Shown here: positions 1 to 33,753 of the stretch, one piece after another
Layout of the letters: each line of letters opens with the position of its first letter
Position numbering within the stretch: the first letter of the stretch is position 1
Source of the DNA: a virus
Direction: 5' to 3' (one strand)
Length of the DNA stretch: 33,753 bases
Virus genome (UHGV): UHGV-0114643
Made by a program: the position numbers and the translations under genes
Notes under the pieces: generated by a model
What the model was told of the DNA's origin: nothing
Database searches by the model: none
What the model saw: only the letters and a program-made list of their open reading frames with translations

Positions 1-43
1 ATGGGGTTTATAGTTAGATAAGATAAGCCCCAGATAAAGAGCT

Positions 44-75
44 TTACCAACAATCCTAAATTGGAGAATCTGAAA
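44..75 (+). promoter_or_regulatory. conserved early-gene leader element copy 1 (core TCCTAAATTGGAGAATC containing SD GGAGA)
   Basis: Same ~17-nt core recurs at 593-609, 801-817, 1390-1406 and 1719-1735, each ending 5-9 nt before an ATG. Confidence 0.55.
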
Positions 76-417
76 ATGGCCTATGTAACAATTATCACCG
101 ATAAAGAAAATTCGTCATGGTCTACCCAAGTTAACGACAAAATGACGCCTATGCAGTGTCTCAAGTACTTTGAGCAGTGGAACAGGGGAGAAGATGTAAG
201 CCCCTTTCAAGTGATGCAGATTGTACATGTTGACAATGAAGGGAATAAAACTACCCTTAACACTGAATACTATGCTACACGTTTCGAAACTCGCAAATCA
301 GCTATGCAGGAGTTAAGAGAAAAGGGATATAGTCACATTGCCGCGCTCATTTGGTCTGATTTGCTTAAAAAACAGTCATTAACCTATGTTAAACCAGAAA
401 AAATCTTTATAAGCTAA
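76..417 (+). CDS. hypothetical protein (113 aa); ATG at 76 preferred over the TTG at 61 used by the ORF track
   Basis: ORF in track; ATG placed 8 nt after GGAGA within the conserved leader. Confidence 0.5.
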   Translation: MAYVTIITDKENSSWSTQVNDKMTPMQCLKYFEQWNRGEDVSPFQVMQIVHVDNEGNKTTLNTEYYATRFETRKSAMQELREKGYSHIAALIWSDLLKKQSLTYVKPEKIFIS

Positions 418-589
418 TCAACAACTTATAAAAATCTTTTGAAAAACTATTGACAATGCCCCTTGACAAGTGTAACTTTGTTCGAGGGGGGTTTATCTAA
501 AAGGGATTAACTTAATAGATTCTTTATAGATAAGCGTAAAAAGTACTTGCAAAGGTCTAATCATATCTATATAGTATCTTCAAAAGGCA

Positions 590-614
590 ACTTCCTAAAC
601 TGGAGAATCACTAA
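590..614 (+). promoter_or_regulatory. conserved leader element copy 2 (TCCTAAACTGGAGAATC)
   Basis: Direct repeat of leader core, immediately upstream of ATG 615. Confidence 0.5.
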
Positions 615-755
615 ATGTTAGATATCATTAAAAACCCTATCCTTTGCGGTATGATTGTTTCTGTTGTGTTGCCATTAGCAATACTCATCATTGGTGAAAT
701 CTCAGATAAACTTTTTGATAAAAAACTACTTGCAATACAGAATCAAAACAAGTAA
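615..755 (+). CDS. small hydrophobic peptide, 46 aa (MLDIIKNPILCGMIVSVVLPLAILIIGEISDKLFDKKLLAIQNQNK), probable single-TM protein; absent from ORF track (too short)
   Basis: ATG preceded by the conserved leader/SD; uninterrupted frame to TAA at 753-755; hydrophobic core. Confidence 0.4.
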   Translation: MLDIIKNPILCGMIVSVVLPLAILIIGEISDKLFDKKLLAIQNQNK

Positions 756-768
756 AGTATTTATCAAC

Positions 769-820
769 GGGGAGGGAGACTTCCCCACTAAAACAAAATT
801 CCTAAACTGGAGAATCTAGA
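769..820 (+). promoter_or_regulatory. leader element copy 3: GC hairpin (GGGGA-N8-TCCCC, 769-786) plus TCCTAAACTGGAGAATC core
   Basis: Inverted repeat and repeated core read directly; precedes ATG 821. Confidence 0.55.
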
Positions 821-1348
821 ATGAATAAGTTCCAAGCAATTAATCATATCCGTTCCAATGCAGTAATGAGCAAGCCAGTAAAAGACACCTTCGAATTTCG
901 CTGTAATGACAAGTTGTTTGCAGTCATTACGAAAGGGGAAGATAAAAAGTATTATGTACATCGCCAAAACGTTAAGGCAGTAACAGCAGACAGCTTTATG
1001 GAAGCTGTTGCAACAATCCTACCGGATTTTATGGAACTGGTAGCCGAACTTTGTGAACACTGCATCAAGTCATCAAAGGCAGAATTAAACCGCTTTAAAA
1101 TGGCTTATGAGCGTTCTATCAAGTCTCATAACATGTATATCATGCCATTGGCTTTTGGTACTCAGGCAATGGGAACAGGTTGTCATCCTTGCCACCTTTA
1201 CGATGTAGAAAGCATTTACCTTAGTGAGACAAAAGATATTGATTTTAGTTTACAGTTGGGACAAGCATTAAACGATATGATTAAATTACACGAAAAATCC
1301 GTAAAAGATATGCAAAAAGAGCTTGACGAAATCATCGTAAATCTATAA
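821..1348 (+). CDS. hypothetical protein, 175 aa, Cys/His-rich (CEHC ... CHPCH), possible metal-binding
   Basis: ORF in track with leader/SD; Cys/His clusters read from translation. Confidence 0.55.
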   Translation: MNKFQAINHIRSNAVMSKPVKDTFEFRCNDKLFAVITKGEDKKYYVHRQNVKAVTADSFMEAVATILPDFMELVAELCEHCIKSSKAELNRFKMAYERSIKSHNMYIMPLAFGTQAMGTGCHPCHLYDVESIYLSETKDIDFSLQLGQALNDMIKLHEKSVKDMQKELDEIIVNL

Positions 1349-1361
1349 AGTACTTATCAAC

Positions 1362-1408
1362 GGGGAGGGAATGACCTTCCCCAACAATCCTAAACTGGAG
1401 ACTAGAAA
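1362..1408 (+). promoter_or_regulatory. leader element copy 4: hairpin (1362-1382) plus CCTAAACTGGAGACT core
   Basis: Repeat of hairpin and core upstream of ATG 1409. Confidence 0.55.
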
Positions 1409-1672
1409 ATGAATAATCAAGAAATCACTATCCTGTTACAAATTGGCACTGACAAAGAAGATATCCAACTTTGCAAACGTATTGAGAGTGATTGGTTCAA
1501 CGGTGAAATCATCGCAGAATCTTATGAAGTAGTTGGATTCATGAATGGTGAAGTTGTAAGCCATTTCGGTTTAACTAAATCTGAAGCCGTTGCAAAGTAT
1601 GACGTTTTATCTTGTGAGATTCTTACAAAATACAATGAAAAAAGACTTGCAACTTATGCAGCAATGAATTAA
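1409..1672 (+). CDS. hypothetical protein, 87 aa
   Basis: ORF in track preceded by leader/SD. Confidence 0.5.
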   Translation: MNNQEITILLQIGTDKEDIQLCKRIESDWFNGEIIAESYEVVGFMNGEVVSHFGLTKSEAVAKYDVLSCEILTKYNEKRLATYAAMN

Positions 1673-1685
1673 TATTACTTTCAAC

Positions 1686-1738
1686 GGGGAGGGAGACTTC
1701 CCCACTAACCTAAAATTCCTAAACTGGAGAATCTGAAA
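1686..1738 (+). promoter_or_regulatory. leader element copy 5: hairpin (1686-1703) plus TCCTAAACTGGAGAATC core
   Basis: Repeat of hairpin and core upstream of ATG 1739. Confidence 0.55.
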
Positions 1739-1990
1739 ATGGCTACTATCCACGCAACTGTTAACAATTTTGGCTTCCACGTATTAGATGTTAAATTCGA
1801 TATGGTTGGAACTGGTGATGTTTTTGATATGGTTGATATGTGTCTGAAAGCAACTATTCAGGATTATAATCAGTCTGAGTGGTTCTGGAAAGAAGTTAAA
1901 CAAGAAGTCTTAAAGGATGGCATATCCTCTTATTATTGGGGTGATTCTCTTATCACGCTTTACTATGAAGTTGATGGCTTCAATAACTAA
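1739..1990 (+). CDS. hypothetical protein, 83 aa
   Basis: ORF in track preceded by leader/SD. Confidence 0.5.
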   Translation: MATIHATVNNFGFHVLDVKFDMVGTGDVFDMVDMCLKATIQDYNQSEWFWKEVKQEVLKDGISSYYWGDSLITLYYEVDGFNN

Positions 1991-2030
1991 CAAGTCGCCG
2001 CAACGGGGCAAATAGCCCCAGACACCTTTA

Positions 2031-2055
2031 CAGCCCCTTAGATGGGGCTTTTTAC
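2031..2055 (+). terminator. rho-independent terminator (AGCCCC-TTAGAT-GGGGCT + TTTTT); a second GC hairpin lies at 2004-2018
   Basis: Inverted repeat followed by T-run, 40 nt after the stop of the last + strand small gene. Confidence 0.6.
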
Positions 2056-3560
2056 GTCTTCCTAGAATCTTACCAGACATTTAGAACAATAACTCTATAG
2101 CTTACTCTATATCCTCTTATCAAATCAACTTAAATATAAGCCCATAACCCGAAAGGGAAGGGCAATCCCTAAAACGCTCTATAACGCTCTATACGGGCTT
2201 ATCATCTCATCTTAAGCAATCATATTAACCACTTCTTAAAAGCCCTTTATAGAGCTTTCTAGAGCCTTAAAAGAATCTTATAAGGGTATAAGCTTTATTA
2301 TCTCGTTAGTATCTTGTGAATAGTTAAACAGGGGCTTGAAAGTTACTTAATAATGTGTTATGGAGACTAAAAAGAGCTTAAAAGTAACGTAAAAGTTAGC
2401 CCCCTTTACATTCTCTTAACAAAATCTTAACAAATGCAACATAGTTATGCTTATTAGAGACTTGTTAGCCCCTTGTTAAATCCTTGTTAGATGTATGTTA
2501 AAAGCTTGTTAGACACTTTGAAGTCCCTGTATAAGCCCCTAGAAAGCCCTATAAAGAGCTATACAGGTAGTTGGTGTGTAGTTACTAGGGAGAACCTTAG
2601 AAGAGGCTATACAGAGCTATATAGAGCTTTTAAGAGGGCTTTATAGAGAATCACTAAGAAGCATAGGGAACGATAAGAGAAGAGATAGTGACCATGTTAA
2701 TAGCTTGTTAAAAAGGTTAAACACTTGTTAGAGCCTTGTTAATTATCTTAACAAAATAACTCTTAAGATTTAACTATTTAGCAACTTATAAGCAACTTGT
2801 TAGATTCTTGTAAGTACTGTTAAACTCTTGTTACACCCTTGTTAGTTCTGTTAAGAAACTGTTAAGACCTTTGAAGAGATGTTAAGAGCTTGGGAGAGTT
2901 GTTAAGAGATTGTTAATGATATTTTAAGATTTTGCAAAGGGGATGTTACAGGGCTGTTAAGGGCTACCAAGCAGATATACACCCATGAGGTAGATTCTAC
3001 CGAATCCACTAGTAGATATTTTTCAGACTCTCCAAAGACCCTAAAAGTAACCTACCTAGTCTATTTTATAAAAATTTTATAGAACTGAATAACTATCTAT
3101 ACACTATCTTATATAAAACAGGAATTAACAGGCTTATAAGAGACCTTGTTAGTACCGTGTTAGACCTTGTAGGATAAGCCTTTACAGGGAATACCTGTTT
3201 AGTGTTATATAACAGTCTATATAGAGGCTTAGTAATACCTAGTGATTCTGCTATATAGGGTACTATCTTGGACATAGAGATTAAGATGGGTATAGGGGCT
3301 TCTAAGGGGCTAGAAAGAGGTTAGGAAGGTGATTGTATAGGGTTGATTAATGGTAGGCTTAGAAGGCTTTATAGAGGGCTATATAGAGAGCACTATTTAG
3401 AGACTAAGAGGCTATATAGATACTATATAATACTATATAGAGATGATGCTTAGAGAGGGTGTTTAGAAGGGTATAGATATTTTATCACATATCATGGTGA
3501 CCCAAGATGAACGGAGTGAATCCCAAATTTTATAAAAATATAAATTTCGTAAATTTTACT
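2056..3560. repeat. 1.5-kb non-coding repeat-dense region with two short-repeat families (TGTTAAG/CTTGTTAG and [G]CTATA[T/C]AGAG)
   Basis: No credible ORF on either strand; more than 20 copies of TGTTAA[G] in 2400-2960; TATAGAG-type copies in 2160-2660 and 3340-3460. Confidence 0.7.
2985..3008. repeat. 24-bp direct repeat copy 1 (ATGAGGTAGATTCTACCGAATCCA) containing the 13-bp palindrome GGTAGA-T-TCTACC
   Basis: Read directly; 22 of 24 identical to copy 2 at 3576-3599. Confidence 0.7.
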
Positions 3561-3611
3561 CAATAAAAAGCCCCTATGAGATAGATTCTATCGAATCCAT
3601 TTTAAGGGGCT
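3561..3611 (-). terminator. candidate intrinsic terminator for the - strand operon (AGCCCCT ... AGGGGCT stem, then T-run on the - strand)
   Basis: 7-bp inverted repeat around a 29-nt loop, followed on the - strand by TTTTTATT, 9 nt after the stop of the last - strand gene. Confidence 0.4.
3576..3599. repeat. 24-bp direct repeat copy 2 (ATGAGATAGATTCTATCGAATCCA) containing the palindrome GATAGA-T-TCTATC
   Basis: Read directly; its two differences from copy 1 are compensatory within the palindrome. Confidence 0.7.
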
Positions 3612-3619
3612 GTATAGTT

Positions 3620-4285
3620 TTACATCACTTCACTAAGCATAGTTTGCAATGAAGTTTTAGAAGTCTGGAAGAAGTGTGTGAACCCATTATGACGTTCTCT
3701 TACCTGAATCATTATCTGGTCACCCTTAATTGGGTGTGAACTAATATGGTATTCATTCATGTTCAGTACAGCACCCAAACCATCTATAATGTGTCTGAGT
3801 ATGTCATATTCAACAAATTCTTCTTTACCTGTGACCTTGATACAAACACCTTTGTTGGTTCTCTTAGGGTTTATATCTTCCATAACCAGCATTTGTTGTC
3901 CACCAAGAGAAATCATAGAGAACTCTTTACGGTTCTGCTGCTTAACATACATCTCAAGTTTCTTCAAAGTATCTTCATAGAACGGATAAGACTTCTTGAC
4001 AAAGACACCTTCAAGTGGCTCTTTACCTGAGTCTTCTCGTTCCATCTTAAGTCGATTAACAAGTAATTCTAAAGACCACTTCTCACTTTCATCAAGATAT
4101 GTATTGATATCATCTAGACTCAGTACCAGATACCTTCTTTCAAGTTCAAACTTTTTCATCTCTATCAAATCCTTAAAGCATTTCTTAGTAATTGCTTCCC
4201 ATTCTTCGGAGTTCTTTCTCTTCCTCTTCAGATGGGGAACCATATCTGTTAAGTTCTTCCAACTCTTCTTCAGTAGGTGTCCCAT
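3620..4285 (-). CDS. hypothetical protein (~221 aa); start uncertain (ATG 4285 or GTG 4291)
   Basis: ORF in track; position 4291 is GTG; ATGA-type overlap with upstream gene. Confidence 0.5.
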   Translation of the reverse strand: MGHLLKKSWKNLTDMVPHLKRKRKNSEEWEAITKKCFKDLIEMKKFELERRYLVLSLDDINTYLDESEKWSLELLVNRLKMEREDSGKEPLEGVFVKKSYPFYEDTLKKLEMYVKQQNRKEFSMISLGGQQMLVMEDINPKRTNKGVCIKVTGKEEFVEYDILRHIIDGLGAVLNMNEYHISSHPIKGDQIMIQVRERHNGFTHFFQTSKTSLQTMLSEVM

Positions 4286-4287
4286 AA

Positions 4288-4752
4288 TCACATTTCAAGT
4301 TTATAATCCATCGTTTTACCATAGCCCACAATGAAGCCTTCATACGTAATCAACCAATTACCTAGACATGAGAAGACAGAGTTCACTTCAGCTTCAACCA
4401 TAGCACCTTCAAACCCACAGTTTGGTACTTCCCTGTCTACCCTGATAGTTGCTACGACGAACCCCGTCTTAACATCTTTAACAAGGTACATTGTGTTTGT
4501 TTTAATGATGCTTTCGTGTTCTTGTTCACGTAAATCATGTGGTGCTAACAAGTCTTTATCGGCTTGTAAGTTGGACTCTGAAAAAGCTGCATGAACCATG
4601 TAAGCTTCTGAACACTCCCAGATAAAGCTATGTAGAAGAACCTTTGCAGCATGTCTTGAACAACCAAATTCTGCAACGATATCTTTGTACATATCATCTT
4701 TAGTTCCATTGTTAAGTAGAGCTTTACGTACTACCTCTTTAACACTCTTCAT
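4288..4752 (-). CDS. hypothetical protein (~154 aa); start moved to the ATG with an AGGA 8 nt upstream
   Basis: ORF in track; track start overlapped the upstream gene by 65 nt. Confidence 0.5.
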   Translation of the reverse strand: MKSVKEVVRKALLNNGTKDDMYKDIVAEFGCSRHAAKVLLHSFIWECSEAYMVHAAFSESNLQADKDLLAPHDLREQEHESIIKTNTMYLVKDVKTGFVVATIRVDREVPNCGFEGAMVEAEVNSVFSCLGNWLITYEGFIVGYGKTMDYKLEM

Positions 4753-5035
4753 CGTTCCAATCCTCATCTCTCTCAATTTGAAACTCTTCAGGTAACTCTG
4801 CAACTGCTTTCAAGTAATAAGCCTCTTGGATGCTGCAAAGGTCTTCATAACCACCATTCATAAGCCAGTTGTAACCAGCAGGTACACCATTATCATCGCA
4901 GAACCCTGTGTAGAACATCGCTTTATGAATCATGTTAAGTGGCTTGTAAGCAACTTCAACGATATAGAAAGTGTTATCTTTCCAGCCACCCTTTGGAGGA
5001 TGGATACCTTTAACGCCTCTGGATTGTGGAGTCAT
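4739..5035 (-). CDS. hypothetical protein, 98 aa
   Basis: ORF in track; ATG with AGAGGA 6 nt upstream. Confidence 0.55.
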   Translation of the reverse strand: MTPQSRGVKGIHPPKGGWKDNTFYIVEVAYKPLNMIHKAMFYTGFCDDNGVPAGYNWLMNGGYEDLCSIQEAYYLKAVAELPEEFQIERDEDWNDEEC

Positions 5036-5076
5036 AGCTTTTCCTCTAAACAGGGGCTTTTACACCCCTTGACAGA

Positions 5077-5286
5077 TTACTCTTCAGCAGATTCTTTATC
5101 TTTCTTTGAAGAAGTCTTTTTATCTTTCTTCTTAGTCTCAGTTGCTGCAATAGCAATGTCAACAAGCTGTGCTAAGTCAGATTTAATCACTGTTACTGGT
5201 TGTTCGTTGTAGAAACCTTTCTCAAGGTACTCTTTGAACTCTTCCAGAGTGTTAAAGCCAAAAGGATTGACAGGTGTTCTAATCAT
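5077..5286 (-). CDS. hypothetical protein, 69 aa, lysine-rich acidic C-terminus
   Basis: ORF in track; ATG with GGAGG upstream. Confidence 0.5.
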   Translation of the reverse strand: MIRTPVNPFGFNTLEEFKEYLEKGFYNEQPVTVIKSDLAQLVDIAIAATETKKKDKKTSSKKDKESAEE

Positions 5287-5356
5287 TTACCCTCCGAGAT
5301 ATCTTTTAAGATTTTCTGGTTAATCATTTCCGCAATAGCATAGCGGATACAAACTA

Positions 5357-5863
5357 CTAAAATTTTAGGTTGCATTCTTTACTTACCTCTTCAAACTTAC
5401 TCTCAAACTCTACAATCTTCTTCTTGTAAGTTGTCATTCTCAAACATGAGAGGATGATACCAACTATTGGAATCACATACAAGAACCAAATCTCAGAAAT
5501 TTTCTTCTCAGCTTGGTTAAACGTTAAATCCTGCATGTACATGCCACCGAAGGAGATTACACAAATCATAGCAAGGAATACAGATAACATGATTGCTATT
5601 CCTGCCCACCCTCTGGTATTATGTTCAGCATTTCTACGCTTATTTTCAAGATTGATAAGCTCGTTGTAGTCTGCTGAGAAGTCTCTGTAGAAAGCTTTCA
5701 AGTACTCTCTGCTGTAACCTTCAAAACATCCTGTACCAAACCAATTTTCACCTCCAAAGTGTGAAATAGTTCCTTCTTCACCGTTTGCTTTCACAATCTT
5801 GAAAGATACATGGTGTCTTGACTTCTCATAAGAAATCTGGTCTCTTGAATCTTCATAAATCAT
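5357..5863 (-). CDS. membrane protein, 168 aa: soluble N-terminal domain plus two predicted TM helices
   Basis: Hydrophobic stretches WAGIAIMLSVFLAMICVISFGG and IWFLYVIPIVGIILSCL in translation. Confidence 0.55.
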   Translation of the reverse strand: MIYEDSRDQISYEKSRHHVSFKIVKANGEEGTISHFGGENWFGTGCFEGYSREYLKAFYRDFSADYNELINLENKRRNAEHNTRGWAGIAIMLSVFLAMICVISFGGMYMQDLTFNQAEKKISEIWFLYVIPIVGIILSCLRMTTYKKKIVEFESKFEEVSKECNLKF

Positions 5864-6078
5864 TGTTCAATCCTCTTTAATCGTGCATTCCACTCTCTGT
5901 CAATCATTCTCTGGAATGTCTTACCTCTTGGAGTAACATTCTTAAGTGACTCTTCAGTACATACCAGAATATCACCTCTGGCAAACTTGCCATAGCACTG
6001 TTTAGTCTTCTTAGCTCGTCTGTACTGCTCAGAAACAGAGAGCTTCCAGTATTCACCTAGAGTTGTAAACTTTTTCAT
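5860..6078 (-). CDS. hypothetical protein, 72 aa
   Basis: ORF in track; ATGA overlaps with both neighbours. Confidence 0.5.
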   Translation of the reverse strand: MKKFTTLGEYWKLSVSEQYRRAKKTKQCYGKFARGDILVCTEESLKNVTPRGKTFQRMIDREWNARLKRIEQ

Positions 6079-6815
6079 TCTTTCACCATTGCATTGTAGA
6101 ATTGCCTTTGAATCTCTTCAGCAATCTGATAAGGTGTTAAACCAGCTTTTAACATCATCCTTACTGTGTACTCAATGTCATTCTTATTAACCACATGGTC
6201 TGTGACACTGATTGCTTCTTTTAACTCTTCAGCTTTCTTTTTAGCATCTTCACAAGCATTGGTCAACATGGAGTCAAATTTCTTTTGTGGTGTAGTCCAA
6301 GCATGGCTATGTGGATTCGCATCACAGAAATACTTGAAGTAATCTCTGACATTATCTACGACCAGAGTTTGATGACCGTTTTCTTTAGTTTGATATCTAG
6401 ACTCTTGCTCAGGTACATCTGTGAGTCTGTGTGTAGGAGCCTCAATAGTAACATCAATCGTTCTAACCTTTGGAGTTACCTCTTTCTTCAGAGTCGGAGT
6501 TGCCTCAAAAGTTGCCTTTTCAGACTCTTCATCTTTAATAATTCCAGTATCTGCCAAAGCAATACCAAGAAGGTCTTTAAAGCTTCCTGTGAATACCAGA
6601 TTTTCTATATCAGCAGTCGAATAAACCTTACCAGCCCACAAATGCCCTTCTGCAAGGTTTTGAGAATCTGGGTACAACTTGAAGTGTATATTTTTCAAAG
6701 GTCTGAAGTACACCACACCACTATCAGAGACATGTGTGACAGTAGCTGCAACTCTACGCAATGGGTTTTCCTTGACATATATAAAAATTGTATCTGATTC
6801 ATTAACTTTGTTCAT
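6075..6815 (-). CDS. hypothetical protein, 246 aa
   Basis: ORF in track; ATG with GGAGA 6 nt upstream. Confidence 0.55.
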   Translation of the reverse strand: MNKVNESDTIFIYVKENPLRRVAATVTHVSDSGVVYFRPLKNIHFKLYPDSQNLAEGHLWAGKVYSTADIENLVFTGSFKDLLGIALADTGIIKDEESEKATFEATPTLKKEVTPKVRTIDVTIEAPTHRLTDVPEQESRYQTKENGHQTLVVDNVRDYFKYFCDANPHSHAWTTPQKKFDSMLTNACEDAKKKAEELKEAISVTDHVVNKNDIEYTVRMMLKAGLTPYQIAEEIQRQFYNAMVKE

Positions 6816-6826
6816 TTTATCTCTCC

Positions 6827-6859
6827 AATAAAAAAGGGAACCACCTTTCGATAGCTCCC
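6827..6859 (-). terminator. intrinsic terminator on - strand (GGGAGC-N12-GUUCCC with G-U pair, then UUUUUUAUU)
   Basis: Inverted repeat 6836-6859 and A-run 6827-6835 on + strand, in the 70-nt gap between two - strand genes. Confidence 0.5.
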
Positions 6860-6885
6860 ATCATACAAAATTCTAGATATTACTG

Positions 6886-7479
6886 TCAAGTATATTTTCT
6901 AGGCAGTAACTTACTTTTTCTGCTTCGAACATCTTCAAGGATAGCTATGAAGTCATCAGAAGCACCCTTCCAAGGGCTGAAGTTTGGGATATGCTGACGA
7001 ATAGCTTCAATAATCGTCTTCATACCTGTGTTCTTCATCCACCAATCTGAGCTTGAAGCAGTCATAACAAAGAACTGCTCATCATCTGTTAAGATGACCT
7101 CTTTAGTGAATGGAGAAGTGTACGTAGTGATAATAGAACCACCATTCATATAATATGTACGCTTGTGAACTTTATCAAGCATATCATGCAGGTCACCAAA
7201 CAGTTTCACAACCTCTTGGTGGTTAATGTCTTTCTCAAGGTCTAAACGGTACTTCAGAAGTGCTTCATCAACTTCTTTAGATGAGAACTTAAAGTACTGC
7301 ACATCTTCAATGATACATGCAGAGATGTTGTTCACATCCATAGTCAATTTGACAACTTTTGCTGGTGAGTTAATGTTTGGCTGGAACGCAGCAAGCACAC
7401 CCTGAACATTACCGTAGTGTTGAACTAATGCAACTTGTGGAGAATCAACTCCACCATTTTCTTTAATGTTTACACTCAT
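6886..7479 (-). CDS. hypothetical protein, 197 aa
   Basis: ORF in track; ATG with GAGGAA upstream. Confidence 0.55.
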   Translation of the reverse strand: MSVNIKENGGVDSPQVALVQHYGNVQGVLAAFQPNINSPAKVVKLTMDVNNISACIIEDVQYFKFSSKEVDEALLKYRLDLEKDINHQEVVKLFGDLHDMLDKVHKRTYYMNGGSIITTYTSPFTKEVILTDDEQFFVMTASSSDWWMKNTGMKTIIEAIRQHIPNFSPWKGASDDFIAILEDVRSRKSKLLPRKYT

Positions 7480-7480
7480 A

Positions 7481-7825
7481 CTATAACTTCCTCACTAAAT
7501 ACTTTTTAAGTGGTGTCTTCGGTTTTTCAAAGACCTCAATAGAATCTATTTTAATACCCTCACCACGCATACCTGTGGATTGGTAGATGTAGAACTCAAG
7601 CATCCCTATATTTTTAGCTGGCATATCATGCTTAACAAAGATGGTCACTGAATCTTCACTTTTAAAGATTACTGTACCATCTTTATACACAAGCTTATCA
7701 GGTTGTTTATAGTCAAGCATATCAAACATCAGAAATAGTCTTTGCTGACATTTGTCCAGCCTTGATGACAGGGCTTCTTGTATATCTGCAAAATTCTTAT
7801 AAACAACGATGTGGAGCTTAAGCAT
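7481..7825 (-). CDS. hypothetical protein (~114 aa); start moved to internal ATG (MLKLH...)
   Basis: Track start overlapped the upstream gene by 100 nt; the internal ATG overlaps the upstream stop by 8 nt. Confidence 0.5.
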   Translation of the reverse strand: MLKLHIVVYKNFADIQEALSSRLDKCQQRLFLMFDMLDYKQPDKLVYKDGTVIFKSEDSVTIFVKHDMPAKNIGMLEFYIYQSTGMRGEGIKIDSIEVFEKPKTPLKKYLVRKL

Positions 7826-8111
7826 CTGTGTATTCTCTGACGAAGAAGTAGTTGATTTTGTTATCAGATACCATAAGGTCATAGCAAGTAATCTCGAACT
7901 TACTCTTTTCAGCATCATAGCTAGTGTATGGCTCAGAAACTTGCTTTGTTGACACTTTTGGGTTATTAGGGTTTAAAAGGCCACCATAAAGTTTCTTAAT
8001 GGCCTTTGTCACCACACTCCAGATAACATCATCAGTGAGTTCTTCGTACAGGTCAAACTCAGCTTCATAGCTGAAGTCATTAATTGGAAAGATAACCTGT
8101 ACTTTACTCAT
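7818..8111 (-). CDS. hypothetical protein, 97 aa
   Basis: ORF in track; start 1 nt after upstream stop. Confidence 0.5.
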   Translation of the reverse strand: MSKVQVIFPINDFSYEAEFDLYEELTDDVIWSVVTKAIKKLYGGLLNPNNPKVSTKQVSEPYTSYDAEKSKFEITCYDLMVSDNKINYFFVREYTDA

Positions 8112-8112
8112 A

Positions 8113-8496
8113 TCAAAGTACCTGTGTAACTTGCAACGCTTCTGTTACGGAGATATCACCTACTTTTTCTTCTTTGATGAAGGTGAAAGTTAGAAGAGTT
8201 GGTTCTGAAACCTCATCTTCCAGAGGTACACCATTCAGTTCATCAAAGATAGCCTGTGTAGTCCAATCTTCCTGACCATCTGGGTAGTGGTAAGCGTATA
8301 ACGGGAAATCAACACCATACCAACCGAAAACAGGACAGCCATCTTCATCATCACGAACACGGCGAAGCTCATTATCAGCCTTTGTAAAATGAAGGAAAAG
8401 CTCCCCATCACGTTCATAGATGGAAGCGTCAACTAATTCCAAATCTTGCACACCATGACGCGAAGTGTCAACTTTGACTTGAATCTCTTTATTCAT
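8113..8496 (-). CDS. hypothetical protein (~127 aa); start moved to ATG (MNKEIQ) with GAGAGAGG upstream
   Basis: ORF in track; RBS placement. Confidence 0.5.
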   Translation of the reverse strand: MNKEIQVKVDTSRHGVQDLELVDASIYERDGELFLHFTKADNELRRVRDDEDGCPVFGWYGVDFPLYAYHYPDGQEDWTTQAIFDELNGVPLEDEVSEPTLLTFTFIKEEKVGDISVTEALQVTQVL

Positions 8497-8887
8497 AATA
8501 ACCTCTCTCAGCTTTCTCAATTTTATTCAGAAGTTTGATACACTCATTGTTATGGTATGTAGCCTCACTCTGGTGTAACTTCTTCTTCTGCTCAAGTAGA
8601 AATTTATAGTAACCTGATAACTGCCCTCTTGTCAAGGGGTGCTCTGAAATAATATCAAGAGAACTTTCACCTAAAGGTGAGAACATACCATTGTCATCCA
8701 CGTTGTACAGTTCACCAGCAAAGAAACCTTTGTTAGCCATTGTGATAGGTGAACGTTCAATGACCTCAACAACAAACTTTGTGAACACCTTATCGCCCAT
8801 CGTAATCAACTTGGTTCCTGCAATACGAACCTTCATACCACTTCTTGTGTACTTGAAAGTACCATTATCATTTGCCCAAAGCTTCAT
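8489..8887 (-). CDS. hypothetical protein (~132 aa); start moved to ATG (MKLWAND) with GGAGA upstream
   Basis: Track start has no RBS and abuts the terminator T-run. Confidence 0.5.
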   Translation of the reverse strand: MKLWANDNGTFKYTRSGMKVRIAGTKLITMGDKVFTKFVVEVIERSPITMANKGFFAGELYNVDDNGMFSPLGESSLDIISEHPLTRGQLSGYYKFLLEQKKKLHQSEATYHNNECIKLLNKIEKAERGYYE

Positions 8888-8903
8888 AGTTTTCTCCATA
8901 GAA

Positions 8904-8929
8904 ATAAAAAAGGCTCCCGAAGGAGCCTC
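8904..8929 (-). terminator. intrinsic terminator on - strand (AGGCTCC-CGAA-GGAGCCT, then 7 U), downstream of the lysozyme gene
   Basis: Perfect 7-bp inverted repeat with 4-nt loop and A-run on + strand. Confidence 0.7.
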
Positions 8930-8937
8930 TTAATCTA

Positions 8938-9402
8938 CTATTTTGGATAAACAGCGTCAAGGTAAATCTTGGCTTCCAAACTACGTCTATTTTGTAGACC
9001 CTTGGAAGTTACTTTTTGACCATTCACTGTAATCTTGTTCCACCACTGCATAGCTTCTGCACAACCAGCTTTGTTACCAGCATTGTGACGCTTGATAAAA
9101 GTTGAATCCTGCATAGCACCGATACCAATGTTGTAAGTCTCTACAACAAGTGCGTCAAATTCGTTCTGCGTAGTCGGAACCTTAATTGCGCTGTTTACTG
9201 CACCTACATAACTTTCAACATCTGCAAGGAGATATTGAACAGCTTGTTCAGCAGTAATCTTCATCCCCATTGTTACAGGTCTTCCGTTGATACGGATTGT
9301 TCCATAACCAATTGTAGGGATTCCAGCAGAGTCTTTATAGGCTTCTAAGCGAAGCCCTTCAAAGAACTTAATGGCTTCTAAGCCTTTACTTGAGAGTTGC
9401 AT
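8938..9402 (-). CDS. GH24 (T4-type) lysozyme, ~154 aa; start moved from the track TTG (9408) to ATG 9402
   Basis: Translation contains FEGLRLEAYKDSAGIPTIGYG, matching the T4 lysozyme catalytic Glu/Asp/Thr region; AGGAGG 6 nt upstream of ATG. Confidence 0.8.
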   Translation of the reverse strand: MQLSSKGLEAIKFFEGLRLEAYKDSAGIPTIGYGTIRINGRPVTMGMKITAEQAVQYLLADVESYVGAVNSAIKVPTTQNEFDALVVETYNIGIGAMQDSTFIKRHNAGNKAGCAEAMQWWNKITVNGQKVTSKGLQNRRSLEAKIYLDAVYPK

Positions 9403-9404
9403 TA

Positions 9405-10289
9405 TCAACCTCCTACTGCGTTAATAACCACCTTGGCAGATTGGGATGTGATTGAGCCACCTACACCAGTTACAACACAAGAGTAAGTACCTTCATCATC
9501 AGCTTTAGAAGTCGGTGTCTTTTCATATGTTGCAGATGTTGCTGAAGGGATATCTACATCATCTTTCTTCCACTGATAACCAGTTGCACCAGTGGCTACG
9601 ATGCCAAGGGTGAGTGTATCTCCCTCTGTAATCTCTTGGTTAGTAGGTTGCTGTGTAATCACAGGCAGTGCATTCACAGTTACTGTGGCAGCGTTGGAAT
9701 TAACACTTGAGCCACCTTCACCAGAAACTACACAGGTGTATGCGCCAGCATCAGTAGGGACTACGCCATTCTTAGTATATGTTGCAGAGGTTGCTCCAGA
9801 GATGTTTGATGCACCTTTCTTCCACTGATAACCAGTTGCACCAGTAGCAACAACTGAAAGTGTAAGTGTTCCACCCTCGTTAACAGTTTGGTCAGTTGGC
9901 TGCTGTGTAATAACTGGAGGTGTGATTGCATCCTTCAACTTTGCATTAAGCATGGAGAAAGGTTTAACCCTTGCCAACCATTCACAATAAACTGTGTCAA
10001 CATCCTTCCCATTGATGATTGCATACTGCAAGTCCATGAAGAAGTCAGCAGTCCTCATCTGAGCACCAACTGAATATAAAAGTTCTTCACTAAATGGAAC
10101 TGTGTAGTCTGGTGTGTAATTGAAGTCAGTAACTTCTGGAATATCAGACTCAGGCCACGGTGAGCTATATGTCAGAGGCAGAACGGCCTCTTGATACTTT
10201 CTGAAGTCGTATCTTTTGCCAGCTTTAACATTCGCTACAAAGTCTTTAACGAACTCTTTAAAATCTGGATATGTCTTTGCTTTAATCAT
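9405..10289 (-). CDS. protein with N-terminal domain paralogous to the next gene plus two tandem Ig-like repeats (~85 aa each, TGATGYQWKK ... SATSATY ... CVV.G.GGS)
   Basis: Internal protein repeat and ~248-bp DNA direct repeat read from sequence; ATGA overlap with upstream gene. Confidence 0.6.
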   Translation of the reverse strand: MIKAKTYPDFKEFVKDFVANVKAGKRYDFRKYQEAVLPLTYSSPWPESDIPEVTDFNYTPDYTVPFSEELLYSVGAQMRTADFFMDLQYAIINGKDVDTVYCEWLARVKPFSMLNAKLKDAITPPVITQQPTDQTVNEGGTLTLSVVATGATGYQWKKGASNISGATSATYTKNGVVPTDAGAYTCVVSGEGGSSVNSNAATVTVNALPVITQQPTNQEITEGDTLTLGIVATGATGYQWKKDDVDIPSATSATYEKTPTSKADDEGTYSCVVTGVGGSITSQSAKVVINAVGG

Positions 10290-10654
10290 TTCTTAGCCTC
10301 TAATCTTGCATTTAGTCTAAAATAACCTTTGTGCTGCGGTGAAACATCACCTACAACAACTCCGTCAATCTTATAGCCTTTACCCATCACATATTGAATA
10401 TCCATCAAAAATGTACCAAGACCAACGATATGAAACATTGGGTAAAGAAGTTCTTCAGTATCTGGTAGAGGAATTTTAGGTGTGTATTCGGAATATGTTT
10501 CGGTAGGGTTGATATCCTTCTCAGGCCATTTGCTATCACGCCATGTTAAGGGTGTCGGAAGTACATCATCAAGATTATACCTGTCACCTTCTTGAACACT
10601 TTGGACATAAGATTGTAGGAAGCAATAAAAGTCTTTTCCACTCTTTGCCTTCAT
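10286..10654 (-). CDS. hypothetical protein, 122 aa, paralogue of the N-terminal domain of 9405..10289
   Basis: Shared motifs (MKAK, EELLY, MDIQY, LNA.L); ATG with AAGGA upstream. Confidence 0.55.
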   Translation of the reverse strand: MKAKSGKDFYCFLQSYVQSVQEGDRYNLDDVLPTPLTWRDSKWPEKDINPTETYSEYTPKIPLPDTEELLYPMFHIVGLGTFLMDIQYVMGKGYKIDGVVVGDVSPQHKGYFRLNARLEAKK

Positions 10655-10670
10655 TATCTATCCTTAACAA

Positions 10671-10690
10671 ATAAAAGGGGCTTTCGCCCC
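10671..10690 (-). terminator. intrinsic terminator on - strand (GGGGC-TTTC-GCCCC flanked by A-run on + strand)
   Basis: Perfect inverted repeat, U-run on - strand, between two - strand genes. Confidence 0.6.
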
Positions 10691-10697
10691 ATAAAAC

Positions 10698-11288
10698 TTA
10701 AGCCATAGTCTTAAGCATGTTTTTAAGTTTTTTGAGATTCATTGTCTCATCCAACTTAAATCCAAATCCATTGACGTACTCAATGAAATCAGATTTCTTA
10801 CTCAGAGATAACGCATAGTTCATGTCGAAGTCATTACTTGGAGTGGACTCTGGAGAGGTGTTCACATCGAAAGAAATCTCTGTGGAAGTCTCTTCAGACT
10901 CTCTGAGGTTATCAATCACAACACATGTGTAGTTTGCTGGAGAGAATGATGTTGAACCAGCTACATAACTGTATTTAGCGTTGTGGATAAGATTTGAGAA
11001 TACTTTGAAGAATGTTTCTGAATCATGACATACCAGTTTAAATTCACTATTAGCACCTAGAGCCATGAGTGAATATGGGCTTTCACCATTAATATTATAA
11101 TCTGGGTTCATTGCCTGAACAGTAACACGCATCAAGTTATTTGCAATTGTTTTCTGTTTAAATGAATCAGGCACGTAGTGCATACCTCTTTCACATTGAT
11201 TAACCAACTCTTTAAGAAGGTCATCAGAATATGGTGAAGTGATTGATACAGACCCGTCACCATTATAATTAAAACTCACGTTTAACAT
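10698..11288 (-). CDS. hypothetical protein, 196 aa
   Basis: ORF in track; ATG with AGGAGA 8 nt upstream. Confidence 0.55.
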   Translation of the reverse strand: MLNVSFNYNGDGSVSITSPYSDDLLKELVNQCERGMHYVPDSFKQKTIANNLMRVTVQAMNPDYNINGESPYSLMALGANSEFKLVCHDSETFFKVFSNLIHNAKYSYVAGSTSFSPANYTCVVIDNLRESEETSTEISFDVNTSPESTPSNDFDMNYALSLSKKSDFIEYVNGFGFKLDETMNLKKLKNMLKTMA

Positions 11289-11515
11289 TTATCAGTTCTC
11301 CTACGATTGATAATCTTGCTGCAATAGAGAAATGAAGCAAATTCACTGGAAGAAACCATTAGAATCTGTTCACTAGATTGAGCTATTGCTCTGAAATACA
11401 TACCAGTTAGTGCATCATAGTGCTTATTCTTTCCAATTGAAGTGATATACCCATGACTCTTTGCAGTTTGGTATAAATCAATAATATCTGTGATTTCTAG
11501 TTGGGAGCTACACAT
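11282..11515 (-). CDS. hypothetical protein, 77 aa; first gene of the - strand operon
   Basis: ORF in track; ATG with AGAGGA 8 nt upstream. Confidence 0.5.
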   Translation of the reverse strand: MCSSQLEITDIIDLYQTAKSHGYITSIGKNKHYDALTGMYFRAIAQSSEQILMVSSSEFASFLYCSKIINRRRTDKC

Positions 11516-11838
11516 AAATAATCCTCTTGTCGTCTATAATTTTGAAAGTATAGGTACAAACCAATTTCAGAGGATTTGTAATAGAGTAATTCTACCCGCT
11601 TTGATTCCTTACAGTGATTGGTATTATTACCTGTCTTCAATTTTGAATTGTTTCTCATTAAGTCTCCTTTGTAGATAAAGGCAGACCTACAGCTTTAGTA
11701 AGATGGTACAGTAATCCATACAACAAGTCAAGAAGTATTGCAACTAAAAAATTTACTTGACATTCCTCTTGACAACGTGTAGCCTAATAAATACTTAGAA
11801 GATTACTTAAAAGACTCTTCTAAAAAGGCTATTTAAAC

Positions 11839-11858
11839 AGATATCTTTCTGGATATCT
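11839..11858. promoter_or_regulatory. operator-like palindrome AGATATC-N6-GATATCT in the divergent control region
   Basis: Perfect 7-bp inverted repeat ~50 bp upstream of ATG 11906, within the 390-bp gap between divergent operons. Confidence 0.35.
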
Positions 11859-11905
11859 ATCTCTTATCTTAAAAGCCTTTTAAGAGGTCTTAAAAGAGGT
11901 GAAGA

Positions 11906-12277
11906 ATGACGAAACGAACAAACAAAGGCCAATTCAAGAAAGGTCAATCTGGTAACCCATCAGGTAGACCCAAAGGCTCACGTAACAAGAGTTCACTGGT
12001 CAAGGCACAGTTGACTATTGATAACTCAGCAGAGTATGCTGCAAAGCTGTTTGAGGCCATTGTCACACGTAATGCTGACAAGCTTGCAGAGTTCGGATTA
12101 AAGGCTGAAGATGTAAACTTAAAGTCCATGATGGAAGCTGGTAAAACCATCATGACTCACTCAGCAGGTGAGATGAAAGCAATTGCAGCAGATAGTAAGA
12201 AACCTTCTGAAAATGGAGGTCAGGGAGCACAGGAGAACAAACCAACGTTCTCTGCTGTAGCAACTCTGAAAAAATAA
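11906..12277 (+). CDS. hypothetical basic protein, 123 aa, with N-terminal KGQSGNPSGRPKGSRNK motif
   Basis: ORF in track; ATG with AGAGGTG upstream. Confidence 0.55.
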   Translation: MTKRTNKGQFKKGQSGNPSGRPKGSRNKSSLVKAQLTIDNSAEYAAKLFEAIVTRNADKLAEFGLKAEDVNLKSMMEAGKTIMTHSAGEMKAIAADSKKPSENGGQGAQENKPTFSAVATLKK

Positions 12278-12287
12278 TAAAAAGGTG

Positions 12288-12316
12288 TTGACAGGTTCTA
12301 AATCAAACGTTAGAGT
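12288..12316 (+). promoter_or_regulatory. sigma70-like promoter (TTGACA-N17-TAGAGT)
   Basis: Exact -35 hexamer, 17-nt spacer, 4/6 match at -10; 40 nt upstream of ATG 12356. Confidence 0.45.
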
Positions 12317-12355
12317 CTGTCTCACCAAAACATTCTAACGAGAGAGAGAATTAAT

Positions 12356-13771
12356 ATGAGCGAATTATTTAAACACTCGCATCTACATGCAGGTTTAACT
12401 GAAAACGGTGCTGTTAACCACACATCTTCAATGTCTGCACTGGTAGATTTCTACAAAGCTGCTGGTTCAAGCAGAACAAATGTAGAAGTTCTTCCAAACT
12501 TGTTTTACAAGGCAATGCGAGAAGATATTGATGTAGCAGTTCGAATCCTGTTACATATGCGAGATGCACGAGAAGGTATGGGTGAGCGTAAAGCGTTCCG
12601 TTATACTCTTACTAAAGCAATCTCTGACGGGATTCTTGATGAGTTTCAAGTATTACGTATCATGGACAAGATTTCTGATTTAGGTCGTTATGACGACTTT
12701 AAAATCTTTGTTGGTACACGTTACGAAACAGATGCTTTCAAGCATTTAGAATCGGCACTGTTAGACCCTGCAACATCGGCTCTGGCAGCAAAATGGTTAC
12801 CACGAGTAAAATCACGACACATGCGTTTTGTTCGTCGTTTCTGTAAGTTTGCAAATCTTTCAGAGAAGCAGTATCGAGTTCTTCTGTCAGCACTGTCTGA
12901 TACTGTTGAACAAAAGATTTCAGCAAACGAGTTTGGAGAGATTGATTACAGCAAGCTTCCTTCACTGGCTGCTGCACGTTATCAAAAACTCTTCAGTCGT
13001 AAAGATGGTGAGCGTTATGCAGCATACGTTACAGCACTGACTAAAGGTGAGACAAAGATTAATGCTGGTGCAGTCTACCCTTATGACATTACAAAGTCAG
13101 TCGGTTACGGTAATGCAACCGTTGCAAATGAGCAGTGGAAAGCTTTACCAAACTGGATGAAAGAGGGTGAAAACATTCTGTGCATGGCAGATGTATCTTC
13201 ATCTATGACTTGGGAGCGACATGGTTCTGTTACAGCGCTAGATATTGGTGTATCTTTAGCCCTGTACGTTTCAGAACGTAATACAGGTTGCTTTAAAGAT
13301 GAATTGATGGTTTACTCTAGCCGACCTCACTTCATCACATTGAGTGGTGATTTGCAGACTCGCTTACGACAAGTAAAGAGTCATGTAGAATATGGTTCAA
13401 CTGACCTACAAGCTGCTTTTGCAAGAATCCTTGAGATTGGTGTTAAAAACAACTTGACTCAGAAAGAGATGCCTAGTAAGCTTATCATCTTCTCTGATAT
13501 GCAGTTCAATCAGGTTGATGGAGCAGATGGTCGTACTAACTTTGAAGCAATTCAAGAAAAGTACAAGAAAGCTGGATATGAGATGCCACAACTGGTATTC
13601 TGGTACTTAGCAAACCGTAATGGTACTTGCGAAGTGTCTGTAAAGGATAACGGTGTAGCAATGGTATCTGGTTTCTCTCCAGCCACTTTAAAAGCTTTGC
13701 TTGGTGGTGAGAAGTTTGACCCTATCAGCGTAATGCTCAAAGCAGTAATGATTGAACGCTACGATTGGTAA
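12356..13771 (+). CDS. vWA-domain protein, 471 aa (helical N-terminal region + C-terminal von Willebrand A domain); possibly Ro60/TROVE-like or DUF2828-like
   Basis: MIDAS-like D-x-S-x-S in LCMADVSSSMTWE and beta-strand-like LIIFSDMQF seen in translation; fold family is inferred, not searched. Confidence 0.6.
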   Translation: MSELFKHSHLHAGLTENGAVNHTSSMSALVDFYKAAGSSRTNVEVLPNLFYKAMREDIDVAVRILLHMRDAREGMGERKAFRYTLTKAISDGILDEFQVLRIMDKISDLGRYDDFKIFVGTRYETDAFKHLESALLDPATSALAAKWLPRVKSRHMRFVRRFCKFANLSEKQYRVLLSALSDTVEQKISANEFGEIDYSKLPSLAAARYQKLFSRKDGERYAAYVTALTKGETKINAGAVYPYDITKSVGYGNATVANEQWKALPNWMKEGENILCMADVSSSMTWERHGSVTALDIGVSLALYVSERNTGCFKDELMVYSSRPHFITLSGDLQTRLRQVKSHVEYGSTDLQAAFARILEIGVKNNLTQKEMPSKLIIFSDMQFNQVDGADGRTNFEAIQEKYKKAGYEMPQLVFWYLANRNGTCEVSVKDNGVAMVSGFSPATLKALLGGEKFDPISVMLKAVMIERYDW

Positions 13772-13789
13772 AAAGTTTTAAAAAGGGTA

Positions 13790-13818
13790 TTGACAAAGTG
13801 TTTAATACCCTTTAATAT
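13790..13818 (+). promoter_or_regulatory. sigma70-like promoter (TTGACA-N17-TAATAT), overlapped by a 9-bp inverted repeat (AAGGGTATT / AATACCCTT)
   Basis: Consensus hexamers with canonical spacing, read directly. Confidence 0.5.
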
Positions 13819-13879
13819 GTTCTACATAGAAACGAAAAAGAAGTTTTCTGAAATAAATCAAATTATTTTAAAAAACCTC

Positions 13880-13909
13880 TTGACAGACACTAAAAAATAG
13901 TGTTATAGT
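13880..13909 (+). promoter_or_regulatory. sigma70-like promoter (TTGACA-N18-TATAGT) about 30 nt upstream of the first tRNA
   Basis: Consensus hexamers read directly. Confidence 0.5.
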
Positions 13910-13936
13910 TGTTACATAGGTTGTTAAAAAGATTAT

Positions 13937-14016
13937 CTCCGTTTAGCTCAGTTTGGTTTAGCAGCACTTGCTTTGGGAGCAAGGGGTCGAGGGTTCAAAT
14001 CCTTCAACGGAGACCA
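13937..14016 (+). tRNA. tRNA-Pro (anticodon TGG), CCA encoded
   Basis: 7-bp acceptor stem CTCCGTT/AACGGAG, T-arm GAGGG-TTCAAAT-CCTTC, anticodon loop TTTGGGA. Confidence 0.8.
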
Positions 14017-14022
14017 AATTAT

Positions 14023-14100
14023 ATTCCCGTAGACAAATTAGGTAAAGTCAACACCCTTTCAAGGTGTGGTTTGAGGGTTCAAGTCCCTTCGGGAATGCCA
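14023..14100 (+). tRNA. tRNA-Glu (anticodon TTC), CCA encoded
   Basis: Perfect acceptor stem ATTCCCG/CGGGAAT, T-arm, anticodon loop CTTTCAA. Confidence 0.85.
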
Positions 14101-14107
14101 GTTTTGA

Positions 14108-14177
14108 CAGAAGACCAATTACAGCAAACAAACTTTTCAATTTCGCGCATAGAAATCCAAAAAAGATTTGGTCTGGT
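14108..14177 (+). repeat. inter-tRNA element a (CAGAAGACC ... GGTCTGGT family); candidate small structured RNA
   Basis: Shares 5' (CAGAAGACC-N-ACAGCAA) and 3' (GGTCTGGT) ends with three other spacers; terminal 5-bp helix AGACC/GGTCT. Confidence 0.6.
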
Positions 14178-14187
14178 CATTAAGAAT

Positions 14188-14264
14188 TGCGGGTATAGAG
14201 AAAGGGTGTCTCACATGTCTCATTAGCATGTTATCGGTAGGTTCGACTCCTACACCCGCCTCCA
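14188..14264 (+). tRNA. tRNA with CAT anticodon (Met, fMet or Ile2), atypical (U1:C72 mismatch, U at position 37)
   Basis: Acceptor TGCGGGT/ACCCGCC, T-arm GTAGG-TTCGACT-CCTAC, anticodon arm CATGT-CTCATTA-GCATG, CCA encoded. Confidence 0.55.
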
Positions 14265-14270
14265 AATTTA

Positions 14271-14336
14271 CAGAAGACCGTTTACAGCAAACACTTAAAA
14301 TTTTTTATAGGAAAAAATGAAAAGATACGGTCTGGT
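14271..14336 (+). repeat. inter-tRNA element b (CAGAAGACC ... GGTCTGGT family)
   Basis: Direct repeat of the element termini. Confidence 0.6.
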
Positions 14337-14347
14337 AATACTAATAT

Positions 14348-14424
14348 GGTTAGGAAGCACATAAGGCATGTGCGGTCGGCTGTTAACCGAATGGTACAGG
14401 GTTCGAATCCCTGACTAACCGCCA
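14348..14424 (+). tRNA. tRNA-Asn (anticodon GTT)
   Basis: Acceptor GGTTAGG/ACTAACC, D-stem GCAC/GTGC, anticodon loop CTGTTAA, T-arm CAGGG-TTCGAAT-CCCTG, CCA encoded. Confidence 0.8.
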
Positions 14425-14493
14425 AGATTTGGGAGAGAAGTGATTGCTCACCGATTTGTAAGGTGCAAGTCCTTAGCCTGAATAGAATAAAAT

Positions 14494-14581
14494 GCGTCGT
14501 TATCCCGTAGATGGAAGCGGTGGTGACTGTAAATCACTTGTCATTATGACTCGGTAGGTTCGACTCCTTCACGGCGCACCA
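14494..14581 (+). tRNA. tRNA-Tyr (anticodon GTA), long variable arm
   Basis: Acceptor GCGTCGT/ACGGCGC, anticodon arm GGTGA-CTGTAAA-TCACT, variable-arm hairpin, T-arm, CCA encoded. Confidence 0.8.
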
Positions 14582-14587
14582 AATAAA

Positions 14588-14664
14588 GGTTATGTAGTTT
14601 AACTGGTCAAAATACCTCCCTGTCACGGAGGATGATGAGGGTTCGAATCCCTTCGTAACCGCCA
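14588..14664 (+). tRNA. tRNA-Asp (anticodon GTC)
   Basis: Acceptor GGTTATG/CGTAACC, D-stem GTTT/AAAT, anticodon arm CCTCC-CTGTCAC-GGAGG, T-arm GAGGG-TTCGAAT-CCCTT, CCA encoded. Confidence 0.85.
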
Positions 14665-14725
14665 AATTTGAGAGGGCTTGTTAGCCCCTCCCTTAAAGAG
14701 TTCTTACGAGTATTCTTTAAAGGAG

Positions 14726-14800
14726 CAGAAGACCAAATACAGCAAGCAATTTTAATATTTCAAGCCAATTTAATTTGAAAAATTTAAAACTTGGTCTGGT
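14726..14800 (+). repeat. inter-tRNA element c (CAGAAGACC ... GGTCTGGT family)
   Basis: Direct repeat of the element termini. Confidence 0.6.
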
Positions 14801-14813
14801 TCCAACAATTTTA

Positions 14814-14940
14814 CAGAAGACCGTTTACAGCAAACAATAAACAATCTATTTCTCTGGTAAAGAAAAGGCGAAGGTTCGATTCCTTCACACGTTACGGCGT
14901 GTTGGTGTAATGGAAGCACTTAAGATAAATACGGTCTGGT
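14814..14940 (+). repeat. inter-tRNA element d (127 nt) with internal T-arm mimic (GAAGG-TTCGATT-CCTTC) and D-arm-like hairpin; candidate Y-RNA-like ncRNA
   Basis: Same termini as a-c; tRNA-like motifs present but no acceptor stem pairing, so not a tRNA. Confidence 0.5.
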
Positions 14941-15089
14941 AATCCTCTTTGCAGTGACTTATGGAGCTAATATGTCGTCCCATGAGTGCCGATGAGTTTC
15001 TTGAGCATGATTCTAGATTAGCTTACTAAGAGACAACTCTACAAACCCTTTAGCAAGGTTTGCGTAGGTTACTGCAAAGATGATTTAAT

Positions 15090-15165
15090 GGAAGTGTAGC
15101 AGAATGGTGATGCGGCAGACTTTTAATCTGACAGGCGACGGGTTCGAATCCCTCCACTTCTACCA
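15090..15165 (+). tRNA. tRNA-Lys (anticodon TTT)
   Basis: Acceptor GGAAGTG/CACTTCT, anticodon loop CTTTTAA, T-loop GGGTTCGAATCCC, CCA encoded. Confidence 0.8.
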
Positions 15166-15246
15166 AATTCGCCCCTTAACTGAAGAACACATGCGCGGCT
15201 GGAAACACCCACTCAATCAGTTCTCTACAAAGGGGCAACTTATAAT

Positions 15247-15323
15247 GGTTCAGTCGCAGATAAGGTAATGCAAGGGTTTCATAAGCCCTATGAATGTGGG
15301 TTCGATTCCCACCTGAACCTCCA
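15247..15323 (+). tRNA. tRNA-Met (anticodon CAT; could be initiator or Ile2)
   Basis: Perfect acceptor GGTTCAG/CTGAACC, anticodon arm AGGGT-TTCATAA-GCCCT, T-arm GTGGG-TTCGATT-CCCAC, CCA encoded. Confidence 0.8.
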
Positions 15324-15325
15324 AT

Positions 15326-15400
15326 TGTGGGTTAGCATAAATGGTAATGCAAACGGCTGATAACCGTTAGAAGAGGGTTCGATACCCTCACCTACAACCA
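15326..15400 (+). tRNA. tRNA-Ile (anticodon GAT)
   Basis: Acceptor TGTGGGT/ACCTACA, D-stem GCAT/ATGC, anticodon arm AACGG-CTGATAA-CCGTT, T-arm GAGGG-TTCGATA-CCCTC, CCA encoded. Confidence 0.85.
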
Positions 15401-15414
15401 ATTTCATAAAGTTG

Positions 15415-15443
15415 TTGACATTCAGATGTGACCACTTTAAGAT
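15415..15443 (+). promoter_or_regulatory. internal promoter-like element (TTGACA-N17-TAAGAT) inside the tRNA array
   Basis: Exact -35, 17-nt spacer, 4/6 at -10. Confidence 0.35.
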
Positions 15444-15676
15444 AACCTTAGTTTTCGTTAGCGTAGCGTCTATTTTAAAAACTTAAAAATAAATGCAAAC
15501 GATAATGTTTTTCTGGCAGTAGCTTAATAGGCTAAACACCAGCAGGGTATTCCAACTCCCTGTTAAAGAATTTGGCGTACTAGCCCACGGTATGATTAAT
15601 AAAGTGGGCAATATTCTAAAGAGCATCCCTTAAGGGGCTTGGCTTAAATGCAATGAGTGCTCTTTAAAATATTAAT

Positions 15677-15752
15677 GCTCCGTTAGTCTAAAGGATAGGC
15701 AACTGTCTTCTAAACAGTTCATATATAGGTTCGAGTCCTATACGGAGTGCCA
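15677..15752 (+). tRNA. tRNA-Arg (anticodon TCT)
   Basis: Acceptor GCTCCGT/ACGGAGT, D-stem GTCT/AGGC, anticodon arm ACTGT-CTTCTAA-ACAGT, T-arm ATAGG-TTCGAGT-CCTAT, CCA encoded. Confidence 0.85.
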
Positions 15753-15813
15753 ATTCTAATGGTCAAGACAACACGAGTAAGTTATCTTAGATACGCGTTA
15801 AGAGATAAACGAA

Positions 15814-15881
15814 AGTCGGAAAGTTGCTGAAGGGTAGCTCCCTTCGATAGTAAGTAGGTTCGACTCCTACCTTGACTGCCA
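15814..15881 (+). tRNA. tRNA-like element, probably degenerate or interrupted (canonical T-arm and 3' end with CCA, but no D-arm; a perfect 5' acceptor partner GGTCAAG lies at 15761-15767)
   Basis: T-arm GTAGG-TTCGACT-CCTAC and 3' strand CTTGACT-G-CCA; only 65 nt from the nearest 5' partner, 118 nt from the perfect one. Confidence 0.3.
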
Positions 15882-16046
15882 AATAGTTAGCAGATTACTA
15901 CGACGACCTTTATGGGTCTCCGCATTGACTTGAAAGAGTCAATCTCATAAGGAGGTGGTCTGTATCTCATGTTTTCCAGAACATGTAAATAATCTGAGAA
16001 GAAGCTTGACAGTGTTGAGATAACAGGGTAAGCTTCGAAATATAGT

Positions 16047-16129
16047 ATGGGACGATGTTAAGACACTAAGGCATGTGCGTAAGCCTCCAAAACTTACTCA
16101 AAGGGGTTCGAATCCTCCGTCCCATGCCA
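16047..16129 (+). tRNA. atypical tRNA, candidate tRNA-Trp (CCA inside a 9-nt anticodon loop CCUCCAAAA; D region ~7 nt too long)
   Basis: Perfect acceptor ATGGGAC/GTCCCAT, T-loop GGGGTTCGAATCC, CCA encoded; Trp is the only amino acid otherwise missing from the array. Confidence 0.45.
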
Positions 16130-16142
16130 AAGTCTTATTAGG

Positions 16143-16230
16143 GGTAGGTAGCGGCTAATGGAAGCCAAACTGTCTTGAAAACAGTTGCCATTGTAGAGAT
16201 ACGGTGAGGGTTCGACTCCTTTATCTACCG
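16143..16230 (+). tRNA. tRNA-Ser (anticodon TGA), long variable arm; 3' CCA not encoded (CCT follows)
   Basis: Acceptor GGTAGGT/ATCTACC, anticodon arm ACTGT-CTTGAAA-ACAGT, 20-nt variable arm, T-arm GAGGG-TTCGACT-CCTTT. Confidence 0.75.
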
Positions 16231-16485
16231 CCTAATAAGATTTAAAGCTGAGACTCGCTGTTCGGGCAAGTGTTTCAGGTTTCCTCTTCGTGTATTGGCG
16301 TACACGGCACTGGTAAAACACCTAGTAGGTGTCACGGAGAAGAGATAGTATCAAGCTCTCCAAAGGTTCTAGTCACCGGATTAAACAAGACTATGCAAAG
16401 GCCAATAGGTCTTTTTAGAGAATTGTTAAGATGTTTAATACCATTGTTGCTTTGGTGTCTTAGCAGTTCTCTACAAAGATTTAAT

Positions 16486-16562
16486 GCACCTATAGCCCAA
16501 CTGGAAGAGGCAGCAGACTTAGAATCTGCTCAGTGTGAGTTCGAATCTCTCTAGGTGTACCA
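16486..16562 (+). tRNA. tRNA with Leu anticodon TAG, class-II-like D-arm but short variable loop
   Basis: Acceptor GCACCTA/TAGGTGT, anticodon arm GCAGA-CTTAGAA-TCTGC, discriminator A, CCA encoded. Confidence 0.7.
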
Positions 16563-16569
16563 AATTAAT

Positions 16570-16645
16570 GCAGGTGTAGCAAAATGGTTATGCGGCTGAC
16601 TCTTAATCAGTAAGACGATGGGTTCAATTCCCTCCACCTGTACCA
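16570..16645 (+). tRNA. tRNA-Lys (anticodon CTT)
   Basis: Acceptor GCAGGTG/CACCTGT, anticodon loop CTCTTAA, T-loop GGGTTCAATTCCC, CCA encoded. Confidence 0.8.
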
Positions 16646-16651
16646 AACAAT

Positions 16652-16727
16652 GGGGATGTAGTTTACATGGTTAAAACATAAGTTTTGCAAACTTAAGTAC
16701 AGGGTTCAATTCCCTGCTTCTCCACCA
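16652..16727 (+). tRNA. tRNA-Ala (anticodon TGC) with G3:U70 identity pair
   Basis: Acceptor GGGGATG/CTTCTCC, D-stem GTTT/AAAC, anticodon arm TAAGT-TTTGCAA-ACTTA, T-arm CAGGG-TTCAATT-CCCTG, CCA encoded. Confidence 0.85.
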
Positions 16728-16733
16728 ATTAGT

Positions 16734-16808
16734 GCATCCATAGTTTAAACGGGAAAATTACAGTCTTCCAAACTGAGGTTGAGGGTTCGATTCCCTCTGG
16801 ATGCTCCA
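16734..16808 (+). tRNA. tRNA-Gly (anticodon TCC)
   Basis: Perfect acceptor GCATCCA/TGGATGC, anticodon loop CTTCCAA, T-arm GAGGG-TTCGATT-CCCTC, CCA encoded. Confidence 0.85.
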
Positions 16809-16814
16809 AATAAT

Positions 16815-16890
16815 GCTCTTATCGTATAATTGGCTATTACGGTTGCCTTGTAAGCAACTTATCAGGGTTCGAATCCTTGTGGGAGCACCA
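16815..16890 (+). tRNA. tRNA-Thr (anticodon TGT)
   Basis: Acceptor GCTCTTA/TGGGAGC, anticodon arm GTTGC-CTTGTAA-GCAAC, T-arm CAGGG-TTCGAAT-CCTTG, CCA encoded. Confidence 0.85.
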
Positions 16891-16987
16891 ATTTTGAGGT
16901 CAAGTGAAAGACCGCTTGAGTCAACTGAAGACCGTAACAAATTCCACGGAGTTGAGTTAGCGGCACAGCTTCAGACCTCTTTTCAAA

Positions 16988-17062
16988 GCTCGCTTAGTTT
17001 ATATGGTAAAGCCCCATCCTTACAAGTTGGTGAAGAAGGTTCAAGTCCTTCAGCGAGTACCA
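16988..17062 (+). tRNA. tRNA-Val (anticodon TAC)
   Basis: Acceptor GCTCGCT/AGCGAGT, D-stem GTTT/AAGC, anticodon loop CTTACAA, T-arm GAAGG-TTCAAGT-CCTTC, CCA encoded. Confidence 0.75.
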
Positions 17063-17063
17063 A

Positions 17064-17141
17064 GTTCCAGTATCCCAATTGGCAGAGGATGCAAGCTCAA
17101 ACCTTGTATTAGTGACGGTTCGAATCCGTCTTGGAACACCA
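17064..17141 (+). tRNA. tRNA with Leu anticodon CAA, class-II-like D-arm (3-bp stem, CAATTGGCAGA loop) but short variable loop
   Basis: Acceptor GTTCCAG/TTGGAAC, anticodon arm GCAAG-CTCAAAC-CTTGT, T-arm GACGG-TTCGAAT-CCGTC, discriminator A, CCA encoded. Confidence 0.7.
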
Positions 17142-17156
17142 AATTAGGAGATTCCT

Positions 17157-17369
17157 ATGAAGCCTTATGGTAGACATGGTAAAGTTGAAATTGCAAGTTG
17201 TGGTTGCTGTGCTTCTCACGATGGTGAAGAAGATTACTACAAGTGGCGTACAGACCATCGTAAACGCTTTCTCAGAAGAGATAAGAAGAAAGCTAGACAG
17301 GAATCTCGAAAGAATATTGCAGAATTAGTTCAAATGGATAGAACAGCAATCTACGAAGTTGTTTGTTAG
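17157..17369 (+). CDS. small basic Cys-containing hypothetical protein, 70 aa; last ~17 codons overlap tRNA-Arg
   Basis: ATG with AGGAGA 7 nt upstream; ORF in track; overlap makes the true extent uncertain. Confidence 0.35.
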   Translation: MKPYGRHGKVEIASCGCCASHDGEEDYYKWRTDHRKRFLRRDKKKARQESRKNIAELVQMDRTAIYEVVC

Positions 17370-17395
17370 GGGTTCGAATCCCTTATTCTGCACCA
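17319..17395 (+). tRNA. tRNA-Arg (anticodon ACG)
   Basis: Perfect acceptor GCAGAAT/ATTCTGC, D-stem GTTC/GAAC, anticodon arm GCAAT-CTACGAA-GTTGT, T-arm AGGGG-TTCGAAT-CCCTT, CCA encoded. Confidence 0.8.
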
Positions 17396-17413
17396 ATTTT
17401 AGAAGGTAATTAT

Positions 17414-17641
17414 ATGCGTAAACTCATTATTGAAAGGCATAAAGATGCTGACAAGATTGAAACAACACAAGTTGGGGACACTGACTTCATTCTTGTAGGT
17501 TGGAAATGTGACCCAATAGCAGCTATGAAGGTTGTTCATGGTTTTGCAGGAATTGAATTTAATCAAATCATATTTGAAACGCTATTACCAGAAAATCAGG
17601 ATACGTGTAATAACGCATATGTCCTGACAAGAGTTCGTTAG
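17414..17641 (+). CDS. hypothetical protein, 75 aa (paralogue A: MRKLIIERH ... DTCNNAYVLTRVR); start moved to the ATG with a proper RBS
   Basis: About 60% identical to 17686..17913; AGAAGG upstream of ATG. Confidence 0.5.
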   Translation: MRKLIIERHKDADKIETTQVGDTDFILVGWKCDPIAAMKVVHGFAGIEFNQIIFETLLPENQDTCNNAYVLTRVR

Positions 17642-17667
17642 GGGTTCGAATCCCTTATTCTGCACCA
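17633..17667 (+). pseudogene. tRNA 3' fragment (T-arm + acceptor 3' strand + CCA), identical to the 3' end of tRNA-Arg(ACG); duplication scar
   Basis: 30 of 31 nt identical to 17365-17395; no complementary 5' acceptor strand or D-arm upstream. Confidence 0.55.
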
Positions 17668-17685
17668 AATTTAAAAGGGTAACTT

Positions 17686-17913
17686 ATGTTTAAACTCATA
17701 GTTGAAAAACACCCAGAAGATGACAAGCTTGAAACAGGGAGATTTGGAGATACTTTCTTTATCAGAGTTGGCTGGAAAGCTGACCCATTAGAAGTTAGAA
17801 AGATTGTCTACAACTTTGCTGGTTTGGAATTAAAGCAAGTCATCTTTGAAACAATGTTGCCAGAAAATAAAGATACATGCAATAACGCATATATTCTTAC
17901 AAGAGTTAGTTAG
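17686..17913 (+). CDS. hypothetical protein, 75 aa (paralogue B: MFKLIVEKH ... DTCNNAYILTRVS)
   Basis: ORF in track; AAGGG upstream; paralogous to 17414..17641. Confidence 0.5.
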   Translation: MFKLIVEKHPEDDKLETGRFGDTFFIRVGWKADPLEVRKIVYNFAGLELKQVIFETMLPENKDTCNNAYILTRVS

Positions 17914-17987
17914 GGGATTAGTTTACAAGGTTAAAACCTCGGTCTTTGAAATCGAAGAAGTTGGTTCAATTCCAACATCCCCCGCCA
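17912..17987 (+). tRNA. tRNA-Gln (anticodon TTG); starts inside the stop codon of the preceding ORF
   Basis: Acceptor AGGGGAT/ATCCCCC (A1:C72), D-stem GTTT/AAAC, anticodon arm TCGGT-CTTTGAA-ATCGA, T-arm GTTGG-TTCAATT-CCAAC, CCA encoded. Confidence 0.8.
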
Positions 17988-17989
17988 AT

Positions 17990-18068
17990 GCTCCATTACT
18001 CCAATTGGCAGAGAGGCCAGACTTAAAATCTGTGTTATGTATCGGTTCGAATCCGATATGGAGTACCA
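17990..18068 (+). tRNA. tRNA with Leu anticodon TAA, class-II-like D-arm but short variable loop
   Basis: Perfect acceptor GCTCCAT/ATGGAGT, D-arm CTC-CAATTGGCA-GAG, anticodon arm CCAGA-CTTAAAA-TCTGT, T-arm ATCGG-TTCGAAT-CCGAT, discriminator A, CCA encoded. Confidence 0.7.
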
Positions 18069-18074
18069 AATATT

Positions 18075-18150
18075 AGCAGTGTAGCATAACTGGCAATGCT
18101 CCAGCCTCTGAAGCTGAATGATTAAGGTTCAAATCCTTACGCTGCTGCCA
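18075..18150 (+). tRNA. tRNA-Gln (anticodon CTG)
   Basis: Acceptor AGCAGTG/CGCTGCT, D-stem GCAT/ATGC, anticodon loop CTCTGAA, T-arm TAAGG-TTCAAAT-CCTTA, CCA encoded. Confidence 0.8.
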
Positions 18151-18181
18151 CTTCTAAGGGTTCTTACGAGAGTCCTTAAAT

Positions 18182-18255
18182 GTGGCCTTATCATAAATGG
18201 ACAATGACCCATGCTGTGAACATGGTCTATACGGGTTCGATTCCCGTAGGTCACC
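18182..18255 (+). tRNA. tRNA-His (anticodon GTG); 3' tail reads C-CCCCA rather than N-CCA and no obvious G-1
   Basis: Acceptor GTGGCCT/AGGTCAC, perfect D-stem TCAT/ATGA, anticodon arm CCATG-CTGTGAA-CATGG, T-arm ACGGG-TTCGATT-CCCGT. Confidence 0.7.
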
Positions 18256-18267
18256 CCCCAATTCAAT

Positions 18268-18343
18268 AGCTCAATTAGCTTATATGGTTAAAGCGCGTGT
18301 CTGAAAAACATGAGAACAGGGTTCAAATCCCGATGGGCTACCA
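18268..18343 (+). tRNA. tRNA-Phe (anticodon GAA), acceptor/T-stem register ambiguous
   Basis: D-stem GCTT/AAGC, anticodon arm CGTGT-CTGAAAA-ACATG, T-loop GGGTTCAAATCCC, 3' ...ACCA. Confidence 0.6.
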
Positions 18344-18359
18344 ATTTTATAGGTGCATA

Positions 18360-19094
18360 ATGAAAGAGATGACAGAACAAGGTAAAGAGATTTTTGGTCT
18401 CCTTAAATCTGGTAACGGGTTCTCTAACCCTCTTATTACTGGTGCAGCAGTTCTTGGTGGTACTGTAGCTGCCTCTCAATCATTAGTTAACTCAATTAGT
18501 TCTGTAACAGACCCAGCTACACAACAGATTTTAGTTGCTGCTGGACTGACAACAGCCTTATTAGGAAGCTTCACAACAAGCCTTGGAAGGACAACTTCAA
18601 CGACAAGTACACTCACTGAGTATGGACAAAAGTCTGTAGATGAGTTTTCACAACGTATGCAAGTAGCTAAGGGTTACTCTAATGTTATGGGAGCAGCAGG
18701 TGAACAGGTTGGATGTACACCGTTTAGTGGTATCATGGGCGTAGCTACCGAGTACGGTAATAAAGCGATGGATTTGATTAATACCTCCATAGACGCTGTA
18801 AATAGCGTTCTAAGCGATTTGCAAGATGCAATCGACCAAGGACTAGATACAATCTCTGAACTCGCTACACAGGCCGTTACAGCGATTAATGAGGGTATTG
18901 CAAAGATTACTGCATATGCTAATGAAGTAACTCAGATGATTGCAGATGAAGCAGCACTGATTGCAGAATACCTGAAAACAAATATTAATGGTTTCCTTGC
19001 GAATGTTCTACCAAGCTGGTTTGATGATTCATGTAAAACTGGTGTGATTGACACTATCGCAACTCCAGAGATGAAAGAAGCTCTGAACAAATAA
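18360..19094 (+). CDS. hypothetical protein (~244 aa), Ala/Thr/Ser/Gly-rich with hydrophobic N-terminal segment; start moved downstream of the tRNA
   Basis: Track ORF began inside tRNA-Phe; ATG at 18360 has AGGTG upstream. Confidence 0.5.
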   Translation: MKEMTEQGKEIFGLLKSGNGFSNPLITGAAVLGGTVAASQSLVNSISSVTDPATQQILVAAGLTTALLGSFTTSLGRTTSTTSTLTEYGQKSVDEFSQRMQVAKGYSNVMGAAGEQVGCTPFSGIMGVATEYGNKAMDLINTSIDAVNSVLSDLQDAIDQGLDTISELATQAVTAINEGIAKITAYANEVTQMIADEAALIAEYLKTNINGFLANVLPSWFDDSCKTGVIDTIATPEMKEALNK

Positions 19095-19095
19095 C

Positions 19096-19188
19096 GGAAG
19101 ATTAACCCTAAAAGGTAAGGGAGCAGTTTGCTAAACTGCCAGTAACCGAGAAATCGGCGTACCAGTTCAAGTCTGGTATCTTCCTCCA
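19096..19188 (+). tRNA. tRNA-Ser (anticodon GCT), long variable arm
   Basis: Perfect acceptor GGAAGAT/ATCTTCC, 3-bp D-stem, anticodon arm GCAGT-TTGCTAA-ACTGC, T-arm ACCAG-TTCAAGT-CTGGT, CCA encoded. Confidence 0.8.
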
Positions 19189-19194
19189 AATTAT

Positions 19195-19270
19195 GTGTCG
19201 GTGTCAGAAATGGTTATGTCCCTGTCTGCAAAACAGGTTTATGAGGGTTCGAGTCCCTTCCGATACTCCA
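19195..19270 (+). tRNA. tRNA-Cys (anticodon GCA)
   Basis: Acceptor GTGTCGG/CCGATAC, anticodon arm CCTGT-CTGCAAA-ACAGG, T-arm GAGGG-TTCGAGT-CCCTT, CCA encoded. Confidence 0.8.
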
Positions 19271-19302
19271 ATTTATATTAATATCTCTCTCAAAGTTATT
19301 AT

Positions 19303-19362
19303 GCCCTGCTATGAGTATTCTCCCTTTCGCTACCGGAGAGTATTTTTAGACAGGGCTTTTTT
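19303..19362 (+). terminator. compound stem-loop plus T6 terminator at the end of the tRNA array
   Basis: GCCCTG ... CAGGGC outer stem with inner hairpin, followed by TTTTTT. Confidence 0.5.
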
Positions 19363-19427
19363 ATAGAGTTATACTTTATGGGAAGACCTATACAGTATGT
19401 CTCTGGCATACATTGTGGTTTCTCCTT

Positions 19428-19451
19428 GACGGTCTCTGCACCGTCTTTTTT
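19428..19451 (+). terminator. rho-independent terminator (GACGG-TCTCTGCA-CCGTC + TTTTTT)
   Basis: Perfect 5-bp GC-rich inverted repeat followed by T6, 40 nt before the next gene. Confidence 0.65.
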
Positions 19452-19489
19452 CAGGAGAATCACTATAACTTTAATTTTGGAGAAATACA

Positions 19490-19696
19490 ATGAACGAGAC
19501 TAATGTTTACAAAGAACTATATGAAACTCAGAAACAGGCTCAAATGCTTCAAGCAACTGTAATGGCTGTGGCTGAACGTTTAATTGTTGCAACTGGTATT
19601 AACCCACAGGAAGCAACGATGGATAAACTTCTTAATTTAGTAGATGAAAAGTTTGGTGTAGAACCTAAACAGGAATCTGAAGAAGTTTCTGAATAA
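19490..19696 (+). CDS. hypothetical protein, 68 aa, acidic C-terminus
   Basis: ORF in track; GGAGAAA upstream of ATG. Confidence 0.5.
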   Translation: MNETNVYKELYETQKQAQMLQATVMAVAERLIVATGINPQEATMDKLLNLVDEKFGVEPKQESEEVSE

Positions 19697-19717
19697 TTCT
19701 ATTTGCAGAGGTGCTTA

Positions 19718-21319
19718 ATGGACTTAAATGTTATTAAGCAGAAGCGAGTGGAAGATGTAAGGAAAGTCCTAGCAGGTGAGTTGGGGCTTTCTGAAGAAGT
19801 AAAAGATATTATCAAATCCTTTGGTAAAGACCCCTCTAAATTCCTTCCAACTCAAATTCTGACTTTATTAAGATATACCCCAGACCAAGTAAGACTCATC
19901 TTTAAATTGATGACTGACAAGAACTATGTAGCTCCACAGCCTGGCTCTCAAGAGGTATTCTTGAATACCAATGCTGACTTGGTACTATATGGTGGTGCTG
20001 CTGGTGCTGGTAAGACTGCTGCCCTTTTAATGGACTCTTTGAGATTCATTGATGACCCTAACTATAACGCTGTATATTTCCGTCGAAATACTACACAGTT
20101 ACAAGGTGGTTTATGGCCAGCAGCTAAAAAGCTATTTGGTAAGTTTGGTGGAATCCCACACGAACAGAAAATGACTATTACGTTCCCTTCAGGGGCGACT
20201 ATTAAGTTTACTTATTTGGAACTTGAAAAACACTCAGAAGGTCACCAAGGTATCGAATACTCAGCTATTTACTTCGACGAAGGTACACACTTCTCGGCTT
20301 CACAGATTTCATATCTTCAGACACGTTTACGTTCTGGTGCTGAAGGTGACTCATATATGAAAATCTCAATGAACCCAGATAGAGACCACTTTATTTATGA
20401 TTGGGTAGAACCTTTCCTAGATGATGCTGGATATCCAGACCCAGAGAAGTGCGGTAGGATTCGTTGGTATGTTATGAATGATGGTGTCATGGTTTCTGAT
20501 TGGGATAGAGATAAAATTCTTGAAATGTTCCCTCTTGAGATTCCTCAAACATATACCTTTATTTCTGGTACAATTGATGACAACCCTATTCTAGATTTCC
20601 TTGAACCTAAGTATCGTGGTAAATTAGAAAACAACACACCAGTTAACGTTGCACGTTTACGTTTTGGTAACTGGAAAGCTCGTGCTGAAGGTTCAAACTA
20701 CTGGCAAAGACAATGGTGTGAAATTGTTGATAGTGTTCCAGCAGATGTATTTGACGTAAGAGCATGGGACTTAGCAGCAACATTACCTTCTGAGGTTAAC
20801 CCTAACCCTGACTGGACAGCAGGTGTTAAAATGGGTAAATCTAAAAAAGATGGTTGCTATTATGTGATTAACGTAGTAAGATTTAGAGATAGACCTTCTG
20901 GAGTTGAAACACAAATTAACCAAACTGCTGAAGGTGATGGTAAGCGCACAGGTATTTTTATCCCTCAAGACCCCGGCGCTGCTGGTAAATCCTACGCAAC
21001 CTCCCTTATTAGAAAACTTGCTGAGAAAGGTTTCCGAGCAAGAGCTAAACCAACAAATAAAGATAAAGTCACCCGTTTTGCGGGTTTCTCTGCTGCTTCT
21101 GAGGCAGGACTTGTCAAAATTGTTAGAGGCTCTTGGAATGAAGCATATTTCCAAGAACTAGAAGGTTTTTGTGGCGATGGTCGTACTAAGGATGACCAAG
21201 TGGATGCTACCAGTGATGCTTTCAACAGTCTAAACGAAGTTAAACTATTCAAGCCACCTTCAATGGGTGCTCATACAGATATTATGAAGAGTAATCCATA
21301 TCAGGGGCTAAGACGCTAA
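19718..21319 (+). CDS. terminase large subunit (~533 aa); ATG 19718 preferred over the track TTG 19703
   Basis: Walker A P-loop in LVLYGGAAGAGKTAA; size and position directly upstream of portal. Confidence 0.8.
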   Translation: MDLNVIKQKRVEDVRKVLAGELGLSEEVKDIIKSFGKDPSKFLPTQILTLLRYTPDQVRLIFKLMTDKNYVAPQPGSQEVFLNTNADLVLYGGAAGAGKTAALLMDSLRFIDDPNYNAVYFRRNTTQLQGGLWPAAKKLFGKFGGIPHEQKMTITFPSGATIKFTYLELEKHSEGHQGIEYSAIYFDEGTHFSASQISYLQTRLRSGAEGDSYMKISMNPDRDHFIYDWVEPFLDDAGYPDPEKCGRIRWYVMNDGVMVSDWDRDKILEMFPLEIPQTYTFISGTIDDNPILDFLEPKYRGKLENNTPVNVARLRFGNWKARAEGSNYWQRQWCEIVDSVPADVFDVRAWDLAATLPSEVNPNPDWTAGVKMGKSKKDGCYYVINVVRFRDRPSGVETQINQTAEGDGKRTGIFIPQDPGAAGKSYATSLIRKLAEKGFRARAKPTNKDKVTRFAGFSAASEAGLVKIVRGSWNEAYFQELEGFCGDGRTKDDQVDATSDAFNSLNEVKLFKPPSMGAHTDIMKSNPYQGLRR

Positions 21320-21331
21320 TAGGTAGAAAGA

Positions 21332-22798
21332 ATGGCAGATATCACAGAAACACAAGAAAGCCTTCCTCCATTCAGAATGGGTGAGGTTGGGAGTCTTGGC
21401 CTTAAAGTTCGCTCAGGAAGAATCTATGAAGAACCTAGACAGGCTTTAAGATTCCCAGAAAGTATTAAGACTTTCCAACTTATGATGAGAGACCCTTCAG
21501 TAGCAGCCTCTGTAAATATTATTAAGATGTTTGTCAGAAAGGTTAACTGGAGATTCGTACCACCGAAGGGAAAAGAGAAAGATGCCAAGATGATTGAAAG
21601 GGCTAATTTCTTTAACTCACTAATGAATGACATGGAGCACGATTGGGCTGACTTTATTAACTCTGTAATGTCATTCTGTACTTACGGTTTCTGTGTAAAC
21701 GAGAAAGTTTATAAGAAACGTCAAGGCAAGAAAGGTAAGTACCCTTCAAAATATAATGATGGTTTAATTGGTTGGGCTAAATTACCAATCCGTAATCAGA
21801 CTACATTAGATAAATGGTACTTTGACTCTGACTATAGAAAAGTTATTGGTGTTAGACAGAACCTGCGTAATGTTTCCCATATTGCAGGAGCAATTAATCT
21901 TGGTGAACAACCATTGACAAGAAAGCTTCCTAGAAGTAAATTCTTATTGTTCAAGTATGACGATGAATACGGTAACCCAGAGGGACGTTCACCATTACTT
22001 AATGCTTATGTTCCTTGGAAATACAAAGTTCAAATTGAAGAGTTTGAAGCAGTTGGTGTTTCCAGAGACTTAGTAGGTATGCCAAAGATTGGTCTTCCAC
22101 CTGATTACTTAGGTGAAGATGCAGAGCCTGAAAAGAAAGCTTTTGTTAAATACTGCCAAGAAGTAGTAAATGATTTAATTGCTAATGACAGAGCAGGTTT
22201 AATTTGGCCTAGATTTATCGACCCAGAAACTAAAGAAGATATCTTTGAGTTCTCATTAGTTTCTCGACAGGGTGCTAAAGCTTATGATACAGGTTCTATC
22301 ATTGATAGATACTCTAAGCAAATTATGATGGCGTTTATGTCTGATGTTCTTGCTATGGGACAGTCAAAATATGGTTCATTCTCTCTGGCAGATTCTAAGA
22401 CAAGCTTACTGGCAATGTCAGTTGATATTCTTCTGAAGCAAGTGAAGAATGTAATTAACCGTGATTTGGTTGCTCAGACTTATGCACTAAATATGTGGGA
22501 TGATGAAGAACACGTAGAAATTGTGTATGATGATATTGAGACACCAGACCTTGAAGCTATTGCATCATTCATTCAGAAGACAGTTGCAGTTGGTGCTCTG
22601 GAAGTTGATAAGCCATTGTCTGACAAGCTTAGAGAATATCTTGACCTTGAACCTGCTGATGAGTCTAAACCAGTATCTGAGAAACTATCCCCAAACACTC
22701 AAAGTCGTTCTGGTGATGGTTATCAAACTGCTGGAGAAGGGACTGCTAAAACTCCTTCAGCTAAAGACCCAAGCACAGCTAATAAGGCAAACAAATAA
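21332..22798 (+). CDS. portal protein (488 aa)
   Basis: Size and position between terminase and prohead protease; not homology-searched. Confidence 0.65.
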   Translation: MADITETQESLPPFRMGEVGSLGLKVRSGRIYEEPRQALRFPESIKTFQLMMRDPSVAASVNIIKMFVRKVNWRFVPPKGKEKDAKMIERANFFNSLMNDMEHDWADFINSVMSFCTYGFCVNEKVYKKRQGKKGKYPSKYNDGLIGWAKLPIRNQTTLDKWYFDSDYRKVIGVRQNLRNVSHIAGAINLGEQPLTRKLPRSKFLLFKYDDEYGNPEGRSPLLNAYVPWKYKVQIEEFEAVGVSRDLVGMPKIGLPPDYLGEDAEPEKKAFVKYCQEVVNDLIANDRAGLIWPRFIDPETKEDIFEFSLVSRQGAKAYDTGSIIDRYSKQIMMAFMSDVLAMGQSKYGSFSLADSKTSLLAMSVDILLKQVKNVINRDLVAQTYALNMWDDEEHVEIVYDDIETPDLEAIASFIQKTVAVGALEVDKPLSDKLREYLDLEPADESKPVSEKLSPNTQSRSGDGYQTAGEGTAKTPSAKDPSTANKANK

Positions 22799-23298
22799 TG
22801 GCAGAAGTTATCTCTATTTCCAATGCTACGCGAGTGCATTCTTATAGAGGTGTCTTAATTATCACTGATGAATTAACTGTAGAGGCTGGCTCAAGGGTCA
22901 GCCTTTCAGGGTATGTTAGTGATGGTGGAACCTCTGACGTTTTCACTATTTGCAGGTTACTTGATGCTCCAATGAGCGGAAAACAGTTTATTTCAAACAA
23001 TTGTAACGAAATTGTTAAAATTCCATTTGACAGTTCATGCCTTTTGGGTGTAAAGTTATATAACTGTGAGAATAAACGTGTTAACGTTAATAGTGTTGAA
23101 GCTGCGTTTATTACCATTGATACAGCATTTCAATCTCCAATGACAGTAAATAAAGAGTCTAACAGACTTGAGTACATTTTTTCACAAAATGATTACAAAG
23201 TACTTGTCAAAGGTAAAGTTTATGATATGATTGTAAATGTGGTAGATGAATCTGGTAACCATTCAACAATCCTTAAACAAAAAGTAAGGTTTAATTAA
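22798..23298 (+). CDS. hypothetical protein, 166 aa
   Basis: ORF in track; ATG overlaps portal stop (TAATG). Confidence 0.5.
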   Translation: MAEVISISNATRVHSYRGVLIITDELTVEAGSRVSLSGYVSDGGTSDVFTICRLLDAPMSGKQFISNNCNEIVKIPFDSSCLLGVKLYNCENKRVNVNSVEAAFITIDTAFQSPMTVNKESNRLEYIFSQNDYKVLVKGKVYDMIVNVVDESGNHSTILKQKVRFN

Positions 23299-23630
23299 TG
23301 GGAACATTAACGATTGATGGTAAGAATAAAATCCTAGCCACACTAACCCCGACAACTATTGTATTACACAATGTAGACCCAACGGCAGACCCTACAGCAA
23401 ACAAGGTTACTCAGCCAGTGGCTATCTTCTTCTCAGAACCTAATAATGGATTAATTGCATCAGAAGACACAGTTAATATTACTGTTCCAGCTTCTGCTAC
23501 AGTTTCTCATTTTAGTTTATGGGATGACAACTCTAAGTGCGTGGCAACAGGTGCTCTAAGTAGCCCTCAGTTCTTTGCTGAAGAAGGAATTTATGTTATC
23601 TCTTCAGTATCCATTGACTTAAATAAATAG
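23298..23630 (+). CDS. hypothetical protein, 110 aa
   Basis: ORF in track; ATG overlaps upstream stop. Confidence 0.5.
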   Translation: MGTLTIDGKNKILATLTPTTIVLHNVDPTADPTANKVTQPVAIFFSEPNNGLIASEDTVNITVPASATVSHFSLWDDNSKCVATGALSSPQFFAEEGIYVISSVSIDLNK

Positions 23631-23641
23631 GGTGAGTAAAA

Positions 23642-24991
23642 ATGAGTTCGAATATCTTCAGACTTGCTGACAGATTATTCAACCAACCTTTACTAGCTAC
23701 AGAATCATTAGCCCACTCAGCAGCGACTTATGTTAATAACCGCTTGTTAGGTGAGGTACAAGCAGCAGTAAACTTTGATAAACCAAAAGGTGAGGCAAGA
23801 AGTCTTTTAAAAGTTAAAGATGATATTGCTATTATCCCTATTATGGGTGGCCTAACACATCGTATGACCTTCATGGATGCAATGTGTACTGGTGGACTAA
23901 GTTCTTATGAAGGTTTACGCAGAGGCTTTGACGAAGCCCTAGCAGATGAGTCTATTAAGACTATCGTGCTGCACGTTGATTCAGGTGGTGGTGAAGCGTC
24001 AGGTTGTTTTGAGTTGGCACGACACATCATGGCTTCAAGAGGCCAAAAGAAAATTATTGCTTATGTAGATGAGTTTGCTTGCTCTGCTGCATATGCTCTT
24101 GCATCTTCCGCTGAAGAAATTATTGCATCACCAGATGCAGATGTTGGTTCAATTGGTGTGATTATGGTTCACCAAGAATTAACTAAAGCATTTGAAAAGA
24201 ATGGCGTAACTATTAACGTTATTAAAGCTGGTGAATTTAAAGGTATGGGTTCCCCATTCCAAGCATTATCAGAAGAAAGCAAGAATAGACTTCAAAAGAG
24301 AATTGATGACACTTACAAGACTTTTACTAGTTTTGTTGCAGACTCACGTAATATCTCTGAAGAAGCTGTAAAGAATACTGAGGCGAATGTTTATTCTGCT
24401 CAGGAAGCTCTTGAACTTGGTTTAATTAACTCTATCATGTCTCAAGATGATTTCTTAAATTACTTACAAGGTTCTGAAGAAGCTCCTGTAAGTTTAAACA
24501 CAAACAATTCAGGTGAAGAAATGACTGAACAAGAAAAGCAAGAACTAGAAGCTCTGCGTCTTCAGGTTGCTCAAATGAAAGCTAAGGAACAGGAAACAGT
24601 TCTTACAGATTTAACTGGTAAGATTTCTGCATCTGCTGAAGCTTTTGGGTTTGATGCAAAAGAAGCTGCAACAGCTATTTTAGGTGCTGGTCTTGACAAC
24701 CCTCTGAGTGTTCTGTTTATGAATGCTATGGAAGGTGCTAACCAGAAACTTAATGAAACTATCGCGTCCCATGCTTCTGCCATGTCTGAGAAGGATTCTG
24801 AAATCACTAAGCTGAAAGAAGCTGCTGGTGCTGTTCTGGAACACTCAAACGCTATGGAAGAACTTGGCAATGACGGCGAAGCAGAAGTGGATGATGGTAA
24901 AGATACCACTCCAGAAGCAAATGTTAATGCTAACGCTGACCAACGCAAACTGGCTCTCCAGAATGCTTTGAATACTCTTATCAAGAAATAA
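23642..24991 (+). CDS. prohead protease (S49/ClpP-like) fused to a C-terminal scaffold-like coiled-coil region (449 aa)
   Basis: Gly-rich and serine-containing segments (VDSGGGEASG, EFACSAAYALASS) typical of S49 peptidases; charged helical C-terminus; position before decoration/capsid genes. Confidence 0.65.
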   Translation: MSSNIFRLADRLFNQPLLATESLAHSAATYVNNRLLGEVQAAVNFDKPKGEARSLLKVKDDIAIIPIMGGLTHRMTFMDAMCTGGLSSYEGLRRGFDEALADESIKTIVLHVDSGGGEASGCFELARHIMASRGQKKIIAYVDEFACSAAYALASSAEEIIASPDADVGSIGVIMVHQELTKAFEKNGVTINVIKAGEFKGMGSPFQALSEESKNRLQKRIDDTYKTFTSFVADSRNISEEAVKNTEANVYSAQEALELGLINSIMSQDDFLNYLQGSEEAPVSLNTNNSGEEMTEQEKQELEALRLQVAQMKAKEQETVLTDLTGKISASAEAFGFDAKEAATAILGAGLDNPLSVLFMNAMEGANQKLNETIASHASAMSEKDSEITKLKEAAGAVLEHSNAMEELGNDGEAEVDDGKDTTPEANVNANADQRKLALQNALNTLIKK

Positions 24992-25003
24992 GGAACACAA
25001 ATA

Positions 25004-25381
25004 ATGGCATATCAAGGTTTTACTAAATTAGGTGAAAGAGAACCTCTTAACGATATTATCCTTTGGGAAGAAATTACCCCAACTGGTCACTCTCGTAAAG
25101 AGTACGCTCCAGTAGCAAGCACAGAATACCGTGTTGGTGAAGTTCTGAAGGCTGACGGCTCTAAAGTAGCTGCTGGTCAAGAAGCTCAGGCAGATTCTGT
25201 ATGTATCGTTAACTTCTATGCAGACCTGCAACTGTCTTATCATGGTCAGTTAAAAGTCGTTGGTATCTACCGTGACGCTGAACTGAAAGACTTGCTGAAG
25301 CTAGAGAGTGGCGTTGATGCTGCTGCTGTCAAGTCTGCTCTTAAGGCGAAAGGTATTGATTTCGTCCCAACTGGCCTGTAA
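25004..25381 (+). CDS. head decoration-like protein (125 aa)
   Basis: Size and position between protease/scaffold and major capsid gene, as in lambda D. Confidence 0.45.
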   Translation: MAYQGFTKLGEREPLNDIILWEEITPTGHSRKEYAPVASTEYRVGEVLKADGSKVAAGQEAQADSVCIVNFYADLQLSYHGQLKVVGIYRDAELKDLLKLESGVDAAAVKSALKAKGIDFVPTGL

Positions 25382-25412
25382 TTAATAATAAGACATTCTG
25401 GAGAATTTTACA

Positions 25413-26516
25413 ATGTTGACTAATTCTGAAAAAAGCAGATTTTTCCTTGCTGACTTAACTGGTGAAGTCCAGTCTATTCCAAATACTTACGGATATATCT
25501 CTGGTCTGGGACTGTTCCGTTCTGCTCCACAAACACAGACTACTTTCCTGATGGACTTGACTGATTGGGATATCAGCTTACTGGATGCGGTAGACCGTAC
25601 CAGCCGTAAAGCTGAGACTAGCGCTCCTGAGCGTGTTCGTCAGATTAGCTTCCCGATGATGTACTTCAAGGAAGTTGAAAGCATCACTCCTGATGAGATT
25701 CAGGGTGTTCGTCAGCCAGGCACTGCAAATGAACTGACTACTGAAGCAGTTGTACGTGCTAAGAAGCTGATGAAGATTCGTACCAAGTTTGATATTACTC
25801 GTGAGTTCTTGTTTATGCAAGCTCTGAAGGGTAAAGTTATCGACGCTAACGGTGTTCTGTACGCAGACCTGTACAAGCAGTTCGATGTAACTAAGAAGAC
25901 TATCTACTTCGACTTGGACAACCCGAACTCTGATATCGATGCGCACATTGAAGACCTGCGTATGCACATGGAAGATGAAGCTAAGACAGGTACTGTAATC
26001 AACGGTGAAGAAATTCACATCGTTGTTGACAGAACTTTCTTCAGCAAGCTTATCAAGCATCCTAAGATTCGTGACGCATACCTTGCACAGCAGACTCCGC
26101 TGGCTTGGCAACAGATTACTGGTTCTCTGAGAACTGGTGGTACTGATGGTGTTCAGGCTCACATGAACCGCTTCTACTACGGTGGTGTTGTATTCGTACA
26201 GTACAACGGTAAGTTCAAAGATAAGCGTGGTAAGACTCATACTCTGGTTAGCATTGACGGTGTATCTGATACTAATGTTGGTGTAGGTCACGCATTCCCT
26301 AACGTAGCAATGTTGGGTGAAGCTAACAACATCTTCGAAGTTGCTTACGCTCCATGTCCTAAGATGGGTTATGCAAACACTCTGGGTCAGGAACTGTATG
26401 TGTTCGAATATGAGAAAGACCGTGACGAAGGTATTGACTTCGAAGCCCACTCTTACATGCTGCCATACTGCACACGTCCTCAACTGCTTGTTGACGTTCG
26501 TTCAGACGCTGAGTAA
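25413..26516 (+). CDS. major capsid protein (367 aa), lambda gpE-like by context
   Basis: Position after protease and decoration genes; size; strong codon bias shown by a long antisense ORF. Confidence 0.65.
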   Translation: MLTNSEKSRFFLADLTGEVQSIPNTYGYISGLGLFRSAPQTQTTFLMDLTDWDISLLDAVDRTSRKAETSAPERVRQISFPMMYFKEVESITPDEIQGVRQPGTANELTTEAVVRAKKLMKIRTKFDITREFLFMQALKGKVIDANGVLYADLYKQFDVTKKTIYFDLDNPNSDIDAHIEDLRMHMEDEAKTGTVINGEEIHIVVDRTFFSKLIKHPKIRDAYLAQQTPLAWQQITGSLRTGGTDGVQAHMNRFYYGGVVFVQYNGKFKDKRGKTHTLVSIDGVSDTNVGVGHAFPNVAMLGEANNIFEVAYAPCPKMGYANTLGQELYVFEYEKDRDEGIDFEAHSYMLPYCTRPQLLVDVRSDAE

Positions 26517-26538
26517 TAACTTGAAAGGAGGGTTATAA

Positions 26539-26988
26539 ATGTGTTATACAGGCGACCCCGCTAATAACCCTCTTGATAGAGTTCGAATCCTCTGCACCGA
26601 TACTGACAACAATGAAATCCTCATTGACCAGTCGGTGCTAGAGTGGTTCTACCAAGAATCTGGAAAGGATGAAAAGAAAGCAGCCATCAAAGCTCTTAAA
26701 TATTTACTCTTTCAAGTAGCCAAGATGGGAGATGAGAAAGTTGGTGGTGTTTATTTACGAAACTCTTCCAGATTCAAATCTCTGAAAGCTGTCTATGACG
26801 ACCTAGTCAAAAGCTCTGTTAGTGGCCTCCCTTATGCGGGTGGTATTAACCAGTGTGATATTGACATGCGTCGTCAAAATCCTTGCTCTGTCAAGAAATA
26901 TACTGAATATGGCGATGCTGTTAGATACTACGGTAGAGATTACTGTGAACGTGTCAATGGTGTATTTATTATCGAGCGAGATGAATAA
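26539..26988 (+). CDS. hypothetical head-tail connector / head completion protein (149 aa)
   Basis: ORF in track; AGGAGGG upstream; position after capsid gene. Confidence 0.4.
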   Translation: MCYTGDPANNPLDRVRILCTDTDNNEILIDQSVLEWFYQESGKDEKKAAIKALKYLLFQVAKMGDEKVGGVYLRNSSRFKSLKAVYDDLVKSSVSGLPYAGGINQCDIDMRRQNPCSVKKYTEYGDAVRYYGRDYCERVNGVFIIERDE

Positions 26989-27470
26989 TGGTTAAAAGGG
27001 TTATTCACCCCGCTAGAGCTAAATTAGTCGGGGCTATGAAGAACTTGCATACGGCTAATGCTCAAGTTGGGTATTTTCAGGAACAAGGTCAACATAGCTC
27101 TGGTTTTTCTTACTCTGCTTTAATGTACTTGCATGAAGTTATTGGTGTACCAGCAGCTTCAGGTAAAGTATATCGTAGGTTGTTTGAAATTACTATGATG
27201 TTACACAGACAGACCTTGTTAGAGCAGACTAAGAAGAATCTCTATAAGCAATTAAACAGTCTTAATACTGACCCCTCAGATACTTTAGAAGCATTTGCAA
27301 AGAGTGCTCAGAAAGCAATTAAAAGAGGTTTTGGTAATACGGCTATATTGCCTCCTAACGCTCCATCTACAGTTAAAAAGAAAGGCTTCAATGCCCCTCT
27401 TGTGGAAACTGGAGATTTACGAGATAACCTTGCTTATAAAATCTCTACTAAGAAAGGTATTAAAAAATGA
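26988..27470 (+). CDS. hypothetical head-tail joining protein (160 aa)
   Basis: ORF in track; overlapping start/stop. Confidence 0.4.
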   Translation: MVKRVIHPARAKLVGAMKNLHTANAQVGYFQEQGQHSSGFSYSALMYLHEVIGVPAASGKVYRRLFEITMMLHRQTLLEQTKKNLYKQLNSLNTDPSDTLEAFAKSAQKAIKRGFGNTAILPPNAPSTVKKKGFNAPLVETGDLRDNLAYKISTKKGIKK

Positions 27471-27868
27471 GACTCTTAAATAGACACAGCTTTGTAGTTA
27501 AAAGAAAGGTATCTGAAGATGGCCATTACAATGAAGATGGTGATTGGGTAGCTTCACAGGATGTTGTATCAATTAACTGCAAAGGTAATATTCAACCTTA
27601 TATTAAGGGTTCTGTAAAGAATGGTACACAGATTGTTTTACCTGAAGGTATCAGACTGACAGATACAAGAATCCTTTTCACTGTAGCTGAGTTAAGAACG
27701 TCTGATGATGTTGATTGGACTGAAGCTGATATTGTCATGATTAAGGGACACGAATACGAAGTCTTTATGACAATGGATTGGTCTGAACAATTAGCTCACA
27801 CATCCCATTATGAGTATATCATTATTAGAAGGGATAAGATGAATGCAGTTAGAAACAGCAGAACTTGA
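27467..27868 (+). CDS. hypothetical head-tail joining protein (133 aa)
   Basis: ORF in track; ATGA overlap. Confidence 0.4.
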   Translation: MRLLNRHSFVVKRKVSEDGHYNEDGDWVASQDVVSINCKGNIQPYIKGSVKNGTQIVLPEGIRLTDTRILFTVAELRTSDDVDWTEADIVMIKGHEYEVFMTMDWSEQLAHTSHYEYIIIRRDKMNAVRNSRT

Positions 27869-28442
27869 GAAAGGTATTGTCCGAGTTTTGGTTGATGTTA
27901 TTGGTCACCGTTTAGCGAGAGACAAGAATAACAGACCAAACGTTATTAGGGCTTACCCTTCAGATAATTCCAATGATAAAGGTCTGAAACCAGACCAACC
28001 TTTTATTACAGTATACTGTCAAGATGCTACCACACCTTATGGTTGGGTTCTTGATAAGTTCGTGGAAGATGATGTAGTTTGTTATAGAATTGCTTTTCAG
28101 ATTCCTGTACTGATTACTGTAAATGGTAAAGGTGCTCACAGTATTATGCTTGAGCTAAAACAAAGATTAGAGATGAGTACTACAAGAGATTATCTAGCTG
28201 ACATGACAGGTGCTTCAGTACTTGATACAGGGGCTATCCCAAATGATTATACTTATCTCAACACAGATTTTGAAAATTCTGCACCTCTTGTTGTAACCCT
28301 TGTAAAAAATTCAGTATTAAAAGATGAACGTGGAAGTATTATCGAACGTGTCATTGTGGATGGTGAATTGGTTTACGAGGAAGGACAGGAGCCACCAGAA
28401 TATACTATCCATCTAGATGTAGACTCCAAAGGGGTAAAATAA
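27843..28442 (+). CDS. hypothetical tail completion protein (199 aa)
   Basis: ORF in track; position before sheath gene. Confidence 0.4.
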   Translation: MQLETAELEKGIVRVLVDVIGHRLARDKNNRPNVIRAYPSDNSNDKGLKPDQPFITVYCQDATTPYGWVLDKFVEDDVVCYRIAFQIPVLITVNGKGAHSIMLELKQRLEMSTTRDYLADMTGASVLDTGAIPNDYTYLNTDFENSAPLVVTLVKNSVLKDERGSIIERVIVDGELVYEEGQEPPEYTIHLDVDSKGVK

Positions 28443-29795
28443 ATGTGGAATCCAATTGTTAATGTAGATATTACATTGAACACAGCAGGAACTACAAGAG
28501 AAGGTTTTGGTTTACCATTATTCCTTGCTTCAACAGATAACTTTGAAGAAAGAATCCGTGGTTATACTTCATTAACAGAAGTAGCTGAAGACTTTGATGA
28601 AAGTACTGCTGCGTATAAAGCTGCAAAACAGCTATGGAGCCAAACTCCAAAAGTAACTCAACTGTATATTGGTAGAAGAACTATGCAATATACTGTTTCT
28701 ATTCCTGACACAGTGGCTGAAGGAAGTGAATATTCATTGACAGTTGCTATCGGTGGTGGTGTTTCTCAGCCATTCCAGTACACTGCAAAAGAAGATGACA
28801 CAGCACTTATTGTCTTGAATGAGTTTAAATCACAGATTGAAGCAAGCCCAACAATTAAAGATGGTATCAATGTTAGTGTAACAGGTACTGGTGCTTCTGC
28901 GACGATGATTATTACTAAAGCTGGTGATAATGACTTCGTAAAAGTAACGTCTATTACACCTACAACATCTATTGCAGCAACAACTGCTGACACGGCTTCC
29001 GCTGCTCTGGCATCCATTGAAGCATATTCAACAGATTGGTACTTCATCTCAGCAGAAGACAGAACTCAACAGTTTGTCTTGGCAATGGCTTCAGAGATTC
29101 AGGCTCGTAAGAAGATTTTCTTCACAGCTAATGCTGACGTTAAGGCTCTGCAAGGCACTGATTTGACCTCTGCAACAGATGTTCCGGCACAGTTAGCTAA
29201 GAACAAGTACACTCGTACAGTTTGCTTGTGGCATCACACAGCCGAGTATGACTACCCAGAAATGGCTTACATCGCATATGGTGCTCCATATGATGCAGGT
29301 TCAATTGCTTGGGGTAACGCTCAATTAACTGGTGTTGCAGCATCTCTACAACCTGCTAATCAGAGACCACTGACAAGCATTCAGAAGTCAGCTTTAGACA
29401 CTCGTAGCTGTAACTTCATTGACCTCGATGGTGGGGTTCCTGTAGTGCGTAGAGGTATCACTTCTGGTGGTGAATGGATTGATATTGTACGTGGTGTTGA
29501 TTGGCTTGAATCTGATTTGAAAACATCTCTGAGAGACTTGCTAATTAATCAGAAGGGTGGTAAGATTACTTATGATGATACTGGTATTACCCGTATTCGT
29601 CAGGTCATTGAAACATCTCTTCAGCGAGCAGTTAACAGAAACTTTTTGTCAACTTACACCGTTACTGTTCCTAAAGCCTCACAAGTTGCATTGGCAGATA
29701 AGAAAGCACGTATCCTGAAAGACGTTACCTTCCACGGTATTCTTGCAGGGGCTATCTTGGATGTTGACTTGAAAGGCACAGTGGCTTACGAATAA
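28443..29795 (+). CDS. probable tail sheath protein (450 aa)
   Basis: Size and order (sheath, tube, terminator, frameshifted chaperone, tape measure) match P2/Mu-type contractile tail modules. Confidence 0.5.
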   Translation: MWNPIVNVDITLNTAGTTREGFGLPLFLASTDNFEERIRGYTSLTEVAEDFDESTAAYKAAKQLWSQTPKVTQLYIGRRTMQYTVSIPDTVAEGSEYSLTVAIGGGVSQPFQYTAKEDDTALIVLNEFKSQIEASPTIKDGINVSVTGTGASATMIITKAGDNDFVKVTSITPTTSIAATTADTASAALASIEAYSTDWYFISAEDRTQQFVLAMASEIQARKKIFFTANADVKALQGTDLTSATDVPAQLAKNKYTRTVCLWHHTAEYDYPEMAYIAYGAPYDAGSIAWGNAQLTGVAASLQPANQRPLTSIQKSALDTRSCNFIDLDGGVPVVRRGITSGGEWIDIVRGVDWLESDLKTSLRDLLINQKGGKITYDDTGITRIRQVIETSLQRAVNRNFLSTYTVTVPKASQVALADKKARILKDVTFHGILAGAILDVDLKGTVAYE

Positions 29796-29809
29796 AGGAG
29801 TAATTAGGA

Positions 29810-30256
29810 ATGGCTATGTATCAGCAATATTCCCCTAAAGATGTAGTTTGTAGCTGGAATGGCATTGCCATTGAAGGTTTTGCACCAGACTCATTCTTGC
29901 GTCTTCAGAGAACTTCTCCACTTGTTACGCCAGTTGTAGGTGCAGGTGGTCAAGTAGCTCTGACAAGAAATGCAGACAAGACAGGTACGATTGAGATTGA
30001 GCTAATGCAGACTTCTCTATCAAACCAGATGCTTTCTGCAATTCAAGCTAAACAAGATGACATGGAACTTGAAGAAGATATCTCATCTAACTTTGTAATT
30101 TACGACCCATCTGGTTCAGTTCTGGCAACAGGTATTAATGCTTGGCTGCAAGAGCTTCCACAGATTGAATTAGGTCGTGACCAGAACTCGAAAACTTGGA
30201 TTTTCGGTTGTGAGAAGTTAGACTACACTTCAACAATCCCTGCGTCAAGCGTTTAA
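29810..30256 (+). CDS. probable tail tube protein (148 aa)
   Basis: Size and position after sheath; AAGGAG upstream. Confidence 0.5.
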   Translation: MAMYQQYSPKDVVCSWNGIAIEGFAPDSFLRLQRTSPLVTPVVGAGGQVALTRNADKTGTIEIELMQTSLSNQMLSAIQAKQDDMELEEDISSNFVIYDPSGSVLATGINAWLQELPQIELGRDQNSKTWIFGCEKLDYTSTIPASSV

Positions 30257-30269
30257 CAAATCCTAATAA

Positions 30270-30307
30270 GGGGGAGACTGTAAAAGGTCTTCCCCTTTTG
30301 TGTTTTT
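30270..30307 (+). terminator. rho-independent terminator (GGGGAGAC-N8-GTCTTCCCC + TTTTGTGTTTTT)
   Basis: 9-bp GC-rich stem and T-rich tail directly after the tube gene. Confidence 0.65.
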
Positions 30308-30332
30308 ATAGCATAACTTTTAAGGAATCACA

Positions 30333-30734
30333 ATGAAGACTGAAACTAAAATGATTAATGGCAAGAAGGTAACTATTATTCTTCTTGGAGCAAGAGATGG
30401 TATCCGTATCTCTATGAAACTTGGTAAAGCAGTTGTACCAGCATTTGCACAGATGTTCTCTGGTTTAACCTCTAAAGATGGGGAAGCTAAAATCCCATTT
30501 AAAGAACTCGTTGAAGCTTGCTTTGAAAAGGTTGATGAACTAGATATTGATGCAATGGCAGAGACACTATTTCAGGGGGCAACAGTTAATGACTTCCCAC
30601 TGAAAATTGATAGTTACTTCCAAGCGAACTACGGTGAATTTATTGACTTCTTAGCTTTTGCTTTGGAGGCAAACTTCGGAAGTTTTTTCGAGGCAAGCAT
30701 TTTCAAAAGCCTAACTTCTCAGCAGGAAGCTTAA
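30333..30734 (+). CDS. tail assembly chaperone (133 aa; lambda G / P2 E analogue)
   Basis: Position immediately upstream of tape measure gene; slippery heptamer near its 3' end. Confidence 0.55.
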   Translation: MKTETKMINGKKVTIILLGARDGIRISMKLGKAVVPAFAQMFSGLTSKDGEAKIPFKELVEACFEKVDELDIDAMAETLFQGATVNDFPLKIDSYFQANYGEFIDFLAFALEANFGSFFEASIFKSLTSQQEA

Positions 30735-30742
30735 GTTATTCT

Positions 30743-30970
30743 ATGCAGACCCCGCTGACTGACGGGGCTGTAAAGGCAACTTATGATGAAGCAGATGAGA
30801 TGAAATTTGTGCTTGCTATTTATGGTATGGATGGGTGTAAAGAAACACTCAACCAACTTTTTGATATGACCTTCGTTGATTTATTATCTCTACGTCAATA
30901 TTTAGAAATCCAGAAGTCATATAAAGAAGAAATGGCTTACAACGAACTCAGAAAAGCAGGTAAAATTTAA
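30743..30970 (+). CDS. -1 frame extension ORF of the tail chaperone (GT / E' analogue); probably expressed by frameshift rather than from its own ATG
   Basis: -1 frame is open from 30647 to 30970 and overlaps the chaperone 3' end; slippery site TTTTTTC at 30683-30689. Confidence 0.5.
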   Translation: MQTPLTDGAVKATYDEADEMKFVLAIYGMDGCKETLNQLFDMTFVDLLSLRQYLEIQKSYKEEMAYNELRKAGKI

Positions 30971-33207
30971 TGGCACAATATACAGTTGATAGTTTTATTG
31001 TTGAACTCGGATTCAGTGAAAAGGTTATTAAGGGTTTGCAAAGAGTTGAGAAAATGGCTATGCAGTCTGCTCAACGTATTGAACGCAATATCAATAAAGC
31101 CTTTGATGTGAAGCCTAATAGAAGTTCACAAGACGCTCTAAACAGACTTGTAAAAAACGCTCAGACTGCTTCAGGCAGAATCAATAAATCCCTAAACAAT
31201 GCTATGAATTTAGATTCACAAGGTGTAAAATCACTTCGTAGATTAGAAACACAGGGTAAGAAAACAGCCAAAGAAATTAATAAGGCTCTAAGACAAGCTA
31301 TGAATGTTGAAGGTAAAGTCAATGTTCGTGGTGGAGTTGGTAGAGGCCGTGGTAATACTATCCCTCCGGTTGGAGGTGGTGGTTCACCTAGAGTTAGACC
31401 TGATATTGCTCAAAGACAAATGGAAAGAATGTTTAATAACAACTTCTATTCTGGTTTGACTCGTCGTCTTGAAACAATTGGTGGACAAGGTAACCAAATG
31501 GCTACTTCCTTCAGAGGAAGCTTACAAGGAATCTATAATAAGTACAAAGGTAGTGGTAAAGTTGGTGAGTATGAGATGGAAGTCAAGAAACTCATTGACA
31601 CTACCAAACGTTGGGTTATTGCAGAAAATGCTAGACTTAAGGCAGTCAGAGAGTCAGCTTGGTTACAAGACAGAGCAAACTCTTCACTAAGACAGCTTGT
31701 AGGTGGTTTTGTTTCAGCGTATGCTATGCTGGAATTAGCTCAGAAGACTATTGATGCAGGTGTAAAGAGACAGTCTGCACAGTTAGCCTCAACAGCTATC
31801 TTTGGAGGGGATACACAGCAAGCTAGAATGTTCGCTGCTACGTTCTCTCACCAGATTGGTCAGAACTACACAGACACTATGAAGCAGTACTCAAACTTCG
31901 CTGCTGGTGCTCAACCAGAGTTAGGTTTTAAAGGAACTCAAGAGTTCTATAAGAATGCTGCTATGTTCTCACGTATTCGTGGTGCTTCTGATGAAGACTT
32001 GAAAGGTATCATGGTTGCTTTCCAGCAAATGGCATCTAAAGGTAAGATTCAGGCTGAAGAACTTCGTGGACAGTTAGGTGACCGTTTGGCAGGCGCTGTT
32101 CAGTTATTTGCTGATGCTATTGGTAAAACTCCACAAGAACTTGACAAGATGATGAAAGATGGTCAGCTTCTTGCAAAAGACGTTCTACCAAAAGTCTCAG
32201 AAAAAATGAGAGAGCTTGTTGAAGCAGCAGGTGGTATGAATGCAGTTTCTAAGCAGACAGCTACCTCTATGGGTCAAGCAAAGGCAATGTGGGATAACAC
32301 CCTTGTAGCTTTGTTTAACAACTCTAGCGAAGGTATTTCACAACTCTCTAACTCAGTTGCAATGTTCTTGCAAGGTTCCCTTGGTACATCTGAAGCACTT
32401 GGTACAGGTATTGGTTACCTCTTAAAAGGTGCTAGTAACCTCCTAGATTTCGTGACAGATATCATGTACCGCATTTCTTCATTGTACTACACCTCAATGG
32501 GTTATTTCAAGGAATTAGATGCTAGTCAACAGAAACTAATCAAGGACTCTGCTGAGTTAGTTGCTACGTTCACCGCTATCGGTGTTTCAATTGCAGCTAT
32601 TACAAAAGTTGCTAAAATCTTTGGTGGTACTGTAGCATTTGTCAAGAGTATTTTTGAAGAAGGTATCTTAGCTAAGATTGCACAGAAGTTTGGGTTAACT
32701 ACAGCAGCAGAAACAGCAGCTACAACGGCTGGTGTATCAGCAACCAGAATGGCTCTTGGTGTAGGTGGTTCTGCATTAATGTTATCTGGTTCAGTTGACA
32801 AGAATGCTGGAAAGAGATTTAACGAGGTTAACACACCTAATCCTTTCAATGAAGCTATCTCAGGAATCACTAATCCAAAACGTCCAATGTTCTTTGACCA
32901 GAATGGACAACTTCAGTTTGCACAATATACCACAGACCCTTCTGGAAATATTCAGAGGGTTGATAATGGTTTGTCAAATTGGGATATTATCATGAACAAC
33001 CTGTCTGAGTCTCTAAATAACTTTGCAAACAAGTTTAACCAGACACCTATGATGATGACTCCCTCTGGACTACCATTGCAAACTAAGCAGACGCTTCACG
33101 TTTCCTTTAATCTGGATGGTAAGCAGATTGCTACTAAGATGGTGGATATCACTGATAAGAGTCAGGAAGATATTCTGTTAAACTCTAGCTACCCAGAGGA
33201 TGAATAA
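30970..33207 (+). CDS. tail tape measure protein (745 aa)
   Basis: Largest ORF, directly after chaperone pair; helical/Gly-rich and hydrophobic segments. Confidence 0.7.
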
Positions 33208-33753
33208 TGTTATGGGATAACAACATGCAAATCAAGTATTCTGGAAAGGATGGTATTTATTTCCATCTAAGGGATAATGTAGACGCTTTTCTTACATTAT
33301 CTGCAACAGAAAACATGGAGTATGACTCACCTATGTTGGTGACAACTCAATCGGTTCAAAGTGGTCAAACAGTCACAGATAACGTACAGCGTTCTCCAAA
33401 GACTATTTCCATTAGCGGTGTTGTTGTAGTGGGCTACGAAGGTAGCCTTCTATTAACTCGTCAAGGCCAACTTGTAGAGAACTTCATTAGCACAGTTGAA
33501 ACGTGGAGAGACCAGAAACAGATTATTTCAATTGTCTGTAAAGATGGTATCAAGATTGACGACTCTATTATTACACAGTTTAAAGCTTCTAAGGAACATA
33601 CAATTTCTAATGGTCTTCGTATTCAGATGACCTTTCAAGAAATTAACTTTAAAGCTGTAGTCGGGACAACTGATGTTTCTGCTGCAACTGGTAAAACAGC
33701 AACTACAAAAGATGACGGAGTTACTTCTAAGAAGAATACAGGTAACACCACAA
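33207..33753 (+). CDS. tail protein downstream of tape measure (partial, runs off the window end)
   Basis: ATG overlapping the tape measure stop (TAATG), GAGGA upstream, open frame to end of window. Confidence 0.45.

What the first reader, a model, noticed from the sequence alone, without database searches (positions are those of the whole stretch)
44..1738. Early small-gene cassette with five copies of a hairpin-plus-leader element
Five small ORFs (46-175 aa) are each preceded by the core TCCTAAACTGGAGAATC[T/A]..AAATG. Three copies also have a GC hairpin GGGGAGGGAGACTTCCCC or a variant 25-35 nt upstream. Conservation extends well beyond the SD, so the element probably acts as a promoter, processing site or translational enhancer; repeated promoter/leader units like this are typical of early-gene regions in virulent phages. 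The genes include a 46-aa TM peptide and a Cys/His-rich protein, types often involved in host takeover.
Basis: partly seen in the sequence, partly recalled or inferred. Interest (0 to 1): 0.55.

Follow-up and report, generated by a model that had tools for sequence, protein, structure and literature searches.

The report
Repeated early promoter–hairpin–leader gene modules
The five repeats are real: each is a self-contained expression unit (a host-type promoter, a GC hairpin and a conserved ribosome-binding leader) in front of a small early gene of a Felix O1-like phage. The repeat itself is already in the literature, and it works much like a kind of element known from T4-type phages.

Summary
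The core TCCTAAACTGGAGAATC occurs five times (54, 593, 800, 1388, 1717), against 0.18 expected, and nowhere else in the 33.7 kb. Each copy sits 5-6 nt before the ATG of a small ORF. Four of the five units have a GC hairpin, not three.

The window comes from a Felix O1-like phage (Ounavirinae) and cuts a longer cassette. Relatives carry 8-18 units in about 6 kb.

- Type B: TTGACA/TTGCAA, 17 nt, TAnnnT, 10 nt, then the hairpin, which therefore lies at the predicted 5' end of the mRNA.
- Type A: CTTTACA, 17 nt, TAnnnT, with the promoter embedded in a long hairpin.

Close relatives differ by whole unit-plus-gene indels whose junctions lie in the shared core. Hairpins also evolve in concert within a genome. 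This matches the PeSL promoter/stem-loop cassettes of T4-type phages, with an added conserved leader that resembles the start-associated sequences of mycobacteriophages.

The 26-bp repeat was already reported for phage Mordin, and two longer repeats for Felix O1, without a mechanism. Why the core is conserved beyond the SD is still unknown. Interest is modest: a new member of a known kind.

The parts
3..31 (+). Unit 1 (type A) hairpin GGGGTTTAT/ATAAGCCCC. Its loop and 3' arm hold the predicted -10, TAAGAT (19-24). The -35 (CTTTACA) is cut off by the window start.
   Evidence: In relatives the same unit reads CTTTACA-17-TAnnnT (76/76 distinct type A units have CTTTACA; the spacer is 17 nt in 73/76).
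32..75 (+). Unit 1 predicted 5' UTR. It holds the invariant AGATAAAGAGCTTTACC (32-48) and the core TCCTAAATTGGAGAATC (54-70). Positions 47-78 are the crossover interval of a ~900-bp indel relative to phage KMM2.
76..417 (+). ORF1, 113 aa (PHROG 4318, unknown function). Orthologue of Felix O1 ORF21.
450..489 (+). Extra promoter-like site TTGACA (450-455), 17 nt, TAACTT (473-478), overlapped by the hairpin CCCCTTGACAA/TTGTTCGAGGGG (459-489). No core follows it directly.
   Evidence: fold -17.8 kcal/mol, z -3.15.
547..614 (+). Unit 2 (type C, no hairpin): -35 TTGCAA 547-552, -10 TATAGT 570-575, predicted start ~582, core 593-609.
615..755 (+). ORF2, 46 aa, with one hydrophobic helix (PHROG 7482). 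Its last 11 codons (KKLLAIQNQNK*) are encoded by the promoter of unit 3. Present or absent among relatives as a whole module.
730..820 (+). Unit 3 (type B): -35 TTGCAA 730-735; -10 TAAAGT 753-758 (the TAA is the ORF2 stop); ATCAAC 763-768 (predicted start); hairpin 769-786; core 800-816.
821..1348 (+). ORF3, 175 aa (PHROG 4725). Its CxxC pairs are not conserved in the family.
1323..1408 (+). Unit 4 (type B): -35 TTGACG 1323-1328; -10 TAAAGT 1346-1351 (the TAA is the ORF3 stop); ATCAAC 1356-1361; hairpin 1362-1382; core variant TCCTAAACTGGAGACTA 1388-1404.
1409..1672 (+). ORF4, 87 aa (PHROG 7022). Absent from Felix O1 and some other relatives as a whole module.
1647..1738 (+). Unit 5 (type B): -35 TTGCAA 1647-1652; -10 TAATAT 1670-1675 (the TAA is the ORF4 stop); TTCAAC 1680-1685; hairpin 1686-1703; core 1717-1733.
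1739..1990 (+). ORF5, 83 aa (PHROG 4559). Last gene of the cassette; orthologue of Felix O1 ORF23.
2032..2055 (+). Intrinsic terminator that closes the cassette: AGCCCC-TTAGAT-GGGGCT plus a T-run.
   Evidence: Corresponds to Felix O1 terminator t23 (PMC3185647).

Best explanation
The region is the distal end of the small-gene early cassette of a Felix O1-like (Ounavirinae) phage. Nearly every gene in the cassette carries its own expression module. Each module has three parts.

1. A promoter for the host sigma70 RNA polymerase. Type B has TTGACA/TTGCAA, 17 nt, then TAAAGT/TAATAT/TAAATT. Type A has CTTTACA, 17 nt, then TAnnnT. Type C has TTGCAA-17-TATAGT.

2. A G+C-rich stem-loop.
- In type B it starts exactly 10 nt after the -10, so it would be the 5'-terminal structure of the mRNA. 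I infer that it protects the mRNA from 5'-end-dependent decay, and that it caps or attenuates transcripts arriving from upstream.
- In type A the stem-loop encloses the promoter itself, from -36 to +9. It therefore exists only in read-through RNA, where it would attenuate, stabilise the 3' end or mark a processing site.

3. A nearly invariant leader, CC-TAAAYT-GGAG-AWTCWAAA-ATG, which sets the translation start.

Because the 26-60 nt modules are near-identical, they also serve as substrates for homologous recombination. That recombination deletes, inserts and swaps whole unit-plus-gene modules and homogenises the units within a genome.

Shown from sequence: the promoter motifs and their fixed geometry, the folding and arm covariation of the hairpins, an indel junction inside the core, and concerted evolution. 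Inferred: promoter activity and timing, the role of the hairpin, and the role of the core.
For: Identity and context
- The window matches 246 Ounavirinae records; the best is KMM2 at 97%.
- Units are multi-copy only in Felix O1-type contigs: complete ones are 81-91 kb, plus two partial contigs of 54 and 62 kb. They occur in 244 phage records, always on one strand.

Promoters
- In 243 distinct units the best sigma70 site scores 8.99 bits on average, against 4.32 for shuffles.
- The spacer is 17 nt in 225/243, and the -10 is TAnnnT in nearly all.
- Type B: the -10-to-stem distance is 10 nt in 104/116 units.
- Type A: CTTTACA in 76/76 units, spacer 17 nt in 73/76.
- Inside the otherwise variable type A loop, T18 and A19 are invariant and T23 nearly so. 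These are the TA...T of the -10.
- The sequence upstream of the -35 is A/T-rich.
- In the window, the -35 of units 3-5 lies in three unrelated ORF ends, and the stop codon forms -10 positions 1-3.

Hairpins
- All variants fold. Different stems are kept (GGGA/TCCC, GGGC/GCCC, GGGGC/GCCCC, GGGGAGG/CCTTCCCC).
- Type A arms match better within a copy than when swapped between copies: 5.0 against 3.8 of 6 positions.
- G.U pairs are present, and the sense strand is slightly more stable than the antisense.

Recombination
- Window 1-78 matches KMM2 14001-14077, and window 47-2395 matches KMM2 14977-17318. The junction is the shared CCAACAATCCTAAAYTGGAGAATC.
- Cassette maps show whole-module presence or absence, and the same gene behind A, B or C units in different genomes.
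- The hairpins before genes 7 and 5 are identical within a genome but differ between genomes.

Precedent
- The PeSL description matches feature by feature (PMC2839356).
- The mycobacteriophage ESAS was later recognised as a SigA-type promoter plus inverted repeat (PMC11373665).
- Felix O1 encodes no RNA polymerase of its own. ORFs 16, 20, 21 and 22 of this cassette peak at 5 min (PMC3185647).
Against: - No transcript ends have been mapped for any Ounavirinae phage that I could find.
- By plain consensus the promoters are only moderate, at 8-9 of 12 positions. The simple scan flagged two of the five, and it found no excess of promoter-like sites over shuffles in 1-3200 (13 against 9.4 +/- 3.7).
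- Many of the 243 units are orthologues or products of gene conversion, so the counts are not independent.
- Felix O1 RT-PCR puts ORFs 17, 19 and 23 at 25 min rather than 5 min.
- None of the hairpins has a U-tract, so termination is not predicted by standard rules.
- The 5'-stabiliser role rests on textbook knowledge of 5' stem-loops such as the ompA 5' UTR, not on data for this phage.
- Nothing here explains why the core is conserved beyond GGAG.
Confidence: 0.7

Rival explanations
1. Processing and stabiliser sites only. The cassette would be one polycistronic early transcript from the strong promoter at its head. The intergenic hairpins would be endonuclease sites (RNase III or RNase E type) or 3'-end protectors, as in the T7 early region, and the apparent internal promoters would be inactive look-alikes.
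For: - A clear TTGACA/TTGACT-17-TAnnnT promoter heads the cassette in KMM2 and Felix O1, and one intrinsic terminator ends it.
- The type A element folds into a 15-bp interrupted stem with an internal loop (-20 kcal/mol, z -2.7). This is reminiscent of T7 RNase III sites (my own knowledge).
- The hairpins sit 10-25 nt after stop codons.
Against: - The geometry of -35, 17 nt and TAnnnT is kept in about 240 units. That includes invariant TA..T inside an otherwise variable loop and -35 boxes placed in unrelated coding ends.
- The stems are 4-10 bp, too short for classical RNase III.
- The fixed 10-nt gap between -10 and stem has no rationale under a processing-only model.
Confidence: 0.12
2. The core is an operator for a trans-acting factor. 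This would complement the best explanation rather than exclude it. The invariant CC-TAAAYT-GG(A)G would be a small RNA hairpin that presents the SD. A phage- or host-encoded translational repressor, activator or endonuclease would recognise it and switch the whole early cassette on or off together, as T4 RegA/RegB do and as was proposed for SAS.
For: - The core is much more conserved than the spacer 5' of it, across unit types and genera.
- It is absent from the other ~32 kb of the window.
- TCC/GGA flank a constant hexaloop. The variant CCT-TAAACT-AGG carries two matching insertions that keep or extend the pairing: 64 against 162 units, with no discordant case.
- Both forms coexist in one genome.
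- Pairing to the anti-SD is modest, about -6.6 kcal/mol.
Against: - The mini-hairpin is weak (-2.9 and -3.6 kcal/mol) and no better than shuffles (z -1.4 and -0.6).
- The paired insertion may be a single event spread by gene conversion.
- 16 of 226 units keep only 2 bp of the stem.
- No RegB homologue is detectable in phages of about 86-90 kb (tblastn).
- No candidate factor has been identified.
Confidence: 0.2
3. The hairpins are transcription attenuators or terminators that insulate each gene, as shown for one PeSL stem-loop. Output would then be set by the nearest promoter and early transcription would not accumulate along the cassette. This too would complement the best explanation.
For: - Position directly after stop codons, with polyG...polyC stems and G.T pairs as in PeSLs.
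- Type A stems overlap the promoter exactly as in the commonest PeSL layout.
Against: - No T-run follows any of them (CCCCAGATAAAG, CCCCACTAAA), and the terminator scan finds none at these sites.
- In type B the hairpin lies in the unit's own transcript, so an efficient terminator would kill its own gene.
Confidence: 0.25
4. The repeats are functionless leftovers of tandem duplication or selfish spread.
For: High similarity between copies, and evidence of gene conversion.
Against: - The downstream genes fall into 24 unrelated clusters, so gene duplication does not explain the repeats.
- The motifs sit at exact promoter and RBS geometry, and the core is conserved between genera that share less than 50% genome identity.
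Confidence: 0.03

Closest known systems
PeSL (promoter-early stem-loop) cassettes of T4-type phages (Arbiol et al. 2010, PMC2839356; Comeau et al. 2014, PMC4122927)
   Same: [quoted passage not shown]
- Both have a sigma70-like -35/-10 with an A/T-rich upstream flank.
- Both have a polyG...polyC stem-loop with G.T pairs, lying between or over the promoter boxes (our type A).
- Both end in an SD and a start codon.
- Both occur in many copies beside small genes of unknown function.
- In both, indels between close relatives have junctions in the motif.
   Different: - The phage lineage differs (Ounavirinae, ~88 kb) and there is no sequence homology.
- Here a second layout (type B) puts the stem-loop 10 nt after the -10, inside the transcript.
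- An additional 12-14 nt leader around the SD is almost invariant, which is not a stated PeSL feature.
- Promoter activity, terminator activity and mini-circles were shown experimentally for PeSLs and are untested here.
Start-associated sequences (SAS) and extended SAS of cluster K mycobacteriophages (Pope et al. 2011, PMC3203893; PMC11373665)
   Same: - Both are short asymmetric repeats a few nt before the ATG that contain the SD core but are conserved beyond what pairs with 16S rRNA.
- Both have about 8-19 copies, in one orientation, only in the non-structural arm.
- In both, a subset is preceded by an inverted repeat that carries a housekeeping-sigma promoter.
- The Mordin authors made the same comparison (PMC4611695).
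   Different: - The sequence is unrelated (GGGATAGGAGCCC against CCTAAACTGGAG), and so are host and phage type.
- The ESAS inverted-repeat arms do not covary as an RNA hairpin, whereas the stems here do.
- The function of SAS is itself unknown, so the analogy gives no mechanism.
T7 early-region RNase III sites and intercistronic hairpins (my own knowledge)
   Same: Hairpins with an internal loop lie between small early genes transcribed by host polymerase. Cleavage leaves protective hairpins.
   Different: T7 sites are longer (about 20 bp) and carry no promoter. Here the stems are 4-10 bp, or 15 bp interrupted in type A, and they coincide with promoter boxes.
5'-terminal stem-loop mRNA stabilisers such as the ompA 5' UTR (my own knowledge)
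   Same: In type B a stable hairpin lies within about 2-6 nt of the predicted 5' end.
   Different: The transcription start is only predicted here, and no half-life data exist.
T4 RegB targets (GGAG in early SD sequences)
   Same: An early-gene SD of the GGAG type sits in a conserved context.
   Different: No RegB homologue was found in Ounavirinae-sized genomes.

Membership tests
PeSL-type composite promoter/stem-loop cassette | sigma70-like -35 and -10 boxes with an A/T-rich upstream region, in the intergenic space before a small gene | tested here: met
   The spacer is 17 nt in 225/243 units, the -10 is TAnnnT, and scores are 9.0 against 4.3 bits for shuffles.
PeSL-type composite promoter/stem-loop cassette | Stable G/C-tract stem-loop (G.T pairs allowed) between -35 and -10 or over the -10 | tested here: met
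   Type A meets it. Type B does not: its stem lies 10 nt downstream of the -10, a layout the passages I read do not name. They mention 'various positions'.
PeSL-type composite promoter/stem-loop cassette | SD and start codon at the 3' end; many copies clustered next to small genes of unknown function | tested here: met
PeSL-type composite promoter/stem-loop cassette | Indels or replacements between close relatives bounded by the motifs | tested here: met
   The window/KMM2 junction lies in the shared 26-nt core. Module presence or absence is shown and concerted evolution.
PeSL-type composite promoter/stem-loop cassette | Demonstrated promoter and terminator activity; excised mini-circles | not testable with these tools
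   Needs reporter fusions and inverse PCR.
SAS/ESAS (cluster K mycobacteriophages) | The consensus 13-mer GGGATAGGAGCCC, 3-9 nt before the start codon | tested here: not met
   The core here is CCTAAACTGGAG, 8-9 nt before the ATG. The resemblance is analogy only.
SAS/ESAS (cluster K mycobacteriophages) | Conservation beyond the part able to pair with 16S rRNA; one orientation; restricted to the early (non-structural) arm; a subset with an upstream inverted repeat plus promoter | tested here: met
   description.
Intrinsic (Rho-independent) terminator | G+C-rich hairpin followed at once by a U-tract | tested here: not met
   No T-run follows the unit hairpins. Only 2032-2049, at the cassette end, qualifies.
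T4 RegB-controlled early mRNAs | The phage encodes a RegB endoribonuclease | tested here: not met
   tblastn with T4 RegB gives 1138 records. Every record in the evenly spaced sample of 30 is a T4-like phage or a partial one, and none is an Ounavirinae genome of 86-90 kb.
rRNA-pairing translational enhancer (T7 g10 epsilon type) | Leader segment complementary to 16S rRNA beyond the anti-SD | tested here: not met
   The best duplex of the pre-SD core with E. coli 16S rRNA is -7.7 kcal/mol, no better than shuffles at -8.6 +/- 1.6.
Any Rfam RNA family | Covariance-model match | tested here: not met
   No match with E <= 1 in 1-3700.

The most novel reading that the evidence does not exclude
The near-invariant leader CC-UAAAYU-GG(A)G is a structured RNA operator: a tiny hairpin with a constant hexaloop whose 3' arm is the Shine-Dalgarno sequence. 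A dedicated, still unidentified phage or host factor reads it and sets the translation or decay of the whole early cassette as one regulon. That would be a Gram-negative counterpart of the unexplained start-associated sequences of actinobacteriophages, and would give that open question a tractable E. coli/Salmonella model.
Probability: 0.15. Interest if true: 0.6.

Novelty: new member of a known kind. Interest (0 to 1): 0.3.

Why it matters
Felix O1-type phages are widely used for Salmonella and E. coli typing, biocontrol and therapy. Yet their transcription programme is essentially unmapped; the Felix O1 genome paper says as much.

Reading these repeats as per-gene early promoters with 5' hairpins and a common leader has three practical uses:
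- It gives concrete, testable transcription start sites.
- It explains two unexplained repeats in the Felix O1 paper and the 'SAS-like' repeat of Mordin.
- It explains why this arm of the genome gains and loses small genes as modules.

It also extends the PeSL idea, regulatory cassettes that double as recombination sites, beyond T4-type phages. And it supplies compact, apparently strong expression parts for enterobacteria.

It does not reveal a new principle.

Tried and rejected
- **Rfam scan of 1-3700.** No match.
- **Pfam on the five proteins.** Only sub-threshold noise. PHROGs gave families of unknown function only.
- **16S rRNA complementarity of the pre-SD core, the type A leader and the post-SD stretch.** None was better than shuffles. 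The epsilon-type enhancer idea was dropped.
- **RegB hypothesis.** I fetched T4 regB and ran tblastn against 50,697 phage records. No Ounavirinae-sized genome appeared among the listed hits.
- **Phage-polymerase promoter.** Rejected: Felix O1 encodes no RNA polymerase (PMC3185647), and the core lies 8 nt from the ATG.
- **TAAACT in the core as a -10.** Rejected: no -35 lies at a fixed distance, and the transcript would lack the SD.
- **T4 MotA-box reading of TGCTTTA in type A.** Rejected: the box lies 19 nt from the -10, not 11-13 (spacing rule from my own knowledge).
- **MAFFT alignment of type A hairpins for the count of structure pairs.** It misplaced the 29-nt class, so I used an end-anchored arm comparison instead.
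- **Exact-word scans of viral contigs.** Single matches outside Felix O1-type contigs. I read five of the matches, and all were chance hits.
- **Transcriptome or start-site data for Felix O1-like phages.** Nothing found. One possibly relevant preprint on promoter-terminator coupling was not held.
- **Orthologue footprints.** Blurred, because the same gene has different unit types upstream in different genomes.
- **Hairpin length and hairpin-to-core distances.** Unreliable because of non-greedy matching, and not used.
- **Structure prediction and large protein searches for the ORFs.** Not run, because they would not bear on the element.
Full report
**1. The observation**

The 17-mer TCCTAAACTGGAGAATC matches five times on the + strand: at 54 (1 mismatch), 593, 800 and 1717 (exact), and 1388 (2 mismatches). 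Chance expectation is 0.18. There is no other match with up to three mismatches on either strand of the 33,753-bp window. Each copy ends 5-6 nt before an ATG that opens an ORF of 113, 46, 175, 87 or 83 aa.

GGGGAGGGAGACTTCCCC is exact at 769 and 1686, and a longer variant lies at 1362-1382. So the description is accurate.

- Copy 1 also has a hairpin of a different kind, at 3-31, whose 5' flank is cut by the window start.
- The sequences upstream of the hairpins are conserved too.

**2. Where the window comes from**

The first 2.4 kb match 246 phage records, all Felix O1-like myoviruses (Ounavirinae). The best hits are Citrobacter phage BSwM KMM2 (97%), Shigella phage Henu11 (96%) and Mordin (87%).

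In complete relatives the cassette is much longer:
- 14 units in 6.4 kb of KMM2;
- at least 14 in Mordin;
- 17-18 in the 90,000-bp contig L008, probably phage Michonne;
- 8 in Felix O1 itself.

All units lie on one strand. The cassette starts after a strong head promoter and ends at an intrinsic terminator, which is window 2032-2049. The window therefore holds only the last five modules.

Exact-word scans of 2.9 million viral contigs find multi-copy occurrences only in Felix O1-type contigs: complete ones of 81-91 kb, plus two partial contigs of 54 and 62 kb. I read five of the single matches from the second scan, and all were chance hits. A 98-nt unit finds 244 records, all but one named for an enterobacterial host (one record is labelled Staphylococcus).

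**3. Anatomy**

Aligning about 240 distinct units from about 40 loci at the core shows three layouts.

*Type B (window units 3, 4 and 5).*
- The layout is an A/T-rich stretch, then TTGACA/TTGCAA/TTGACG, then 17 nt, then TAAAGT/TAATAT/TAAATT/TAGTAT. Four nt follow, then ATCAAC, a GC hairpin, an A-rich spacer, the core, AWTCWAAA and the ATG.
- In the window the -35 boxes (730-735, 1323-1328, 1647-1652) lie inside the 3' ends of ORF2, ORF3 and ORF4.
- The stop codon TAA of each of those ORFs forms the first three bases of the -10 (753-758, 1346-1351, 1670-1675).

*Type A (unit 1).*
- The layout is CTTTACA, 17 nt, then TAAGAT/TAAAGT/TATCTT. The stem GGGGYTTAT/ATAAGCCCC runs from the spacer to just past the -10.
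- An invariant AGATAAAGAGCTTTACC follows, then the core.
- AGATAAAG pairs back with the CTTTA of the -35. The whole promoter therefore sits in a 15-bp interrupted inverted repeat (-20 kcal/mol, z -2.7).

*Type C (unit 2).* TTGCAA-17-TATAGT (547-575) with no hairpin.

**4. Are the promoters more than pattern-matching?**

I scored all 243 distinct units with a position-weight matrix built from textbook sigma70 frequencies.
- The best site averages 8.99 bits, against 4.32 for dinucleotide shuffles.
- 59% of units exceed the 95th percentile of the shuffles.
- The spacer is 17 nt in 225/243, and the -10 is TAnnnT in nearly all.

The geometry is rigid:
- In type B the stem starts 10 nt after the -10 in 104/116 distinct units.
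- In type A, CTTTACA occurs in 76/76 units and the spacer is 17 nt in 73/76.

Most telling is the type A loop. It is otherwise variable, yet across 42 distinct hairpins T18 and A19 are invariant and T23 nearly so. These are the three critical -10 positions.

The caveats are real:
- The boxes are only 8-9 of 12 by plain consensus.
- The simple scan shows no overall excess of promoter-like sites in 1-3200.
- Many units are related by descent or gene conversion.
- No transcript ends have been mapped in this phage group.

Felix O1 encodes no RNA polymerase of its own. Its authors could not say how transcription proceeds around the many terminators (PMC3185647). Their gel RT-PCR puts ORFs 16, 20, 21 and 22 of this cassette at 5 min, and ORFs 17, 19 and 23 at 25 min.

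**5. The hairpins**

- Every variant folds. Type A gives -10 to -16 kcal/mol. Most type B variants give -10 to -15, and the short 4-bp stems give -3 to -6.
- The stems differ between copies but stay complementary: GGGA/TCCC, GGGC/GCCC, GGGGC/GCCCC, GGGGAGG/CCTTCCCC.
- In type A, arms match better within a copy than when swapped between copies: 5.0 against 3.8 of 6 variable positions.
- G.U pairs occur (30 of 358 in type A, 14 of 192 in type B). The sense strand is on average 1.2-1.7 kcal/mol more stable than the antisense. This mildly favours a role in the transcript.
- None is followed by a T-run, so none is a standard intrinsic terminator.

For type B, the fixed 10-nt distance from the -10 puts the stem 2-6 nt from the predicted start. 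That is the arrangement known to protect E. coli mRNAs from 5'-end-dependent decay (my own knowledge; not tested here). For type A, the hairpin exists only in read-through RNA.

**6. The core**

- The core is far more conserved than the spacer 5' of it, across unit types and genera.
- It has two forms: CC-TAAAYT-GGAG (162 distinct units) and CCT-TAAACT-AGGAG (64 units). No mixed form occurs, and both forms coexist in one genome.
- The two extra bases keep a small inverted repeat around a constant hexaloop. But that hairpin is weak (-2.9 and -3.6 kcal/mol) and no better than shuffles. The double insertion may also be a single event spread by conversion.
- Pairing with the anti-SD is modest, about -6.6 kcal/mol.
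- The pre-SD part has no special complementarity to E. coli 16S rRNA.
- No RegB homologue appears in genomes of this size.
- The gap from GGAG to ATG is 8 nt in 141/226 units.

What the core does beyond providing GGAG at good spacing remains unexplained.

**7. Recombination**

The window and KMM2 are 97% identical but differ by about 900 bp, or two genes. Window 1-78 aligns to KMM2 locus 14001-14077, and window 47-2395 aligns to 14977-17318. The three-way alignment places the switch inside the shared CCAACAATCCTAAAYTGGAGAATC.

Cassette maps of 24 loci show a conserved gene order, with whole unit-plus-gene modules present or absent. Examples are the 46-aa ORF2 and the 87-aa ORF4, both lacking in Felix O1. 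The same gene is preceded by A, B or C units in different genomes.

The hairpins before the ORF3 and ORF5 orthologues are identical within a genome but differ between genomes:
- GGGGAGGGAGACTTCCCC in the window and in loci L002 and L086;
- GGGGAGGGAAACTTCCCC in Mordin and L008;
- GGGAGGGATAACCTCCCC in L118.

This is the signature of gene conversion.

**8. What is already known**

- The Mordin genome announcement reported the 26-bp repeat CCAACAATCCTAAACTGGAGAATCTA before eight genes. It called the repeat 'reminiscent of start-associated sequences', with role unknown (PMC4611695). Its GenBank record marks the copies as repeat_region.
- The Felix O1 paper listed a 57-bp repeat, which is a type A unit, and a 39-bp repeat, which is the promoter half of a type B unit. 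It did not interpret either.
- PeSLs of T4-type phages are described almost word for word like these units: upstream stop codon, A/T-rich stretch, sigma70 boxes, a polyG/polyC stem-loop with G.T pairs between or over the boxes, then SD and ATG. They mediate modular indels (PMC2839356; PMC4122927).
- The ESAS of cluster K mycobacteriophages was later recognised as a SigA-type promoter plus inverted repeat upstream of the SAS.

I found no paper that links Ounavirinae to PeSLs or assigns promoters to these repeats.

**9. Verdict**

The finding is real and non-random. It is best read as the tail of an array of per-gene early expression modules (promoter, stem-loop, common leader) that also act as recombination sites. 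It is a new member of a known kind: PeSL-like, with an SAS-like leader. The repeat itself is already in the literature.

The proteins are conserved phage proteins of unknown function. The cysteines of ORF3 are not conserved.

Interest is modest. The one open point is the invariant leader.

Noticed in passing
window 2050-3620: About 1.6 kb with no ORF of 70 aa or more, directly after the cassette terminator. It is packed with CTTGTTA[A/G] repeats at an 11-bp period (2449-2523, 2692-2743, 2795-2916) and with CTATA[T/A]AGAG-type motifs in both orientations. The same gap exists in Felix O1 between ORF23 and ORF24. The record of phage mistaenkt starts about 400 bp beyond its cassette, with annotated terminal repeats. 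This is a candidate origin (iterons) or genome terminus.
   Followed up: partly
window 418-592: A conserved 175-200 nt non-coding gap between ORF1 and the next unit, present in all relatives. It holds a further TTGACA-17-TAACTT site overlapped by a CCCC...GGGG hairpin (459-489; -17.8 kcal/mol, z -3.15) with no core or ORF after it. It could be a tandem promoter or a small RNA.
   Followed up: partly
window 720-755, 1320-1348, 1640-1672; also loci L001, L003, L004: Because the type B promoter overlaps the preceding gene, unrelated proteins end in similar tails (KKLLAIQNQNK*, KELAMQNQNK*, QKELDEIIVNL*, EKRLATYAAMN*), with Leu-Ala or Leu-Asp encoded by the -35 box. In Felix O1 the ORF2 gene is absent, but its C-terminal coding stretch survives as the promoter.
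   Followed up: partly
window 1371-1412; type B hairpin loops in many relatives: Many type B loops read AATGA. This gives a mini-ORF that starts inside the hairpin (MTFPTK* in Felix-type units). In window unit 4 it runs from ATG 1371 to TGA 1410-1412, overlapping the ORF4 ATG at 1409. It is not conserved in units 3 and 5, so it is probably incidental.
   Followed up: no
L004 (Felix O1, NC_005282) 9983: The annotated start of ORF19 is the ATG inside the hairpin loop (ggggagggaATGaccttcccc). This is probably a mis-annotated start.
   Followed up: no
window 13937-19270: A cluster of 25 tRNA genes on the + strand, typical of Felix O1-like phages.
   Followed up: no
window 821-1348 (ORF3): The CxxC...CxxC pattern that made the protein look Cys/His-rich is not conserved among 13 distinct family members, so a zinc-binding role is doubtful.
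   Followed up: yes
search of 'phages' with window 726-823: One of the 244 records holding the unit is labelled Staphylococcus. All the others are named for enterobacteria. It is probably a mislabelled or contaminated record.
   Followed up: no

What the first reader, a model, noticed from the sequence alone, without database searches (positions are those of the whole stretch)
2056..3560. 1.5-kb repeat-dense non-coding region at a site of convergent transcription
Between terminators at 2031-2055 (+) and 3561-3611 (-) there is no credible ORF. The region holds more than 20 copies of TGTTAA[G]/CTTGTTAG, often at ~10-20-bp spacing (densest 2690-2960), and a second family [G]GCTATA[T/C]AGAG in 2160-2660 and 3340-3460. 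Iterated short repeats of this kind usually mark a replication origin, a packaging/terminal-repeat region, or an array of protein-binding sites.
Basis: partly seen in the sequence, partly recalled or inferred. Interest (0 to 1): 0.65.

Follow-up and report, generated by a model that had tools for sequence, protein, structure and literature searches.

The report
Phage genome ends: terminal repeat region
The repeat-dense, gene-free 1.5 kb is where the linear DNA of a Felix O1-like phage begins and ends: it holds the ~570-bp direct terminal repeat, which is packed with a conserved 5-base motif spaced one helical turn apart. This is a known kind of feature, but the motif arrangement appears not to have been described.

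Summary
TGTTAR occurs 24 times in 2056-3560 against 2.5±1.6 in shuffles, GCTWTAYAG occurs 8 times against 0.15, and no ORF there is conserved.

The window comes from an Ounavirinae myophage close to the Mooglevirus genus (95.7% to Citrobacter phage BSwM KMM4). Relatives whose genome ends were determined place both physical termini inside this region:
- Exact direct terminal repeats (DTRs) of vB_CbrM_HP1 (570 bp) and vB_EcoM_D4 (581 bp) map to window 2399-2968.
- Other records end at the same two conserved boundary sequences.
- UAB_Phi87's run-off-sequenced 608-bp DTR fits the same interval, which is 614 bp between the boundary motifs.
- The window's large terminase is 99% identical to HP1's.

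So the "convergent transcription site" is the concatemer junction, meaning the two genome ends.

Of the TGTTA cores in the region, 20 forward and 3 inverted copies lie inside the DTR. The cores are 97% conserved across three genera, against 82% for the rest of the DTR. They are phased at 10.4 bp, and they are gained or lost in 11- or 22-bp units.

I infer that they are binding sites for a packaging or end-processing protein. That protein is not identified. A replication-origin role is neither supported nor excluded.

Verdict: a new member of a known kind, of moderate interest.

The parts
2032..2055 (+). Intrinsic terminator that closes the rightmost transcription unit of the linear genome
   Evidence: Terminator scan; fold -12.2 kcal/mol, z -3.0; conserved in the 12-genome alignment
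2056..2398 (.). Non-coding unique DNA just outside the left DTR boundary, i.e. next to the right-end copy of the DTR in the virion. It carries inverted copies of motif family 2 (CTCTATA at 2093, 2105, 2177, 2187).
   Evidence: mean conservation 0.86 across 12 genomes; no conserved ORF
2399..2968 (.). Homologue of the exact direct terminal repeat (570 bp). It is present once in the window because assemblies collapse the two copies.
   Evidence: HP1 repeat_region 1-570 and 88766-89335 is 100% self-identical and aligns to 2399-2968. The D4 581-bp DTR aligns to the same interval. The pEP20 record is cut at 2968|2969. The boundary motifs occur only once in the window.
2399..2432 (.). Left-terminus block: GCCCCCTTTACATT followed by two inverted motif copies (TTAACA at 2416 and 2427; the TAACA cores lie at +19 and +30 from the end)
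   Evidence: Nearly invariant in 12 genomes. The same +19/+30 spacing from the end is found in HP1, D4 and Erwinia phage vEam_PM_6.
2441..2512 (+). Array A: five exact CTTGTTA/TGTTAR units at 11-bp spacing, preceded by two degenerate units
   Evidence: (family D1)
2528..2650 (+). Family-2 cluster inside the DTR (GCTATACAGAGCTATATAGAGC... with a 10-bp period). It forms imperfect inverted repeats with the left-flank copies.
   Evidence: D3, D4, I1, I3 with 86% complementary arms 2241-2269 / 2532-2560
2695..2753 (+). Array B: four TGTTAR units plus one degenerate unit, ending in one inverted copy (TTAACA at 2748)
2798..2960 (+). Array C: about 16 units (11 exact TGTTA plus degenerate TTGTAAG/TTTGAAG/TTGGGAG/TTTTAAG) with a mean period near 10.5 bp, running up to the right terminus
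   Evidence: Fourier peak at 10.4 bp for 2790-2968
2934..2968 (.). Right-terminus block GCAAAGGGGATGTTACAGGGCTGTTAAGGGCTACC. The DTR ends after ...CTACC. The inner part (TGTTAA..TTTGCAAAGGGG) is an imperfect inverted copy of the left-terminus block.
   Evidence: Alignment; inverted repeats I2/I5; ends of the HP1, D4, pEP20, SPJ41 and NBEco004 records
2969..3560 (.). Non-coding unique DNA next to the left-end copy of the DTR. It holds TTAACA/TGTTAG copies at 3125-3163 and seven TATAGAG/TATAGGG heptamers at 3220-3442 (CTATATAG cores from 3217).
   Evidence: mean conservation 0.77
2985..3011 (.). 27-nt hairpin-forming insertion 17 bp outside the right DTR boundary. It is present in only some relatives.
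   Evidence: Alignment; found at the same site in 33 Ounavirinae records; second copy at 3578-3599
3564..3611 (-). Intrinsic terminator that closes the leftmost transcription unit. Its loop carries the second copy of the 27-nt hairpin element.
   Evidence: Fold -21.5 kcal/mol, z -4.0, followed by a U-run
19718..21319 (+). Large terminase subunit, the enzyme expected to cut at the DTR boundaries
   Evidence: phrog_979, E 4e-234; 99% aa identity to HP1 TerL and 95% to D4 TerL

Best explanation
The region is the genome-end (concatemer-junction) region of a Felix O1-like myophage of the subfamily Ounavirinae, nearest to Mooglevirus.

Shown by homology. Window 2399-2968 corresponds to the ~570-bp exact direct terminal repeat found at both ends of virion DNA in relatives. 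The assembly has collapsed the two copies into one. That is why two outward-reading terminal gene blocks, each closed by a terminator, appear to converge on a gene-free stretch.

Shown here. Of the TGTTA cores in the region, 20 forward and 3 inverted copies lie inside the repeat. They are under stronger constraint than the bases between them, lie on one face of the helix (10.4-bp period), and change in number by whole 11-bp units. Both termini carry a pair of motif copies in the same orientation relative to the end, at +19/+30 from the left end and about +9/+20 from the right end.

Inferred. The arrays are binding sites for a phage protein, either a terminase recognition subunit or another end-processing factor. 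That protein coats or wraps the junction and positions the large terminase (19718-21319) to cut at the two conserved boundary sequences. The repeat is then duplicated by strand-displacement synthesis, as in the classical T7-type model.

My confidence that this is the terminal-repeat region is about 0.9. My confidence that the motif arrays serve packaging or end processing, rather than another DNA transaction, is about 0.5.
For: Relatives. The region is conserved in 256-290 Ounavirinae records.

Position of the ends in relatives:
- HP1 (Mooglevirus) has an annotated, 100% identical 570-bp repeat at both record ends, and it aligns exactly to 2399-2968.
- D4 has an exact 581-bp DTR on the same interval, from a PhageTerm-based paper (PMC11737134).
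- The pEP20, SPJ41, NBEco004, ECP2307, CRP22 and GE_vB_7A records start or end at the same two boundaries.
- UAB_Phi87's DTR of 608 bp was determined by Bal31 digestion and run-off sequencing (PMC4837284). The interval between the boundary motifs in its record is 614 bp.
- Other published lengths are 581 bp (PMC8303462) and 613 bp (PMC6454146).
- Erwinia phage vEam_PM_6 has a 412-bp repeat that begins GCCACTTTTACATTTCGTTAACA directly after an Illumina adapter tail. It is also full of TGTTAA.

Terminase. The window's TerL is 99% identical to HP1's and 95% to D4's.

Motif evidence:
- Enrichment.
- Core conservation of 0.974 against 0.821 for other DTR positions, permutation P<1e-4.
- A 10.4-bp Fourier peak above all shuffles and above all random placements, also seen in HP1 and D4.
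- Indels inside the DTR that are 11, 22 or 23 bp, apart from one of 19 bp and 1-3-bp adjustments.
Against: - No reads or virion DNA of this phage are available, so the ends of this particular genome are inferred from homologues.
- Some deposited records may have been reoriented by similarity to others, so they are not all independent.
- The binding protein is unknown. No small terminase is recognisable. The conserved 68-aa ORF just upstream of TerL gave no family or fold match.
- The distances of the motif pairs from the two ends differ by about 10 bp.
- In the Erwinia record the right boundary lies 27 bp further in than in the enterobacterial phages.
- Family-2 repeats outside the DTR are not explained by a simple cut-site model.
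Confidence: 0.8

Rival explanations
1. The arrays are iterons of a replication origin. A phage initiator would bind the phased TGTTA and/or CTATATAGAG repeats and open nearby AT-rich DNA. The overlap with the terminal repeat would be incidental, or the two functions could be combined.
For: Clustered, oriented, helically phased short repeats in a gene-free region are typical of origins. The region is highly conserved although non-coding. GC skew changes sign near 2500.
Against: - The conserved core is only 5-7 nt, with more than 20 copies, unlike the usual 4-8 iterons of 17-22 bp (my own knowledge).
- No initiator-like gene is adjacent. All ten flanking genes are PHROGs of unknown function.
- The skew change follows the orientation of the motifs and of the flanking genes, and the main cumulative-skew minimum lies near 11.5-12 kb.
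- The array limits coincide with the physical termini, and motif pairs sit at fixed distances from the ends across genera. That fits end recognition better.
Confidence: 0.12
2. The arrays bind a protein for a purpose unrelated to cutting or replication. Possible purposes are protecting or tethering the DNA ends after ejection, controlling the order or pausing of ejection (as at the T5 injection stop region), or insulating the terminal transcription units.
For: The footprint and phasing show protein-level constraint without identifying the process. Family-2 repeats lie outside the DTR on both sides. The genus-specific flank motif in Erwinia phages (CTTCTAAG at 11-12 bp) suggests a second, co-evolving binder.
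Against: There is no direct evidence. No candidate protein was found. The motif pairs at fixed distance from the ends point to end generation.
Confidence: 0.15
3. The repeats are non-functional slippage products in unconstrained spacer DNA.
For: Copy number varies by whole 11-bp units, as slippage would produce.
Against: - Cores are 97% conserved across three genera, while the spacers vary.
- The same motif fills the DTR of Erwinia phages, whose DNA is otherwise barely alignable.
- Phase is maintained over 570 bp.
- The whole non-coding region is 77-86% conserved.
Confidence: 0.02

Closest known systems
Short exact direct terminal repeats of Ounavirinae: UAB_Phi87 608 bp determined experimentally (PMC4837284); Pr103Blw 581 bp (PMC8303462); Ro111lw 613 bp (PMC6454146); vB_CbrM_HP1 570 bp annotated in OK539913; Felix O1 inferred (PMC3185647)
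   Same: Homologous sequence (79-94% identity), the same two boundary sequences, the same position between the same flanking genes, and a near-identical large terminase.
   Different: Nothing essential differs. This genome is another member. Neither the papers I read nor a limited full-text search (seven queries) describe the internal TGTTA arrays, their phasing, or the 11-bp quantisation.
Phage T7/T3 terminal repetition and concatemer junction, with arrays of short repeats beside the 160-bp repeat (Dunn & Studier 1983; recalled from memory, not checked here)
   Same: A short exact DTR, a single copy per concatemer junction that is duplicated during packaging (PMC10438801 restates the model), and arrays of short repeats associated with the junction.
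   Different: The phage is an unrelated myovirus. The repeat is 3.5 times longer. Here the arrays fill the repeat itself rather than only flanking it. There is no phage RNA polymerase promoter involvement that I could see. TerL gave no sequence match to any solved structure.
Small-terminase recognition arrays at pac/cos sites (SPP1 pacL/pacR boxes, lambda cosB R sites; from memory)
   Same: Several short, phased protein-binding repeats flank the terminase cut sites, and the DNA is predisposed to wrap or bend.
   Different: Those systems make headful or cohesive ends rather than exact DTRs. They have far fewer sites. No small terminase is recognisable in this phage group (PMC4837284).
Plasmid centromere arrays bound by ribbon-helix-helix proteins (R1 parC 11-bp iterons, TP228 parH tetramer boxes; from memory)
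   Same: Many copies of a very short motif lie at about one helical turn. This implies cooperative coating of one face of the DNA.
   Different: The biological role differs (partition). No ParR/ParG-like protein was found. This is only a structural analogy.

Membership tests
Short exact DTR genome ends (non-permuted, T7-type class of Casjens & Gilcrease) | An identical sequence is present at both ends of virion DNA | not testable with these tools
   The window holds a single collapsed copy and no reads are available. In relatives the record ends are 100% identical over 570 bp (HP1) and 581 bp (D4).
Short exact DTR genome ends (non-permuted, T7-type class of Casjens & Gilcrease) | Unique, sequence-specific termini that are conserved among relatives | tested here: met
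   The boundary sequences GCCCCCTT(T/A)ACATT and TGTTAAGGGCTACC are near-invariant in 12 genomes and occur once each in the window, at 2399 and 2968. Records from several laboratories begin or end there.
Short exact DTR genome ends (non-permuted, T7-type class of Casjens & Gilcrease) | The large terminase groups with terminases of phages known to make DTR ends | tested here: met
   99% aa identity to HP1 TerL and 95% to D4 TerL. UAB_Phi87 TerL falls in a Felix O1-like DTR cluster (PMC4837284).
Iteron-type replication origin | Iterons of about 17-22 bp bound by an initiator that is usually encoded nearby, next to an AT-rich unwinding element | tested here: inconclusive
   The conserved core is 5-7 nt within 10-11-bp units. 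The flanking genes have no recognisable function. No distinct AT-rich block exists: GC is 0.34-0.36 throughout, similar to the flanks.
Structured non-coding RNA | A match to a curated RNA family, or a conserved structure | tested here: not met
   No Rfam match at E<=1 in 1500-4200 on either strand. No tRNA lies in the region.
Protein-coding gene(s) | An ORF preserved among relatives | tested here: not met
   All four ORFs of 35-60 aa are broken or lack a start in most of the 11 relatives. Annotated 'hypothetical proteins' in some records are not shared.

The most novel reading that the evidence does not exclude
The helically phased TGTTA arrays that fill the terminal repeat could be a previously undescribed packaging-recognition element. 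About 20-25 copies of a 5-bp core would be coated or wrapped by an unrecognised small DNA-binding protein that stands in for a canonical small terminase in Felix O1-like phages. The two cut sites would be set by motif pairs at fixed distances from each end, and the repeat length would be tuned in 11-bp steps.
Probability: 0.35. Interest if true: 0.55.

Novelty: new member of a known kind. Interest (0 to 1): 0.4.

Why it matters
It fixes the true genome ends for this phage: left end at window 2399, and a repeat running to 2968. That corrects the map, because what looks like an internal convergent intergenic region is in fact the two termini. It also helps annotation of the many Ounavirinae records that are opened arbitrarily.

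Felix O1-like phages are widely used for Salmonella typing, biocontrol and therapy. Engineering or rebooting their genomes requires correct ends.

The conserved, phased motif arrays give a concrete and testable handle on how a DTR myovirus with no recognisable small terminase finds its cut sites.

Tried and rejected
1. Rfam scan of 1500-4200 at E<=1 gave nothing. ARAGORN found 25 tRNAs, all far away at 13.9-19.3 kb.

2. Promoter scan found 7 sigma-70-like sites against 9.7 expected, which is uninformative.

3. Coding hypothesis: all ORFs in the region fail conservation.

4. Search for a candidate motif-binding protein:
- Ten genes flanking the region are all PHROGs of unknown function with no Pfam domain.
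- The conserved 68-aa ORF in the usual small-terminase position (19490-19696) is phrog_4397 (unknown). It has only 13 homologues, all apparently from Felix O1-like phages: the named ones are Ounavirinae and the rest are unnamed metagenomic sequences.
- AlphaFold gives two helices (pLDDT 80).
- Foldseek against the PDB gives nothing below E=2.5. This line was a dead end.

5. TerL against solved structures by sequence gave no hit.

6. A scan of viral contigs for TGTTAA N5 TGTTAA N5 TGTTAA returned 120 loci. Dense arrays (18 or more copies per 600 bp) occurred in six loci; the four whose contig lengths I could read are 84-89 kb, the size of an Ounavirinae genome. A few weaker clusters elsewhere were not pursued. 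The first form of this scan, with variable gaps, failed.

7. GC skew as an origin indicator was rejected, because it follows gene and motif orientation.

8. A literature search for T7 pacB was swamped by 'PacBio' hits. The T7, SPP1 and lambda comparisons therefore rest on memory.

Full report
**What is there**

Window 2056-3560 lies between a + strand terminator and a - strand terminator. The first is a hairpin at 2032-2049 with a T-run (fold). The second spans 3564-3611 (-21.5 kcal/mol, z -4.0, followed by a U-run).

Genes to the left read rightward and genes to the right read leftward. The only ORFs inside the region are 35-60 aa. None survives comparison with 11 relatives: they have stops, frameshifts or no start codon. 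Rfam and ARAGORN find nothing in the region.

**The repeats are real**

| Motif | Copies in 2056-3560 | Expected from 1000 dinucleotide shuffles | Note |
|---|---|---|---|
| TGTTAR | 24 (20 on +, 4 on -) | 2.54±1.56 | about 2.9 per 1505 bp in the rest of the window |
| CTTGTTA | 11 | 0.37 | |
| GCTWTAYAG | 8 | 0.15 | none in the other 32 kb |
| TATAGAG/CTCTATA | 11 | 0.94 | |

All counts are. The repeat finder shows runs with 11-bp and 10-bp spacing.

**Identity of the genome**

The region matches 256-290 phage records, all of them Felix O1-like myoviruses of the subfamily Ounavirinae. The best matches are Citrobacter phage BSwM KMM4 (95.7%) and the Mooglevirus phages Michonne and Mordin (about 92%). 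Felixounavirus records match at about 77-80%.

The rest of the window fits this identification. It holds 25 tRNAs, an endolysin, the large terminase, portal, protease and major head protein.

**The key result: the physical genome ends lie inside the region**

- Mooglevirus vB_CbrM_HP1 (OK539913) is deposited with annotated repeat_regions at 1-570 and 88766-89335. These are 100% identical to each other and align to window 2399-2968 end to end. [quoted passage not shown]
- vB_EcoM_D4 has an exact 581-bp repeat at both record ends that covers the same interval. Its paper assigns direct terminal repeats using PhageTerm (PMC11737134).
- The pEP20 record is opened exactly at 2968|2969.
- The SPJ41, NBEco004, ECP2307, CRP22, I14.1, E9, H12 and GE_vB_7A records begin or end at one or both of the same boundaries.
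- For UAB_Phi87 the ends were determined experimentally by Bal31 digestion and run-off sequencing, giving a 608-bp DTR (PMC4837284). The interval between the two boundary motifs in its record is 614 bp.
- Other published lengths in the group are 581 bp (PMC8303462) and 613 bp (PMC6454146). The Felix O1 genome paper inferred short terminal repeats from genome size (PMC3185647).
- The window's large terminase (19718-21319) is 99% identical to HP1's and 95% to D4's.

I therefore place the DTR of this genome at 2399-2968. It begins G|CCCCCTTTACATT... and ends ...GCTGTTAAGGGCTACC|. This placement rests on homology. No reads of this phage were available.

**Consequence for the map**

The apparent convergent intergenic region is the concatemer junction. 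In the virion, 2399 onward is the left end and 2968 is the last base of the right end. Each terminal gene block is transcribed outward and stops at its terminator about 340 or 590 bp before the repeat.

**Anatomy relative to the ends**

- Of the TGTTA cores in the region, 20 forward and 3 inverted copies lie inside the DTR.
- Two inverted copies (TTAACA at 2416 and 2427) sit at +19 and +30 from the left end.
- Array A (2441-2512) has five exact units at 11 bp.
- A family-2 block follows (2528-2650, 10-bp period).
- Array B (2695-2753) ends in one inverted copy.
- Array C (2798-2960) has about 16 exact or degenerate units with a mean period near 10.5 bp and runs to within 9 bp of the right end.
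- Read inward from each end, both termini therefore show a pair of TTAACA-type copies 11 bp apart. The block at 2401-2435 is an imperfect inverted repeat of 2919-2953 (I2 and I5).
- Family 2 also lies outside the DTR. It is mostly inverted on the left flank (four CTCTATA at 2093-2193, plus one forward TATAGAG at 2248) and forward on the right flank (3217-3442).

**Evidence that the motifs are functional**

1. In a MAFFT alignment of 12 genomes from Mooglevirus, Suspvirus and Felixounavirus, the TGTTA/TAACA cores are 97.4% conserved. Other DTR positions are 82.1% conserved. None of 10,000 random 5-mer sets reached the observed value. The whole non-coding region is 77-86% conserved.

2. The positions of TGTTA, and of TTA/TAA generally, show a Fourier peak at 10.4 bp over the whole 570 bp. 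The peak exceeds all sequence shuffles and all random placements. It recurs in HP1 (10.4) and D4 (10.2). Coding controls show nothing comparable. The sites therefore lie on one face of the helix, and the three arrays are in register.

3. Indels inside the DTR among the 12 genomes are 11, 22 or 23 bp, apart from one of 19 bp and 1-3-bp adjustments. This gives DTR-equivalent lengths of 569, 570, 581, 603, 614, 625, 633 and 659 bp. Units are gained and lost whole.

4. In Erwinia phage vEam_PM_6 (Kolesnikvirus), only about 85-125 bp of the DNA here can be aligned. Its record still carries a 412-bp terminal repeat that starts GCCACTTTTACATTTCGTTAACAACTTTTTAACA immediately after nine bases of Illumina adapter. 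That repeat has TAACA at the same +19 and +30, and contains 21 TGTTA/TAACA copies. Its flanks use a different 11-12-bp repeat, CTTCTAAG.

**Mechanism**

Shown: the position of the ends (by homology), and the enrichment, conservation, phasing and unit-wise evolution of the motif.

Inferred: a phage protein binds the TGTTA cores cooperatively along one face of the repeat. The resulting nucleoprotein complex marks the junction in replicated concatemers and positions the large terminase at the two boundary sequences. The single junction copy of the repeat is then duplicated by strand-displacement synthesis, as in the general model for T7-type DTR phages (restated in PMC10438801).

TA-containing steps phased at 10.4 bp would also favour wrapping. 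That point is my inference from general DNA mechanics.

I could not identify the binding protein:
- The flanking genes have unknown function.
- The Felix O1 group is reported to lack a recognisable small terminase (PMC4837284).
- The conserved 68-aa ORF directly upstream of TerL (19490-19696) has no family annotation and only 13 homologues.
- Its predicted fold is two helices, with no structural neighbour.

**Rivals**

- A replication origin is not supported by anything specific. The core is very short and has many copies, no initiator gene is nearby, and the GC-skew sign change follows motif and gene orientation. Sequence alone cannot exclude it, and a dual role is possible.
- End protection, ejection control or insulation by a bound protein remains possible, especially for the family-2 repeats outside the DTR.
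- Neutral slippage is contradicted by the footprint and by cross-genus conservation.

**Comparison with what is known**

This is another member of the Ounavirinae short-DTR class, which is established experimentally. The functional analogues are recalled from memory and were not tested here:
- the T7/T3 terminal repetition with its neighbouring short-repeat arrays;
- small-terminase binding arrays at SPP1 pac and lambda cosB;
- structurally, the plasmid centromere arrays coated by ribbon-helix-helix proteins.

In the papers I read and the full-text searches I ran (papers), I found no description of the TGTTA arrays, their phasing or the 11-bp length classes. That detail may be new, but the search was limited.

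**Verdict**

The feature is a new member of a known kind, with an internal architecture that is moderately interesting and directly testable.

Noticed in passing
window 2985-3011 and 3573-3599: A 27-nt hairpin-forming sequence (ATGAGGTAGATTCTACCGAATCCACTA) sits 17 bp outside the right DTR boundary. A second copy (2 mismatches in 22 nt) lies inside the loop of the - strand terminator. The first copy is an insertion relative to most relatives. It is present at the same site in 33 Ounavirinae records scattered over Mooglevirus and Felixounavirus and absent from the other ~220-260 matching records, so it behaves like a small presence/absence element.
   Followed up: partly
window 19490-19696 and 19703-21319: A conserved 68-aa ORF lies directly upstream of the large terminase, in the same reading frame, separated by one stop codon and two further codons. 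The terminase PHROG profile (phrog_979) has about 81 extra N-terminal positions that the window's TerL does not match. Relatives annotate the two as separate genes. The small protein has no family or fold match.
   Followed up: partly
L011 (PP079182.1) 1-9: The deposited Erwinia phage vEam_PM_6 genome starts with TTCCGATCT, the 3' tail of the Illumina adapter, directly before the terminal repeat. This is an artefact in the record. It also indicates that reads really start at that base.
   Followed up: no
L012 (PP079182.1 about 83750-84150) and L011 670-710: In the Erwinia phage the non-coding flanks of the terminal repeat carry a different repeat (CTTCTAAG/TTCTCAG at 10-12 bp spacing) instead of the CTATATAGAG family. 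The TGTTAA motif inside the repeat is the same. This suggests two separate binding activities, one of them genus-specific.
   Followed up: partly
window 13937-19270: A cluster of 25 tRNA genes lies on the + strand, including two tRNA-Met, two Lys, two Arg, two Gln, two Ser and three Leu.
   Followed up: no
L074, L071, L087 (IMG/VR contigs): A few viral contigs that are not of Ounavirinae size, including a giant-virus MAG, hold 12-14 TGTTAR copies within 600 bp. This could be chance in AT-rich DNA or unrelated arrays.
   Followed up: no
window 2399-2968 versus relatives: DTR-equivalent lengths across relatives fall into classes separated by multiples of about 11 bp, because indels are whole repeat units.
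   Followed up: yes

What the first reader, a model, noticed from the sequence alone, without database searches (positions are those of the whole stretch)
2985..3599. Two copies of a 24-bp element with compensatory changes preserving a 13-bp palindrome
ATGAGGTAGATTCTACCGAATCCA (2985-3008) and ATGAGATAGATTCTATCGAATCCA (3576-3599) differ at two positions. Both lie in the symmetric arms of the internal palindrome (GGTAGA-T-TCTACC versus GATAGA-T-TCTATC), so dyad symmetry is kept. This covariation implies selection on a hairpin or dimeric protein-binding site. The pair brackets the second repeat family and the second copy sits in the loop of the - strand terminator.
Basis: seen in the sequence. 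Interest (0 to 1): 0.55.

Follow-up and report, generated by a model that had tools for sequence, protein, structure and literature searches.

The report
Small hairpin cassettes in phage DNA
The two 24-base repeats are copies of a tiny hairpin-forming DNA cassette that has been inserted at several places in the non-coding end region of Felix-O1-like phages; its stem pairing is kept by selection, but its job is not yet known.

Summary
The 24-mers at 2985-3008 and 3576-3599 differ at two mirror positions of a 13-bp palindrome. The window is a Mooglevirus-like Ounavirinae phage. Both copies lie in its 1.6-kb non-coding stretch, which by homology also holds the ~570-bp direct terminal repeat (2399-2968).

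In relatives, all copies at the first site carry G-C and all others A-T. That is one compensatory event. However, the element belongs to a wider family: 5'-ATGA, a perfect 5-6-bp stem of variable sequence, a short T-rich loop, then GAATC. About ten different stems keep complementarity: 98% of cells are paired, all five variable pairs show double changes, and 0 of 500 shuffles reach the score.

The cassettes are exact 24-28-bp insertions without target duplication. They occupy at least six sites, including both terminator loops and the inside of another cassette. Each site is filled or empty among close relatives, and some phages have none in this region.

The first copy lies 16 nt outside the terminal-repeat boundary. 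It is 24/24 identical in an uncultured clade whose flanks are only 48-71% identical.

Best reading: a REP-like, duplicative hairpin element recognised as folded single-stranded nucleic acid. The mobilising or binding factor is unknown.

The parts
2985..3008 (+). Cassette copy 1 (site M): ATGA / GGTAGA-t-TCTACC / GAATC / CA
   Evidence: CM hit 39.5 bits, E=7e-8. It is an exact 24-bp insertion relative to HP1, Sf13, ESh19, Andreotti and Silverhawkium. It is 23-24/24 identical in an uncultured clade whose flanks are 48-71% identical.
3576..3599 (+). Cassette copy 2 (site R): ATGA / GATAGA-t-TCTATC / GAATC / CA, at the tip of the - strand terminator
   Evidence: CM hit 38.9 bits. Relatives carry the same terminator with a plain 6-nt loop (GCCCCAATTAAGGGGC in Sf13, Sf17, 3HA14 and Silverhawkium).
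3560..3611 (-). Intrinsic terminator of the 223-aa gene (3620-4291, - strand). Outer stem AGCCCCT/AGGGGCT, cassette in the loop, then a T-run
   Evidence: Fold -21.5 kcal/mol, z = -4.2. Annotated as a terminator in Michonne, Mordin and Moogle.
2032..2049 (+). Left terminator: an inverted copy of the same terminator module. Its loop is empty in this phage (site L)
   Evidence: (I21). SUSP2, fBSPA4, skuden, momo, JK55 and EP1 have a cassette in this loop, in inverted orientation.
2330..2342 (+). Empty insertion site B (AGGGGCT|TGAAAG, between 2336 and 2337)
   Evidence: KMM4 has a 27-bp cassette exactly here, and the window matches the predicted empty junction 28/28. The site is also filled in Sf14, Sf19 and many Felixounavirus records.
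2057..2079 (-). Possible decayed cassette remnant (site L2): CTGGTAAGATTCTAGGAAG on the - strand
   Evidence: EP1, skuden and two metagenome contigs have an intact cassette at the orthologous place, next to ...TTCTAAATGT. About 12/19 bases match, so this is weak and was judged by eye.
2399..2968 (.). Direct terminal repeat of the virion DNA, placed by homology. Site M starts 16 nt after its right boundary
   Evidence: The HP1 record annotates repeat_region 1-570 and 88766-89335, and these align to window 2399-2968. Several records start at window ~2399, and EcSzw_1 starts at ~2967. A related Felixounavirus has a 581-bp DTR by PhageTerm (PMC8303462).
2857..2981 (.). Most conserved non-coding block, spanning the right DTR boundary and lying just upstream of copy 1
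   Evidence: This is the only part of the region that matches Erwinia and Hafnia Ounavirinae. With the M cassette it is also the only part shared with the uncultured clade.

Best explanation
The two 24-mers are paralogous copies of a miniature hairpin cassette. Its layout is 5'-ATGA, a 5-6-bp stem of free sequence, a 1-4-nt T-rich loop, GAATC, then 2-4 further nt.

Shown:
- The cassette has been copied into several places in the terminal non-coding region of Ounavirinae and of an uncultured relative clade.
- Each copy is an exact 24-28-bp insertion with no target duplication.
- Stem complementarity is maintained by selection, while the foot (ATGA/GAATC) is invariant.

Inferred: the unit that matters is the folded hairpin on a single strand. 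That strand could be DNA exposed during replication, recombination or packaging, or it could be RNA. A protein would recognise the hairpin through its conserved foot. This is how bacterial REP elements and the hairpin ends of IS200/IS605 elements are recognised. Spread would occur by a copy-and-insert or gene-conversion process. Cassettes persist where a self-folding insert does no harm, such as terminator loop tips, other cassettes and spacer DNA.

At 3576-3599 the cassette simply rides in the terminator loop, and its own stem keeps that loop closed. At 2985-3008 it sits 16 nt outside the terminal-repeat boundary, where it may have acquired a secondary role.

The recognising or mobilising protein is not identified.
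For: Family and covariation:
- Of 77 distinct ATGA-N9-24-GAATC strings in 424 kb of related DNA, 14 have at least 5 anchored Watson-Crick pairs; 0.08 are expected.
- A covariance-model search gave 81 hits and 26 distinct sequences.
No shuffle of 500 reaches it, and the slid controls are near 0.
- Stems seen: GATAGA, GGTAGA, GGATG, GGTTG, GGATAA, GATTAG, AGTAAT, AGGTAA, GGAT and TCTAAC.

Discrete insertions:
- Empty and filled junctions match exactly at site M (24 nt, 28/28) and site B (27 nt, 28/28; the window itself is the empty allele), and 27/28 at site A (27 nt).
- A 28-nt cassette is nested inside another cassette.
- The identical 22-mer occurs in at least 6 different flank contexts. The site A and site B cassettes are 26/27 identical.

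Dispensable and non-coding:
- No hit with E<=0.1 was found in this region of Sf13, 3HA14, Sf17, Andreotti or KhF3.
- 28 of 29 cassettes checked in 12 metagenome loci are intergenic; one lies in a doubtful 69-aa ORF. They occur in both orientations relative to genes.

Conserved foot:
- The foot can pair as AT/AT plus tandem G.A, or as GA/TC with a GAA bulge.

Parallel with REP elements (PMC3333891):
- REPs have a conserved tetranucleotide at the hairpin foot, stems that differ but keep complementarity, and required mismatches. They often occur as inverted pairs. L076 has such an inverted cassette pair 16 nt apart.
Against: - No mobilising enzyme is known. None of the 43 ORFs in this window has a Y1/HUH transposase or other nuclease-type Pfam domain that would explain mobility. 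To my knowledge Felix-O1-like phages are not reported to encode one; I did not test whole genomes.
- Copy number is low, at 0-5 per genome region. This is unlike bacterial REPs.
- The patchy filled/empty pattern could come from one old insertion per site, shuffled later by homologous recombination between phages. It need not reflect ongoing mobility.
- Different sites in one genome tend to carry different stems, and orthologous sites carry the same stem. The M copy in particular is extremely conserved. This looks more like old, functionally constrained elements than like recently transposed selfish copies.
- The covariation alignment was fitted to the structure by the covariance model, which favours pairing.
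Confidence: 0.45

Rival explanations
1. Packaging or terminal-repeat processing signal. The copy at 2985-3008 would be a cis-acting hairpin used when concatemers are cut and the 570-bp terminal repeat is duplicated. A hairpin end has been proposed as a processing intermediate in T7 concatemers. The other copies would be by-products.
For: - The copy lies 16 nt outside the right DTR boundary.
- It is contiguous with the only non-coding block conserved out to Erwinia phages and to an uncultured clade.
- It is 24/24 identical where flanks are 48-71% identical.
- The T7 hairpin model (Chung, Nardone and Hinkle 1990) is cited in PMC4281155 and PMC11482910.
Against: - The cassette is cleanly absent at this site in many viable close relatives. 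One is HP1, the phage whose DTR was annotated. Others are Michonne, Sf13, ESh19 and Felixounavirus members. It is also absent in the Erwinia phage.
- The same cassette type occurs in terminator loops and in other intergenic sites that have nothing to do with the ends.
Confidence: 0.2
2. RNA-level element. The hairpin would act in transcripts, for example to strengthen or protect the 3' end at the convergent terminators, or as a binding or processing site for an RNA-binding protein.
For: - Two of the sites are terminator loops. With the cassette, the terminator folds as a two-tier hairpin of -21.5 kcal/mol.
- In the uncultured clade, 7 cassettes lie in the same sense as an adjacent gene: downstream of a stop (3-80 nt) at L061:5075, L064:3952, L045:6478, L047:2631 and L076:8192, or about 30 nt upstream of a start at L079:10217 and L042:11407.
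- An AUGA-stem-GAA foot can form tandem G.A pairs, as in known RNA motifs (my own knowledge).
Against: - In the terminators, the mRNA carries the complement of the ATGA strand. There the foot becomes GAUUC...UCAU.
- Orientation relative to genes is mixed.
- Sites M, A and B have no terminator context, and no promoter-like site stands out in the non-coding region: 4 found against 6.5 expected.
- There is no Rfam match with E<=1.
- Terminators without the cassette exist in close relatives.
Confidence: 0.15
3. Operator for a dimeric DNA-binding protein. The 13-bp palindrome would be read as double-stranded DNA by a symmetric regulator.
For: - The dyad is perfect in both copies.
- The arms of the M-type copy are invariant in more than 20 independent sequences.
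Against: - Across the family the arms change freely (about ten stem sequences), and stem length and loop length also vary. The invariant parts are the asymmetric flanks ATGA and GAATC.
- A protein reading bases in the arms would not tolerate this.
- Cassettes sit in terminator loops and inside one another, not at promoters.
Confidence: 0.08
4. Neutral leftovers. The copies would be relics of duplications in a repeat-rich, recombination-prone region, with palindromy inherited rather than selected.
For: - The region is full of other short direct and inverted repeats.
- The two terminators are inverted copies of each other, so gene conversion between them is expected.
- Decayed and truncated copies exist: ESh19, M719, and possibly window 2057-2079.
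Against: - Inheritance alone cannot produce ten different perfectly paired stems between the same flanks. 14 strings have at least 5 anchored pairs, against 0.08 expected.
- It also cannot produce double changes at all five variable pairs.
- It cannot explain 24/24 identity amid 48-71% identical flanks.
Confidence: 0.05

Closest known systems
REP / BIME elements of enterobacteria and their RAYT (TnpA-REP) Y1 nucleases
   Same: Both are short extragenic palindromes. Both have a conserved tetranucleotide at the 5' foot of the hairpin, stems that differ between copies but stay complementary, and conserved non-Watson-Crick features near the foot. Both occur near or in terminators and as inverted pairs. 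Both show insertion polymorphism between close relatives (REP features from PMC3333891).
   Different: - The foot is ATGA...GAATC, not GTAG.
- The cassettes are 22-28 nt, against 30-40 nt for REPs.
- There are a handful of copies per genome rather than hundreds.
- The host is a virulent phage, not a bacterial chromosome.
- No RAYT-like gene was found in the window.
- The pattern is absent from the genome-contig collection (one genome per species) outside chance hits.
Hairpin ends of IS200/IS605 insertion sequences and their miniature derivatives (PATEs)
   Same: Both insert without target-site duplication. Both have a hairpin plus adjacent conserved single-stranded bases as the recognisable unit. 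Single-strand logic would explain tolerance of, or preference for, hairpin tips. The family properties come from my own knowledge and from PMC3333891 and PMC6006769 as listed.
   Different: - The unit here is a single hairpin, not two different ends.
- There is no transposase gene.
- No conserved target tetranucleotide is evident. The base before the cassette is always T or C, most often in CT, but nothing longer is shared.
PeSL (promoter-early stem-loop) mobile regulatory cassettes of T4-type phages
   Same: Both are short stem-loop-containing cassettes repeated in variable, non-coding parts of virulent phage genomes, and both are associated with mosaicism (my own knowledge; not checked in a paper here).
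   Different: PeSLs carry an early promoter and are longer. No promoter is associated with the cassettes here.
Hairpin intermediate at the T7 concatemer junction
   Same: Both involve a hairpin-forming sequence close to a short direct terminal repeat in a phage that packages from concatemers (cited in PMC4281155 and PMC11482910).
   Different: The cassette is dispensable at this site in many relatives. The same cassette also occurs far from the repeat boundary. No experimental end data exist for this phage.
Intrinsic (Rho-independent) terminators
   Same: Copy 2 is physically part of one.
   Different: The cassette is an optional insert in the loop. The G+C stem and T-run belong to the terminator, not to the cassette. 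Copy 1 has no G+C stem and no adjacent T-run.
Hammerhead ribozyme core (CUGAUGA-stem II-GAAA)
   Same: The layout AUGA-stem-GAA resembles the stem II junction with its tandem G.A pairs (my own knowledge).
   Different: The CUGA part is missing: the base at the essential G5 position is always a pyrimidine. GAA is followed by U, not A. There is no Rfam hit.

Membership tests
REP/BIME (RAYT-associated repetitive extragenic palindromes) | Conserved GTAG (or CGTC) tetranucleotide 5' of the hairpin foot | tested here: not met
   The foot is ATGA in 24 of 26 distinct sequences, and ATGG or ATGC in the other two. GTAG occurs only by chance, inside the stem of the M-type copy.
REP/BIME (RAYT-associated repetitive extragenic palindromes) | Imperfect palindrome whose stem varies between copies while keeping complementarity | tested here: met
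   98.3% of cells are paired, and 5 of 5 variable pairs have double changes. About ten distinct stems were seen.
REP/BIME (RAYT-associated repetitive extragenic palindromes) | Strictly extragenic location | tested here: met
   28 of 29 cassettes checked in 12 metagenome loci lie between ORFs; one sits in a doubtful 69-aa ORF. Both window copies are in the non-coding stretch.
REP/BIME (RAYT-associated repetitive extragenic palindromes) | High copy number (tens to hundreds per genome) | tested here: not met
   There are 2 copies in 33.7 kb of this genome and 0-5 per related locus.
REP/BIME (RAYT-associated repetitive extragenic palindromes) | A cognate Y1 (HUH) nuclease gene in the same genome | tested here: inconclusive
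   No such Pfam domain was found among 43 ORFs of the window. The window is only about 38% of the genome, and the host was not examined.
IS200/IS605-type single-strand transposable element (or PATE derivative) | Insertion without target-site duplication | tested here: met
   Exact empty junctions were found at sites M and B, and at site A with 27/28 matches, with no duplicated bases.
IS200/IS605-type single-strand transposable element (or PATE derivative) | Insertion 3' of a fixed tetra- or pentanucleotide target | tested here: inconclusive
   The upstream base is always a pyrimidine, often in CT, but no longer shared motif is seen.
IS200/IS605-type single-strand transposable element (or PATE derivative) | Two distinct subterminal hairpins (left and right ends) and a tnpA gene | tested here: not met
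   Each unit has a single hairpin. No transposase domain was found in the window.
Intrinsic terminator | G+C-rich stem directly followed by a T-run on the transcribed strand | tested here: not met
   The feature is met by the surrounding module at 3560-3611 but not by the cassette itself. Copy 1 has neither part, and empty terminators exist.
Hammerhead ribozyme | Conserved core CUGAUGA ... GAAA with three helices | tested here: not met
   There is no Rfam match with E<=1. The bases 5' of AUGA are variable pyrimidines, and GAA is followed by U.
T7-type terminal-repeat processing hairpin | Hairpin-forming sequence next to the terminal repeat that is required for concatemer processing | not testable with these tools
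   The position is met, 16 nt from the boundary. The requirement cannot be tested here, and absence of the cassette in viable relatives argues against it.

The most novel reading that the evidence does not exclude
These cassettes may be a previously undescribed class of ultra-small (22-28 bp) single-hairpin mobile elements native to virulent phage genomes. They would insert without target duplication, preferentially at hairpin tips, and would be mobilised by an as yet unknown phage or host single-strand nuclease. One copy, at site M (2985-3008), would have been co-opted next to the terminal-repeat boundary for concatemer processing. That would explain its perfect conservation across otherwise unalignable phages.
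Probability: 0.2. Interest if true: 0.75.

Novelty: new variant of a known kind. Interest (0 to 1): 0.55.

Why it matters
Short repeated palindromes with a conserved foot are well known in bacterial chromosomes (REPs). There they structure the genome, stabilise mRNAs and are handled by domesticated transposases. I found no description of such elements for Felix-O1-like phages, nor any paper containing this sequence.

If the cassettes are a phage counterpart, several things follow:
- They would be among the smallest duplicative DNA units known.
- They would be a handle on how non-coding phage DNA is remodelled.
- They would mark the packaging-end region.
- They would point to an unidentified protein that recognises the hairpin.

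Ounavirinae are widely used for Salmonella, E. coli and Citrobacter typing and therapy. Knowing which parts of the terminal non-coding region are dispensable (the cassettes) and which are conserved (the 125-nt boundary block) also helps genome engineering.

If the cassettes are merely tolerated passengers, the finding is a tidy but modest piece of comparative genomics.

Tried and rejected
- Rfam scan of 1900-3800 on both strands at E<=1: nothing.
- Hammerhead-like reading of AUGA-stem-GAA: rejected, because the core is incomplete.
- tRNA T-arm reading of TCGAATCC: rejected. The model's weak hit at 14635-14649 is a real tRNA-Asp T-arm and is unrelated.
- Mini-ORF reading (ATG AGR TAG = Met-Arg-stop): rejected, because other cassettes lack the stop.
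- Alternative hairpin GATTC-N4-GAATC: it is the minimum-energy fold in the - sense RNA.
- 'All copies point outward from the terminal repeat': this held for the isolates but failed in the uncultured clade.
- The 591-bp spacing between the two copies resembles the repeat length, but it varies from 551 to 624 bp in relatives.
- Sigma-70 promoter scan: no enrichment.
- Host origin: the pattern scan of one genome per species gave only unrelated hits.
- IMG/VR scans returned few loci.
- Literature searches by sequence and by topic found nothing on this element.
- Pfam and PHROG scans of neighbouring genes gave only 'unknown function'.
- Target-site duplication or flanking microhomology at the insertion junctions: none consistent.
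Full report
**1. The observation**

They are the only matches in the window with up to 3 mismatches, and 100 shuffles gave none. The repeat finder extends the repeat to 27 nt (D7).

The two differences are G/A at the second arm position and C/T at its mirror. They turn a G-C pair of GGTAGA-T-TCTACC into the A-T pair of GATAGA-T-TCTATC.

The second copy lies in the loop of the terminator of the 223-aa - strand gene. The stem is AGCCCCT 3569-3575 with AGGGGCT 3605-3611, followed by a T-run on the - strand. The fold is -21.5 kcal/mol with z = -4.2. Three related records annotate a terminator there.

**2. Context**

The window is an Ounavirinae phage. The best match over 2000-3700 is Citrobacter phage BSwM KMM4 at 95.9%, followed by Michonne and Mordin at about 92%.

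The copies lie in a ~1.6-kb stretch without genes, between convergent gene clusters. It is packed with 10-11-bp periodic repeats.

By homology this stretch also contains the virion's direct terminal repeat:
- Citrobacter phage HP1 is deposited with a repeat_region at 1-570 and at 88766-89335. Its paper states that there are direct repeats at both termini (PMC9120918).
- HP1 1-570 aligns to window 2399-2968.
- Several independent records start at window ~2399, and one (EcSzw_1) starts at ~2967.
- A Felixounavirus was reported with a 581-bp DTR by PhageTerm (PMC8303462).

Copy 1 therefore starts 16 nt beyond the right boundary of the terminal repeat. Window 2857-2981, which spans that boundary, is the only part of the region still alignable with Erwinia and Hafnia Ounavirinae.

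**3. What relatives show about the two variable positions**

I examined 33 fetched phage loci and 23 related metagenome loci. Every copy at the first site (site M) is G-C. Every copy in a terminator loop or at the other sites is A-T. The one exception is an A.C copy in contig OMAY01000057.

On its own it is suggestive at best, with roughly a 1% chance by my arithmetic.

**4. The wider family**

Scanning for the flanks alone changed the picture. Between ATGA and GAATC, relatives carry quite different perfect palindromes:
- GATAGA/TCTATC
- GGTAGA/TCTACC
- GGATG/CATCC
- GGTTG/CAACC
- GGATAA/TTATCC
- GATTAG/CTAATC
- AGTAAT/ATTACT
- AGGTAA/TTACCT
- GGAT/ATCC
- TCTAAC/GTTAGA

Of 77 distinct ATGA-N9-24-GAATC strings in 424 kb, 14 have at least 5 Watson-Crick pairs anchored at the flanks. 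Shuffling predicts 0.08.

I built a covariance model from nine 22-nt variants. It found 81 matches with E<=0.1, of which 26 are distinct.
- 98.3% of cells form pairs.
- All five variable pairs show changes on both sides.
- The covariation score is 0.388, against 0.161 +/- 0.023 for shuffles; no shuffle of 500 reaches it.
- The slid-partner controls are near zero.

One caveat: the alignment was fitted to the structure by the model. The flank-only count does not share that bias.

The competing hairpin (GATTC-N4-GAATC) is the predicted fold of the - sense RNA.

The foot is invariant. It can pair either as A-T and T-A plus a tandem G.A, or as GA with TC leaving a GAA bulge.

**5. The cassettes are discrete insertions**

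- Site M. Moogle reads ACATC[ATGAGGTAGATTCTACCGAATCAA]CTAGAC. Andreotti and Silverhawkium have exactly ACATCCTAGAC, matching 28/28 around the junction.
- Site B. KMM4 carries a 27-nt cassette between AGGGGCT and TGAAAG. The window itself is the empty allele, at 2336|2337, matching 28/28.
- Site A. phiSUSP1 carries a 26/27-identical cassette at a third place, which is empty in Michonne and Mordin.
- Nested copy. In Moogle and vB_SflM_004 a 28-nt cassette sits inside another cassette.

No target duplication or consistent microhomology is seen.

The two terminators are inverted copies of one module (I21). Each exists with a plain 6-nt loop or with the cassette. This phage has the right loop filled and the left loop empty. 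SUSP2, fBSPA4 and skuden show the reverse, and EP1 has both filled.

The identical 22-mer occurs in at least six flank contexts. Site B is filled in many Felixounavirus records.

Sf13, 3HA14, Sf17, Andreotti and KhF3 have no intact cassette anywhere in this region. The element is therefore dispensable there.

28 of 29 cassettes checked in 12 metagenome loci are intergenic; the exception lies in a doubtful 69-aa ORF. They occur in both orientations relative to neighbouring genes.

**6. The first copy is special in one respect**

An uncultured group of phages shares only about 130 nt with Ounavirinae: the boundary block plus the M cassette. In that group the cassette is 24/24 identical to Moogle and VpaE1, and 23/24 to this window. 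The 70 columns to its left are 58-71% identical and the 40 columns to its right are 48-65% identical.

This means either very strong constraint or recent acquisition at the same site.

**7. Interpretation**

Shown:
- a hairpin whose pairing is selected
- an invariant asymmetric foot
- exact cassette boundaries without target duplication
- multiple sites, including hairpin tips
- dispensability in this region

Inferred: the element functions as a folded single strand recognised through its foot, and spreads duplicatively. It is tolerated where a self-closing insert is harmless.

This is the logic of REP elements and of IS200/IS605 hairpin ends. REPs have a conserved tetranucleotide at the foot, complementary but variable stems, required mismatches, and occur as inverted pairs (PMC3333891).

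It is not a member of either family:
- The foot is not GTAG.
- Copy number is low.
- There is a single hairpin per unit.
- No Y1/HUH gene is present among the window's 43 ORFs.

I put 0.45 on this reading. Against it stand the lack of any candidate enzyme, and the pattern 'one stem per site, conserved across genomes', which suits old functional elements.

Rivals:
- A role of the first copy in terminal-repeat processing, comparable to the hairpin intermediate proposed for T7: 0.2. It is weakened by clean absence in viable relatives, including HP1 itself.
- An RNA-level role at terminators or near gene ends: 0.15. It is weakened by mixed orientation, by the antisense orientation in both terminators, and by sites with no sign of transcription.
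- A dimeric double-stranded DNA operator: 0.08. It is contradicted by freely varying arms and asymmetric conserved flanks.
- Neutral leftovers: 0.05. This is contradicted.

**8. Novelty and verdict**

I found no paper containing the sequence or describing such repeats in these phages, and there is no Rfam family. The searched library is incomplete, so prior description cannot be excluded.

I class it as a new variant of a known kind: a REP-like miniature palindromic repeat, here in a virulent phage. Its alternative, a dimeric binding site, is disfavoured.

Interest is moderate at 0.55. The pattern is clean and testable, but the function is unresolved.

Noticed in passing
window 2399-2968: By homology with Citrobacter phage HP1 (repeat_region 1-570 and 88766-89335), and from the start points of several other records, this stretch is the ~570-bp direct terminal repeat of the virion DNA. 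The physical genome ends therefore lie inside the non-coding region.
   Followed up: partly
window 2449-2520, 2692-2745, 2795-2916, 3144-3164: A family of CTTGTTA(A/G) / CTGTTAAG motifs repeats at 11-bp (one helical turn) spacing, mostly inside the terminal repeat and densest just before its right boundary. These may be iterated protein-binding sites, for example for small terminase or an origin protein.
   Followed up: no
window 2528-2650 and 3358-3445: A second family, (G/A)GCTATA(T/C)AGAG, repeats at 10-bp spacing. There is one cluster inside the terminal repeat and one between the two cassette copies. Its function is unknown.
   Followed up: no
window 2857-2981: A 125-nt block spans the right terminal-repeat boundary. 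It is the only non-coding sequence still alignable with Erwinia and Hafnia Ounavirinae and with an uncultured clade. Shared motifs include GATATTTTAA, TTTTGCAAAGGGG and GGGCTACCAAGCAG. It is a candidate terminase recognition or cutting site.
   Followed up: partly
window 2026-2049 and 3603-3617: The terminators closing the two convergent gene clusters are inverted copies of one module (ACAGCCCCTTA...GGGGCT). Gene conversion between them is therefore possible.
   Followed up: partly
window 2918-2927 and 3015-3024: GATATTTTAA and AGATATTTTT form a short direct repeat on either side of the terminal-repeat boundary and the M cassette. AGATATTTTT is conserved in all relatives, whether the M site is filled or empty.
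   Followed up: no
window 13937-19270: ARAGORN finds a cluster of 25 tRNA genes on the + strand. The covariance model's weak hit at 14635-14649 is the T-arm of tRNA-Asp and is not a cassette.
   Followed up: partly
L021 (Moogle) 771-820; L027 (EP1) 708-757; L036 612-654; L045 4278-4324: Some cassettes have loops expanded by another complete cassette or by a further unrelated hairpin, giving nested palindromes. Hairpin tips appear to be preferred or tolerated insertion points.
   Followed up: partly
L076 8192-8254: Two different cassettes lie in inverted orientation 16 nt apart, between two + strand ORFs. The arrangement is reminiscent of REP doublets (BIME/REPIN).
   Followed up: no
GU169904.1 (Staphylococcus phage SA1) 135747-135799: A record labelled as a Staphylococcus phage holds Felix-O1-like sequence, including a filled site-B cassette at 90.6% identity. 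This is probably a chimeric or contaminated deposit.
   Followed up: no
L001 (Michonne) 3968-4168, corresponding to window ~2967-3170: Michonne annotates a 66-aa ORF with a ribosome-binding site in the stretch that corresponds to the M site. In this window the equivalent ATG at 2985 is followed by a stop after two codons, so that ORF is probably not real.
   Followed up: no

What the first reader, a model, noticed from the sequence alone, without database searches (positions are those of the whole stretch)
9405..10654. Tandem paralogues next to the lysozyme gene, one with duplicated Ig-like domains
Genes 10286-10654 and 9405-10289 share an ~120-aa N-terminal domain. The second adds two ~85-aa tandem repeats (TGATGYQWKK ... 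SATSATY.K ... CVV.G.GGS), visible as a ~248-bp DNA direct repeat, consistent with bacterial Ig-like domains. Sitting immediately upstream of the GH24 lysozyme, they could be cell-surface-binding or lysis-accessory proteins.
Basis: partly seen in the sequence, partly recalled or inferred. Interest (0 to 1): 0.45.

Follow-up and report, generated by a model that had tools for sequence, protein, structure and literature searches.

The report
Capsid decoration protein and stub paralogue
The Ig-domain gene is the already-solved Hoc-like protein that plugs into capsid hexamers of Felix O1-type phages (not a tail or lysis protein), and the small gene in front of it is a conserved, apparently undescribed copy of only its capsid-binding domain.

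Summary
The window is a Mooglevirus (Felix O1-like myophage, 99% identical to Shigella phages Sf13/ESh19). Gene 9405-10289(-) is the orthologue of Sf14 gp20 and Bas63 Hex-Dec. Both are solved by cryo-EM (PDB 9C2D/9C3A, 9NCF) as monomers seated in the centre of the 60 edge hexamers of the T=9 capsid.

It has an N-terminal ~120-aa capsid-binding domain (CapBD, 98% identical to Sf14 gp20). The anchoring residues Arg79 and Arg107 are kept, and the capsid protein in the window keeps Asp221. Two I-set Ig-like domains follow. Relatives carry one to four, and the Sf14 paper already notes two for Sf13. "Tail protein" is a legacy misannotation, and a lysis role is unsupported.

Gene 10286-10654(-) is a whole CapBD with no Ig domains (37% identity, E 6e-17). 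It overlaps the next gene by ATGA and is transcribed late with it in Felix O1. It is under purifying selection (dN/dS about 0.16) and present in 233 of 253 relatives. It is absent from published virion proteomes and cryo-EM maps, lacks Arg79, and is pseudogenised in one lineage. I found no paper describing it, and its role is inferred only.

Overall the finding is ordinary and largely already known.

The parts
10677..10690 (-). Terminator-like hairpin (GGGGCGAAAGCCCC followed by a T-run). It lies between the upstream 196-aa gene and the small paralogue and marks the 5' boundary of the three-gene unit.
   Evidence: scan; sequence. The same hairpin is conserved in VpaE1, mio and Z31 and is listed as a terminator in Felix O1 Table 2.
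10661..10665 (-). Shine-Dalgarno-like AAGGA, 6 nt upstream of the small paralogue's ATG (10654).
   Evidence: Read directly from the sequence.
10286..10654 (-). CapBD-only paralogue, 122 aa and 14.1 kDa (PHROG 4463, 'unknown function'). It is the orthologue of Sf14 FDI99_gp021, Felix O1 ORF37 and VpaE1 ORF40.
   Evidence: The AF2 model's only significant PDB fold matches are 9c2d_S and 9ncf_S (TM 0.66-0.67). dN/dS is about 0.16.
10286..10289 (-). ATGA overlap: the stop codon of the small paralogue overlaps the start codon of Hex-Dec, which suggests translational coupling.
   Evidence: The same tight junction occurs in Sf14, VpaE1, Felix O1 and the distant metagenomic contig L009.
9405..10289 (-). 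Hex-Dec / gp20-type Hoc-like capsid hexamer decoration protein, 294 aa and 31.4 kDa (PHROG 3995).
   Evidence: 9c2d_S 4e-173, 9ncf_S 4e-248.
9921..10289 (-). Capsid-binding domain (CapBD), residues 1-123. It carries Arg79 and Arg107.
   Evidence: 98% identical to Sf14 gp20 residues 1-123. The Arg79/Arg107 to capsid-protein Asp221 salt bridges are described in PMC11821841. Both Arg residues were checked.
9669..9920 (-). Ig-like domain 1 (I-set type), residues 124-207.
9408..9668 (-). Ig-like domain 2 (I-set type), residues 208-294. It is the direct-repeat partner of domain 1.
9409..9414 (-). AGGAGG Shine-Dalgarno sequence for the endolysin, embedded in the last codons of Hex-Dec.
   Evidence: Read directly from the sequence.
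8938..9402 (-). GH24 endolysin (154 aa from the ATG at 9402), the third gene of the unit.
   Evidence: PF00959, 1.5e-38; PHROG 7; Sf13 annotation.
8908..8931 (-). Strong terminator-like hairpin (10-bp stem followed by a T-run) closing the unit.
25413..26516 (+). Major capsid protein (367 aa), the docking partner. Asp221, the residue that Sf14 gp20 Arg79/Arg107 bind, is present.
   Evidence: The partner role comes from PMC11821841.

Best explanation
**The unit.** The locus is a late-expressed three-gene unit: CapBD-only paralogue, then Hex-Dec, then endolysin. It sits between two terminator-like hairpins in a Felix O1-like (Mooglevirus) myophage.

**The 294-aa protein.** It is this phage's Hoc-like head decoration protein.
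- One monomer inserts its N-terminal ~120-aa capsid-binding domain into the central depression of each of the 60 edge (pentamer-proximal) hexamers of the T=9 capsid.
- It is held partly by Arg79 and Arg107 salt bridges to Asp221 of the major capsid protein.
- Two flexible I-set Ig-like domains project outward.
- These steps are shown experimentally for the orthologues Sf14 gp20 and Bas63 Hex-Dec. They are inferred here from 98% (Sf14) and 86% (a Bas63-like four-Ig homologue) CapBD identity and from conservation of all three contact residues.
- The outward Ig string most likely mediates weak adhesion to host-associated surfaces or glycans, or particle-to-particle contacts, as proposed for T4 Hoc. 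This is inference.
- The protein is probably dispensable. Relatives carry broken copies, and Ig copy number drifts from 1 to 4, probably by recombination between the ~252-nt repeats.

**The 122-aa protein.** It is an old tandem duplicate that kept the whole CapBD fold and never carries Ig domains.
- It is made late together with Hex-Dec and is kept by purifying selection.
- It has lost the Arg79 anchor and has not been seen in mature virions.
- My committed reading, at about 0.35 probability and inferred only: it is an assembly-phase accessory. It uses the CapBD fold to engage capsid hexamers or Hex-Dec itself, tunes where or when Hex-Dec is loaded, and is not retained in the finished particle.
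For: **Identity of the Ig-bearing protein.**
- phmmer against PDB sequences gives 9c2d_S (Sf14 capsid) at 4e-173 and 9ncf_S (Bas63 capsid) at 4e-248.
- PHROG 3995 matches end to end at 3e-166.
- The CapBD is 98% identical to Sf14 gp20.
- Arg79, Arg107 and capsid-protein Asp221 are all present, matching the contacts in PMC11821841.
- Orthologues were detected in virions: Sf14 gp20 and Felix O1 gp36, 31.6 kDa, 44% coverage.
- Location on edge hexamers only is reported for both Sf14 and Bas63.

**Ig folds.**

**Ig copy number.** Relatives are 210, 294, 377 or 460 aa, corresponding to 1-4 Ig domains. PMC11821841 states that Sf13 and Sf17 have two.

**The paralogue.**
- 37% identity to the CapBD, E 6e-17.
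- 9c2d_S is hit at 1.7e-12 by sequence and at TM 0.66 by fold, with no other significant PDB fold match.
- Felix O1 ORF36 and ORF37 are both maximally transcribed at 60 min.
- The genes overlap by ATGA.
- dN/dS is about 0.16, against 0.03-0.04 for the Hex-Dec CapBD.
- 233 of 253 related phage records hold an intact-looking copy.
- The same order (small gene, Hex-Dec, lysozyme) occurs in a distant 87-kb metagenomic contig, where the small protein is only 48% identical.

**Absence of the paralogue from virions.**
- It is not among the 17 Felix O1 virion proteins.
- VpaE1 ORF40 remains 'hypothetical', whereas an unnamed ORF near the capsid gene (ORF55) is labelled 'structural protein' after the virion mass spectrometry.
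- The Bas63 map shows no density on the other hexamers.
Against: - Nothing was measured on this phage itself. Capsid location and contacts are transferred from orthologues.
- AlphaFold2 models the CapBD poorly: pLDDT 30-54 in Hex-Dec and a mean of 62.6 for the paralogue. Structural statements about that domain therefore rest on the published cryo-EM models and on sequence.
- The adhesion role of the Ig domains is untested in any Ounavirinae phage.
- For the paralogue, absence from virions is negative evidence only.
  - The Felix O1 list used a 25% coverage cut-off that excluded known structural proteins.
  - The VpaE1 proteome table is an image I could not read.
- Icosahedral averaging would smear a monomer sitting on a strict 3-fold axis.
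- Arg107 is not consistently lost: its equivalent is Arg in P0002 and P0097.
- No direct evidence links the paralogue to either capsid hexamers or Hex-Dec.
Confidence: 0.85

Rival explanations
1. The small paralogue is itself a structural, Ig-less capsid cap. It would either occupy the 20 face-centre (true 3-fold) hexamers that Hex-Dec avoids, or compete with Hex-Dec for edge hexamers and so set how many Ig fibres are displayed.
For: - It retains the complete CapBD fold.
- It is expressed late with Hex-Dec.
- The segment that is the capsid-contact region in Hex-Dec (around Arg79) is equally invariant in the paralogue but with different residues: VGLG.FLMD.QY is conserved even in the 48%-identical P0097. 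This suggests a specific but different docking surface.
- PMC11821841 attributes Hex-Dec's exclusion from true 3-fold hexamers to Asp221 side chains shifted away from Arg79/Arg107. A copy lacking Arg79 would not need them.
- A monomer on a strict 3-fold axis would be blurred by icosahedral averaging.
Against: - It is not in the Felix O1 virion protein list, although a 9.7-kDa protein was detected there.
- It is apparently not among the 22 VpaE1 virion proteins.
- No density was reported on the other hexamers in Bas63. The Sf14 paper reports gp20 only on the pentamer-proximal hexamers and mentions no further hexamer-centre protein, and Sf14 encodes a 99%-identical copy.
- It is dispensable in the mio/Z31 lineage.
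Confidence: 0.2
2. The small paralogue is a functionless, decaying leftover of a tandem duplication.
For: - One lineage of at least 20 phage records carries it as a pseudogene, with the start codon lost and a ~218-nt internal deletion. Those phages are viable isolates.
- Erwinia Kolesnikviruses have the Hex-Dec and lysin genes without it.
- It evolves about four times faster than the Hex-Dec CapBD.
Against: - An intact ORF at 73-100% identity is present in 233 of 253 records across two genera.
- dN/dS is about 0.16 even though synonymous sites are saturated.
- The ribosome-binding site and ATGA coupling are conserved.
- It is intact and syntenic in a lineage where it is only 48% identical.
- It is transcribed in Felix O1.
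Confidence: 0.07
3. The genes encode tail proteins, as most GenBank, RefSeq and UniRef records say.
For: - The product is named 'tail protein', 'putative tail protein' or 'tail fiber protein' in many records.
- PHROG 3995 is labelled 'tail protein', and PHROG major-tail-protein families are hit.
Against: - The tail-family hits cover only the Ig region, residues ~96-212.
- The label traces back to the original Felix O1 annotation 'HK97 major tail subunit', which would rest on the Ig-like region, the only part with tail-family similarity.
- The cryo-EM models place the orthologues on capsid hexamers.
- The gene lies more than 10 kb from the tail module.
Confidence: 0.02
4. One or both proteins are lysis accessories (holin, antiholin, spanin or an endolysin partner), because they are co-transcribed with the GH24 endolysin and Felix O1-like phages lack an adjacent holin.
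For: - The genes share a unit bounded by terminator-like hairpins, and the endolysin's ribosome-binding site lies inside the end of the Hex-Dec gene.
- Absence of a holin-lysin cassette is noted for Felix O1 and UAB_Phi87.
Against: - Neither protein has a transmembrane-grade hydrophobic segment: the maximum Kyte-Doolittle 19-residue mean is 1.22 and 1.15, against a threshold of about 1.6.
- Hex-Dec orthologues are virion proteins.
- There are no Pfam or PHROG lysis hits for either protein.
Confidence: 0.03

Closest known systems
Shigella phage Sf14 gp20, Hoc-like decoration protein (PDB 9C2D/9C3A chain S; PMC11821841)
   Same: - Same genus and same gene position: small paralogue, then gp20, then endolysin.
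- The CapBD is 98% identical, with Arg79 and Arg107 conserved and capsid-protein Asp221 conserved.
- The domain order is the same: N-terminal CapBD followed by C-terminal I-set Ig domains.
   Different: - There are two Ig domains here, against three in Sf14.
- The Ig domains are only 52-69% identical to Sf14's. Ig1 is closer to the Felixounavirus Ig1 (77-81%), and Ig2 is 90% identical to the single Ig of phage Henu11. The C-terminal part is therefore mosaic.
Escherichia phage Bas63 (JohannRWettstein) Hex-Dec (PDB 9NCF chain S; PMC12609058)
   Same: - Same family and architecture.
- It binds only hexamers at facet edges.
- The gene lies more than 10 kb outside the structural module.
- The CapBD has two pseudo-C2 lobes.
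   Different: - Bas63 has four Ig domains (460 aa).
- A 460-aa four-Ig homologue (P0106) has a CapBD about 86% identical to the window's.
- It belongs to a different genus (Felixounavirus).
[quoted passage not shown]
   Same: - It works alike: a non-essential monomer at hexamer centres that displays a string of Ig-like domains.
- Roles in adhesion, aggregation or environment sensing have been proposed (as summarised).
   Different: [quoted passage not shown]
- The CapBD is larger, topologically distinct and without sequence similarity.
- No Hoc chain is hit by the CapBD-only protein in the PDB sequence search.
- The PHROG 'Hoc-like' hits cover only the Ig region.
- Binding is selective for the 60 edge hexamers of the T=9 capsid.
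T5 pb10 decoration protein
   Same: [quoted passage not shown]
- Chain 5lxk_A, deposited as 'Decoration protein', matches residues 133-207 at 3.5e-9. That it is T5 pb10 is from my memory, not checked here.
   Different: - It has one Ig domain.
- Its capsid-binding domain shows no detectable similarity to this CapBD.
PHROG 4463 (unknown function): the family of the 122-aa paralogue
   Same: The match is full length, 9.4e-78. Members are restricted to Felixounavirus, Mooglevirus and close relatives.
   Different: - The family has no assigned function.
- Its relationship to the Hex-Dec CapBD is not mentioned in either cryo-EM paper, and none of the six gene or family identifiers I searched for brought up a paper discussing it.

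Membership tests
Ounavirinae Hex-Dec / Sf14 gp20 hexamer decoration protein (PHROG 3995): gene 9405-10289 | N-terminal ~120-aa capsid-binding domain homologous to the modelled chain S of 9C2D/9NCF | tested here: met
   (4e-173 and 4e-248, aligned from residue 1). 98% identity to Sf14 residues 1-123.
Ounavirinae Hex-Dec / Sf14 gp20 hexamer decoration protein (PHROG 3995): gene 9405-10289 | C-terminal string of Ig-like (I-set) domains | tested here: met
   Pfam Ig_3, Ig_2 and I-set above their cut-offs. AF2 pLDDT 92-96. Foldseek matches to tandem Ig modules at 1e-12 to 1e-15.
Ounavirinae Hex-Dec / Sf14 gp20 hexamer decoration protein (PHROG 3995): gene 9405-10289 | Capsid-anchoring Arg79 and Arg107, with Asp221 on the major capsid protein | tested here: met
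   All three residues are present in the window. The contacts are as described in PMC11821841.
Ounavirinae Hex-Dec / Sf14 gp20 hexamer decoration protein (PHROG 3995): gene 9405-10289 | Gene lies outside the structural module, directly upstream of the endolysin | tested here: met
   The Bas63 paper notes the gene is more than 10 kb from the structural module.
Ounavirinae Hex-Dec / Sf14 gp20 hexamer decoration protein (PHROG 3995): gene 9405-10289 | Physically bound as a monomer at the centre of edge hexamers of the T=9 capsid | not testable with these tools
   Shown for the orthologues only. It needs cryo-EM or mass spectrometry of this phage.
Ounavirinae Hex-Dec family: gene 10286-10654 (small paralogue) | CapBD fold | tested here: met
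   (TM 0.66-0.67 to 9c2d_S and 9ncf_S). The model confidence is modest (pLDDT 62.6).
Ounavirinae Hex-Dec family: gene 10286-10654 (small paralogue) | Ig-like display domains | tested here: not met
   The protein is 122 aa and ends with the CapBD, with no Pfam hit. All 51 homologues are 88-124 aa.
Ounavirinae Hex-Dec family: gene 10286-10654 (small paralogue) | Anchoring Arg79 / Arg107 | tested here: not met
   Arg79 aligns to a Gly that is invariant in every small paralogue, including P0097. Arg107 aligns to Gln, His or Arg.
Ounavirinae Hex-Dec family: gene 10286-10654 (small paralogue) | Presence in the virion | not testable with these tools
   The literature is negative: it is absent from the Felix O1 list, VpaE1 ORF40 is not relabelled as structural, and there is no extra hexamer density. 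All of this is negative evidence.
T4 Hoc family | N-terminal Ig-like domains with a C-terminal capsid-binding domain homologous to Hoc's | tested here: not met
   The domain order is reversed. The CapBD-only protein hits no Hoc chain in the PDB sequence search. The PHROG Hoc-like hits are confined to residues 119-288. The topology is reported as distinct.
Phage major tail / tail tube protein (the database label) | Tail-tube domain | tested here: not met
   PHROG tail-family hits cover only the Ig region, residues ~96-212. The N-terminal domain matches only capsid-bound chains.
Lysis accessory (holin / antiholin / spanin) | Transmembrane segment(s) or a lipoprotein signal | tested here: not met
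   The maximum Kyte-Doolittle 19-residue hydropathy is 1.22 and 1.15. There are no lysis-family hits.

The most novel reading that the evidence does not exclude
The CapBD-only paralogue is an unrecognised third component of the Ounavirinae capsid-decoration system.

It could act in either of two ways:
- as an Ig-less cap for the 20 face-centre hexamers that Hex-Dec cannot bind, made invisible so far by icosahedral averaging and proteome cut-offs;
- as a late-expressed competitor or chaperone that sets which hexamers receive the Ig-bearing protein.

Either way it would be a natural example of a decoration protein duplicated and stripped to its anchor in order to control display.
Probability: 0.2. 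Interest if true: 0.5.

Novelty: already known. Interest (0 to 1): 0.22.

Why it matters
**Practical value.**
- It corrects a widespread "tail protein" label to "capsid hexamer decoration protein" for this gene family across hundreds of Felix O1-like genomes.
- It flags a Hoc-like display scaffold in phages that are used for Salmonella, E. coli and Shigella biocontrol and typing.

**The open point.** The only open biological point is the conserved anchor-only paralogue. If it controls which hexamers are decorated, it would help explain two things:
- why Hex-Dec occupies only the 60 edge hexamers of a T=9 shell;
- how phages tune surface display.

That question is modest in scope and directly testable with data that already exist: the Sf14 and Bas63 maps and the Sf14 virion mass-spectrometry dataset.

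Tried and rejected
**1. Other copies in the window.** I searched for further CapBD or Ig copies and found none. The "second place" that BLAST reports in each related genome is just the internal Ig repeat matching itself.

**2. Distant relatives of the CapBD.** An exhaustive HMMER profile search of 1.84 billion representatives found only 13 proteins. In them the CapBD is fused to I-set Ig, to a Big_2-type Ig domain (UniProt's label for the Erwinia phage orthologue), or to a Lys-rich tail. Foldseek against PDB and BFVD gave no significant fold match outside this family. No functional clue came from outside the family.

**3. Dating the duplication.** In a neighbour-joining tree the small-paralogue clade is monophyletic (200/200 bootstraps), but its position relative to the Hex-Dec CapBDs is unresolved (15/200). 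I cannot say whether the duplication precedes the split from the Erwinia phages.

**4. Virion proteomics for the paralogue.**
- The Sf14 supplement holds no mass-spectrometry table.
- VpaE1 Table S2 is an image.
- The 2018 Sf14 paper is not held.
- Only the Felix O1 list was readable.

**5. Programmed -1 frameshift.** I considered a frameshift fusing the two genes. Felixounaviruses end the small gene with GCT AAA AAG AAA TGA, which resembles a slippery run. The window has GCT AAG AAA TGA, with no slippery heptamer. The feature is not conserved, so I rejected it.

**6. AlphaFold2 of the CapBD.** Confidence was low for both proteins, consistent with the Sf14 authors' remark that the prediction does not match their density. 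I did not use these models for interface analysis.

**7. Sigma-70 promoter scan.** The scan found no more sites than shuffled sequence (16 against 15.2). The promoter driving the unit is unidentified.
Full report
**What the window is.** A 2.4-kb stretch around the finding is 99% identical to Shigella phages ESh19 and Sf13 and to Citrobacter phage KMM4. It is 72-90% identical to about 230 Felix O1-like phages. Sf13 is classified as Ounavirinae, genus Mooglevirus. The window also carries a 25-gene tRNA array. The head and tail module lies on the plus strand from about 19.7 kb.

- The minus strand carries ORFs 10286-10654 (122 aa) and 9405-10289 (294 aa), which overlap by ATGA.
- Their N-terminal ~120 residues are 37% identical (E 6e-17). 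The window holds no third copy.
- The longer protein ends in two repeats of 84 and 87 aa, 59-60% identical to each other. At DNA level they form a 252-255-nt direct repeat at 71-77% identity.
- The repeats are Ig-like by three tests:
  - Pfam Ig_3, Ig_2 and I-set score above their cut-offs.
  - AlphaFold2 gives pLDDT 92-96.
  - Foldseek matches tandem Ig modules of Robo, MuSK and titin.
- The next gene downstream is a GH24 endolysin.

**Identity of the 294-aa protein.**
- A sequence search of the PDB finds chain S of 9C2D/9C3A (Sf14 capsid, 4e-173) and chain S of 9NCF (Bas63 capsid, 4e-248).
- The two papers describe this protein, called gp20 or "Hex-Dec", as a Hoc-like decoration protein (PMC11821841, PMC12609058).
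  - A flexible, unresolved string of Ig-like domains projects outward.
- In Sf14 the anchor includes Arg79 and Arg107 bound to Asp221 of three capsid-protein subunits. All three residues are present in this window. The CapBD is 98% identical to that of Sf14.
- Orthologues were found in purified virions of Sf14 and of Felix O1 (gp36, 44% coverage).
- The Sf14 paper states that Sf13 and Sf17 have two Ig-like domains. This exact variant is therefore already on record.
- Relatives are 210, 294, 377 or 460 aa long, which corresponds to 1-4 Ig domains.
- Here the Ig part is mosaic.
  - Ig1 resembles the Felixounavirus Ig1 (77-81%) more than any Sf14 Ig domain (62-69%).
  - Ig2 is 90% identical to the single Ig domain of phage Henu11.

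**Why the databases say "tail protein".** The original Felix O1 record called the gene "HK97 major tail subunit". PHROG tail-family hits cover only the Ig region. The label is a legacy of Ig-domain similarity and is contradicted by the capsid structures.

**Gene organisation.**
- A terminator-like hairpin (10690-10677) follows the upstream 196-aa gene.
- Next come a ribosome-binding site and the small gene, then the ATGA overlap into Hex-Dec.
- An AGGAGG inside the last Hex-Dec codons serves the endolysin ATG at 9402.
- A strong hairpin at 8931-8908 closes the unit.
- In Felix O1, RT-PCR showed ORF36 (Hex-Dec) and ORF37 (the small gene) both peaking late, at 60 min, together with the portal and tail genes.
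- Neither protein has a membrane-spanning segment. Adjacency to the endolysin gives no support for a lysis role.

**The 122-aa paralogue.**
- It belongs to PHROG 4463, "unknown function". It corresponds to Sf14 FDI99_gp021, Felix O1 ORF37 and VpaE1 ORF40.
- It spans the entire CapBD and nothing else.
  - It hits 9c2d_S at 1.7e-12 by sequence.
  - Its AF2 model (pLDDT 62.6) matches only 9c2d_S and 9ncf_S in the PDB (TM 0.66-0.67).
  - It matches only Ounavirinae proteins in BFVD.
- The fold family is tiny: 13 representatives among 1.84 billion proteins.
- The gene is real and maintained.
  - 233 of 253 phage records hold a copy at 73-100% identity.
  - dN/dS against Felixounavirus copies is about 0.16, compared with 0.03-0.04 for the Hex-Dec CapBD and 0.08 for the lysozyme. 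Synonymous sites are saturated, so these ratios are approximate.
  - A distant 87-kb metagenomic phage contig keeps the same order (195-aa gene, small paralogue, Hex-Dec, lysozyme), although its small protein is only 48% identical.
- It is nevertheless dispensable.
  - Phages mio and Z31 carry it as a pseudogene with identical deletion boundaries, and at least four more records share the same 3' boundary.
  - Erwinia Kolesnikviruses have Hex-Dec (with a Big_2-type Ig domain) next to the lysin and no small gene.
- It differs from Hex-Dec at the capsid contacts.
  - Arg79 aligns to a Gly within a VGLG.FLMD.QY block that is invariant across all small paralogues.
  - Arg107 aligns to Gln, His or Arg.
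- It has not been seen in particles.
  - It is absent from the 17 Felix O1 virion proteins.
  - It is left as "hypothetical" in VpaE1, where an unnamed ORF next to the capsid gene is labelled "structural protein" after virion mass spectrometry.
  - No density is reported on the remaining hexamers.
- Neither cryo-EM paper mentions it. Searches on its locus tags and PHROG number found only a gene table.

**Mechanism.**
- For Hex-Dec the mechanism is transferred from close orthologues with high confidence. The CapBD plugs into edge hexamers, and the Ig domains are displayed for adhesion or aggregation, in the manner of T4 Hoc.
- It works like Hoc but is not a Hoc family member. The domain order is reversed and the anchor domain is unrelated.
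- For the small paralogue I commit, at roughly one chance in three, to an assembly-phase accessory. It would engage capsid hexamers or Hex-Dec through the CapBD fold and would not be retained in the virion.
Negative proteomics and averaged maps do not exclude it.
- A dead duplicate is unlikely, given the selection and synteny data.

**Verdict.**
- The main feature is already known and structurally solved in near-identical phages.
- The only apparently undescribed element is the conserved anchor-only paralogue. It is a small, testable loose end rather than a surprise.

Noticed in passing
window 13937-19270 (+): There is an array of 25 tRNA genes by ARAGORN. The Sf13 annotation also lists a tRNA-Tyr (GTA) between the Asn and Asp genes (about window 14494-14581) that ARAGORN did not call.
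   Followed up: no
window 12356-13771 (+): A 471-aa protein sits directly upstream of the tRNA array. Relatives annotate it variously as DUF2828 (PF11443), 'vWFA protein' or 'RNA-binding protein'. Its position next to 25 tRNA genes may be meaningful.
   Followed up: no
window 9921-10289 and 10286-10654 (-): There is a faint internal repeat inside the CapBD. hhalign aligns the first helix (residues 8-27) with the central helix (residues ~78-97) at P = 0.003 and probability 10%. This agrees with the pseudo-C2 two-lobe architecture reported for Bas63 Hex-Dec, but the sequence signal is weak.
   Followed up: partly
window 9408-9920 (-), compared with L002 (Sf14), L003, L007 and P0052: The Ig region is mosaic relative to the CapBD. 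The CapBD is 98% Sf14-like. Ig1 is closest to the Felixounavirus Ig1 (77-81%), and Ig2 is 90% identical to the single Ig domain of phage Henu11. This implies recombination at the CapBD-Ig junction and between Ig repeats.
   Followed up: partly
L004 2306-2498 (phage mio); L005 2305-2498 (phage Z31): Both carry a remnant of the small paralogue with a lost start codon and an identical ~218-nt internal deletion. In Z31 the Hex-Dec gene itself is also split into two ORFs. The whole decoration module can therefore decay in viable isolates.
   Followed up: yes
L003 1805-1830 and L004 2480-2500 (Felixounavirus junction), compared with window 10286-10300: Felixounaviruses end the small gene with GCT AAA AAG AAA TGA, an A-rich and slippery-looking run just before the ATGA overlap. 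The window has GCT AAG AAA TGA. I considered a possible -1 frameshift fusion and set it aside because the feature is not conserved.
   Followed up: partly
GenBank protein ACZ55588.1 attributed to 'Staphylococcus phage SA1': A protein attributed to a Staphylococcus phage is 99% identical to the VpaE1 small paralogue, and one 'Staphylococcus' record appears among the Felix O1-like hits. That record apparently contains Felix O1-like sequence, so it may be mislabelled or contaminated.
   Followed up: no
proteins P0141 and P0204, compared with L003 939-1823: Phages named VpaE1_ev035 and VpaE1_ev78 carry 377-378-aa (three-Ig) Hex-Dec proteins, whereas the original VpaE1 has 294 aa (two Ig domains). 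Ig copy number may therefore have changed, or the gene may have been exchanged, between closely named isolates.
   Followed up: no
window 25004-25381 (+): A 125-aa ORF lies just upstream of the major capsid gene. By position and size it corresponds to the beta-tulip decoration protein (Sf14 gp33, Bas63 Dec, VpaE1 ORF55 'structural protein'), the second decoration protein of these capsids. I did not verify this by search.
   Followed up: no

What the first reader, a model, noticed from the sequence alone, without database searches (positions are those of the whole stretch)
12356..14940. Candidate phage Ro60-like RNP: vWA protein next to a tRNA array containing Y-RNA-like elements
Seen: the 471-aa ORF has a C-terminal vWA signature (D-x-S-x-S in LCMADVSSSMTWE, later LIIFSDMQF) after a ~270-aa helical-looking domain. 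It sits directly upstream of two TTGACA-N17/18 promoters and the tRNA array. The array spacers hold four related elements with a terminal helix; one (14814-14940) carries a T-arm mimic and a D-arm-like hairpin without an acceptor stem. Established: Ro60/Rsr (TROVE + vWA) proteins bind Y RNAs, and bacterial YrlA-type Y RNAs contain a tRNA-like module. Inference: this locus may encode a phage Ro-like protein together with its RNA partners.
Basis: partly seen in the sequence, partly recalled or inferred. Interest (0 to 1): 0.8.

Follow-up and report, generated by a model that had tools for sequence, protein, structure and literature searches.

The report
Phage Ro60-like protein with partner RNAs
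A Felix-O1-type phage encodes a ring-shaped Ro60-like RNA-binding protein next to four small structured RNAs hidden between its tRNA genes. The same protein-RNA pairing recurs in phages of very different bacteria, which points to a widespread viral RNA-protein particle whose RNA half has not been described.

Summary

**RNAs.** Four elements lie in the tRNA-array spacers. They share a terminal helix closed by A-U/G-C, a single-stranded UUACAGCAA directly 3' of the 5' strand, and a 3' CUG. One element carries a YrlA-type permuted tRNA-like module.

**Linkage.** A covariance model built from these RNAs gave 108 hits in 986 kb of phage loci. All 108 were on the gene's strand and most were within about 1.5 kb of the gene. 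The model also found the RNA beside the gene in seven untrained lineages: Listeria, Enterococcus, Staphylococcus, Bacillus, Mycobacterium, Campylobacter and Fusobacterium phages. About half of the loci sampled lack nearby tRNAs, so the RNA follows the gene, not the tRNA array.

**Status.** The RNA family is absent from Rfam 15 and from the literature I searched. A 2024 preprint noted the protein's Ro60 likeness and only guessed at Y RNAs.

**Unexpected.** The architecture matches dictyostelid Class I RNAs.

**Not shown.** Expression and protein-RNA binding were not tested.

The parts
12288..12316 (+). Promoter-like site (TTGACA-17-TAGAGT) upstream of the Ro60-like gene
   Evidence: Consensus scan only.
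12356..13771 (+). Ro60-like protein gene, 471 aa. It has an N-terminal helical (HEAT-like) ring domain and a C-terminal vWA domain with an intact MIDAS motif. It is the ortholog of Bas63 gp130.
13790..13818 (+). Promoter-like site 1 at the head of the tRNA/ncRNA array (TTGACA-17-TAATAT)
13880..13909 (+). Promoter-like site 2 (TTGACA-18-TG-TATAGT, 11 of 12 matches with an extended -10)
14105..14179 (+). Element 1, short type. Outer helix UGAC/GUCA, 5' AGA / 3' G internal loop, inner helix AGACCAA/UUGGUCU, single-stranded UUACAGCAA. It sits between tRNA-Glu and tRNA-Met.
   Evidence: Model R1 38.3 bits. Rfam Dicty_Class_I 21.3 bits.
14268..14338 (+). Element 2, short type. Outer helix UUAC/GUAA, inner helix AGACCGU/ACGGUCU, single-stranded UUACAGCAA. 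It sits between tRNA-Met and tRNA-Asn.
   Evidence: R1 44.9 bits. Rfam Dicty_Class_I 25.7 bits. The outer helix covaries to UUGC/GCAA in relatives.
14722..14803 (+). Element 3, short type. Outer helix GGAGC/GUUCC, inner helix AGACCAA/UUGGUCU, single-stranded AUACAGCAA.
   Evidence: R1 46.2 bits. Outer helix variants GAGC/GCUC in relatives.
14811..14942 (+). Element 4, long type. It has the same terminal helices and UUACAGCAA, and encloses a tRNA-like body: anticodon-like hairpin 14849-14865, T-arm 14870-14886, acceptor-like hairpin 14887-14902, D-arm-like hairpin 14904-14920.
   Evidence: Rfam tRNA 28.8 bits (threshold 29). RNAalifold on 10 Ounavirinae with 3 compensatory pairs in the acceptor-like hairpin. 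A homologous long-type element in locus L017 matches Rfam YrlA at 38.2 bits (E 2e-6) with the same T-arm, hairpin, D-arm order.

Best explanation
**What it is.** The locus encodes a phage ribonucleoprotein of the Ro60/Y-RNA kind. It is built from a sequence-divergent protein family (Pfam DUF2828 + DUF7788) and an RNA family that I did not find in Rfam 15 or in the literature I searched.

**Proposed steps.**
1. The gene is transcribed from its own promoter. The four RNAs are transcribed with the tRNA array from the strong promoter-like sites at 13790 and 13880.
2. Elements 1 and 2 sit 3-9 nt from the flanking tRNAs. The enzymes that process tRNA ends would therefore release them as discrete RNAs of about 60-75 nt. 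Elements 3 and 4 would be released as about 80 and 130 nt.
3. The Ro60-like ring binds the invariant module: the base of the terminal helix (A-U and G-C closing pairs, 3' UG) together with the adjacent single-stranded NCAGCAA.
4. The variable part of each RNA tethers or gates the protein towards host RNA-processing or tRNA-handling factors. This part is an A-rich loop in the short elements and a permuted tRNA-like body in element 4.
5. The particle then acts in surveillance or protection of RNA, probably tRNA, and in counter-defence during infection.

**Shown here.**
- The protein has the Ro60 fold.
- The RNA structure is conserved with covariation.
- The RNA and the gene are linked on the same strand across phages of Proteobacteria, Firmicutes, Actinobacteria, Campylobacterota and Fusobacteria.

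**Taken from the literature.** The Bas63 ortholog counters the Ppl defence.

**Inferred.** Release by tRNA processing, direct binding, the roles of the variable modules, and the downstream targets.
For: **Protein.**
- The Foldseek top 9 hits are all Ro60, with TM 0.55-0.63.
- The MIDAS residues are invariant.

**RNA in the window.**
- Four copies were found where none was expected by chance.
- They share one fold.
- The inner helix covaries between copies (CCGU/ACGG versus CCAA/UUGG).
- The outer helix covaries between phages.
- The element 4 hairpins covary.

**Family-wide evidence.**
- ACAGCAA occurs 191 times on the gene strand and 44 times on the other strand in the 80 viral-contig loci plus the window.
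- In 33 diverse elements, 5 of the 6 helix pairs show double changes.
- Covariance model R1 gave 108 hits at E<=1 in 986 kb searched on both strands. All 108 were on the gene strand and most lay within about 1.5 kb of the gene.
- R1 found elements beside the gene in seven lineages that were not in its training set. Protein identity there is 29-37%.
  - Listeria phage LMSP-25: 3 elements.
  - Enterococcus phage Porthos: 1.
  - Campylobacter phage CP81: 1.
  - Mycobacteriophage Gabriela: 2.
  - Staphylococcus phage S-CoN_Ph8: 3.
  - Bacillus phage MrDarsey: 2.
  - Fusobacterium phage FNU2: 1.
- 9 of 18 sampled distant loci keep the element but have no tRNA within 6 kb.
- A long-type homolog matches Rfam YrlA at 38.2 bits, E 2e-6.
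- RNA ligase or RtcB genes neighbour the gene in GAP32 and in the Listeria phage.

**Function of the ortholog.** Bas63 gp130 counters Ppl (PMC11482910).
Against: - There are no expression or binding data.
- Pfam TROVE and a profile search of PDB sequences do not detect Ro60.
- The window elements do not match Rfam Y_RNA or YrlA.
- gp130 alone, expressed from a plasmid or inserted in T7, counters Ppl. The RNAs are therefore not needed for that phenotype.
- With default filters, only 33 of 65 distant metagenomic loci have an R1 hit at E<0.01.
- GAP32 shows no element within 2.5 kb.
- In some phages a minimal copy lies in the gene's 5' UTR, and in L016 its 3' strand overlaps the start codon. That points to cis regulation there.
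- The elements used to build the model were picked by requiring a stem. The 100% pairing is therefore partly circular. A 7-bp stem arises by chance at 13-20% of control motifs.
Confidence: 0.72

Rival explanations
1. The elements are cis-acting operators. The protein, or another factor, binds the stem + NCAGCAA on transcripts to autoregulate its own synthesis or to control the tRNA operon. They would not be stable trans-acting partner RNAs.
For: Minimal 34-41-nt versions lie in the 5' UTR of the gene in several phages:
- L016 5966-6005, where the 3' strand overlaps the ATG.
- L018 2328-2363.
- L023 5946-5986.
- L026 5947-5980.
- phiN3 L089 2395-2432.

Against: - In this window the four copies are in the tRNA operon, behind separate promoter-like sites and downstream of the gene.
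- They carry elaborate conserved bodies, including a tRNA-like module.
- In many phages they come in tandem sets followed by a terminator.
These features fit released RNAs. The two roles are not mutually exclusive.
Confidence: 0.12
2. The elements are independent small regulatory RNAs that act through the single-stranded ACAGCAA as a base-pairing seed or as a sponge for a host protein. On this view they are only syntenic with the Ro60-like gene.
For: - The motif is predicted to be unpaired.
- AGCAA-like repeats recur in the loops of some family members.
- In Dictyostelium the look-alike Class I RNAs bind an RRM protein, CIBP.
Against: - The motif is conserved in phages whose hosts span five bacterial phyla, so a host-specific target is unlikely.
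- The only constant neighbour is the Ro60-like gene, always on the same strand.
- No other neighbouring gene family is shared across the lineages.
Confidence: 0.08
3. The elements are by-products of the tRNA array: degenerate tRNA remnants, processing spacers or repeated filler sequence with no function of their own.
For: - They occupy tRNA-sized slots between tRNAs.
- Element 4 scores 28.8 bits as tRNA.
Against: - The helices covary.
- The motif is conserved from Ounavirinae to phages of Gram-positive hosts.
- The elements are present beside the gene in loci with no tRNA within 6 kb.
Confidence: 0.04

Closest known systems
Bacterial Ro60 (Rsr) with YrlA/YrlB or Yrn1 Y RNAs (Salmonella rsr-yrlBA-rtcBA; D. 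radiodurans Rsr-Y RNA-PNPase)
   Same: - Ring plus vWA/MIDAS protein fold.
- The RNAs are encoded next to the gene on the same strand, usually in more than one copy, with one short and one long form.
- The 5' and 3' ends form a terminal helix interrupted by an internal loop.
- The long RNA has a tRNA-like module in the T-arm, closed acceptor-like hairpin, D-arm order.
- RNA ligase, RtcB and tRNA genes are frequent neighbours.
   Different: - There is no detectable TROVE sequence signature.
- The RNAs fall below the Rfam YrlA threshold: no hit in the window, 38 bits against a threshold of 69 in L017.
- The conserved module is a different one: an AG...CUG helix base plus single-stranded NCAGCAA.
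- In this phage the RNAs are embedded in a 25-tRNA array.
Thermus phage phiLo Ro60 with Yrl1/Yrl2 (PMC12135203; PDB 9KOP, 9L5Y)
   Same: - A phage-encoded Ro60-fold protein with two adjacent Y-like RNAs.
   Different: - phiLo Ro60 is a recognisable TROVE protein.
- Its RNAs were identified through a CGAA motif, not NCAGCAA.
Bas63 (Felixounavirus) gp130, the Ppl counter-defence protein (PhageMaP preprint PMC11482910)
   Same: - It is the ortholog: 83% identity with identical synteny.
- The authors noted the Ro60-like structure and guessed that some 'tRNA genes' might be Y RNAs.
   Different: - The partner RNAs were not identified in that work.
- They are not annotated tRNAs. They are the spacer elements, found in Bas63 at L081 22072-22141, 22239-22299, 22694-22764 and 22786-~22910.
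- Two of them lie under the annotated CDS bas63_0137 and bas63_0138.
Dictyostelid Class I RNAs (Rfam RF01414; Kjellin 2021, PMC7919456)
   Same: - Length of about 45-65 nt.
- A 6-bp terminal helix that starts with G and ends C-UG.
- (C)CUUACAGCAA directly 3' of the 5' strand, unpaired.
- A variable A-rich loop, many clustered copies, and a few long variants.
- RF01414 is the best non-tRNA Rfam match of the window elements (25.7, 21.3 and 17.6 bits).
- 25 of 34 D. discoideum Class I RNAs satisfy a descriptor derived from the phage RNAs, against 0 of 20,000 shuffles.
   Different: - All Rfam scores are below the threshold of 41.5.
- Class I RNAs have a eukaryotic promoter (DUSE) and separate genes.
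- The only proven binder in Dictyostelium is an RRM protein (CIBP).
- Whether Dictyostelia encode a DUF2828 protein could not be tested here.

Membership tests
Ro60 / TROVE protein family | TROVE domain recognisable by sequence (Pfam PF05731, or similarity to solved Ro60 sequences) | tested here: not met
   There was no TROVE hit at E<=1 in Pfam. No Ro60 was found with phmmer or with a 24-sequence profile against PDB sequences.
Ro60 / TROVE protein family | Helical-repeat ring followed by a vWA domain with a MIDAS motif (three-dimensional architecture) | tested here: met
Ro60 / TROVE protein family | Binds Y RNAs and misfolded RNAs | not testable with these tools
   Only genomic linkage to a conserved RNA is shown.
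Pfam DUF2828 + DUF7788 / PHROG 850 | Scores above the curated thresholds of both Pfam models, and full-length match to the PHROG | tested here: met
   DUF2828 94.7 bits (cut-off 29) and DUF7788 150.3 bits (cut-off 27.1). PHROG 850 E 6.3e-178 over residues 1-471.
Y RNA / YrlA (Rfam RF00019, RF02553) | Covariance-model score at or above the gathering threshold | tested here: not met
   There was no Y_RNA or YrlA hit on the four elements at E<=10. A long-type homolog in L017 reaches 38.2 bits against a threshold of 69.
Y RNA / YrlA (Rfam RF00019, RF02553) | [quoted passage not shown] | tested here: met
   Outer and inner helices are separated by a 5' AGA / 3' G loop, and both helices covary. All model hits are on the gene strand near the gene.
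Y RNA / YrlA (Rfam RF00019, RF02553) | tRNA-like module with T-arm, closed acceptor-like stem and D-arm (YrlA subtype) | tested here: met
   Element 4 has a T-arm at 14870-14886, a covarying hairpin at 14887-14902 and a D-arm-like hairpin at 14904-14920. L017 shows the same order against the YrlA model.
Dictyostelid Class I RNA (Rfam RF01414) | Covariance-model score at or above the gathering threshold (41.5 bits) | tested here: not met
   25.7, 21.3 and 17.6 bits in the window. 28.2 bits in L021.
Dictyostelid Class I RNA (Rfam RF01414) | Short terminal stem beginning with G and ending C-UG, and an unpaired 11-nt CCUUACAGCAA next to the 5' strand | tested here: inconclusive
   The stem, the G...C-UG ends and 9 of the 11 motif bases (UUACAGCAA) are present, with a spacing offset of 1 nt. 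25 of 34 Class I RNAs fit the phage-derived descriptor. 30 of 34 rank above nearly all of 20,000 shuffles with a phage-only HMM. Homology cannot be told apart from convergence.
Dictyostelid Class I RNA (Rfam RF01414) | Eukaryotic gene with a DUSE promoter about 60 nt upstream; restricted to Dictyostelia | tested here: not met
   This is a phage locus with sigma-70-type promoter-like sites, and the elements are embedded in a tRNA operon.
tRNA (Rfam RF00005) | Cloverleaf with acceptor stem and anticodon; score at or above 29 bits | tested here: not met
   Element 4 scores 28.8 bits, and the 'acceptor' pairs in that alignment are mostly non-canonical. ARAGORN does not call it a tRNA.

The most novel reading that the evidence does not exclude
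The phage RNAs and the Class I RNAs of dictyostelid social amoebae are one RNA family: the cognate ligand of DUF2828-type Ro60-like proteins. On this reading, Dictyostelia acquired the protein-RNA pair horizontally. DUF2828 proteins also occur in mimivirus-like sequences and in plants.

[quoted passage not shown] This reading predicts that it is a DUF2828/DUF7788 protein. That would give a molecular partner to an abundant, developmentally regulated RNA class that has so far been considered unique to Dictyostelia.
Probability: 0.3. Interest if true: 0.92.

Novelty: new variant of a known kind. Interest (0 to 1): 0.8.

Why it matters
- **A widespread, uncharacterised particle.** Ro60/Y-RNA particles are known from animals, some bacteria and a few phages with recognisable TROVE proteins. 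Here a sequence-divergent Ro60-fold family, present in 710 of 50,697 phage records, has its own conserved partner RNA family that Rfam lacks.
- **Missed or mis-annotated RNAs.** In annotated genomes the RNAs are either unannotated or lie under small ORFs that are probably spurious: bas63_0137/0138, CP81 ORF140 and S-CoN_Ph8 CDS0149/0150.
- **A link to counter-defence.** The Bas63 ortholog is an experimentally shown counter to the Ppl defence. The RNAs therefore give a concrete handle on how that counter-defence, and phage handling of tRNA, might work.
- **Ready for experiment.** The invariant module (helix base plus NCAGCAA) is simple enough to test binding directly.
- **A testable hypothesis for Dictyostelium.** The resemblance to Class I RNAs offers a testable explanation for a long-standing orphan RNA class.

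Tried and rejected
- **Sequence searches for TROVE/Ro60.** Pfam, phmmer and a profile against PDB sequences found nothing. Only fold comparison shows the relationship.
- **NCBIfam.** No model matched.
- **Foldseek against AFDB50.** This library could have named eukaryotic homologs, but it was unavailable.
- **DDB_G0281243.** Its sequence or domain content could not be obtained. One preprint mentions it without domains. The proteome file among the Kjellin 2021 supplements is truncated before that gene. Avesson 2011 and Aspegren 2004 are not held.
- **Upstream DUF5681 ORF (11906-12277).** I considered it as a third component and rejected it, because it is conserved only within Ounavirinae.
- **Neighbour-gene clustering in 65 metagenomic loci.** This gave DnaJ-like, Nudix-like and hypothetical proteins, but no family shared across lineages.
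- **Simple stem statistics.** A 7-bp stem arises by chance at 13-20% of control motifs. I rely on the covariance-model search and the untrained lineages instead.
- **Literature search for the motif string.** It returned only primer noise.
- **Large collection scans.** I did not run the genome contigs or metagenome-contig scans, because viral contigs and GenBank phages already answered the linkage question.


Full report
**Where the window comes from.** The region is 98-99% identical to Shigella/Citrobacter phages of the Felix-O1 group (Ounavirinae; Henu11, Sf17, KMM4). It is 80-90% identical to more than 200 Felixounavirus genomes.

- ORF 12356..13771 encodes 471 aa.
- The D-x-S-x-S...T...D MIDAS residues are invariant across 24 homologs sharing 42-87% identity with the window protein.
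- 25 tRNA genes follow on the same strand from 13937.
- Two good promoter-like sites precede the array: 13790-13818, and 13880-13909 with 11 of 12 matches plus TG.
- The pattern AGAAGACCNWWTACAGCAARCAA occurs four times, at 14109, 14272, 14727 and 14815. None was expected in 100 shuffles.

**The protein.**
- It belongs to Pfam DUF2828 + DUF7788 and to PHROG 850 'RNA-binding protein'.
- Sequence methods do not connect it to TROVE or Ro60.
- A confident AF2 model (pLDDT 88.6, pTM 0.89) matches Ro60 and only Ro60 over its full length.
  - Foldseek: the top nine PDB hits are Ro60 from Thermus phage phiLo, Xenopus and human, with E 2e-8 to 3e-6 and TM 0.55-0.63.
- It is the ortholog of Bas63 gp130, with 83% identity and identical synteny.
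- The family is large. There are 2478 clusters at E<1e-3 in the protein collection.
- It occurs in 710 of 50,697 phage records: Escherichia, Mycobacterium, Salmonella, Vibrio, Listeria, Staphylococcus, Campylobacter, Enterococcus, Bacillus and Aeromonas phages, among others. Some of these are annotated 'Ro-like RNA binding protein'.

**The RNAs in the window.** All four elements share one anatomy:
- an outer helix of 4-5 bp;
- an asymmetric internal loop, 5' AGA opposite 3' G;
- a 7-bp inner helix, AGACCNN/NNGGUCU;
- directly after the 5' strand, an unpaired (U/A)UACAGCAA;
- a variable body.

Further points:
- The inner helix differs between copies by compensatory changes (CCGU/ACGG versus CCAA/UUGG).
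- The outer helix covaries between phages: UUAC/GUAA to UUGC/GCAA, and GGAGC/GUUCC to GAGC/GCUC.
- Elements 1 (14105-14179) and 2 (14268-14338) each fill the slot between two tRNAs, with 3-9 nt to spare. Element 3 lies at 14722-14803.
- Element 4 (14811-14942) encloses a tRNA-like body:
  - an anticodon-like hairpin;
  - a perfect T-arm;
  - an acceptor-like hairpin closed by a loop, which takes three different compensating sequences in ten Ounavirinae;
  - a D-arm-like hairpin.
- That T-arm, hairpin, D-arm order is the one found in bacterial YrlA. A homologous long element in a distant phage contig (L017 5767-5877) matches the Rfam YrlA model over its full length at 38.2 bits, E 2e-6, below the threshold of 69.

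**Linkage to the gene.**
- I fetched 80 viral-contig loci encoding relatives of the protein: 15 Ounavirinae and 65 at 39-45% identity.
- ACAGCAA is 191 times on the gene strand and 44 times on the other.
- The gene-adjacent intergenic copies (about 100 distinct elements) sit in the context 5' A-G-N5-(N)U-NCAGCAA...N5'-C-U-G, with freely varying stems. Examples are GGUUCC/GGAACC, GGUAGA/UCUACC, GAGUGU/ACACUC and GGACGA/UCGUCC.
- In an alignment of 33 diverse short elements, 5 of 6 helix pairs have double changes. The pairing percentage there is inflated, because I selected elements by their stem.
- A covariance model (R1) built from that alignment gave 108 hits at E<=1 in 986 kb searched on both strands. 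All were on the gene strand and most were within about 1.5 kb of the gene. In the window it hit only the four elements.
- The cleanest test uses lineages that contributed nothing to the model, with protein identity of 29-37%. With filters off, R1 found elements immediately beside the gene in seven of them:
  - Listeria phage LMSP-25 (33.3, 33.1 and 24.1 bits);
  - Enterococcus phage Porthos (33.1);
  - Campylobacter phage CP81 (31.2);
  - Mycobacteriophage Gabriela (28.9 and 25.9, in the 370-nt gap after the 'Ro-like' gene);
  - Staphylococcus phage S-CoN_Ph8 (34.8, 32.7 and 21.4);
  - Bacillus phage MrDarsey (26.4 and 19.1);
  - Fusobacterium phage FNU2 (25.9).
- phiN3 gave a weak 5'-UTR copy and GAP32 gave none.
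- Nine of 18 sampled distant loci have no tRNA within 6 kb yet keep the element. The RNA therefore travels with the gene, and the tRNA array is a frequent but dispensable neighbour.
- Typical distant loci read: gene, then a short RNA of about 60 nt, then a long RNA of about 255 nt with the same 5' signature, then a terminator.
- In several phages a minimal 34-41-nt copy sits in the gene's own 5' UTR.

**Comparison with known RNA families.**
- Rfam 15 has no family for these RNAs. At the gathering thresholds the window yields only tRNAs.
- At relaxed thresholds, the best non-tRNA match of three of the four elements is the Class I RNA of Dictyostelium (RF01414): 25.7, 21.3 and 17.6 bits against a threshold of 41.5. 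The alignment is full-length. A distant phage element reaches 28.2 bits.
- The resemblance is specific. D. discoideum Class I RNAs read GUUGAC-CUUACAGCAA-(variable, A-rich)-GUCAAC-UG (sequences from Kjellin 2021 supplement). The phage consensus reads (A)GNNNNN-UUACAGCAA-(variable, A-rich)-NNNNNC-UG.
- 25 of 34 Class I RNAs satisfy a descriptor written from the phage RNAs, against 0 of 20,000 shuffles.
- With a sequence-only HMM of the phage alignment, 30 of 34 Class I RNAs rank with or above the best of 20,000 shuffles.
- The Class I RNAs are paralogs, so this amounts to a few independent observations, not 34.
- The published work considers Class I RNAs unique to Dictyostelia.
- A pull-down with DdR-21 recovered CIBP, GuaB, NdkC and the uncharacterised DDB_G0281243. 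I could not obtain that protein's sequence.
- DUF2828 proteins do occur in plants and in mimivirus-like sequences.

**What is already known.**
- Canonical Ro60/Y RNA pairs have been described in bacteria and in phages that carry annotated TROVE proteins (Chen 2014; phiLo; jumbo phages).
- For the Felix-O1 group, the PhageMaP preprint reported three things about Bas63 gp130: it resembles Ro60 structurally, it counters the Ppl defence, and it lies upstream of tRNA genes 'some of which are possibly Y RNAs'.
- That work did not identify the RNAs. They are the spacer elements, not the annotated tRNAs, and in Bas63 two of them lie under the annotated CDS bas63_0137/0138.
- Searches for DUF2828, for Ro-like phage proteins and for the motif found no description of the RNA family.

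**Most likely mechanism (confidence 0.72).** This is a Ro60/Y-RNA-type particle.
- *Shown:* the fold, the conserved and covarying RNA structure, and strand-specific linkage across phages of five bacterial phyla.
- *From the literature:* the anti-Ppl activity of the ortholog.
- *Inferred:*
  - co-transcription with the tRNAs and release by tRNA end-processing;
  - binding of the ring to the helix base plus NCAGCAA;
  - use of the variable or tRNA-like modules to recruit or gate host RNA-handling factors;
  - a role in tRNA/RNA surveillance and counter-defence.
- RNA ligase and RtcB genes beside the gene in GAP32 and the Listeria phage fit such a role.
- *Against a strict requirement for the RNAs:* gp130 alone counters Ppl when expressed from a plasmid or from T7.

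**Rivals.**
- Cis-acting autoregulatory operators (0.12). This is plausible for the 5'-UTR copies but less so for four elaborate copies behind a separate promoter.
- Independent sRNAs or protein sponges that are merely syntenic (0.08).
- tRNA-array debris or processing spacers (0.04). Covariation, and loci without tRNAs, contradict this.

**Verdict.** It is a new variant of a known kind: the protein's Ro60 likeness was already in a preprint and in genome annotations, whereas I found no description of the partner RNA family or of its spread across phage lineages. The Class I RNA resemblance is the most novel reading still open (probability about 0.3).

Noticed in passing
window 14496-14576 (+): This is a probable tRNA-Tyr (GUA anticodon, long variable arm) that ARAGORN missed and that scores below threshold in Rfam (22.8 bits). 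The orthologous position is annotated tRNA-Tyr in Bas63 and other relatives.
   Followed up: partly
window 14941-15089 (+): A 149-nt spacer between element 4 and tRNA-Lys folds into a long closed structure (-48.6 kcal/mol, z -5.1, 0 of 200 shuffles as good). It lacks the NCAGCAA signature and is present only in the Mooglevirus-like subset (L001-L004). Its function is unknown.
   Followed up: partly
window 14662-14726 (+): Two adjacent hairpins lie just before element 3 (z -3.4). They are conserved at 91-98% identity across Ounavirinae, including Bas63. Their role is unknown; they could be a processing or terminator-like signal.
   Followed up: partly
window 15340-15527 (+): There is a sub-threshold but full-length Rfam match to permuted tmRNA (34.7 bits, threshold 47, E 2e-4) that starts inside tRNA-Ile. 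An alpha_tmRNA match lies at 15444-15581 (20.3 bits). ARAGORN calls no tmRNA here.
   Followed up: no
L021 7855-8110, L030 7474-7735, L035 5587-5845, L041 7525-7770: A conserved structured RNA of about 255 nt follows the short element in many distant phage loci and ends at an intrinsic terminator. It has the same 5' signature (GGAUAGGU-ACAGCAA ... CUAUCCCGU). It matches no Rfam family.
   Followed up: partly
L016 5966-6005, L018 2328-2363, L023 5946-5986, L026 5947-5980, L089 2395-2432: Minimal 34-41-nt stem + ACAGCAA hairpins lie in the 5' UTR of the Ro60-like gene. In the KVP40-like Vibrio phage contig L016 the 3' strand overlaps the start codon. This suggests translational autoregulation.
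   Followed up: partly
L081 22749-23023 (bas63_0137/0138); L084 2361-2498 (CP81 ORF140); L086 3983-4330 (CoNPh8_CDS0150/0149): Small annotated 'hypothetical protein' CDSs overlap the RNA elements and are probably spurious calls over ncRNA genes.
   Followed up: partly
L088 1004-2269 (GAP32_175); L083 5302-6455; L089 1154-1717: RNA-repair-type genes sit next to the Ro60-like gene in some phages. GAP32 has an RNA ligase directly upstream. Listeria phage LMSP-25 has an RtcB 'tRNA-splicing ligase' 1.3 kb downstream. phiN3 has an Appr-1-p processing (macro) protein upstream.
   Followed up: no
window 11906-12277 (+): This is a 123-aa DUF5681 protein (E 1e-13) directly upstream of the Ro60-like gene. 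It is conserved only within Ounavirinae and is not co-conserved with the gene elsewhere.
   Followed up: yes
window 12948-12954 and L016 6043: ACAGCAA also occurs inside the gene itself, where it encodes conserved protein motifs (GAT TAC AGC AAA = D-Y-S-K in IDYSKLPS). This looks like a coding coincidence and not an RNA element.
   Followed up: yes
Kjellin 2021 supplement 19 (DdR-66, DdR-67): [quoted passage not shown] This parallels the short and long forms of the phage RNAs.
   Followed up: no

What the first reader, a model, noticed from the sequence alone, without database searches (positions are those of the whole stretch)
13937..19270. Large tRNA array covering 19-20 amino acids in a single transcription unit
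About 27 cloverleaf-competent tRNA genes, nearly all with encoded CCA, lie between promoters at 13790/13880 and twin terminators at 19303-19451. Anticodons read by hand cover every amino acid except possibly Trp, with two isoacceptors for Lys, Arg, Gln, Ser and Met and three for Leu. Established: such arrays in virulent phages compensate codon-usage differences and can buffer host tRNA-depleting or anticodon-nuclease defences.
Basis: partly seen in the sequence, partly recalled or inferred. Interest (0 to 1): 0.55.

Follow-up and report, generated by a model that had tools for sequence, protein, structure and literature searches.

The report
Phage tRNA operon with Ro60/Y-RNA module
The region is a real and already known tRNA gene cluster of a Felix-O1-like (Mooglevirus) phage. 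It also holds unannotated parts: a Ro60-like protein gene at its head, four Y-RNA-like elements among the first tRNAs, and an odd but conserved tRNA-Trp-like gene that would complete the set of 20 amino acids.

Summary
ARAGORN same-strand tRNA genes at 13937-19270, and Rfam supports all 25. Two more are borderline. One is tRNA-Tyr(GUA) with a U50.U64 mismatch. The other is a conserved non-canonical tRNA-Trp(CCA)-like gene at 16047-16129 that all the detection tools miss. The flanking promoter-like sites and two intrinsic terminators are present.

The window is a Mooglevirus (Ounavirinae). The array is 95-96% identical to annotated arrays (Shigella phage Sf17, Citrobacter phage KMM2), so the array itself is already known. 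Codons that pair directly with the phage anticodons are enriched in the phage relative to E. coli (p=0.006). However, the set looks more like a minimal complete decoder: one U34 tRNA per four-codon box, and none for the commonest NNU codons.

Three things are new or unannotated.
- The gene directly upstream (DUF2828) folds as a Ro60/TROVE ring plus vWA domain, and its homologues are linked to tRNA arrays in very diverse phages.
- A YrlA-type permuted tRNA-like RNA lies at 14810-14943, and three shorter bulged-helix relatives lie nearby. All carry a CAGCAA motif and are supported by covariation.
- The Trp-like gene.

Their functions are inferred, not shown.

The parts
12356..13771 (+). Ro60-like (TROVE-fold ring plus vWA) protein gene, Pfam DUF2828 + DUF7788, 471 aa. 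It sits directly upstream of the array.
   Evidence: Pfam. PHROG 850 'RNA-binding protein'. AlphaFold2 model with pLDDT 90 and pTM 0.90. The top 11 Foldseek PDB hits are all Ro60/TROVE over the full length, E 5e-9 to 1e-5, including the Thermus phage phiLo Ro60 entries 9kop and 9l5y. The MIDAS residues D279, S281, S283, T349 and D381 are invariant in 38 homologues. There is no sequence-level match to Ro60 chains in the PDB.
13790..13909 (+). Two sigma-70-like promoter sites: 13790-13818 (TTGACA-17-TAATAT) and 13880-13909 (TTGACA-18-TATAGT with TG).
   Evidence: Both TTGACA hexamers are invariant in Michonne and Felixounavirus loci. The first overlaps a hairpin at 13782-13813 that lies just after the Ro60-like gene.
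13937..14100 (+). tRNA-Pro(UGG) 13937-14016 and tRNA-Glu(UUC) 14023-14100.
   Evidence: ARAGORN. Rfam 54.1 and 59.7 bits.
14104..14180 (+). Y-like element 1. It is a bulged helix: outer stem UGAC/GUCA, 5' bulge AGA, inner stem AGACCAA/UUGGUCU, then the motif UUACAGCAAAC. It has no tRNA-like domain (YrlB-like).
   Evidence: Repeat family D11, fold, covariation across 20 paralogue and orthologue variants.
14188..14264 (+). tRNA with anticodon CAU (copy 1). It has a U1.C72 mismatch. Whether it is initiator, elongator Met or Ile2 is unresolved.
   Evidence: ARAGORN. Rfam 31.7 bits. Sequence.
14267..14339 (+). Y-like element 2: outer stem UUAC/GUAA, AGA bulge, inner stem AGACCGU/ACGGUCU, then UUACAGCAAAC.
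   Evidence: In some Felixounavirus loci the outer stem is UUGC/GCAA, a compensatory change.
14348..14424 (+). tRNA-Asn(GUU).
14494..14581 (+). tRNA-Tyr(GUA), class II, borderline because of a U50.U64 mismatch in the T stem.
   Evidence: Rfam 22.8 bits, below the 29-bit cut-off. Not called by ARAGORN. Annotated tRNA-Tyr in Sf17 and 'Pseudo-GTA' in HP1. Alignment.
14588..14664 (+). tRNA-Asp(GUC).
   Evidence: 67 bits.
14722..14803 (+). Y-like element 3: outer stem GGAGC/GUUCC, AGA bulge, inner stem AGACCAA/UUGGUCU, then AUACAGCAAGC.
14810..14943 (+). Y-like element 4, a YrlA-type RNA. It has the same bulged helix and the UUACAGCAAAC motif, and these enclose a permuted tRNA-like domain: V hairpin 14849-14865, T arm 14870-14886, acceptor-like (AS) hairpin 14887-14902, D arm 14905-14919.
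   Evidence: Fold. The AS stem is replaced compensatorily in three lineages while the T and D arms stay invariant. My covariance model R1 scores it 70.7 bits. It is present in 248 phage records, mostly unannotated. Rfam tRNA gives 28.8 bits; Rfam YrlA gives no hit.
14941..15085 (+). Conserved long hairpin with a stem of about 28 bp, between Y-like element 4 and tRNA-Lys(UUU). It may be an RNase III-type processing site or another structured RNA.
   Evidence: z = -5.1, 0 of 200 shuffles fold as well. 9 of the 47 predicted pairs are compensatory, 4 of them in the main stem.
15090..15400 (+). tRNA-Lys(UUU) 15090-15165, tRNA-CAU copy 2 at 15247-15323, tRNA-Ile(GAU) 15326-15400.
15677..15752 (+). 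tRNA-Arg(UCU). It reads AGA, which is 45% of phage Arg codons.
15803..15884 (+). Degenerate tRNA-like remnant. It has an intact T arm and its 3' part is related to tRNA-Arg(UCU).
   Evidence: Called by ARAGORN only at a relaxed threshold (-ps90, 'Ala-agc', with acceptor mismatches). Homology. Repeat family.
16047..16129 (+). Non-canonical tRNA-Trp(CCA)-like gene. Features: 7-bp acceptor stem, G73, encoded CCA end, a 10-nt connector in place of U8-N9, a D arm with A14, R15, G18G19 and A21, an anticodon stem GUAAG/CUUAC, a 9-nt loop C-CUCCAAA-A, and a T arm.
   Evidence: Missed by ARAGORN at default settings and by Rfam. Conserved in 236 Ounavirinae records, with no tRNA annotation in any of the 30 rows listed (26 'none', 4 'hypothetical protein'). 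98% of cells are paired and 6 pairs are compensatory, against 0 in the slid controls. The loop core, A1-U72 and G73 are the same as in E. coli trpT.
16143..17141 (+). tRNA-Ser(UGA) 16143-16232, Leu(UAG) 16486-16562, Lys(CUU) 16570-16645, Ala(UGC) 16652-16727, Gly(UCC) 16734-16808, Thr(UGU) 16815-16890, Val(UAC) 16988-17062, Leu(CAA) 17064-17141.
17157..17369 (+). 70-aa basic ORF (PHROG 10765). Its last 17 codons are the 5' half of tRNA-Arg(ACG). It is absent from Felixounavirus locus L003.
17319..17395 (+). tRNA-Arg(ACG).
17414..17913 (+). Two paralogous 75-aa ORFs (PHROG 14202) at 17414-17641 and 17686-17913, formed by a 272-nt tandem duplication. The second copy is preceded by a duplicate of the 3' end of tRNA-Arg (about 30 nt, 17639-17668).
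   Evidence: Repeat D3, sequence, PHROG. Sf17 has only one copy.
17912..18343 (+). tRNA-Gln(UUG) 17912-17987, Leu(UAA) 17990-18068, Gln(CUG) 18075-18150, His(GUG) 18182-18257, Phe(GAA) 18268-18343.
18360..19094 (+). DUF7217 protein (244 aa from the ATG). It is annotated as a predicted membrane protein in relatives.
   Evidence: Pfam E 2e-83. PHROG 2114. Annotations.
19096..19270 (+). tRNA-Ser(GCU) 19096-19188 and tRNA-Cys(GCA) 19195-19270.
19303..19451 (+). Two intrinsic terminators: hairpin 19303-19356 plus T6 at 19357-19362, and hairpin 19428-19445 plus T6 at 19446-19451.

Best explanation
The region is the tRNA operon of a Mooglevirus (Felix-O1-like, Ounavirinae) myophage. It holds 25 canonical tRNA genes, a marginal tRNA-Tyr and a non-canonical tRNA-Trp-like gene. 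It is probably transcribed by host RNA polymerase from sigma-70-type promoters at 13790 and 13880 and ends at two intrinsic terminators near 19360 and 19450.

The precursor is presumably cut by host RNase P and RNase E in the A/U-rich trailers, and possibly by RNase III at long conserved hairpins. Most 3' ends already carry CCA.

The set has one U34 tRNA for each four-codon box except the CGN (Arg) box, which has A34 (ACG), plus Arg-UCU, Lys-CUU, Leu-UAA and Leu-CAA. It is therefore a near-complete minimal decoder biased to A-ending codons. I infer that it keeps translation of the AT-rich phage genome going when host tRNAs are limiting, degraded or cleaved. Codon-bias compensation is a partial benefit.

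The operon is physically and, I infer, functionally coupled to an RNA-surveillance module. This consists of a Ro60-like ring protein (DUF2828) encoded immediately upstream and four Y-RNA-like elements among the first tRNAs. One of these is a YrlA-type permuted tRNA mimic. All four share a bulged helix and a CAGCAA motif, which is the likely protein-binding site.

What is shown:
- the genes, structures and covariation;
- the Ro60 fold of the upstream protein;
- the linkage of this protein family to tRNA arrays across phages;
- the codon statistics.

What is inferred:
- transcription and processing;
- binding of the Y-like RNAs to the protein;
- charging of the Trp-like RNA;
- the biological role.
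For: tRNA genes. Identity with annotated arrays of Sf17 and KMM2 (95-96%) and 356 matching phage records. Synteny at about 84% with Felixounavirus. Literature: Felix O1 has 22 tRNAs including a 'Pseudo (Tyr)' (PMC3185647); Felixounavirus genomes have 17-23 (PMC8300805).

Codon statistics. Promoters and terminators.

Ro60-like fold. MIDAS residues. Homologues at 30-52% identity occur in 710 phage records, including mycobacteriophage genes annotated 'Ro-like RNA binding protein'.

Linkage: in 31 of 55 independent viral loci (protein 38-45% identical), tRNA or tmRNA genes lie within 10 kb on the same strand as the DUF2828 gene, often starting less than 600 nt from it. In Listeria phage LMSP-25 the order on one strand is tRNA array, DUF2828, RtcB ligase.

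YrlA-type element: the V-T-AS-D order lies inside a closing helix. The AS stem is rewritten compensatorily in three lineages. Model R1 finds stand-alone same-strand modules 39-600 nt from DUF2828 genes in independent loci (L013, L020, L030, L034, L041, L074) and 145 nt downstream of the Ro-like gene of mycobacteriophage Gardann, where the Rfam YrlA model also aligns locally. Pattern hits lie about 55 nt upstream of DUF2828 in 11 further contigs. The CAGCAA/CCGCAA motif occurs upstream of 17 of 30 modules against a 4.7% background. Bulged helix: 92% of cells paired, 5 covarying pairs.

Bas63 gp130, the Felixounavirus counterpart, was reported as Ro60-like and as a counter of the Ppl defence system. 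Its authors only speculated that some of the 'tRNA genes' are Y RNAs (bioRxiv 10.1101/2024.10.10.617714).
Against: There are no expression, processing or binding data. The promoter-like count is not above the shuffle expectation. An internal promoter-like site at 15415 and four ORFs make a single transcription unit uncertain.

The Rfam YrlA model does not match the element, even at E<=10, and the published GNCGAAN0-1G motif is absent. The protein matches neither Pfam TROVE nor PDB Ro60 chains at sequence level.

The seeds of R1 were picked with a pattern that fixes the T loop and D arm and requires a hairpin, so part of the covariation statistic is circular. R1 found a stand-alone module within about 1.5 kb of the gene in only about 9 of 75 independent loci.

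U34 tRNAs do not obviously read the phage's commonest NNU codons. PhageMaP found the Bas63 tRNAs mostly non-essential on laboratory strains.
Confidence: 0.6

Rival explanations
1. The array is a plain codon-usage top-up. It exists only to raise the supply of tRNAs for codons that the AT-rich phage uses more than its host. The upstream protein and the spacer elements are unrelated passengers.
For: Cognate codons are enriched in the phage (p=0.006). AGA, CUA, UUA, ACA, CCA, UCA, GCA, GUA and AAG are used 1.7 to 11 times more than in E. coli. This is the classical explanation (Bailly-Bechet et al. 2007, cited in PMC8300805; Whichard et al. 2010).
Against: The set also includes tRNAs for codons that are not over-used (GAC, AAC, UGC, CAG, GAA). 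It lacks tRNAs that pair Watson-Crick with the most-used NNU codons (GGU alone accounts for 360 of 8122 codons). It covers 19-20 amino acids with one tRNA per box. The linkage of the Ro60-like gene to tRNA arrays recurs in unrelated phages, which does not fit a passenger.
Confidence: 0.3
2. The element at 14810-14943 is not a Y RNA. It is a decayed tRNA-Thr(GGU) fused to the 5' half of another decayed tRNA. The three shorter repeats are only processing hairpins or repeat debris between tRNAs.
For: The Rfam tRNA model aligns 14820-14894 at 28.8 bits, with a GGU 'anticodon'. Phage REP7 annotates the element as tRNA-Thr. The Rfam YrlA model gives no match. Tandem tRNA junctions also score with R1 at 20-40 bits. 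The fold z-score is unremarkable (-0.8).
Against: The hairpin between the T and D arms has no CCA or spacer. It is replaced by fully compensatory sequences in three lineages (ACACGU/GCGUGU, ACUCGGC/GUCGAGU, ACCCUUC/GAAGGGU), while the 'anticodon arm' is not conserved in Michonne. The same T-AS-D order with the same 5' motif lies next to DUF2828 genes in unrelated phages. The closing helix covaries among paralogues and orthologues.
Confidence: 0.15
3. The RNA at 16047-16129 is a pseudo-tRNA or a tRNA-like decoy or regulatory element, not a working tRNA-Trp. In that case the phage relies on host tRNA-Trp.
For: Neither ARAGORN at default settings nor Rfam calls it. At relaxed thresholds ARAGORN gives an ambiguous 4-base anticodon reading. 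The 10-nt connector, the 9-nt loop (or a C31.A39 mismatch) and an A49.C65 mismatch are all non-canonical.
Against: All four helices are maintained by compensatory changes across five Ounavirinae lineages (Mooglevirus, Moogle, Felixounavirus, SUSP2, Pectobacterium phage Wc4-1), while the CCA anticodon, U33, A37, G73 and the 3' CCA stay fixed. The loop core CUCCAAA, A1-U72 and G73 equal those of E. coli trpT. That the anticodon and G73 are the main TrpRS identity elements is my own knowledge (Himeno et al. 1991), not a tool result. Trp is otherwise the only amino acid missing from the set.
Confidence: 0.35

Closest known systems
tRNA gene clusters of Felix O1 and other Ounavirinae (Whichard et al. 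2010, PMC3185647; annotated arrays of Shigella phage Sf17 and Citrobacter phages Moogle, Michonne, Mordin and KMM2)
   Same: The gene order is the same, starting Pro-Glu-Met-Asn-Tyr-Asp-Lys. The location is the same, between the DUF2828 gene and the terminase gene. Identity is 95-96% to Mooglevirus records and about 84% to Felixounavirus. The Tyr gene is a known 'pseudo' call. The codon-usage argument is the same.
   Different: Nothing essential differs in the array itself. This window has a tandem duplication of a 75-aa ORF and the U.U variant of Tyr. None of the records I opened or listed annotates the Y-like elements or the Trp-like gene; one (REP7) labels the Y-like element tRNA-Thr.
Large tRNA sets of T4, T5, KVP40-like vibriophages and mycobacteriophages. 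They are proposed to compensate codon bias, to replace degraded host tRNAs or to evade anticodon nucleases. This comparison rests on my own knowledge of the literature and was not checked with the paper tools here.
   Same: A same-strand cluster in a virulent phage, near-complete coverage, and interspersed small ORFs.
   Different: Here the cluster is coupled to a Ro60-like gene and Y-like RNAs. All three tRNA-Leu genes are short (77-79 nt, 5-nt variable loop), unlike bacterial class II tRNA-Leu.
Bacterial Rsr (Ro60) with YrlA/YrlB Y RNAs (Salmonella rsr-yrlBA-rtcBA; Chen et al. 2014, PMC4201824) and the mycobacteriophage YrlA RNAs
   Same: A ring plus vWA protein. An RNA on the same strand within 4 kb. 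A closing stem that encloses V, T, AS and D stem-loops in that order. T and D loops like those of tRNA. An AS stem that is conserved only as a structure. Shorter companion RNAs that lack the tRNA-like domain, as YrlB does. In a Listeria phage the homologous gene lies 1.3 kb from RtcB.
   Different: The protein is only a fold-level relative (no TROVE Pfam hit). The GNCGAAN0-1G motif is replaced by ACAGAAG...UUACAGCAA. Rfam RF02553 does not match. The RNAs are embedded in a tRNA operon rather than in an RNA-repair operon. There are four copies.
Thermus phage phiLo phiRo60 with Yrl1 and Yrl2 (PMC12135203; PDB 9KOP, 9L5Y), and Bas63 gp130 (bioRxiv 10.1101/2024.10.10.617714)
   Same: A phage-encoded Ro60-like protein with nearby Y-like RNAs. 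9kop is the best structural match. Bas63 gp130 is the Felixounavirus counterpart, lies directly upstream of the tRNA genes, and was reported to counter the Ppl defence.
   Different: The phiLo Yrl RNAs were picked by a CGAA motif and have no described tRNA array context. For Bas63 the Y RNAs were only conjectured to be among the annotated tRNAs. Here they are located in the unannotated spacers.

Membership tests
Phage tRNA gene array (Ounavirinae type) | Many tandem same-strand genes that pass cloverleaf scoring | tested here: met
   25 genes by ARAGORN. All 25 reach the Rfam gathering score.
Phage tRNA gene array (Ounavirinae type) | Synteny and sequence identity with annotated arrays of the group | tested here: met
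   95-96% identity to Sf17 and KMM2 with the same gene order. About 84% to Felixounavirus.
Phage tRNA gene array (Ounavirinae type) | Expression and aminoacylation of the tRNAs during infection | not testable with these tools
   This needs tRNA-seq or Northern blots of infected cells.
YrlA-type Y RNA (Chen et al. 2014) | Encoded within about 4 kb of a Ro60 orthologue, on the same strand | tested here: met
   The element starts 1039 nt downstream of the stop of the Ro60-like gene, on the + strand.
YrlA-type Y RNA (Chen et al. 2014) | V, T, AS and D stem-loops in that order, with tRNA-like T and D loops | tested here: met
   Fold. The T loop is UUCGAUU. The D loop is AAUGGAA, with G18G19. The Rfam YrlA structure line shows the same order on an analogous phage element.
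YrlA-type Y RNA (Chen et al. 2014) | AS stem conserved as a structure but not as a sequence | tested here: met
   There are three different complementary versions within Ounavirinae. 7 of 7 pairs covary across 8 seeds (partly circular).
YrlA-type Y RNA (Chen et al. 2014) | 5' and 3' ends form a closing helix that carries the protein-binding site | tested here: met
   Bulged two-tier helix: 92% of cells paired, 5 covarying pairs, slid controls at or below 51%.
YrlA-type Y RNA (Chen et al. 2014) | GNCGAAN0-1G motif near the 5' end | tested here: not met
   The sequence has ACAGAAGACC...UUACAGCAAAC instead. A different motif, C[A/C]GCAA, is enriched upstream of the phage modules (17 of 30 against 4.7%).
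YrlA-type Y RNA (Chen et al. 2014) | Match to Rfam RF02553 at its gathering score | tested here: not met
   No YrlA hit at E<=10 on 14780-14960. Analogous phage elements reach only 19-21 bits against a cut-off of 69.
YrlA-type Y RNA (Chen et al. 2014) | Binds the Ro60 protein | not testable with these tools
   This needs RIP, CLIP or EMSA.
Ro60/TROVE protein | HEAT-repeat ring followed by a vWA domain | tested here: met
   AlphaFold2 model pLDDT 90. The top 11 Foldseek hits are all Ro60/TROVE over the full length, TM 0.36-0.62 normalised to the query.
Ro60/TROVE protein | MIDAS motif (DxSxS...T...D) in the vWA domain | tested here: met
   D279, S281, S283, T349 and D381 are invariant in 38 homologues.
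Ro60/TROVE protein | Sequence-level membership (Pfam TROVE, or HMM similarity to solved Ro60 chains) | tested here: not met
   Pfam gives only DUF2828 and DUF7788. phmmer and a profile search against the PDB find no Ro60 chain.
tRNA-Trp | Anticodon CCA in a U33...A37 context, G73 discriminator and a 3' CCA | tested here: met
   The loop is C-CUCCAAA-A, followed by G73 and CCA. The core is identical to that of E. coli trpT. These features are kept in Wc4-1.
tRNA-Trp | Canonical cloverleaf recognised by tRNA finders | tested here: not met
   No call by ARAGORN at default settings or by Rfam. It has a 10-nt connector and a 9-nt loop. The four helices are nevertheless supported by covariation.
tRNA-Trp | Charged by TrpRS and used in translation | not testable with these tools
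   This needs an aminoacylation assay or charged-tRNA sequencing.

The most novel reading that the evidence does not exclude
DUF2828 proteins, present in at least 710 phage records from Gram-negative, Gram-positive and mycobacterial hosts, are a phage branch of Ro60. Together with a distinct class of Y RNAs (bulged helix, CAGCAA/CCGCAA motif, often a permuted tRNA mimic), they form an RNP dedicated to the phage's own tRNA island. The RNP would protect, proofread or repair phage tRNAs, or act as a decoy for tRNA-targeting defence nucleases. In Ounavirinae this island also carries a structurally aberrant but functional tRNA-Trp, which makes the phage's decoder set complete.
Probability: 0.35. 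Interest if true: 0.7.

Novelty: new member of a known kind. Interest (0 to 1): 0.45.

Why it matters
The tRNA array itself adds nothing new. It is annotated in dozens of near-identical genomes and was discussed for Felix O1 in 2010.

The value lies in what sits inside and in front of it.
- It pinpoints the Y-RNA-like partners that the Bas63 PhageMaP study only conjectured for its Ro60-like anti-defence protein gp130. This gives a concrete, mutable target in a tractable E. coli, Salmonella and Shigella phage group.
- It shows that the Ro60-like gene is linked to tRNA arrays across very different phages, once together with RtcB. This points to a general tRNA maintenance or counter-defence island.
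- It shows that standard tRNA finders miss a conserved tRNA-Trp-like gene in about 236 genomes. Published statements that these phages lack tRNA-Trp may therefore be wrong.

Tried and rejected
- The Rfam YrlA family was tried as the direct classifier. It gave no hit on the element and no hit at gathering score in 17 loci with analogous modules. It is too narrow, so I built my own model (R1).
- The weak Rfam hits for tmRNA_permuted and alpha_tmRNA at 15340-15581 and for YrlA at 18204-18329 overlap true tRNAs. I judged them to be tRNA-like partial matches.
- The pattern GGTTCGATTCC-N15-45-GTGTAATGGNAGCAC in IMG/VR also returns tandem tRNA junctions. I removed these by requiring a direct hairpin and no CCA.
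- The R1 hit in Listeria phage LMSP-25 (33.7 bits) overlaps an annotated tRNA-Lys. I did not count it.
- A sequence-level link of DUF2828 to Ro60 failed; only the fold comparison works. A literature search for DUF2828 gave nothing relevant. The supplements of Chen et al. 2014 are not held, so I could not check whether any Ounavirinae phage was in their list of 22 phages.
- I could not assign the two CAU tRNAs to initiator, elongator or Ile2 by inspection. AUA is rare (0.25% of codons), which argues weakly against Ile2.
- The 5th match to the motif, at 12930 inside the Ro60-like ORF, was dismissed as coding sequence.
- Pfam on ten minus-strand neighbours found only lysozyme and Ig-like domains. 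There are no RNA-repair enzymes in the window.

Full report
**1. What the window is.**
A megablast of 13500-19700 against GenBank phages finds 356 records. The best are Citrobacter phage BSwM KMM2 (96.5% over 100% of the query) and Shigella phage Sf17 (95.2%), both Mooglevirus, subfamily Ounavirinae, the Felix-O1-like myophages. Their records annotate the same order of genes: a DUF2828 'RNA-binding protein', then a long run of tRNA genes with a few small ORFs, then a small ORF, terminase large subunit and portal. Pfam confirms terminase at 19703-21319 in the window. The window has 39.3% G+C.

**2. Check of the observation.**
ARAGORN tRNA genes at 13937-19270, all on the + strand. Rfam's tRNA model reaches its gathering score for 23 in the whole-window scan and for all 25 in the sensitive scan.

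CCA is encoded in register in 23 of 25. Ser-UGA has CCU, and His is followed by a run CCCCCA.

The flanking signals are there.
- Promoter-like sites lie at 13790-13818 and 13880-13909 (11 of 12 matches with an extended -10). Their -35 hexamers are invariant across Mooglevirus and Felixounavirus.
- Two intrinsic terminators are present: hairpin 19303-19356 plus T6, and hairpin 19428-19445 plus T6 (z = -6.6).
- The promoter scan as a whole is not above the shuffle expectation, and an internal promoter-like site exists at 15415. 'One transcription unit' therefore remains an inference.

**3. The two extra members that explain 'about 27'.**

(a) tRNA-Tyr(GUA), 14494-14581. It scores 22.8 bits in Rfam and ARAGORN misses it. 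The alignment shows a single U50.U64 mismatch in the T stem. Sf17 has repaired it to G.U, and Felixounavirus has U-A. tRNAscan users call this gene 'pseudo' in HP1 and in Felix O1.

(b) An 83-nt gene at 16047-16129, between Arg-UCU and Ser-UGA. No tool calls it at default settings, and none of the 30 listed rows of its 236 Ounavirinae records annotates it as a tRNA. Its features are:
- a perfect 7-bp acceptor stem (AUGGGAC/GUCCCAU), G73 and an encoded CCA;
- a D arm with A14, R15, G18G19 and A21;
- a 5-bp anticodon stem;
- a loop C-CUCCAAA-A whose 7-nt core equals the E. coli tRNA-Trp anticodon loop;
- a T arm.

E. coli trpT also has A1-U72 and G73.

It is non-canonical in three ways: a 10-nt connector where U8-N9 should be, a 9-nt loop (equivalently a C31.A39 mismatch), and an A49.C65 mismatch.

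Across window, Moogle, two Felixounavirus loci, SUSP2 and Pectobacterium phage Wc4-1, 98% of cells pair. Six pairs change on both sides: four in the anticodon stem, one in the D stem and one in the T stem. Slid controls give none. Read by eye, Wc4-1 also changes 1-72 and 2-71 compensatorily and keeps CCA, G73 and the 3' CCA.

I read this as a probably functional, structurally aberrant tRNA-Trp. A decoy or regulatory tRNA-like RNA is not excluded. With Tyr and this gene the set covers all 20 amino acids.

**4. Codon usage.**
I used 40 tiled ORFs of the window (8122 codons) and annotated genes from a 50-kb stretch of E. coli K-12. Phage GC3 is 0.32 against 0.53 in E. coli.

Codons that pair Watson-Crick with the phage anticodons are enriched in the phage. 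The mean log2 ratio of within-family fractions is +0.38 against -0.57 for the other codons (Mann-Whitney p=0.006). Restricted to families with three or more codons, p=0.008. The extreme case is AGA, which is 45% of Arg codons against 4% in E. coli. Lys-CUU matches a doubling of AAG.

However, in four-codon boxes the phage prefers U-ending codons (GGU 68%, GCU 50%, GUU 48%, ACU 46%) while it supplies U34 tRNAs. Coverage of phage codons depends on the wobble rule and on whether Tyr and the Trp-like gene are counted:

| Wobble rule | 25 canonical genes | With Tyr and Trp-like added |
|---|---|---|
| Strict wobble | 71% | 76% |
| cmo5U-type reading of U | 87% | 92% |
| U34 reads all four codons of a box | 95% | 99.8% |

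AUA is almost unused (0.25% of codons). Whichard et al. made the same remark for Felix O1.

The set is therefore better described as a minimal complete decoder with an A-ending bias than as a targeted top-up. This shifts weight towards 'independence from the host tRNA pool'. That is inference.

**5. The gene at the head of the array.**
ORF 12356-13771 (471 aa) hits only DUF2828 and DUF7788 in Pfam and PHROG 850 'RNA-binding protein'. Sequence and profile searches find no solved relative.

An AlphaFold2 model from 38 homologues is confident (pLDDT 90, pTM 0.90). Its 11 best Foldseek hits in the PDB are all Ro60/TROVE proteins aligned over the full length. They include Xenopus and human Ro60 and the Ro60 of Thermus phage phiLo (9kop, 9l5y). 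vWA domains follow. The MIDAS residues DxSxS, T and D are invariant.

tblastn finds homologues in 710 phage records. These include Vibrio, Aeromonas, Campylobacter, Listeria, Staphylococcus, Enterococcus and Bacillus phages, and mycobacteriophages where the gene is annotated 'Ro-like RNA binding protein' (34% identity, E 1e-76).

In 80 IMG/VR loci fetched through this protein, ARAGORN was run on 60. Of the 55 that are not Ounavirinae, 31 have tRNA or tmRNA genes on the same strand within 10 kb. Many start within a few hundred bases of the gene. In Listeria phage LMSP-25 the order on one strand is tRNA array, DUF2828, then 1.3 kb further an RtcB 'tRNA-splicing ligase'. This recalls the Salmonella rsr-yrlBA-rtcBA operon.

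**6. The Y-RNA-like elements.**
The first 1.2 kb of the array contains four copies of a motif ACAGAAGACC-NN-(U/A)UACAGCAA (repeat family D11). Each pairs with a downstream NN-GGUCUGG to give a two-tier helix:
- an outer stem of 4-5 bp;
- a 5' AGA bulge opposite a single G;
- an inner stem AGACCNN/NNGGUCU.

Across 20 distinct paralogue and orthologue versions, 92% of cells pair and five pairs covary, for example UUAC/GUAA against UUGC/GCAA and AA/UU against GU/AC. Slid controls stay at or below 51%.

Three copies (14104-14180, 14267-14339, 14722-14803) enclose only A/U-rich loops.

The fourth (14810-14943) encloses four hairpins in the order V, T arm (GAAGG-UUCGAUU-CCUUC), a hairpin directly abutting it, a UG linker, and a D arm (GUGU-AAUGGAA-GCAC). 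This is the permuted tRNA-like layout that defines YrlA (Chen et al. 2014).

The middle 'acceptor-like' hairpin differs between lineages but is always complementary. It is ACACGU/GCGUGU here, ACUCGGC/GUCGAGU in Felixounavirus and ACCCUUC/GAAGGGU in Michonne. The T and D arms are invariant, and the V hairpin is not conserved in Michonne. That pattern rejects the reading as a decayed tRNA-Thr, which is how one GenBank record labels it and which Rfam's tRNA model nearly supports at 28.8 bits. The element is present in 248 phage records, almost always unannotated.

**7. Independent support from other phages.**
A pattern for 'T loop, 15-45 nt, this D arm' in IMG/VR returns modules with a direct hairpin as well as tandem-tRNA junctions. 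In 11 contigs the module lies about 55 nt upstream of a DUF2828 gene on the same strand.

A covariance model of the T-AS-D core (R1; 8 seeds) was searched over 75 loci that had been chosen only by the protein. It finds stand-alone, same-strand modules:
- 39-127 nt upstream of the gene in L013, L020, L034 and L041;
- 63 and 181 nt downstream in L074;
- 591 nt downstream in L030;
- further away in L008, L011, L037 and L038.

Lower scores are tRNA-tRNA junctions.

R1 also finds a 44-bit module 145 nt downstream of the Ro-like gene of mycobacteriophage Gardann. Part of it is annotated 'tRNA-Asn', and Rfam's YrlA model aligns there locally. This is the phage group in which YrlA RNAs were first described.

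Upstream of 17 of 30 stand-alone modules there is a C[A/C]GCAA hexamer 14-42 nt before the T arm, against 4.7% of random windows (binomial p about 1e-15; the modules are not all independent). The window's four elements all carry it (UUACAGCAAAC). I propose that this motif together with the bulged helix is the binding site for the DUF2828 protein.

The published GNCGAAN0-1G motif is absent, and Rfam RF02553 does not match. I therefore file these as YrlA-like in architecture and context but not as members of the Rfam family.

**8. Other contents of the array.**
- The spacers are more structured than shuffles (z -2.4 to -5.1). A hairpin of about 28 bp at 14941-15085 keeps its pairing through compensatory changes.
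- A degenerate tRNA-like remnant lies at 15803-15884.
- A 70-aa basic ORF (17157-17369) ends inside tRNA-Arg(ACG).
- A 272-nt tandem duplication gives two 75-aa paralogues, the second preceded by a duplicate of the last ~30 nt of tRNA-Arg.
- A DUF7217 protein lies at 18360-19094.
- All three tRNA-Leu genes are short (77-79 nt), unlike bacterial class II tRNA-Leu.

**9. Verdict.**
The array as such is already known and ordinary for this phage group.

Three things are not in the annotations or, as far as the searchable literature shows, in print:
- the location and structure of Y-RNA-like partners of the Ro60-like protein inside the tRNA operon;
- the breadth of the linkage between DUF2828 and tRNA arrays;
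- the conserved non-canonical tRNA-Trp-like gene.

All functional statements are inference and need the experiments listed under next steps: processing, protein-RNA binding, charging, and a role in counter-defence.

Noticed in passing
window 16047-16129: A conserved non-canonical tRNA-Trp(CCA)-like gene with a 10-nt acceptor-D connector and a 9-nt anticodon loop. ARAGORN and Rfam miss it, and none of the listed rows of its about 236 Ounavirinae records annotates it as a tRNA. Six compensatory pairs support the cloverleaf.
   Followed up: yes
window 12356-13771, and loci L008-L082, L205, L211: The DUF2828 protein has a Ro60/TROVE plus vWA fold. Its homologues sit next to or inside tRNA arrays in many unrelated phages. 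In Listeria phage LMSP-25 it lies between a tRNA array and an RtcB ligase gene.
   Followed up: yes
window 14941-15085: A long hairpin of about 28 bp just upstream of tRNA-Lys(UUU). It is conserved, with compensatory changes between Mooglevirus and Felixounavirus. Its 5' strand overlaps the 3' outer strand of Y-like element 4. It may be an RNase III site.
   Followed up: partly
window 17361-17904: A tandem 272-nt duplication. The two 75-aa ORFs (PHROG 14202) have diverged (74% identity at the DNA level), but the ~30-nt 3' fragment of tRNA-Arg(ACG) carried by the repeat unit is identical. Sf17 has a single copy.
   Followed up: partly
window 17157-17369: A 70-aa, very basic, Cys-containing ORF (PHROG 10765). 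Its C-terminal 17 codons are the 5' half of tRNA-Arg(ACG). It is absent from Felixounavirus locus L003, where Leu-CAA and Arg-ACG are adjacent.
   Followed up: no
window 16486-16562, 17064-17141, 17990-18068: All three tRNA-Leu genes are 77-79 nt long with a 5-nt variable loop (class-I-like) and A73. Bacterial tRNA-Leu has a long variable arm. Short Leu tRNAs also appear in several unrelated viral loci (L009, L030, L037).
   Followed up: no
window 14188-14264 and 15247-15323: Two CAU-anticodon tRNAs of unresolved identity. The first has a U1.C72 mismatch (initiator-like) but lacks three G-C pairs in the anticodon stem, and it scores only 31.7 bits. AUA codons are nearly absent from the phage, so an Ile2 role seems unnecessary.
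   Followed up: partly
window 15401-15676, 15753-16142, 16233-16485: Long tRNA-free spacers that fold more stably than shuffles (z -2.4, -3.1, -3.2). They include a perfect long hairpin just upstream of tRNA-Leu(UAG) and a promoter-like site at 15415-15443. Weak tmRNA-like Rfam hits at 15340-15581 look like partial matches to tRNA.
   Followed up: partly
window 15803-15884 and 14425-14493: Two tRNA-like remnants. The first has an intact T arm and is related to the 3' part of tRNA-Arg(UCU). The second has a T-arm-like AAGGUGCAAGUCCUU and is present in some Felixounavirus loci and absent in others.
   Followed up: partly
window 14696-14720 and 18156-18180: A repeated small hairpin (AAGAGUUCUUACGAGUAUUCUUUAA and AAGGGUUCUUACGAGAGUCCUUAAA) shortly after tRNA-Asp and after tRNA-Gln(CUG).
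   Followed up: no
L031, L042, L046, L053, L054, L062: In several marine or metagenomic phage contigs a tmRNA gene lies 3-7 kb downstream of the DUF2828 gene, on the same strand.
   Followed up: no
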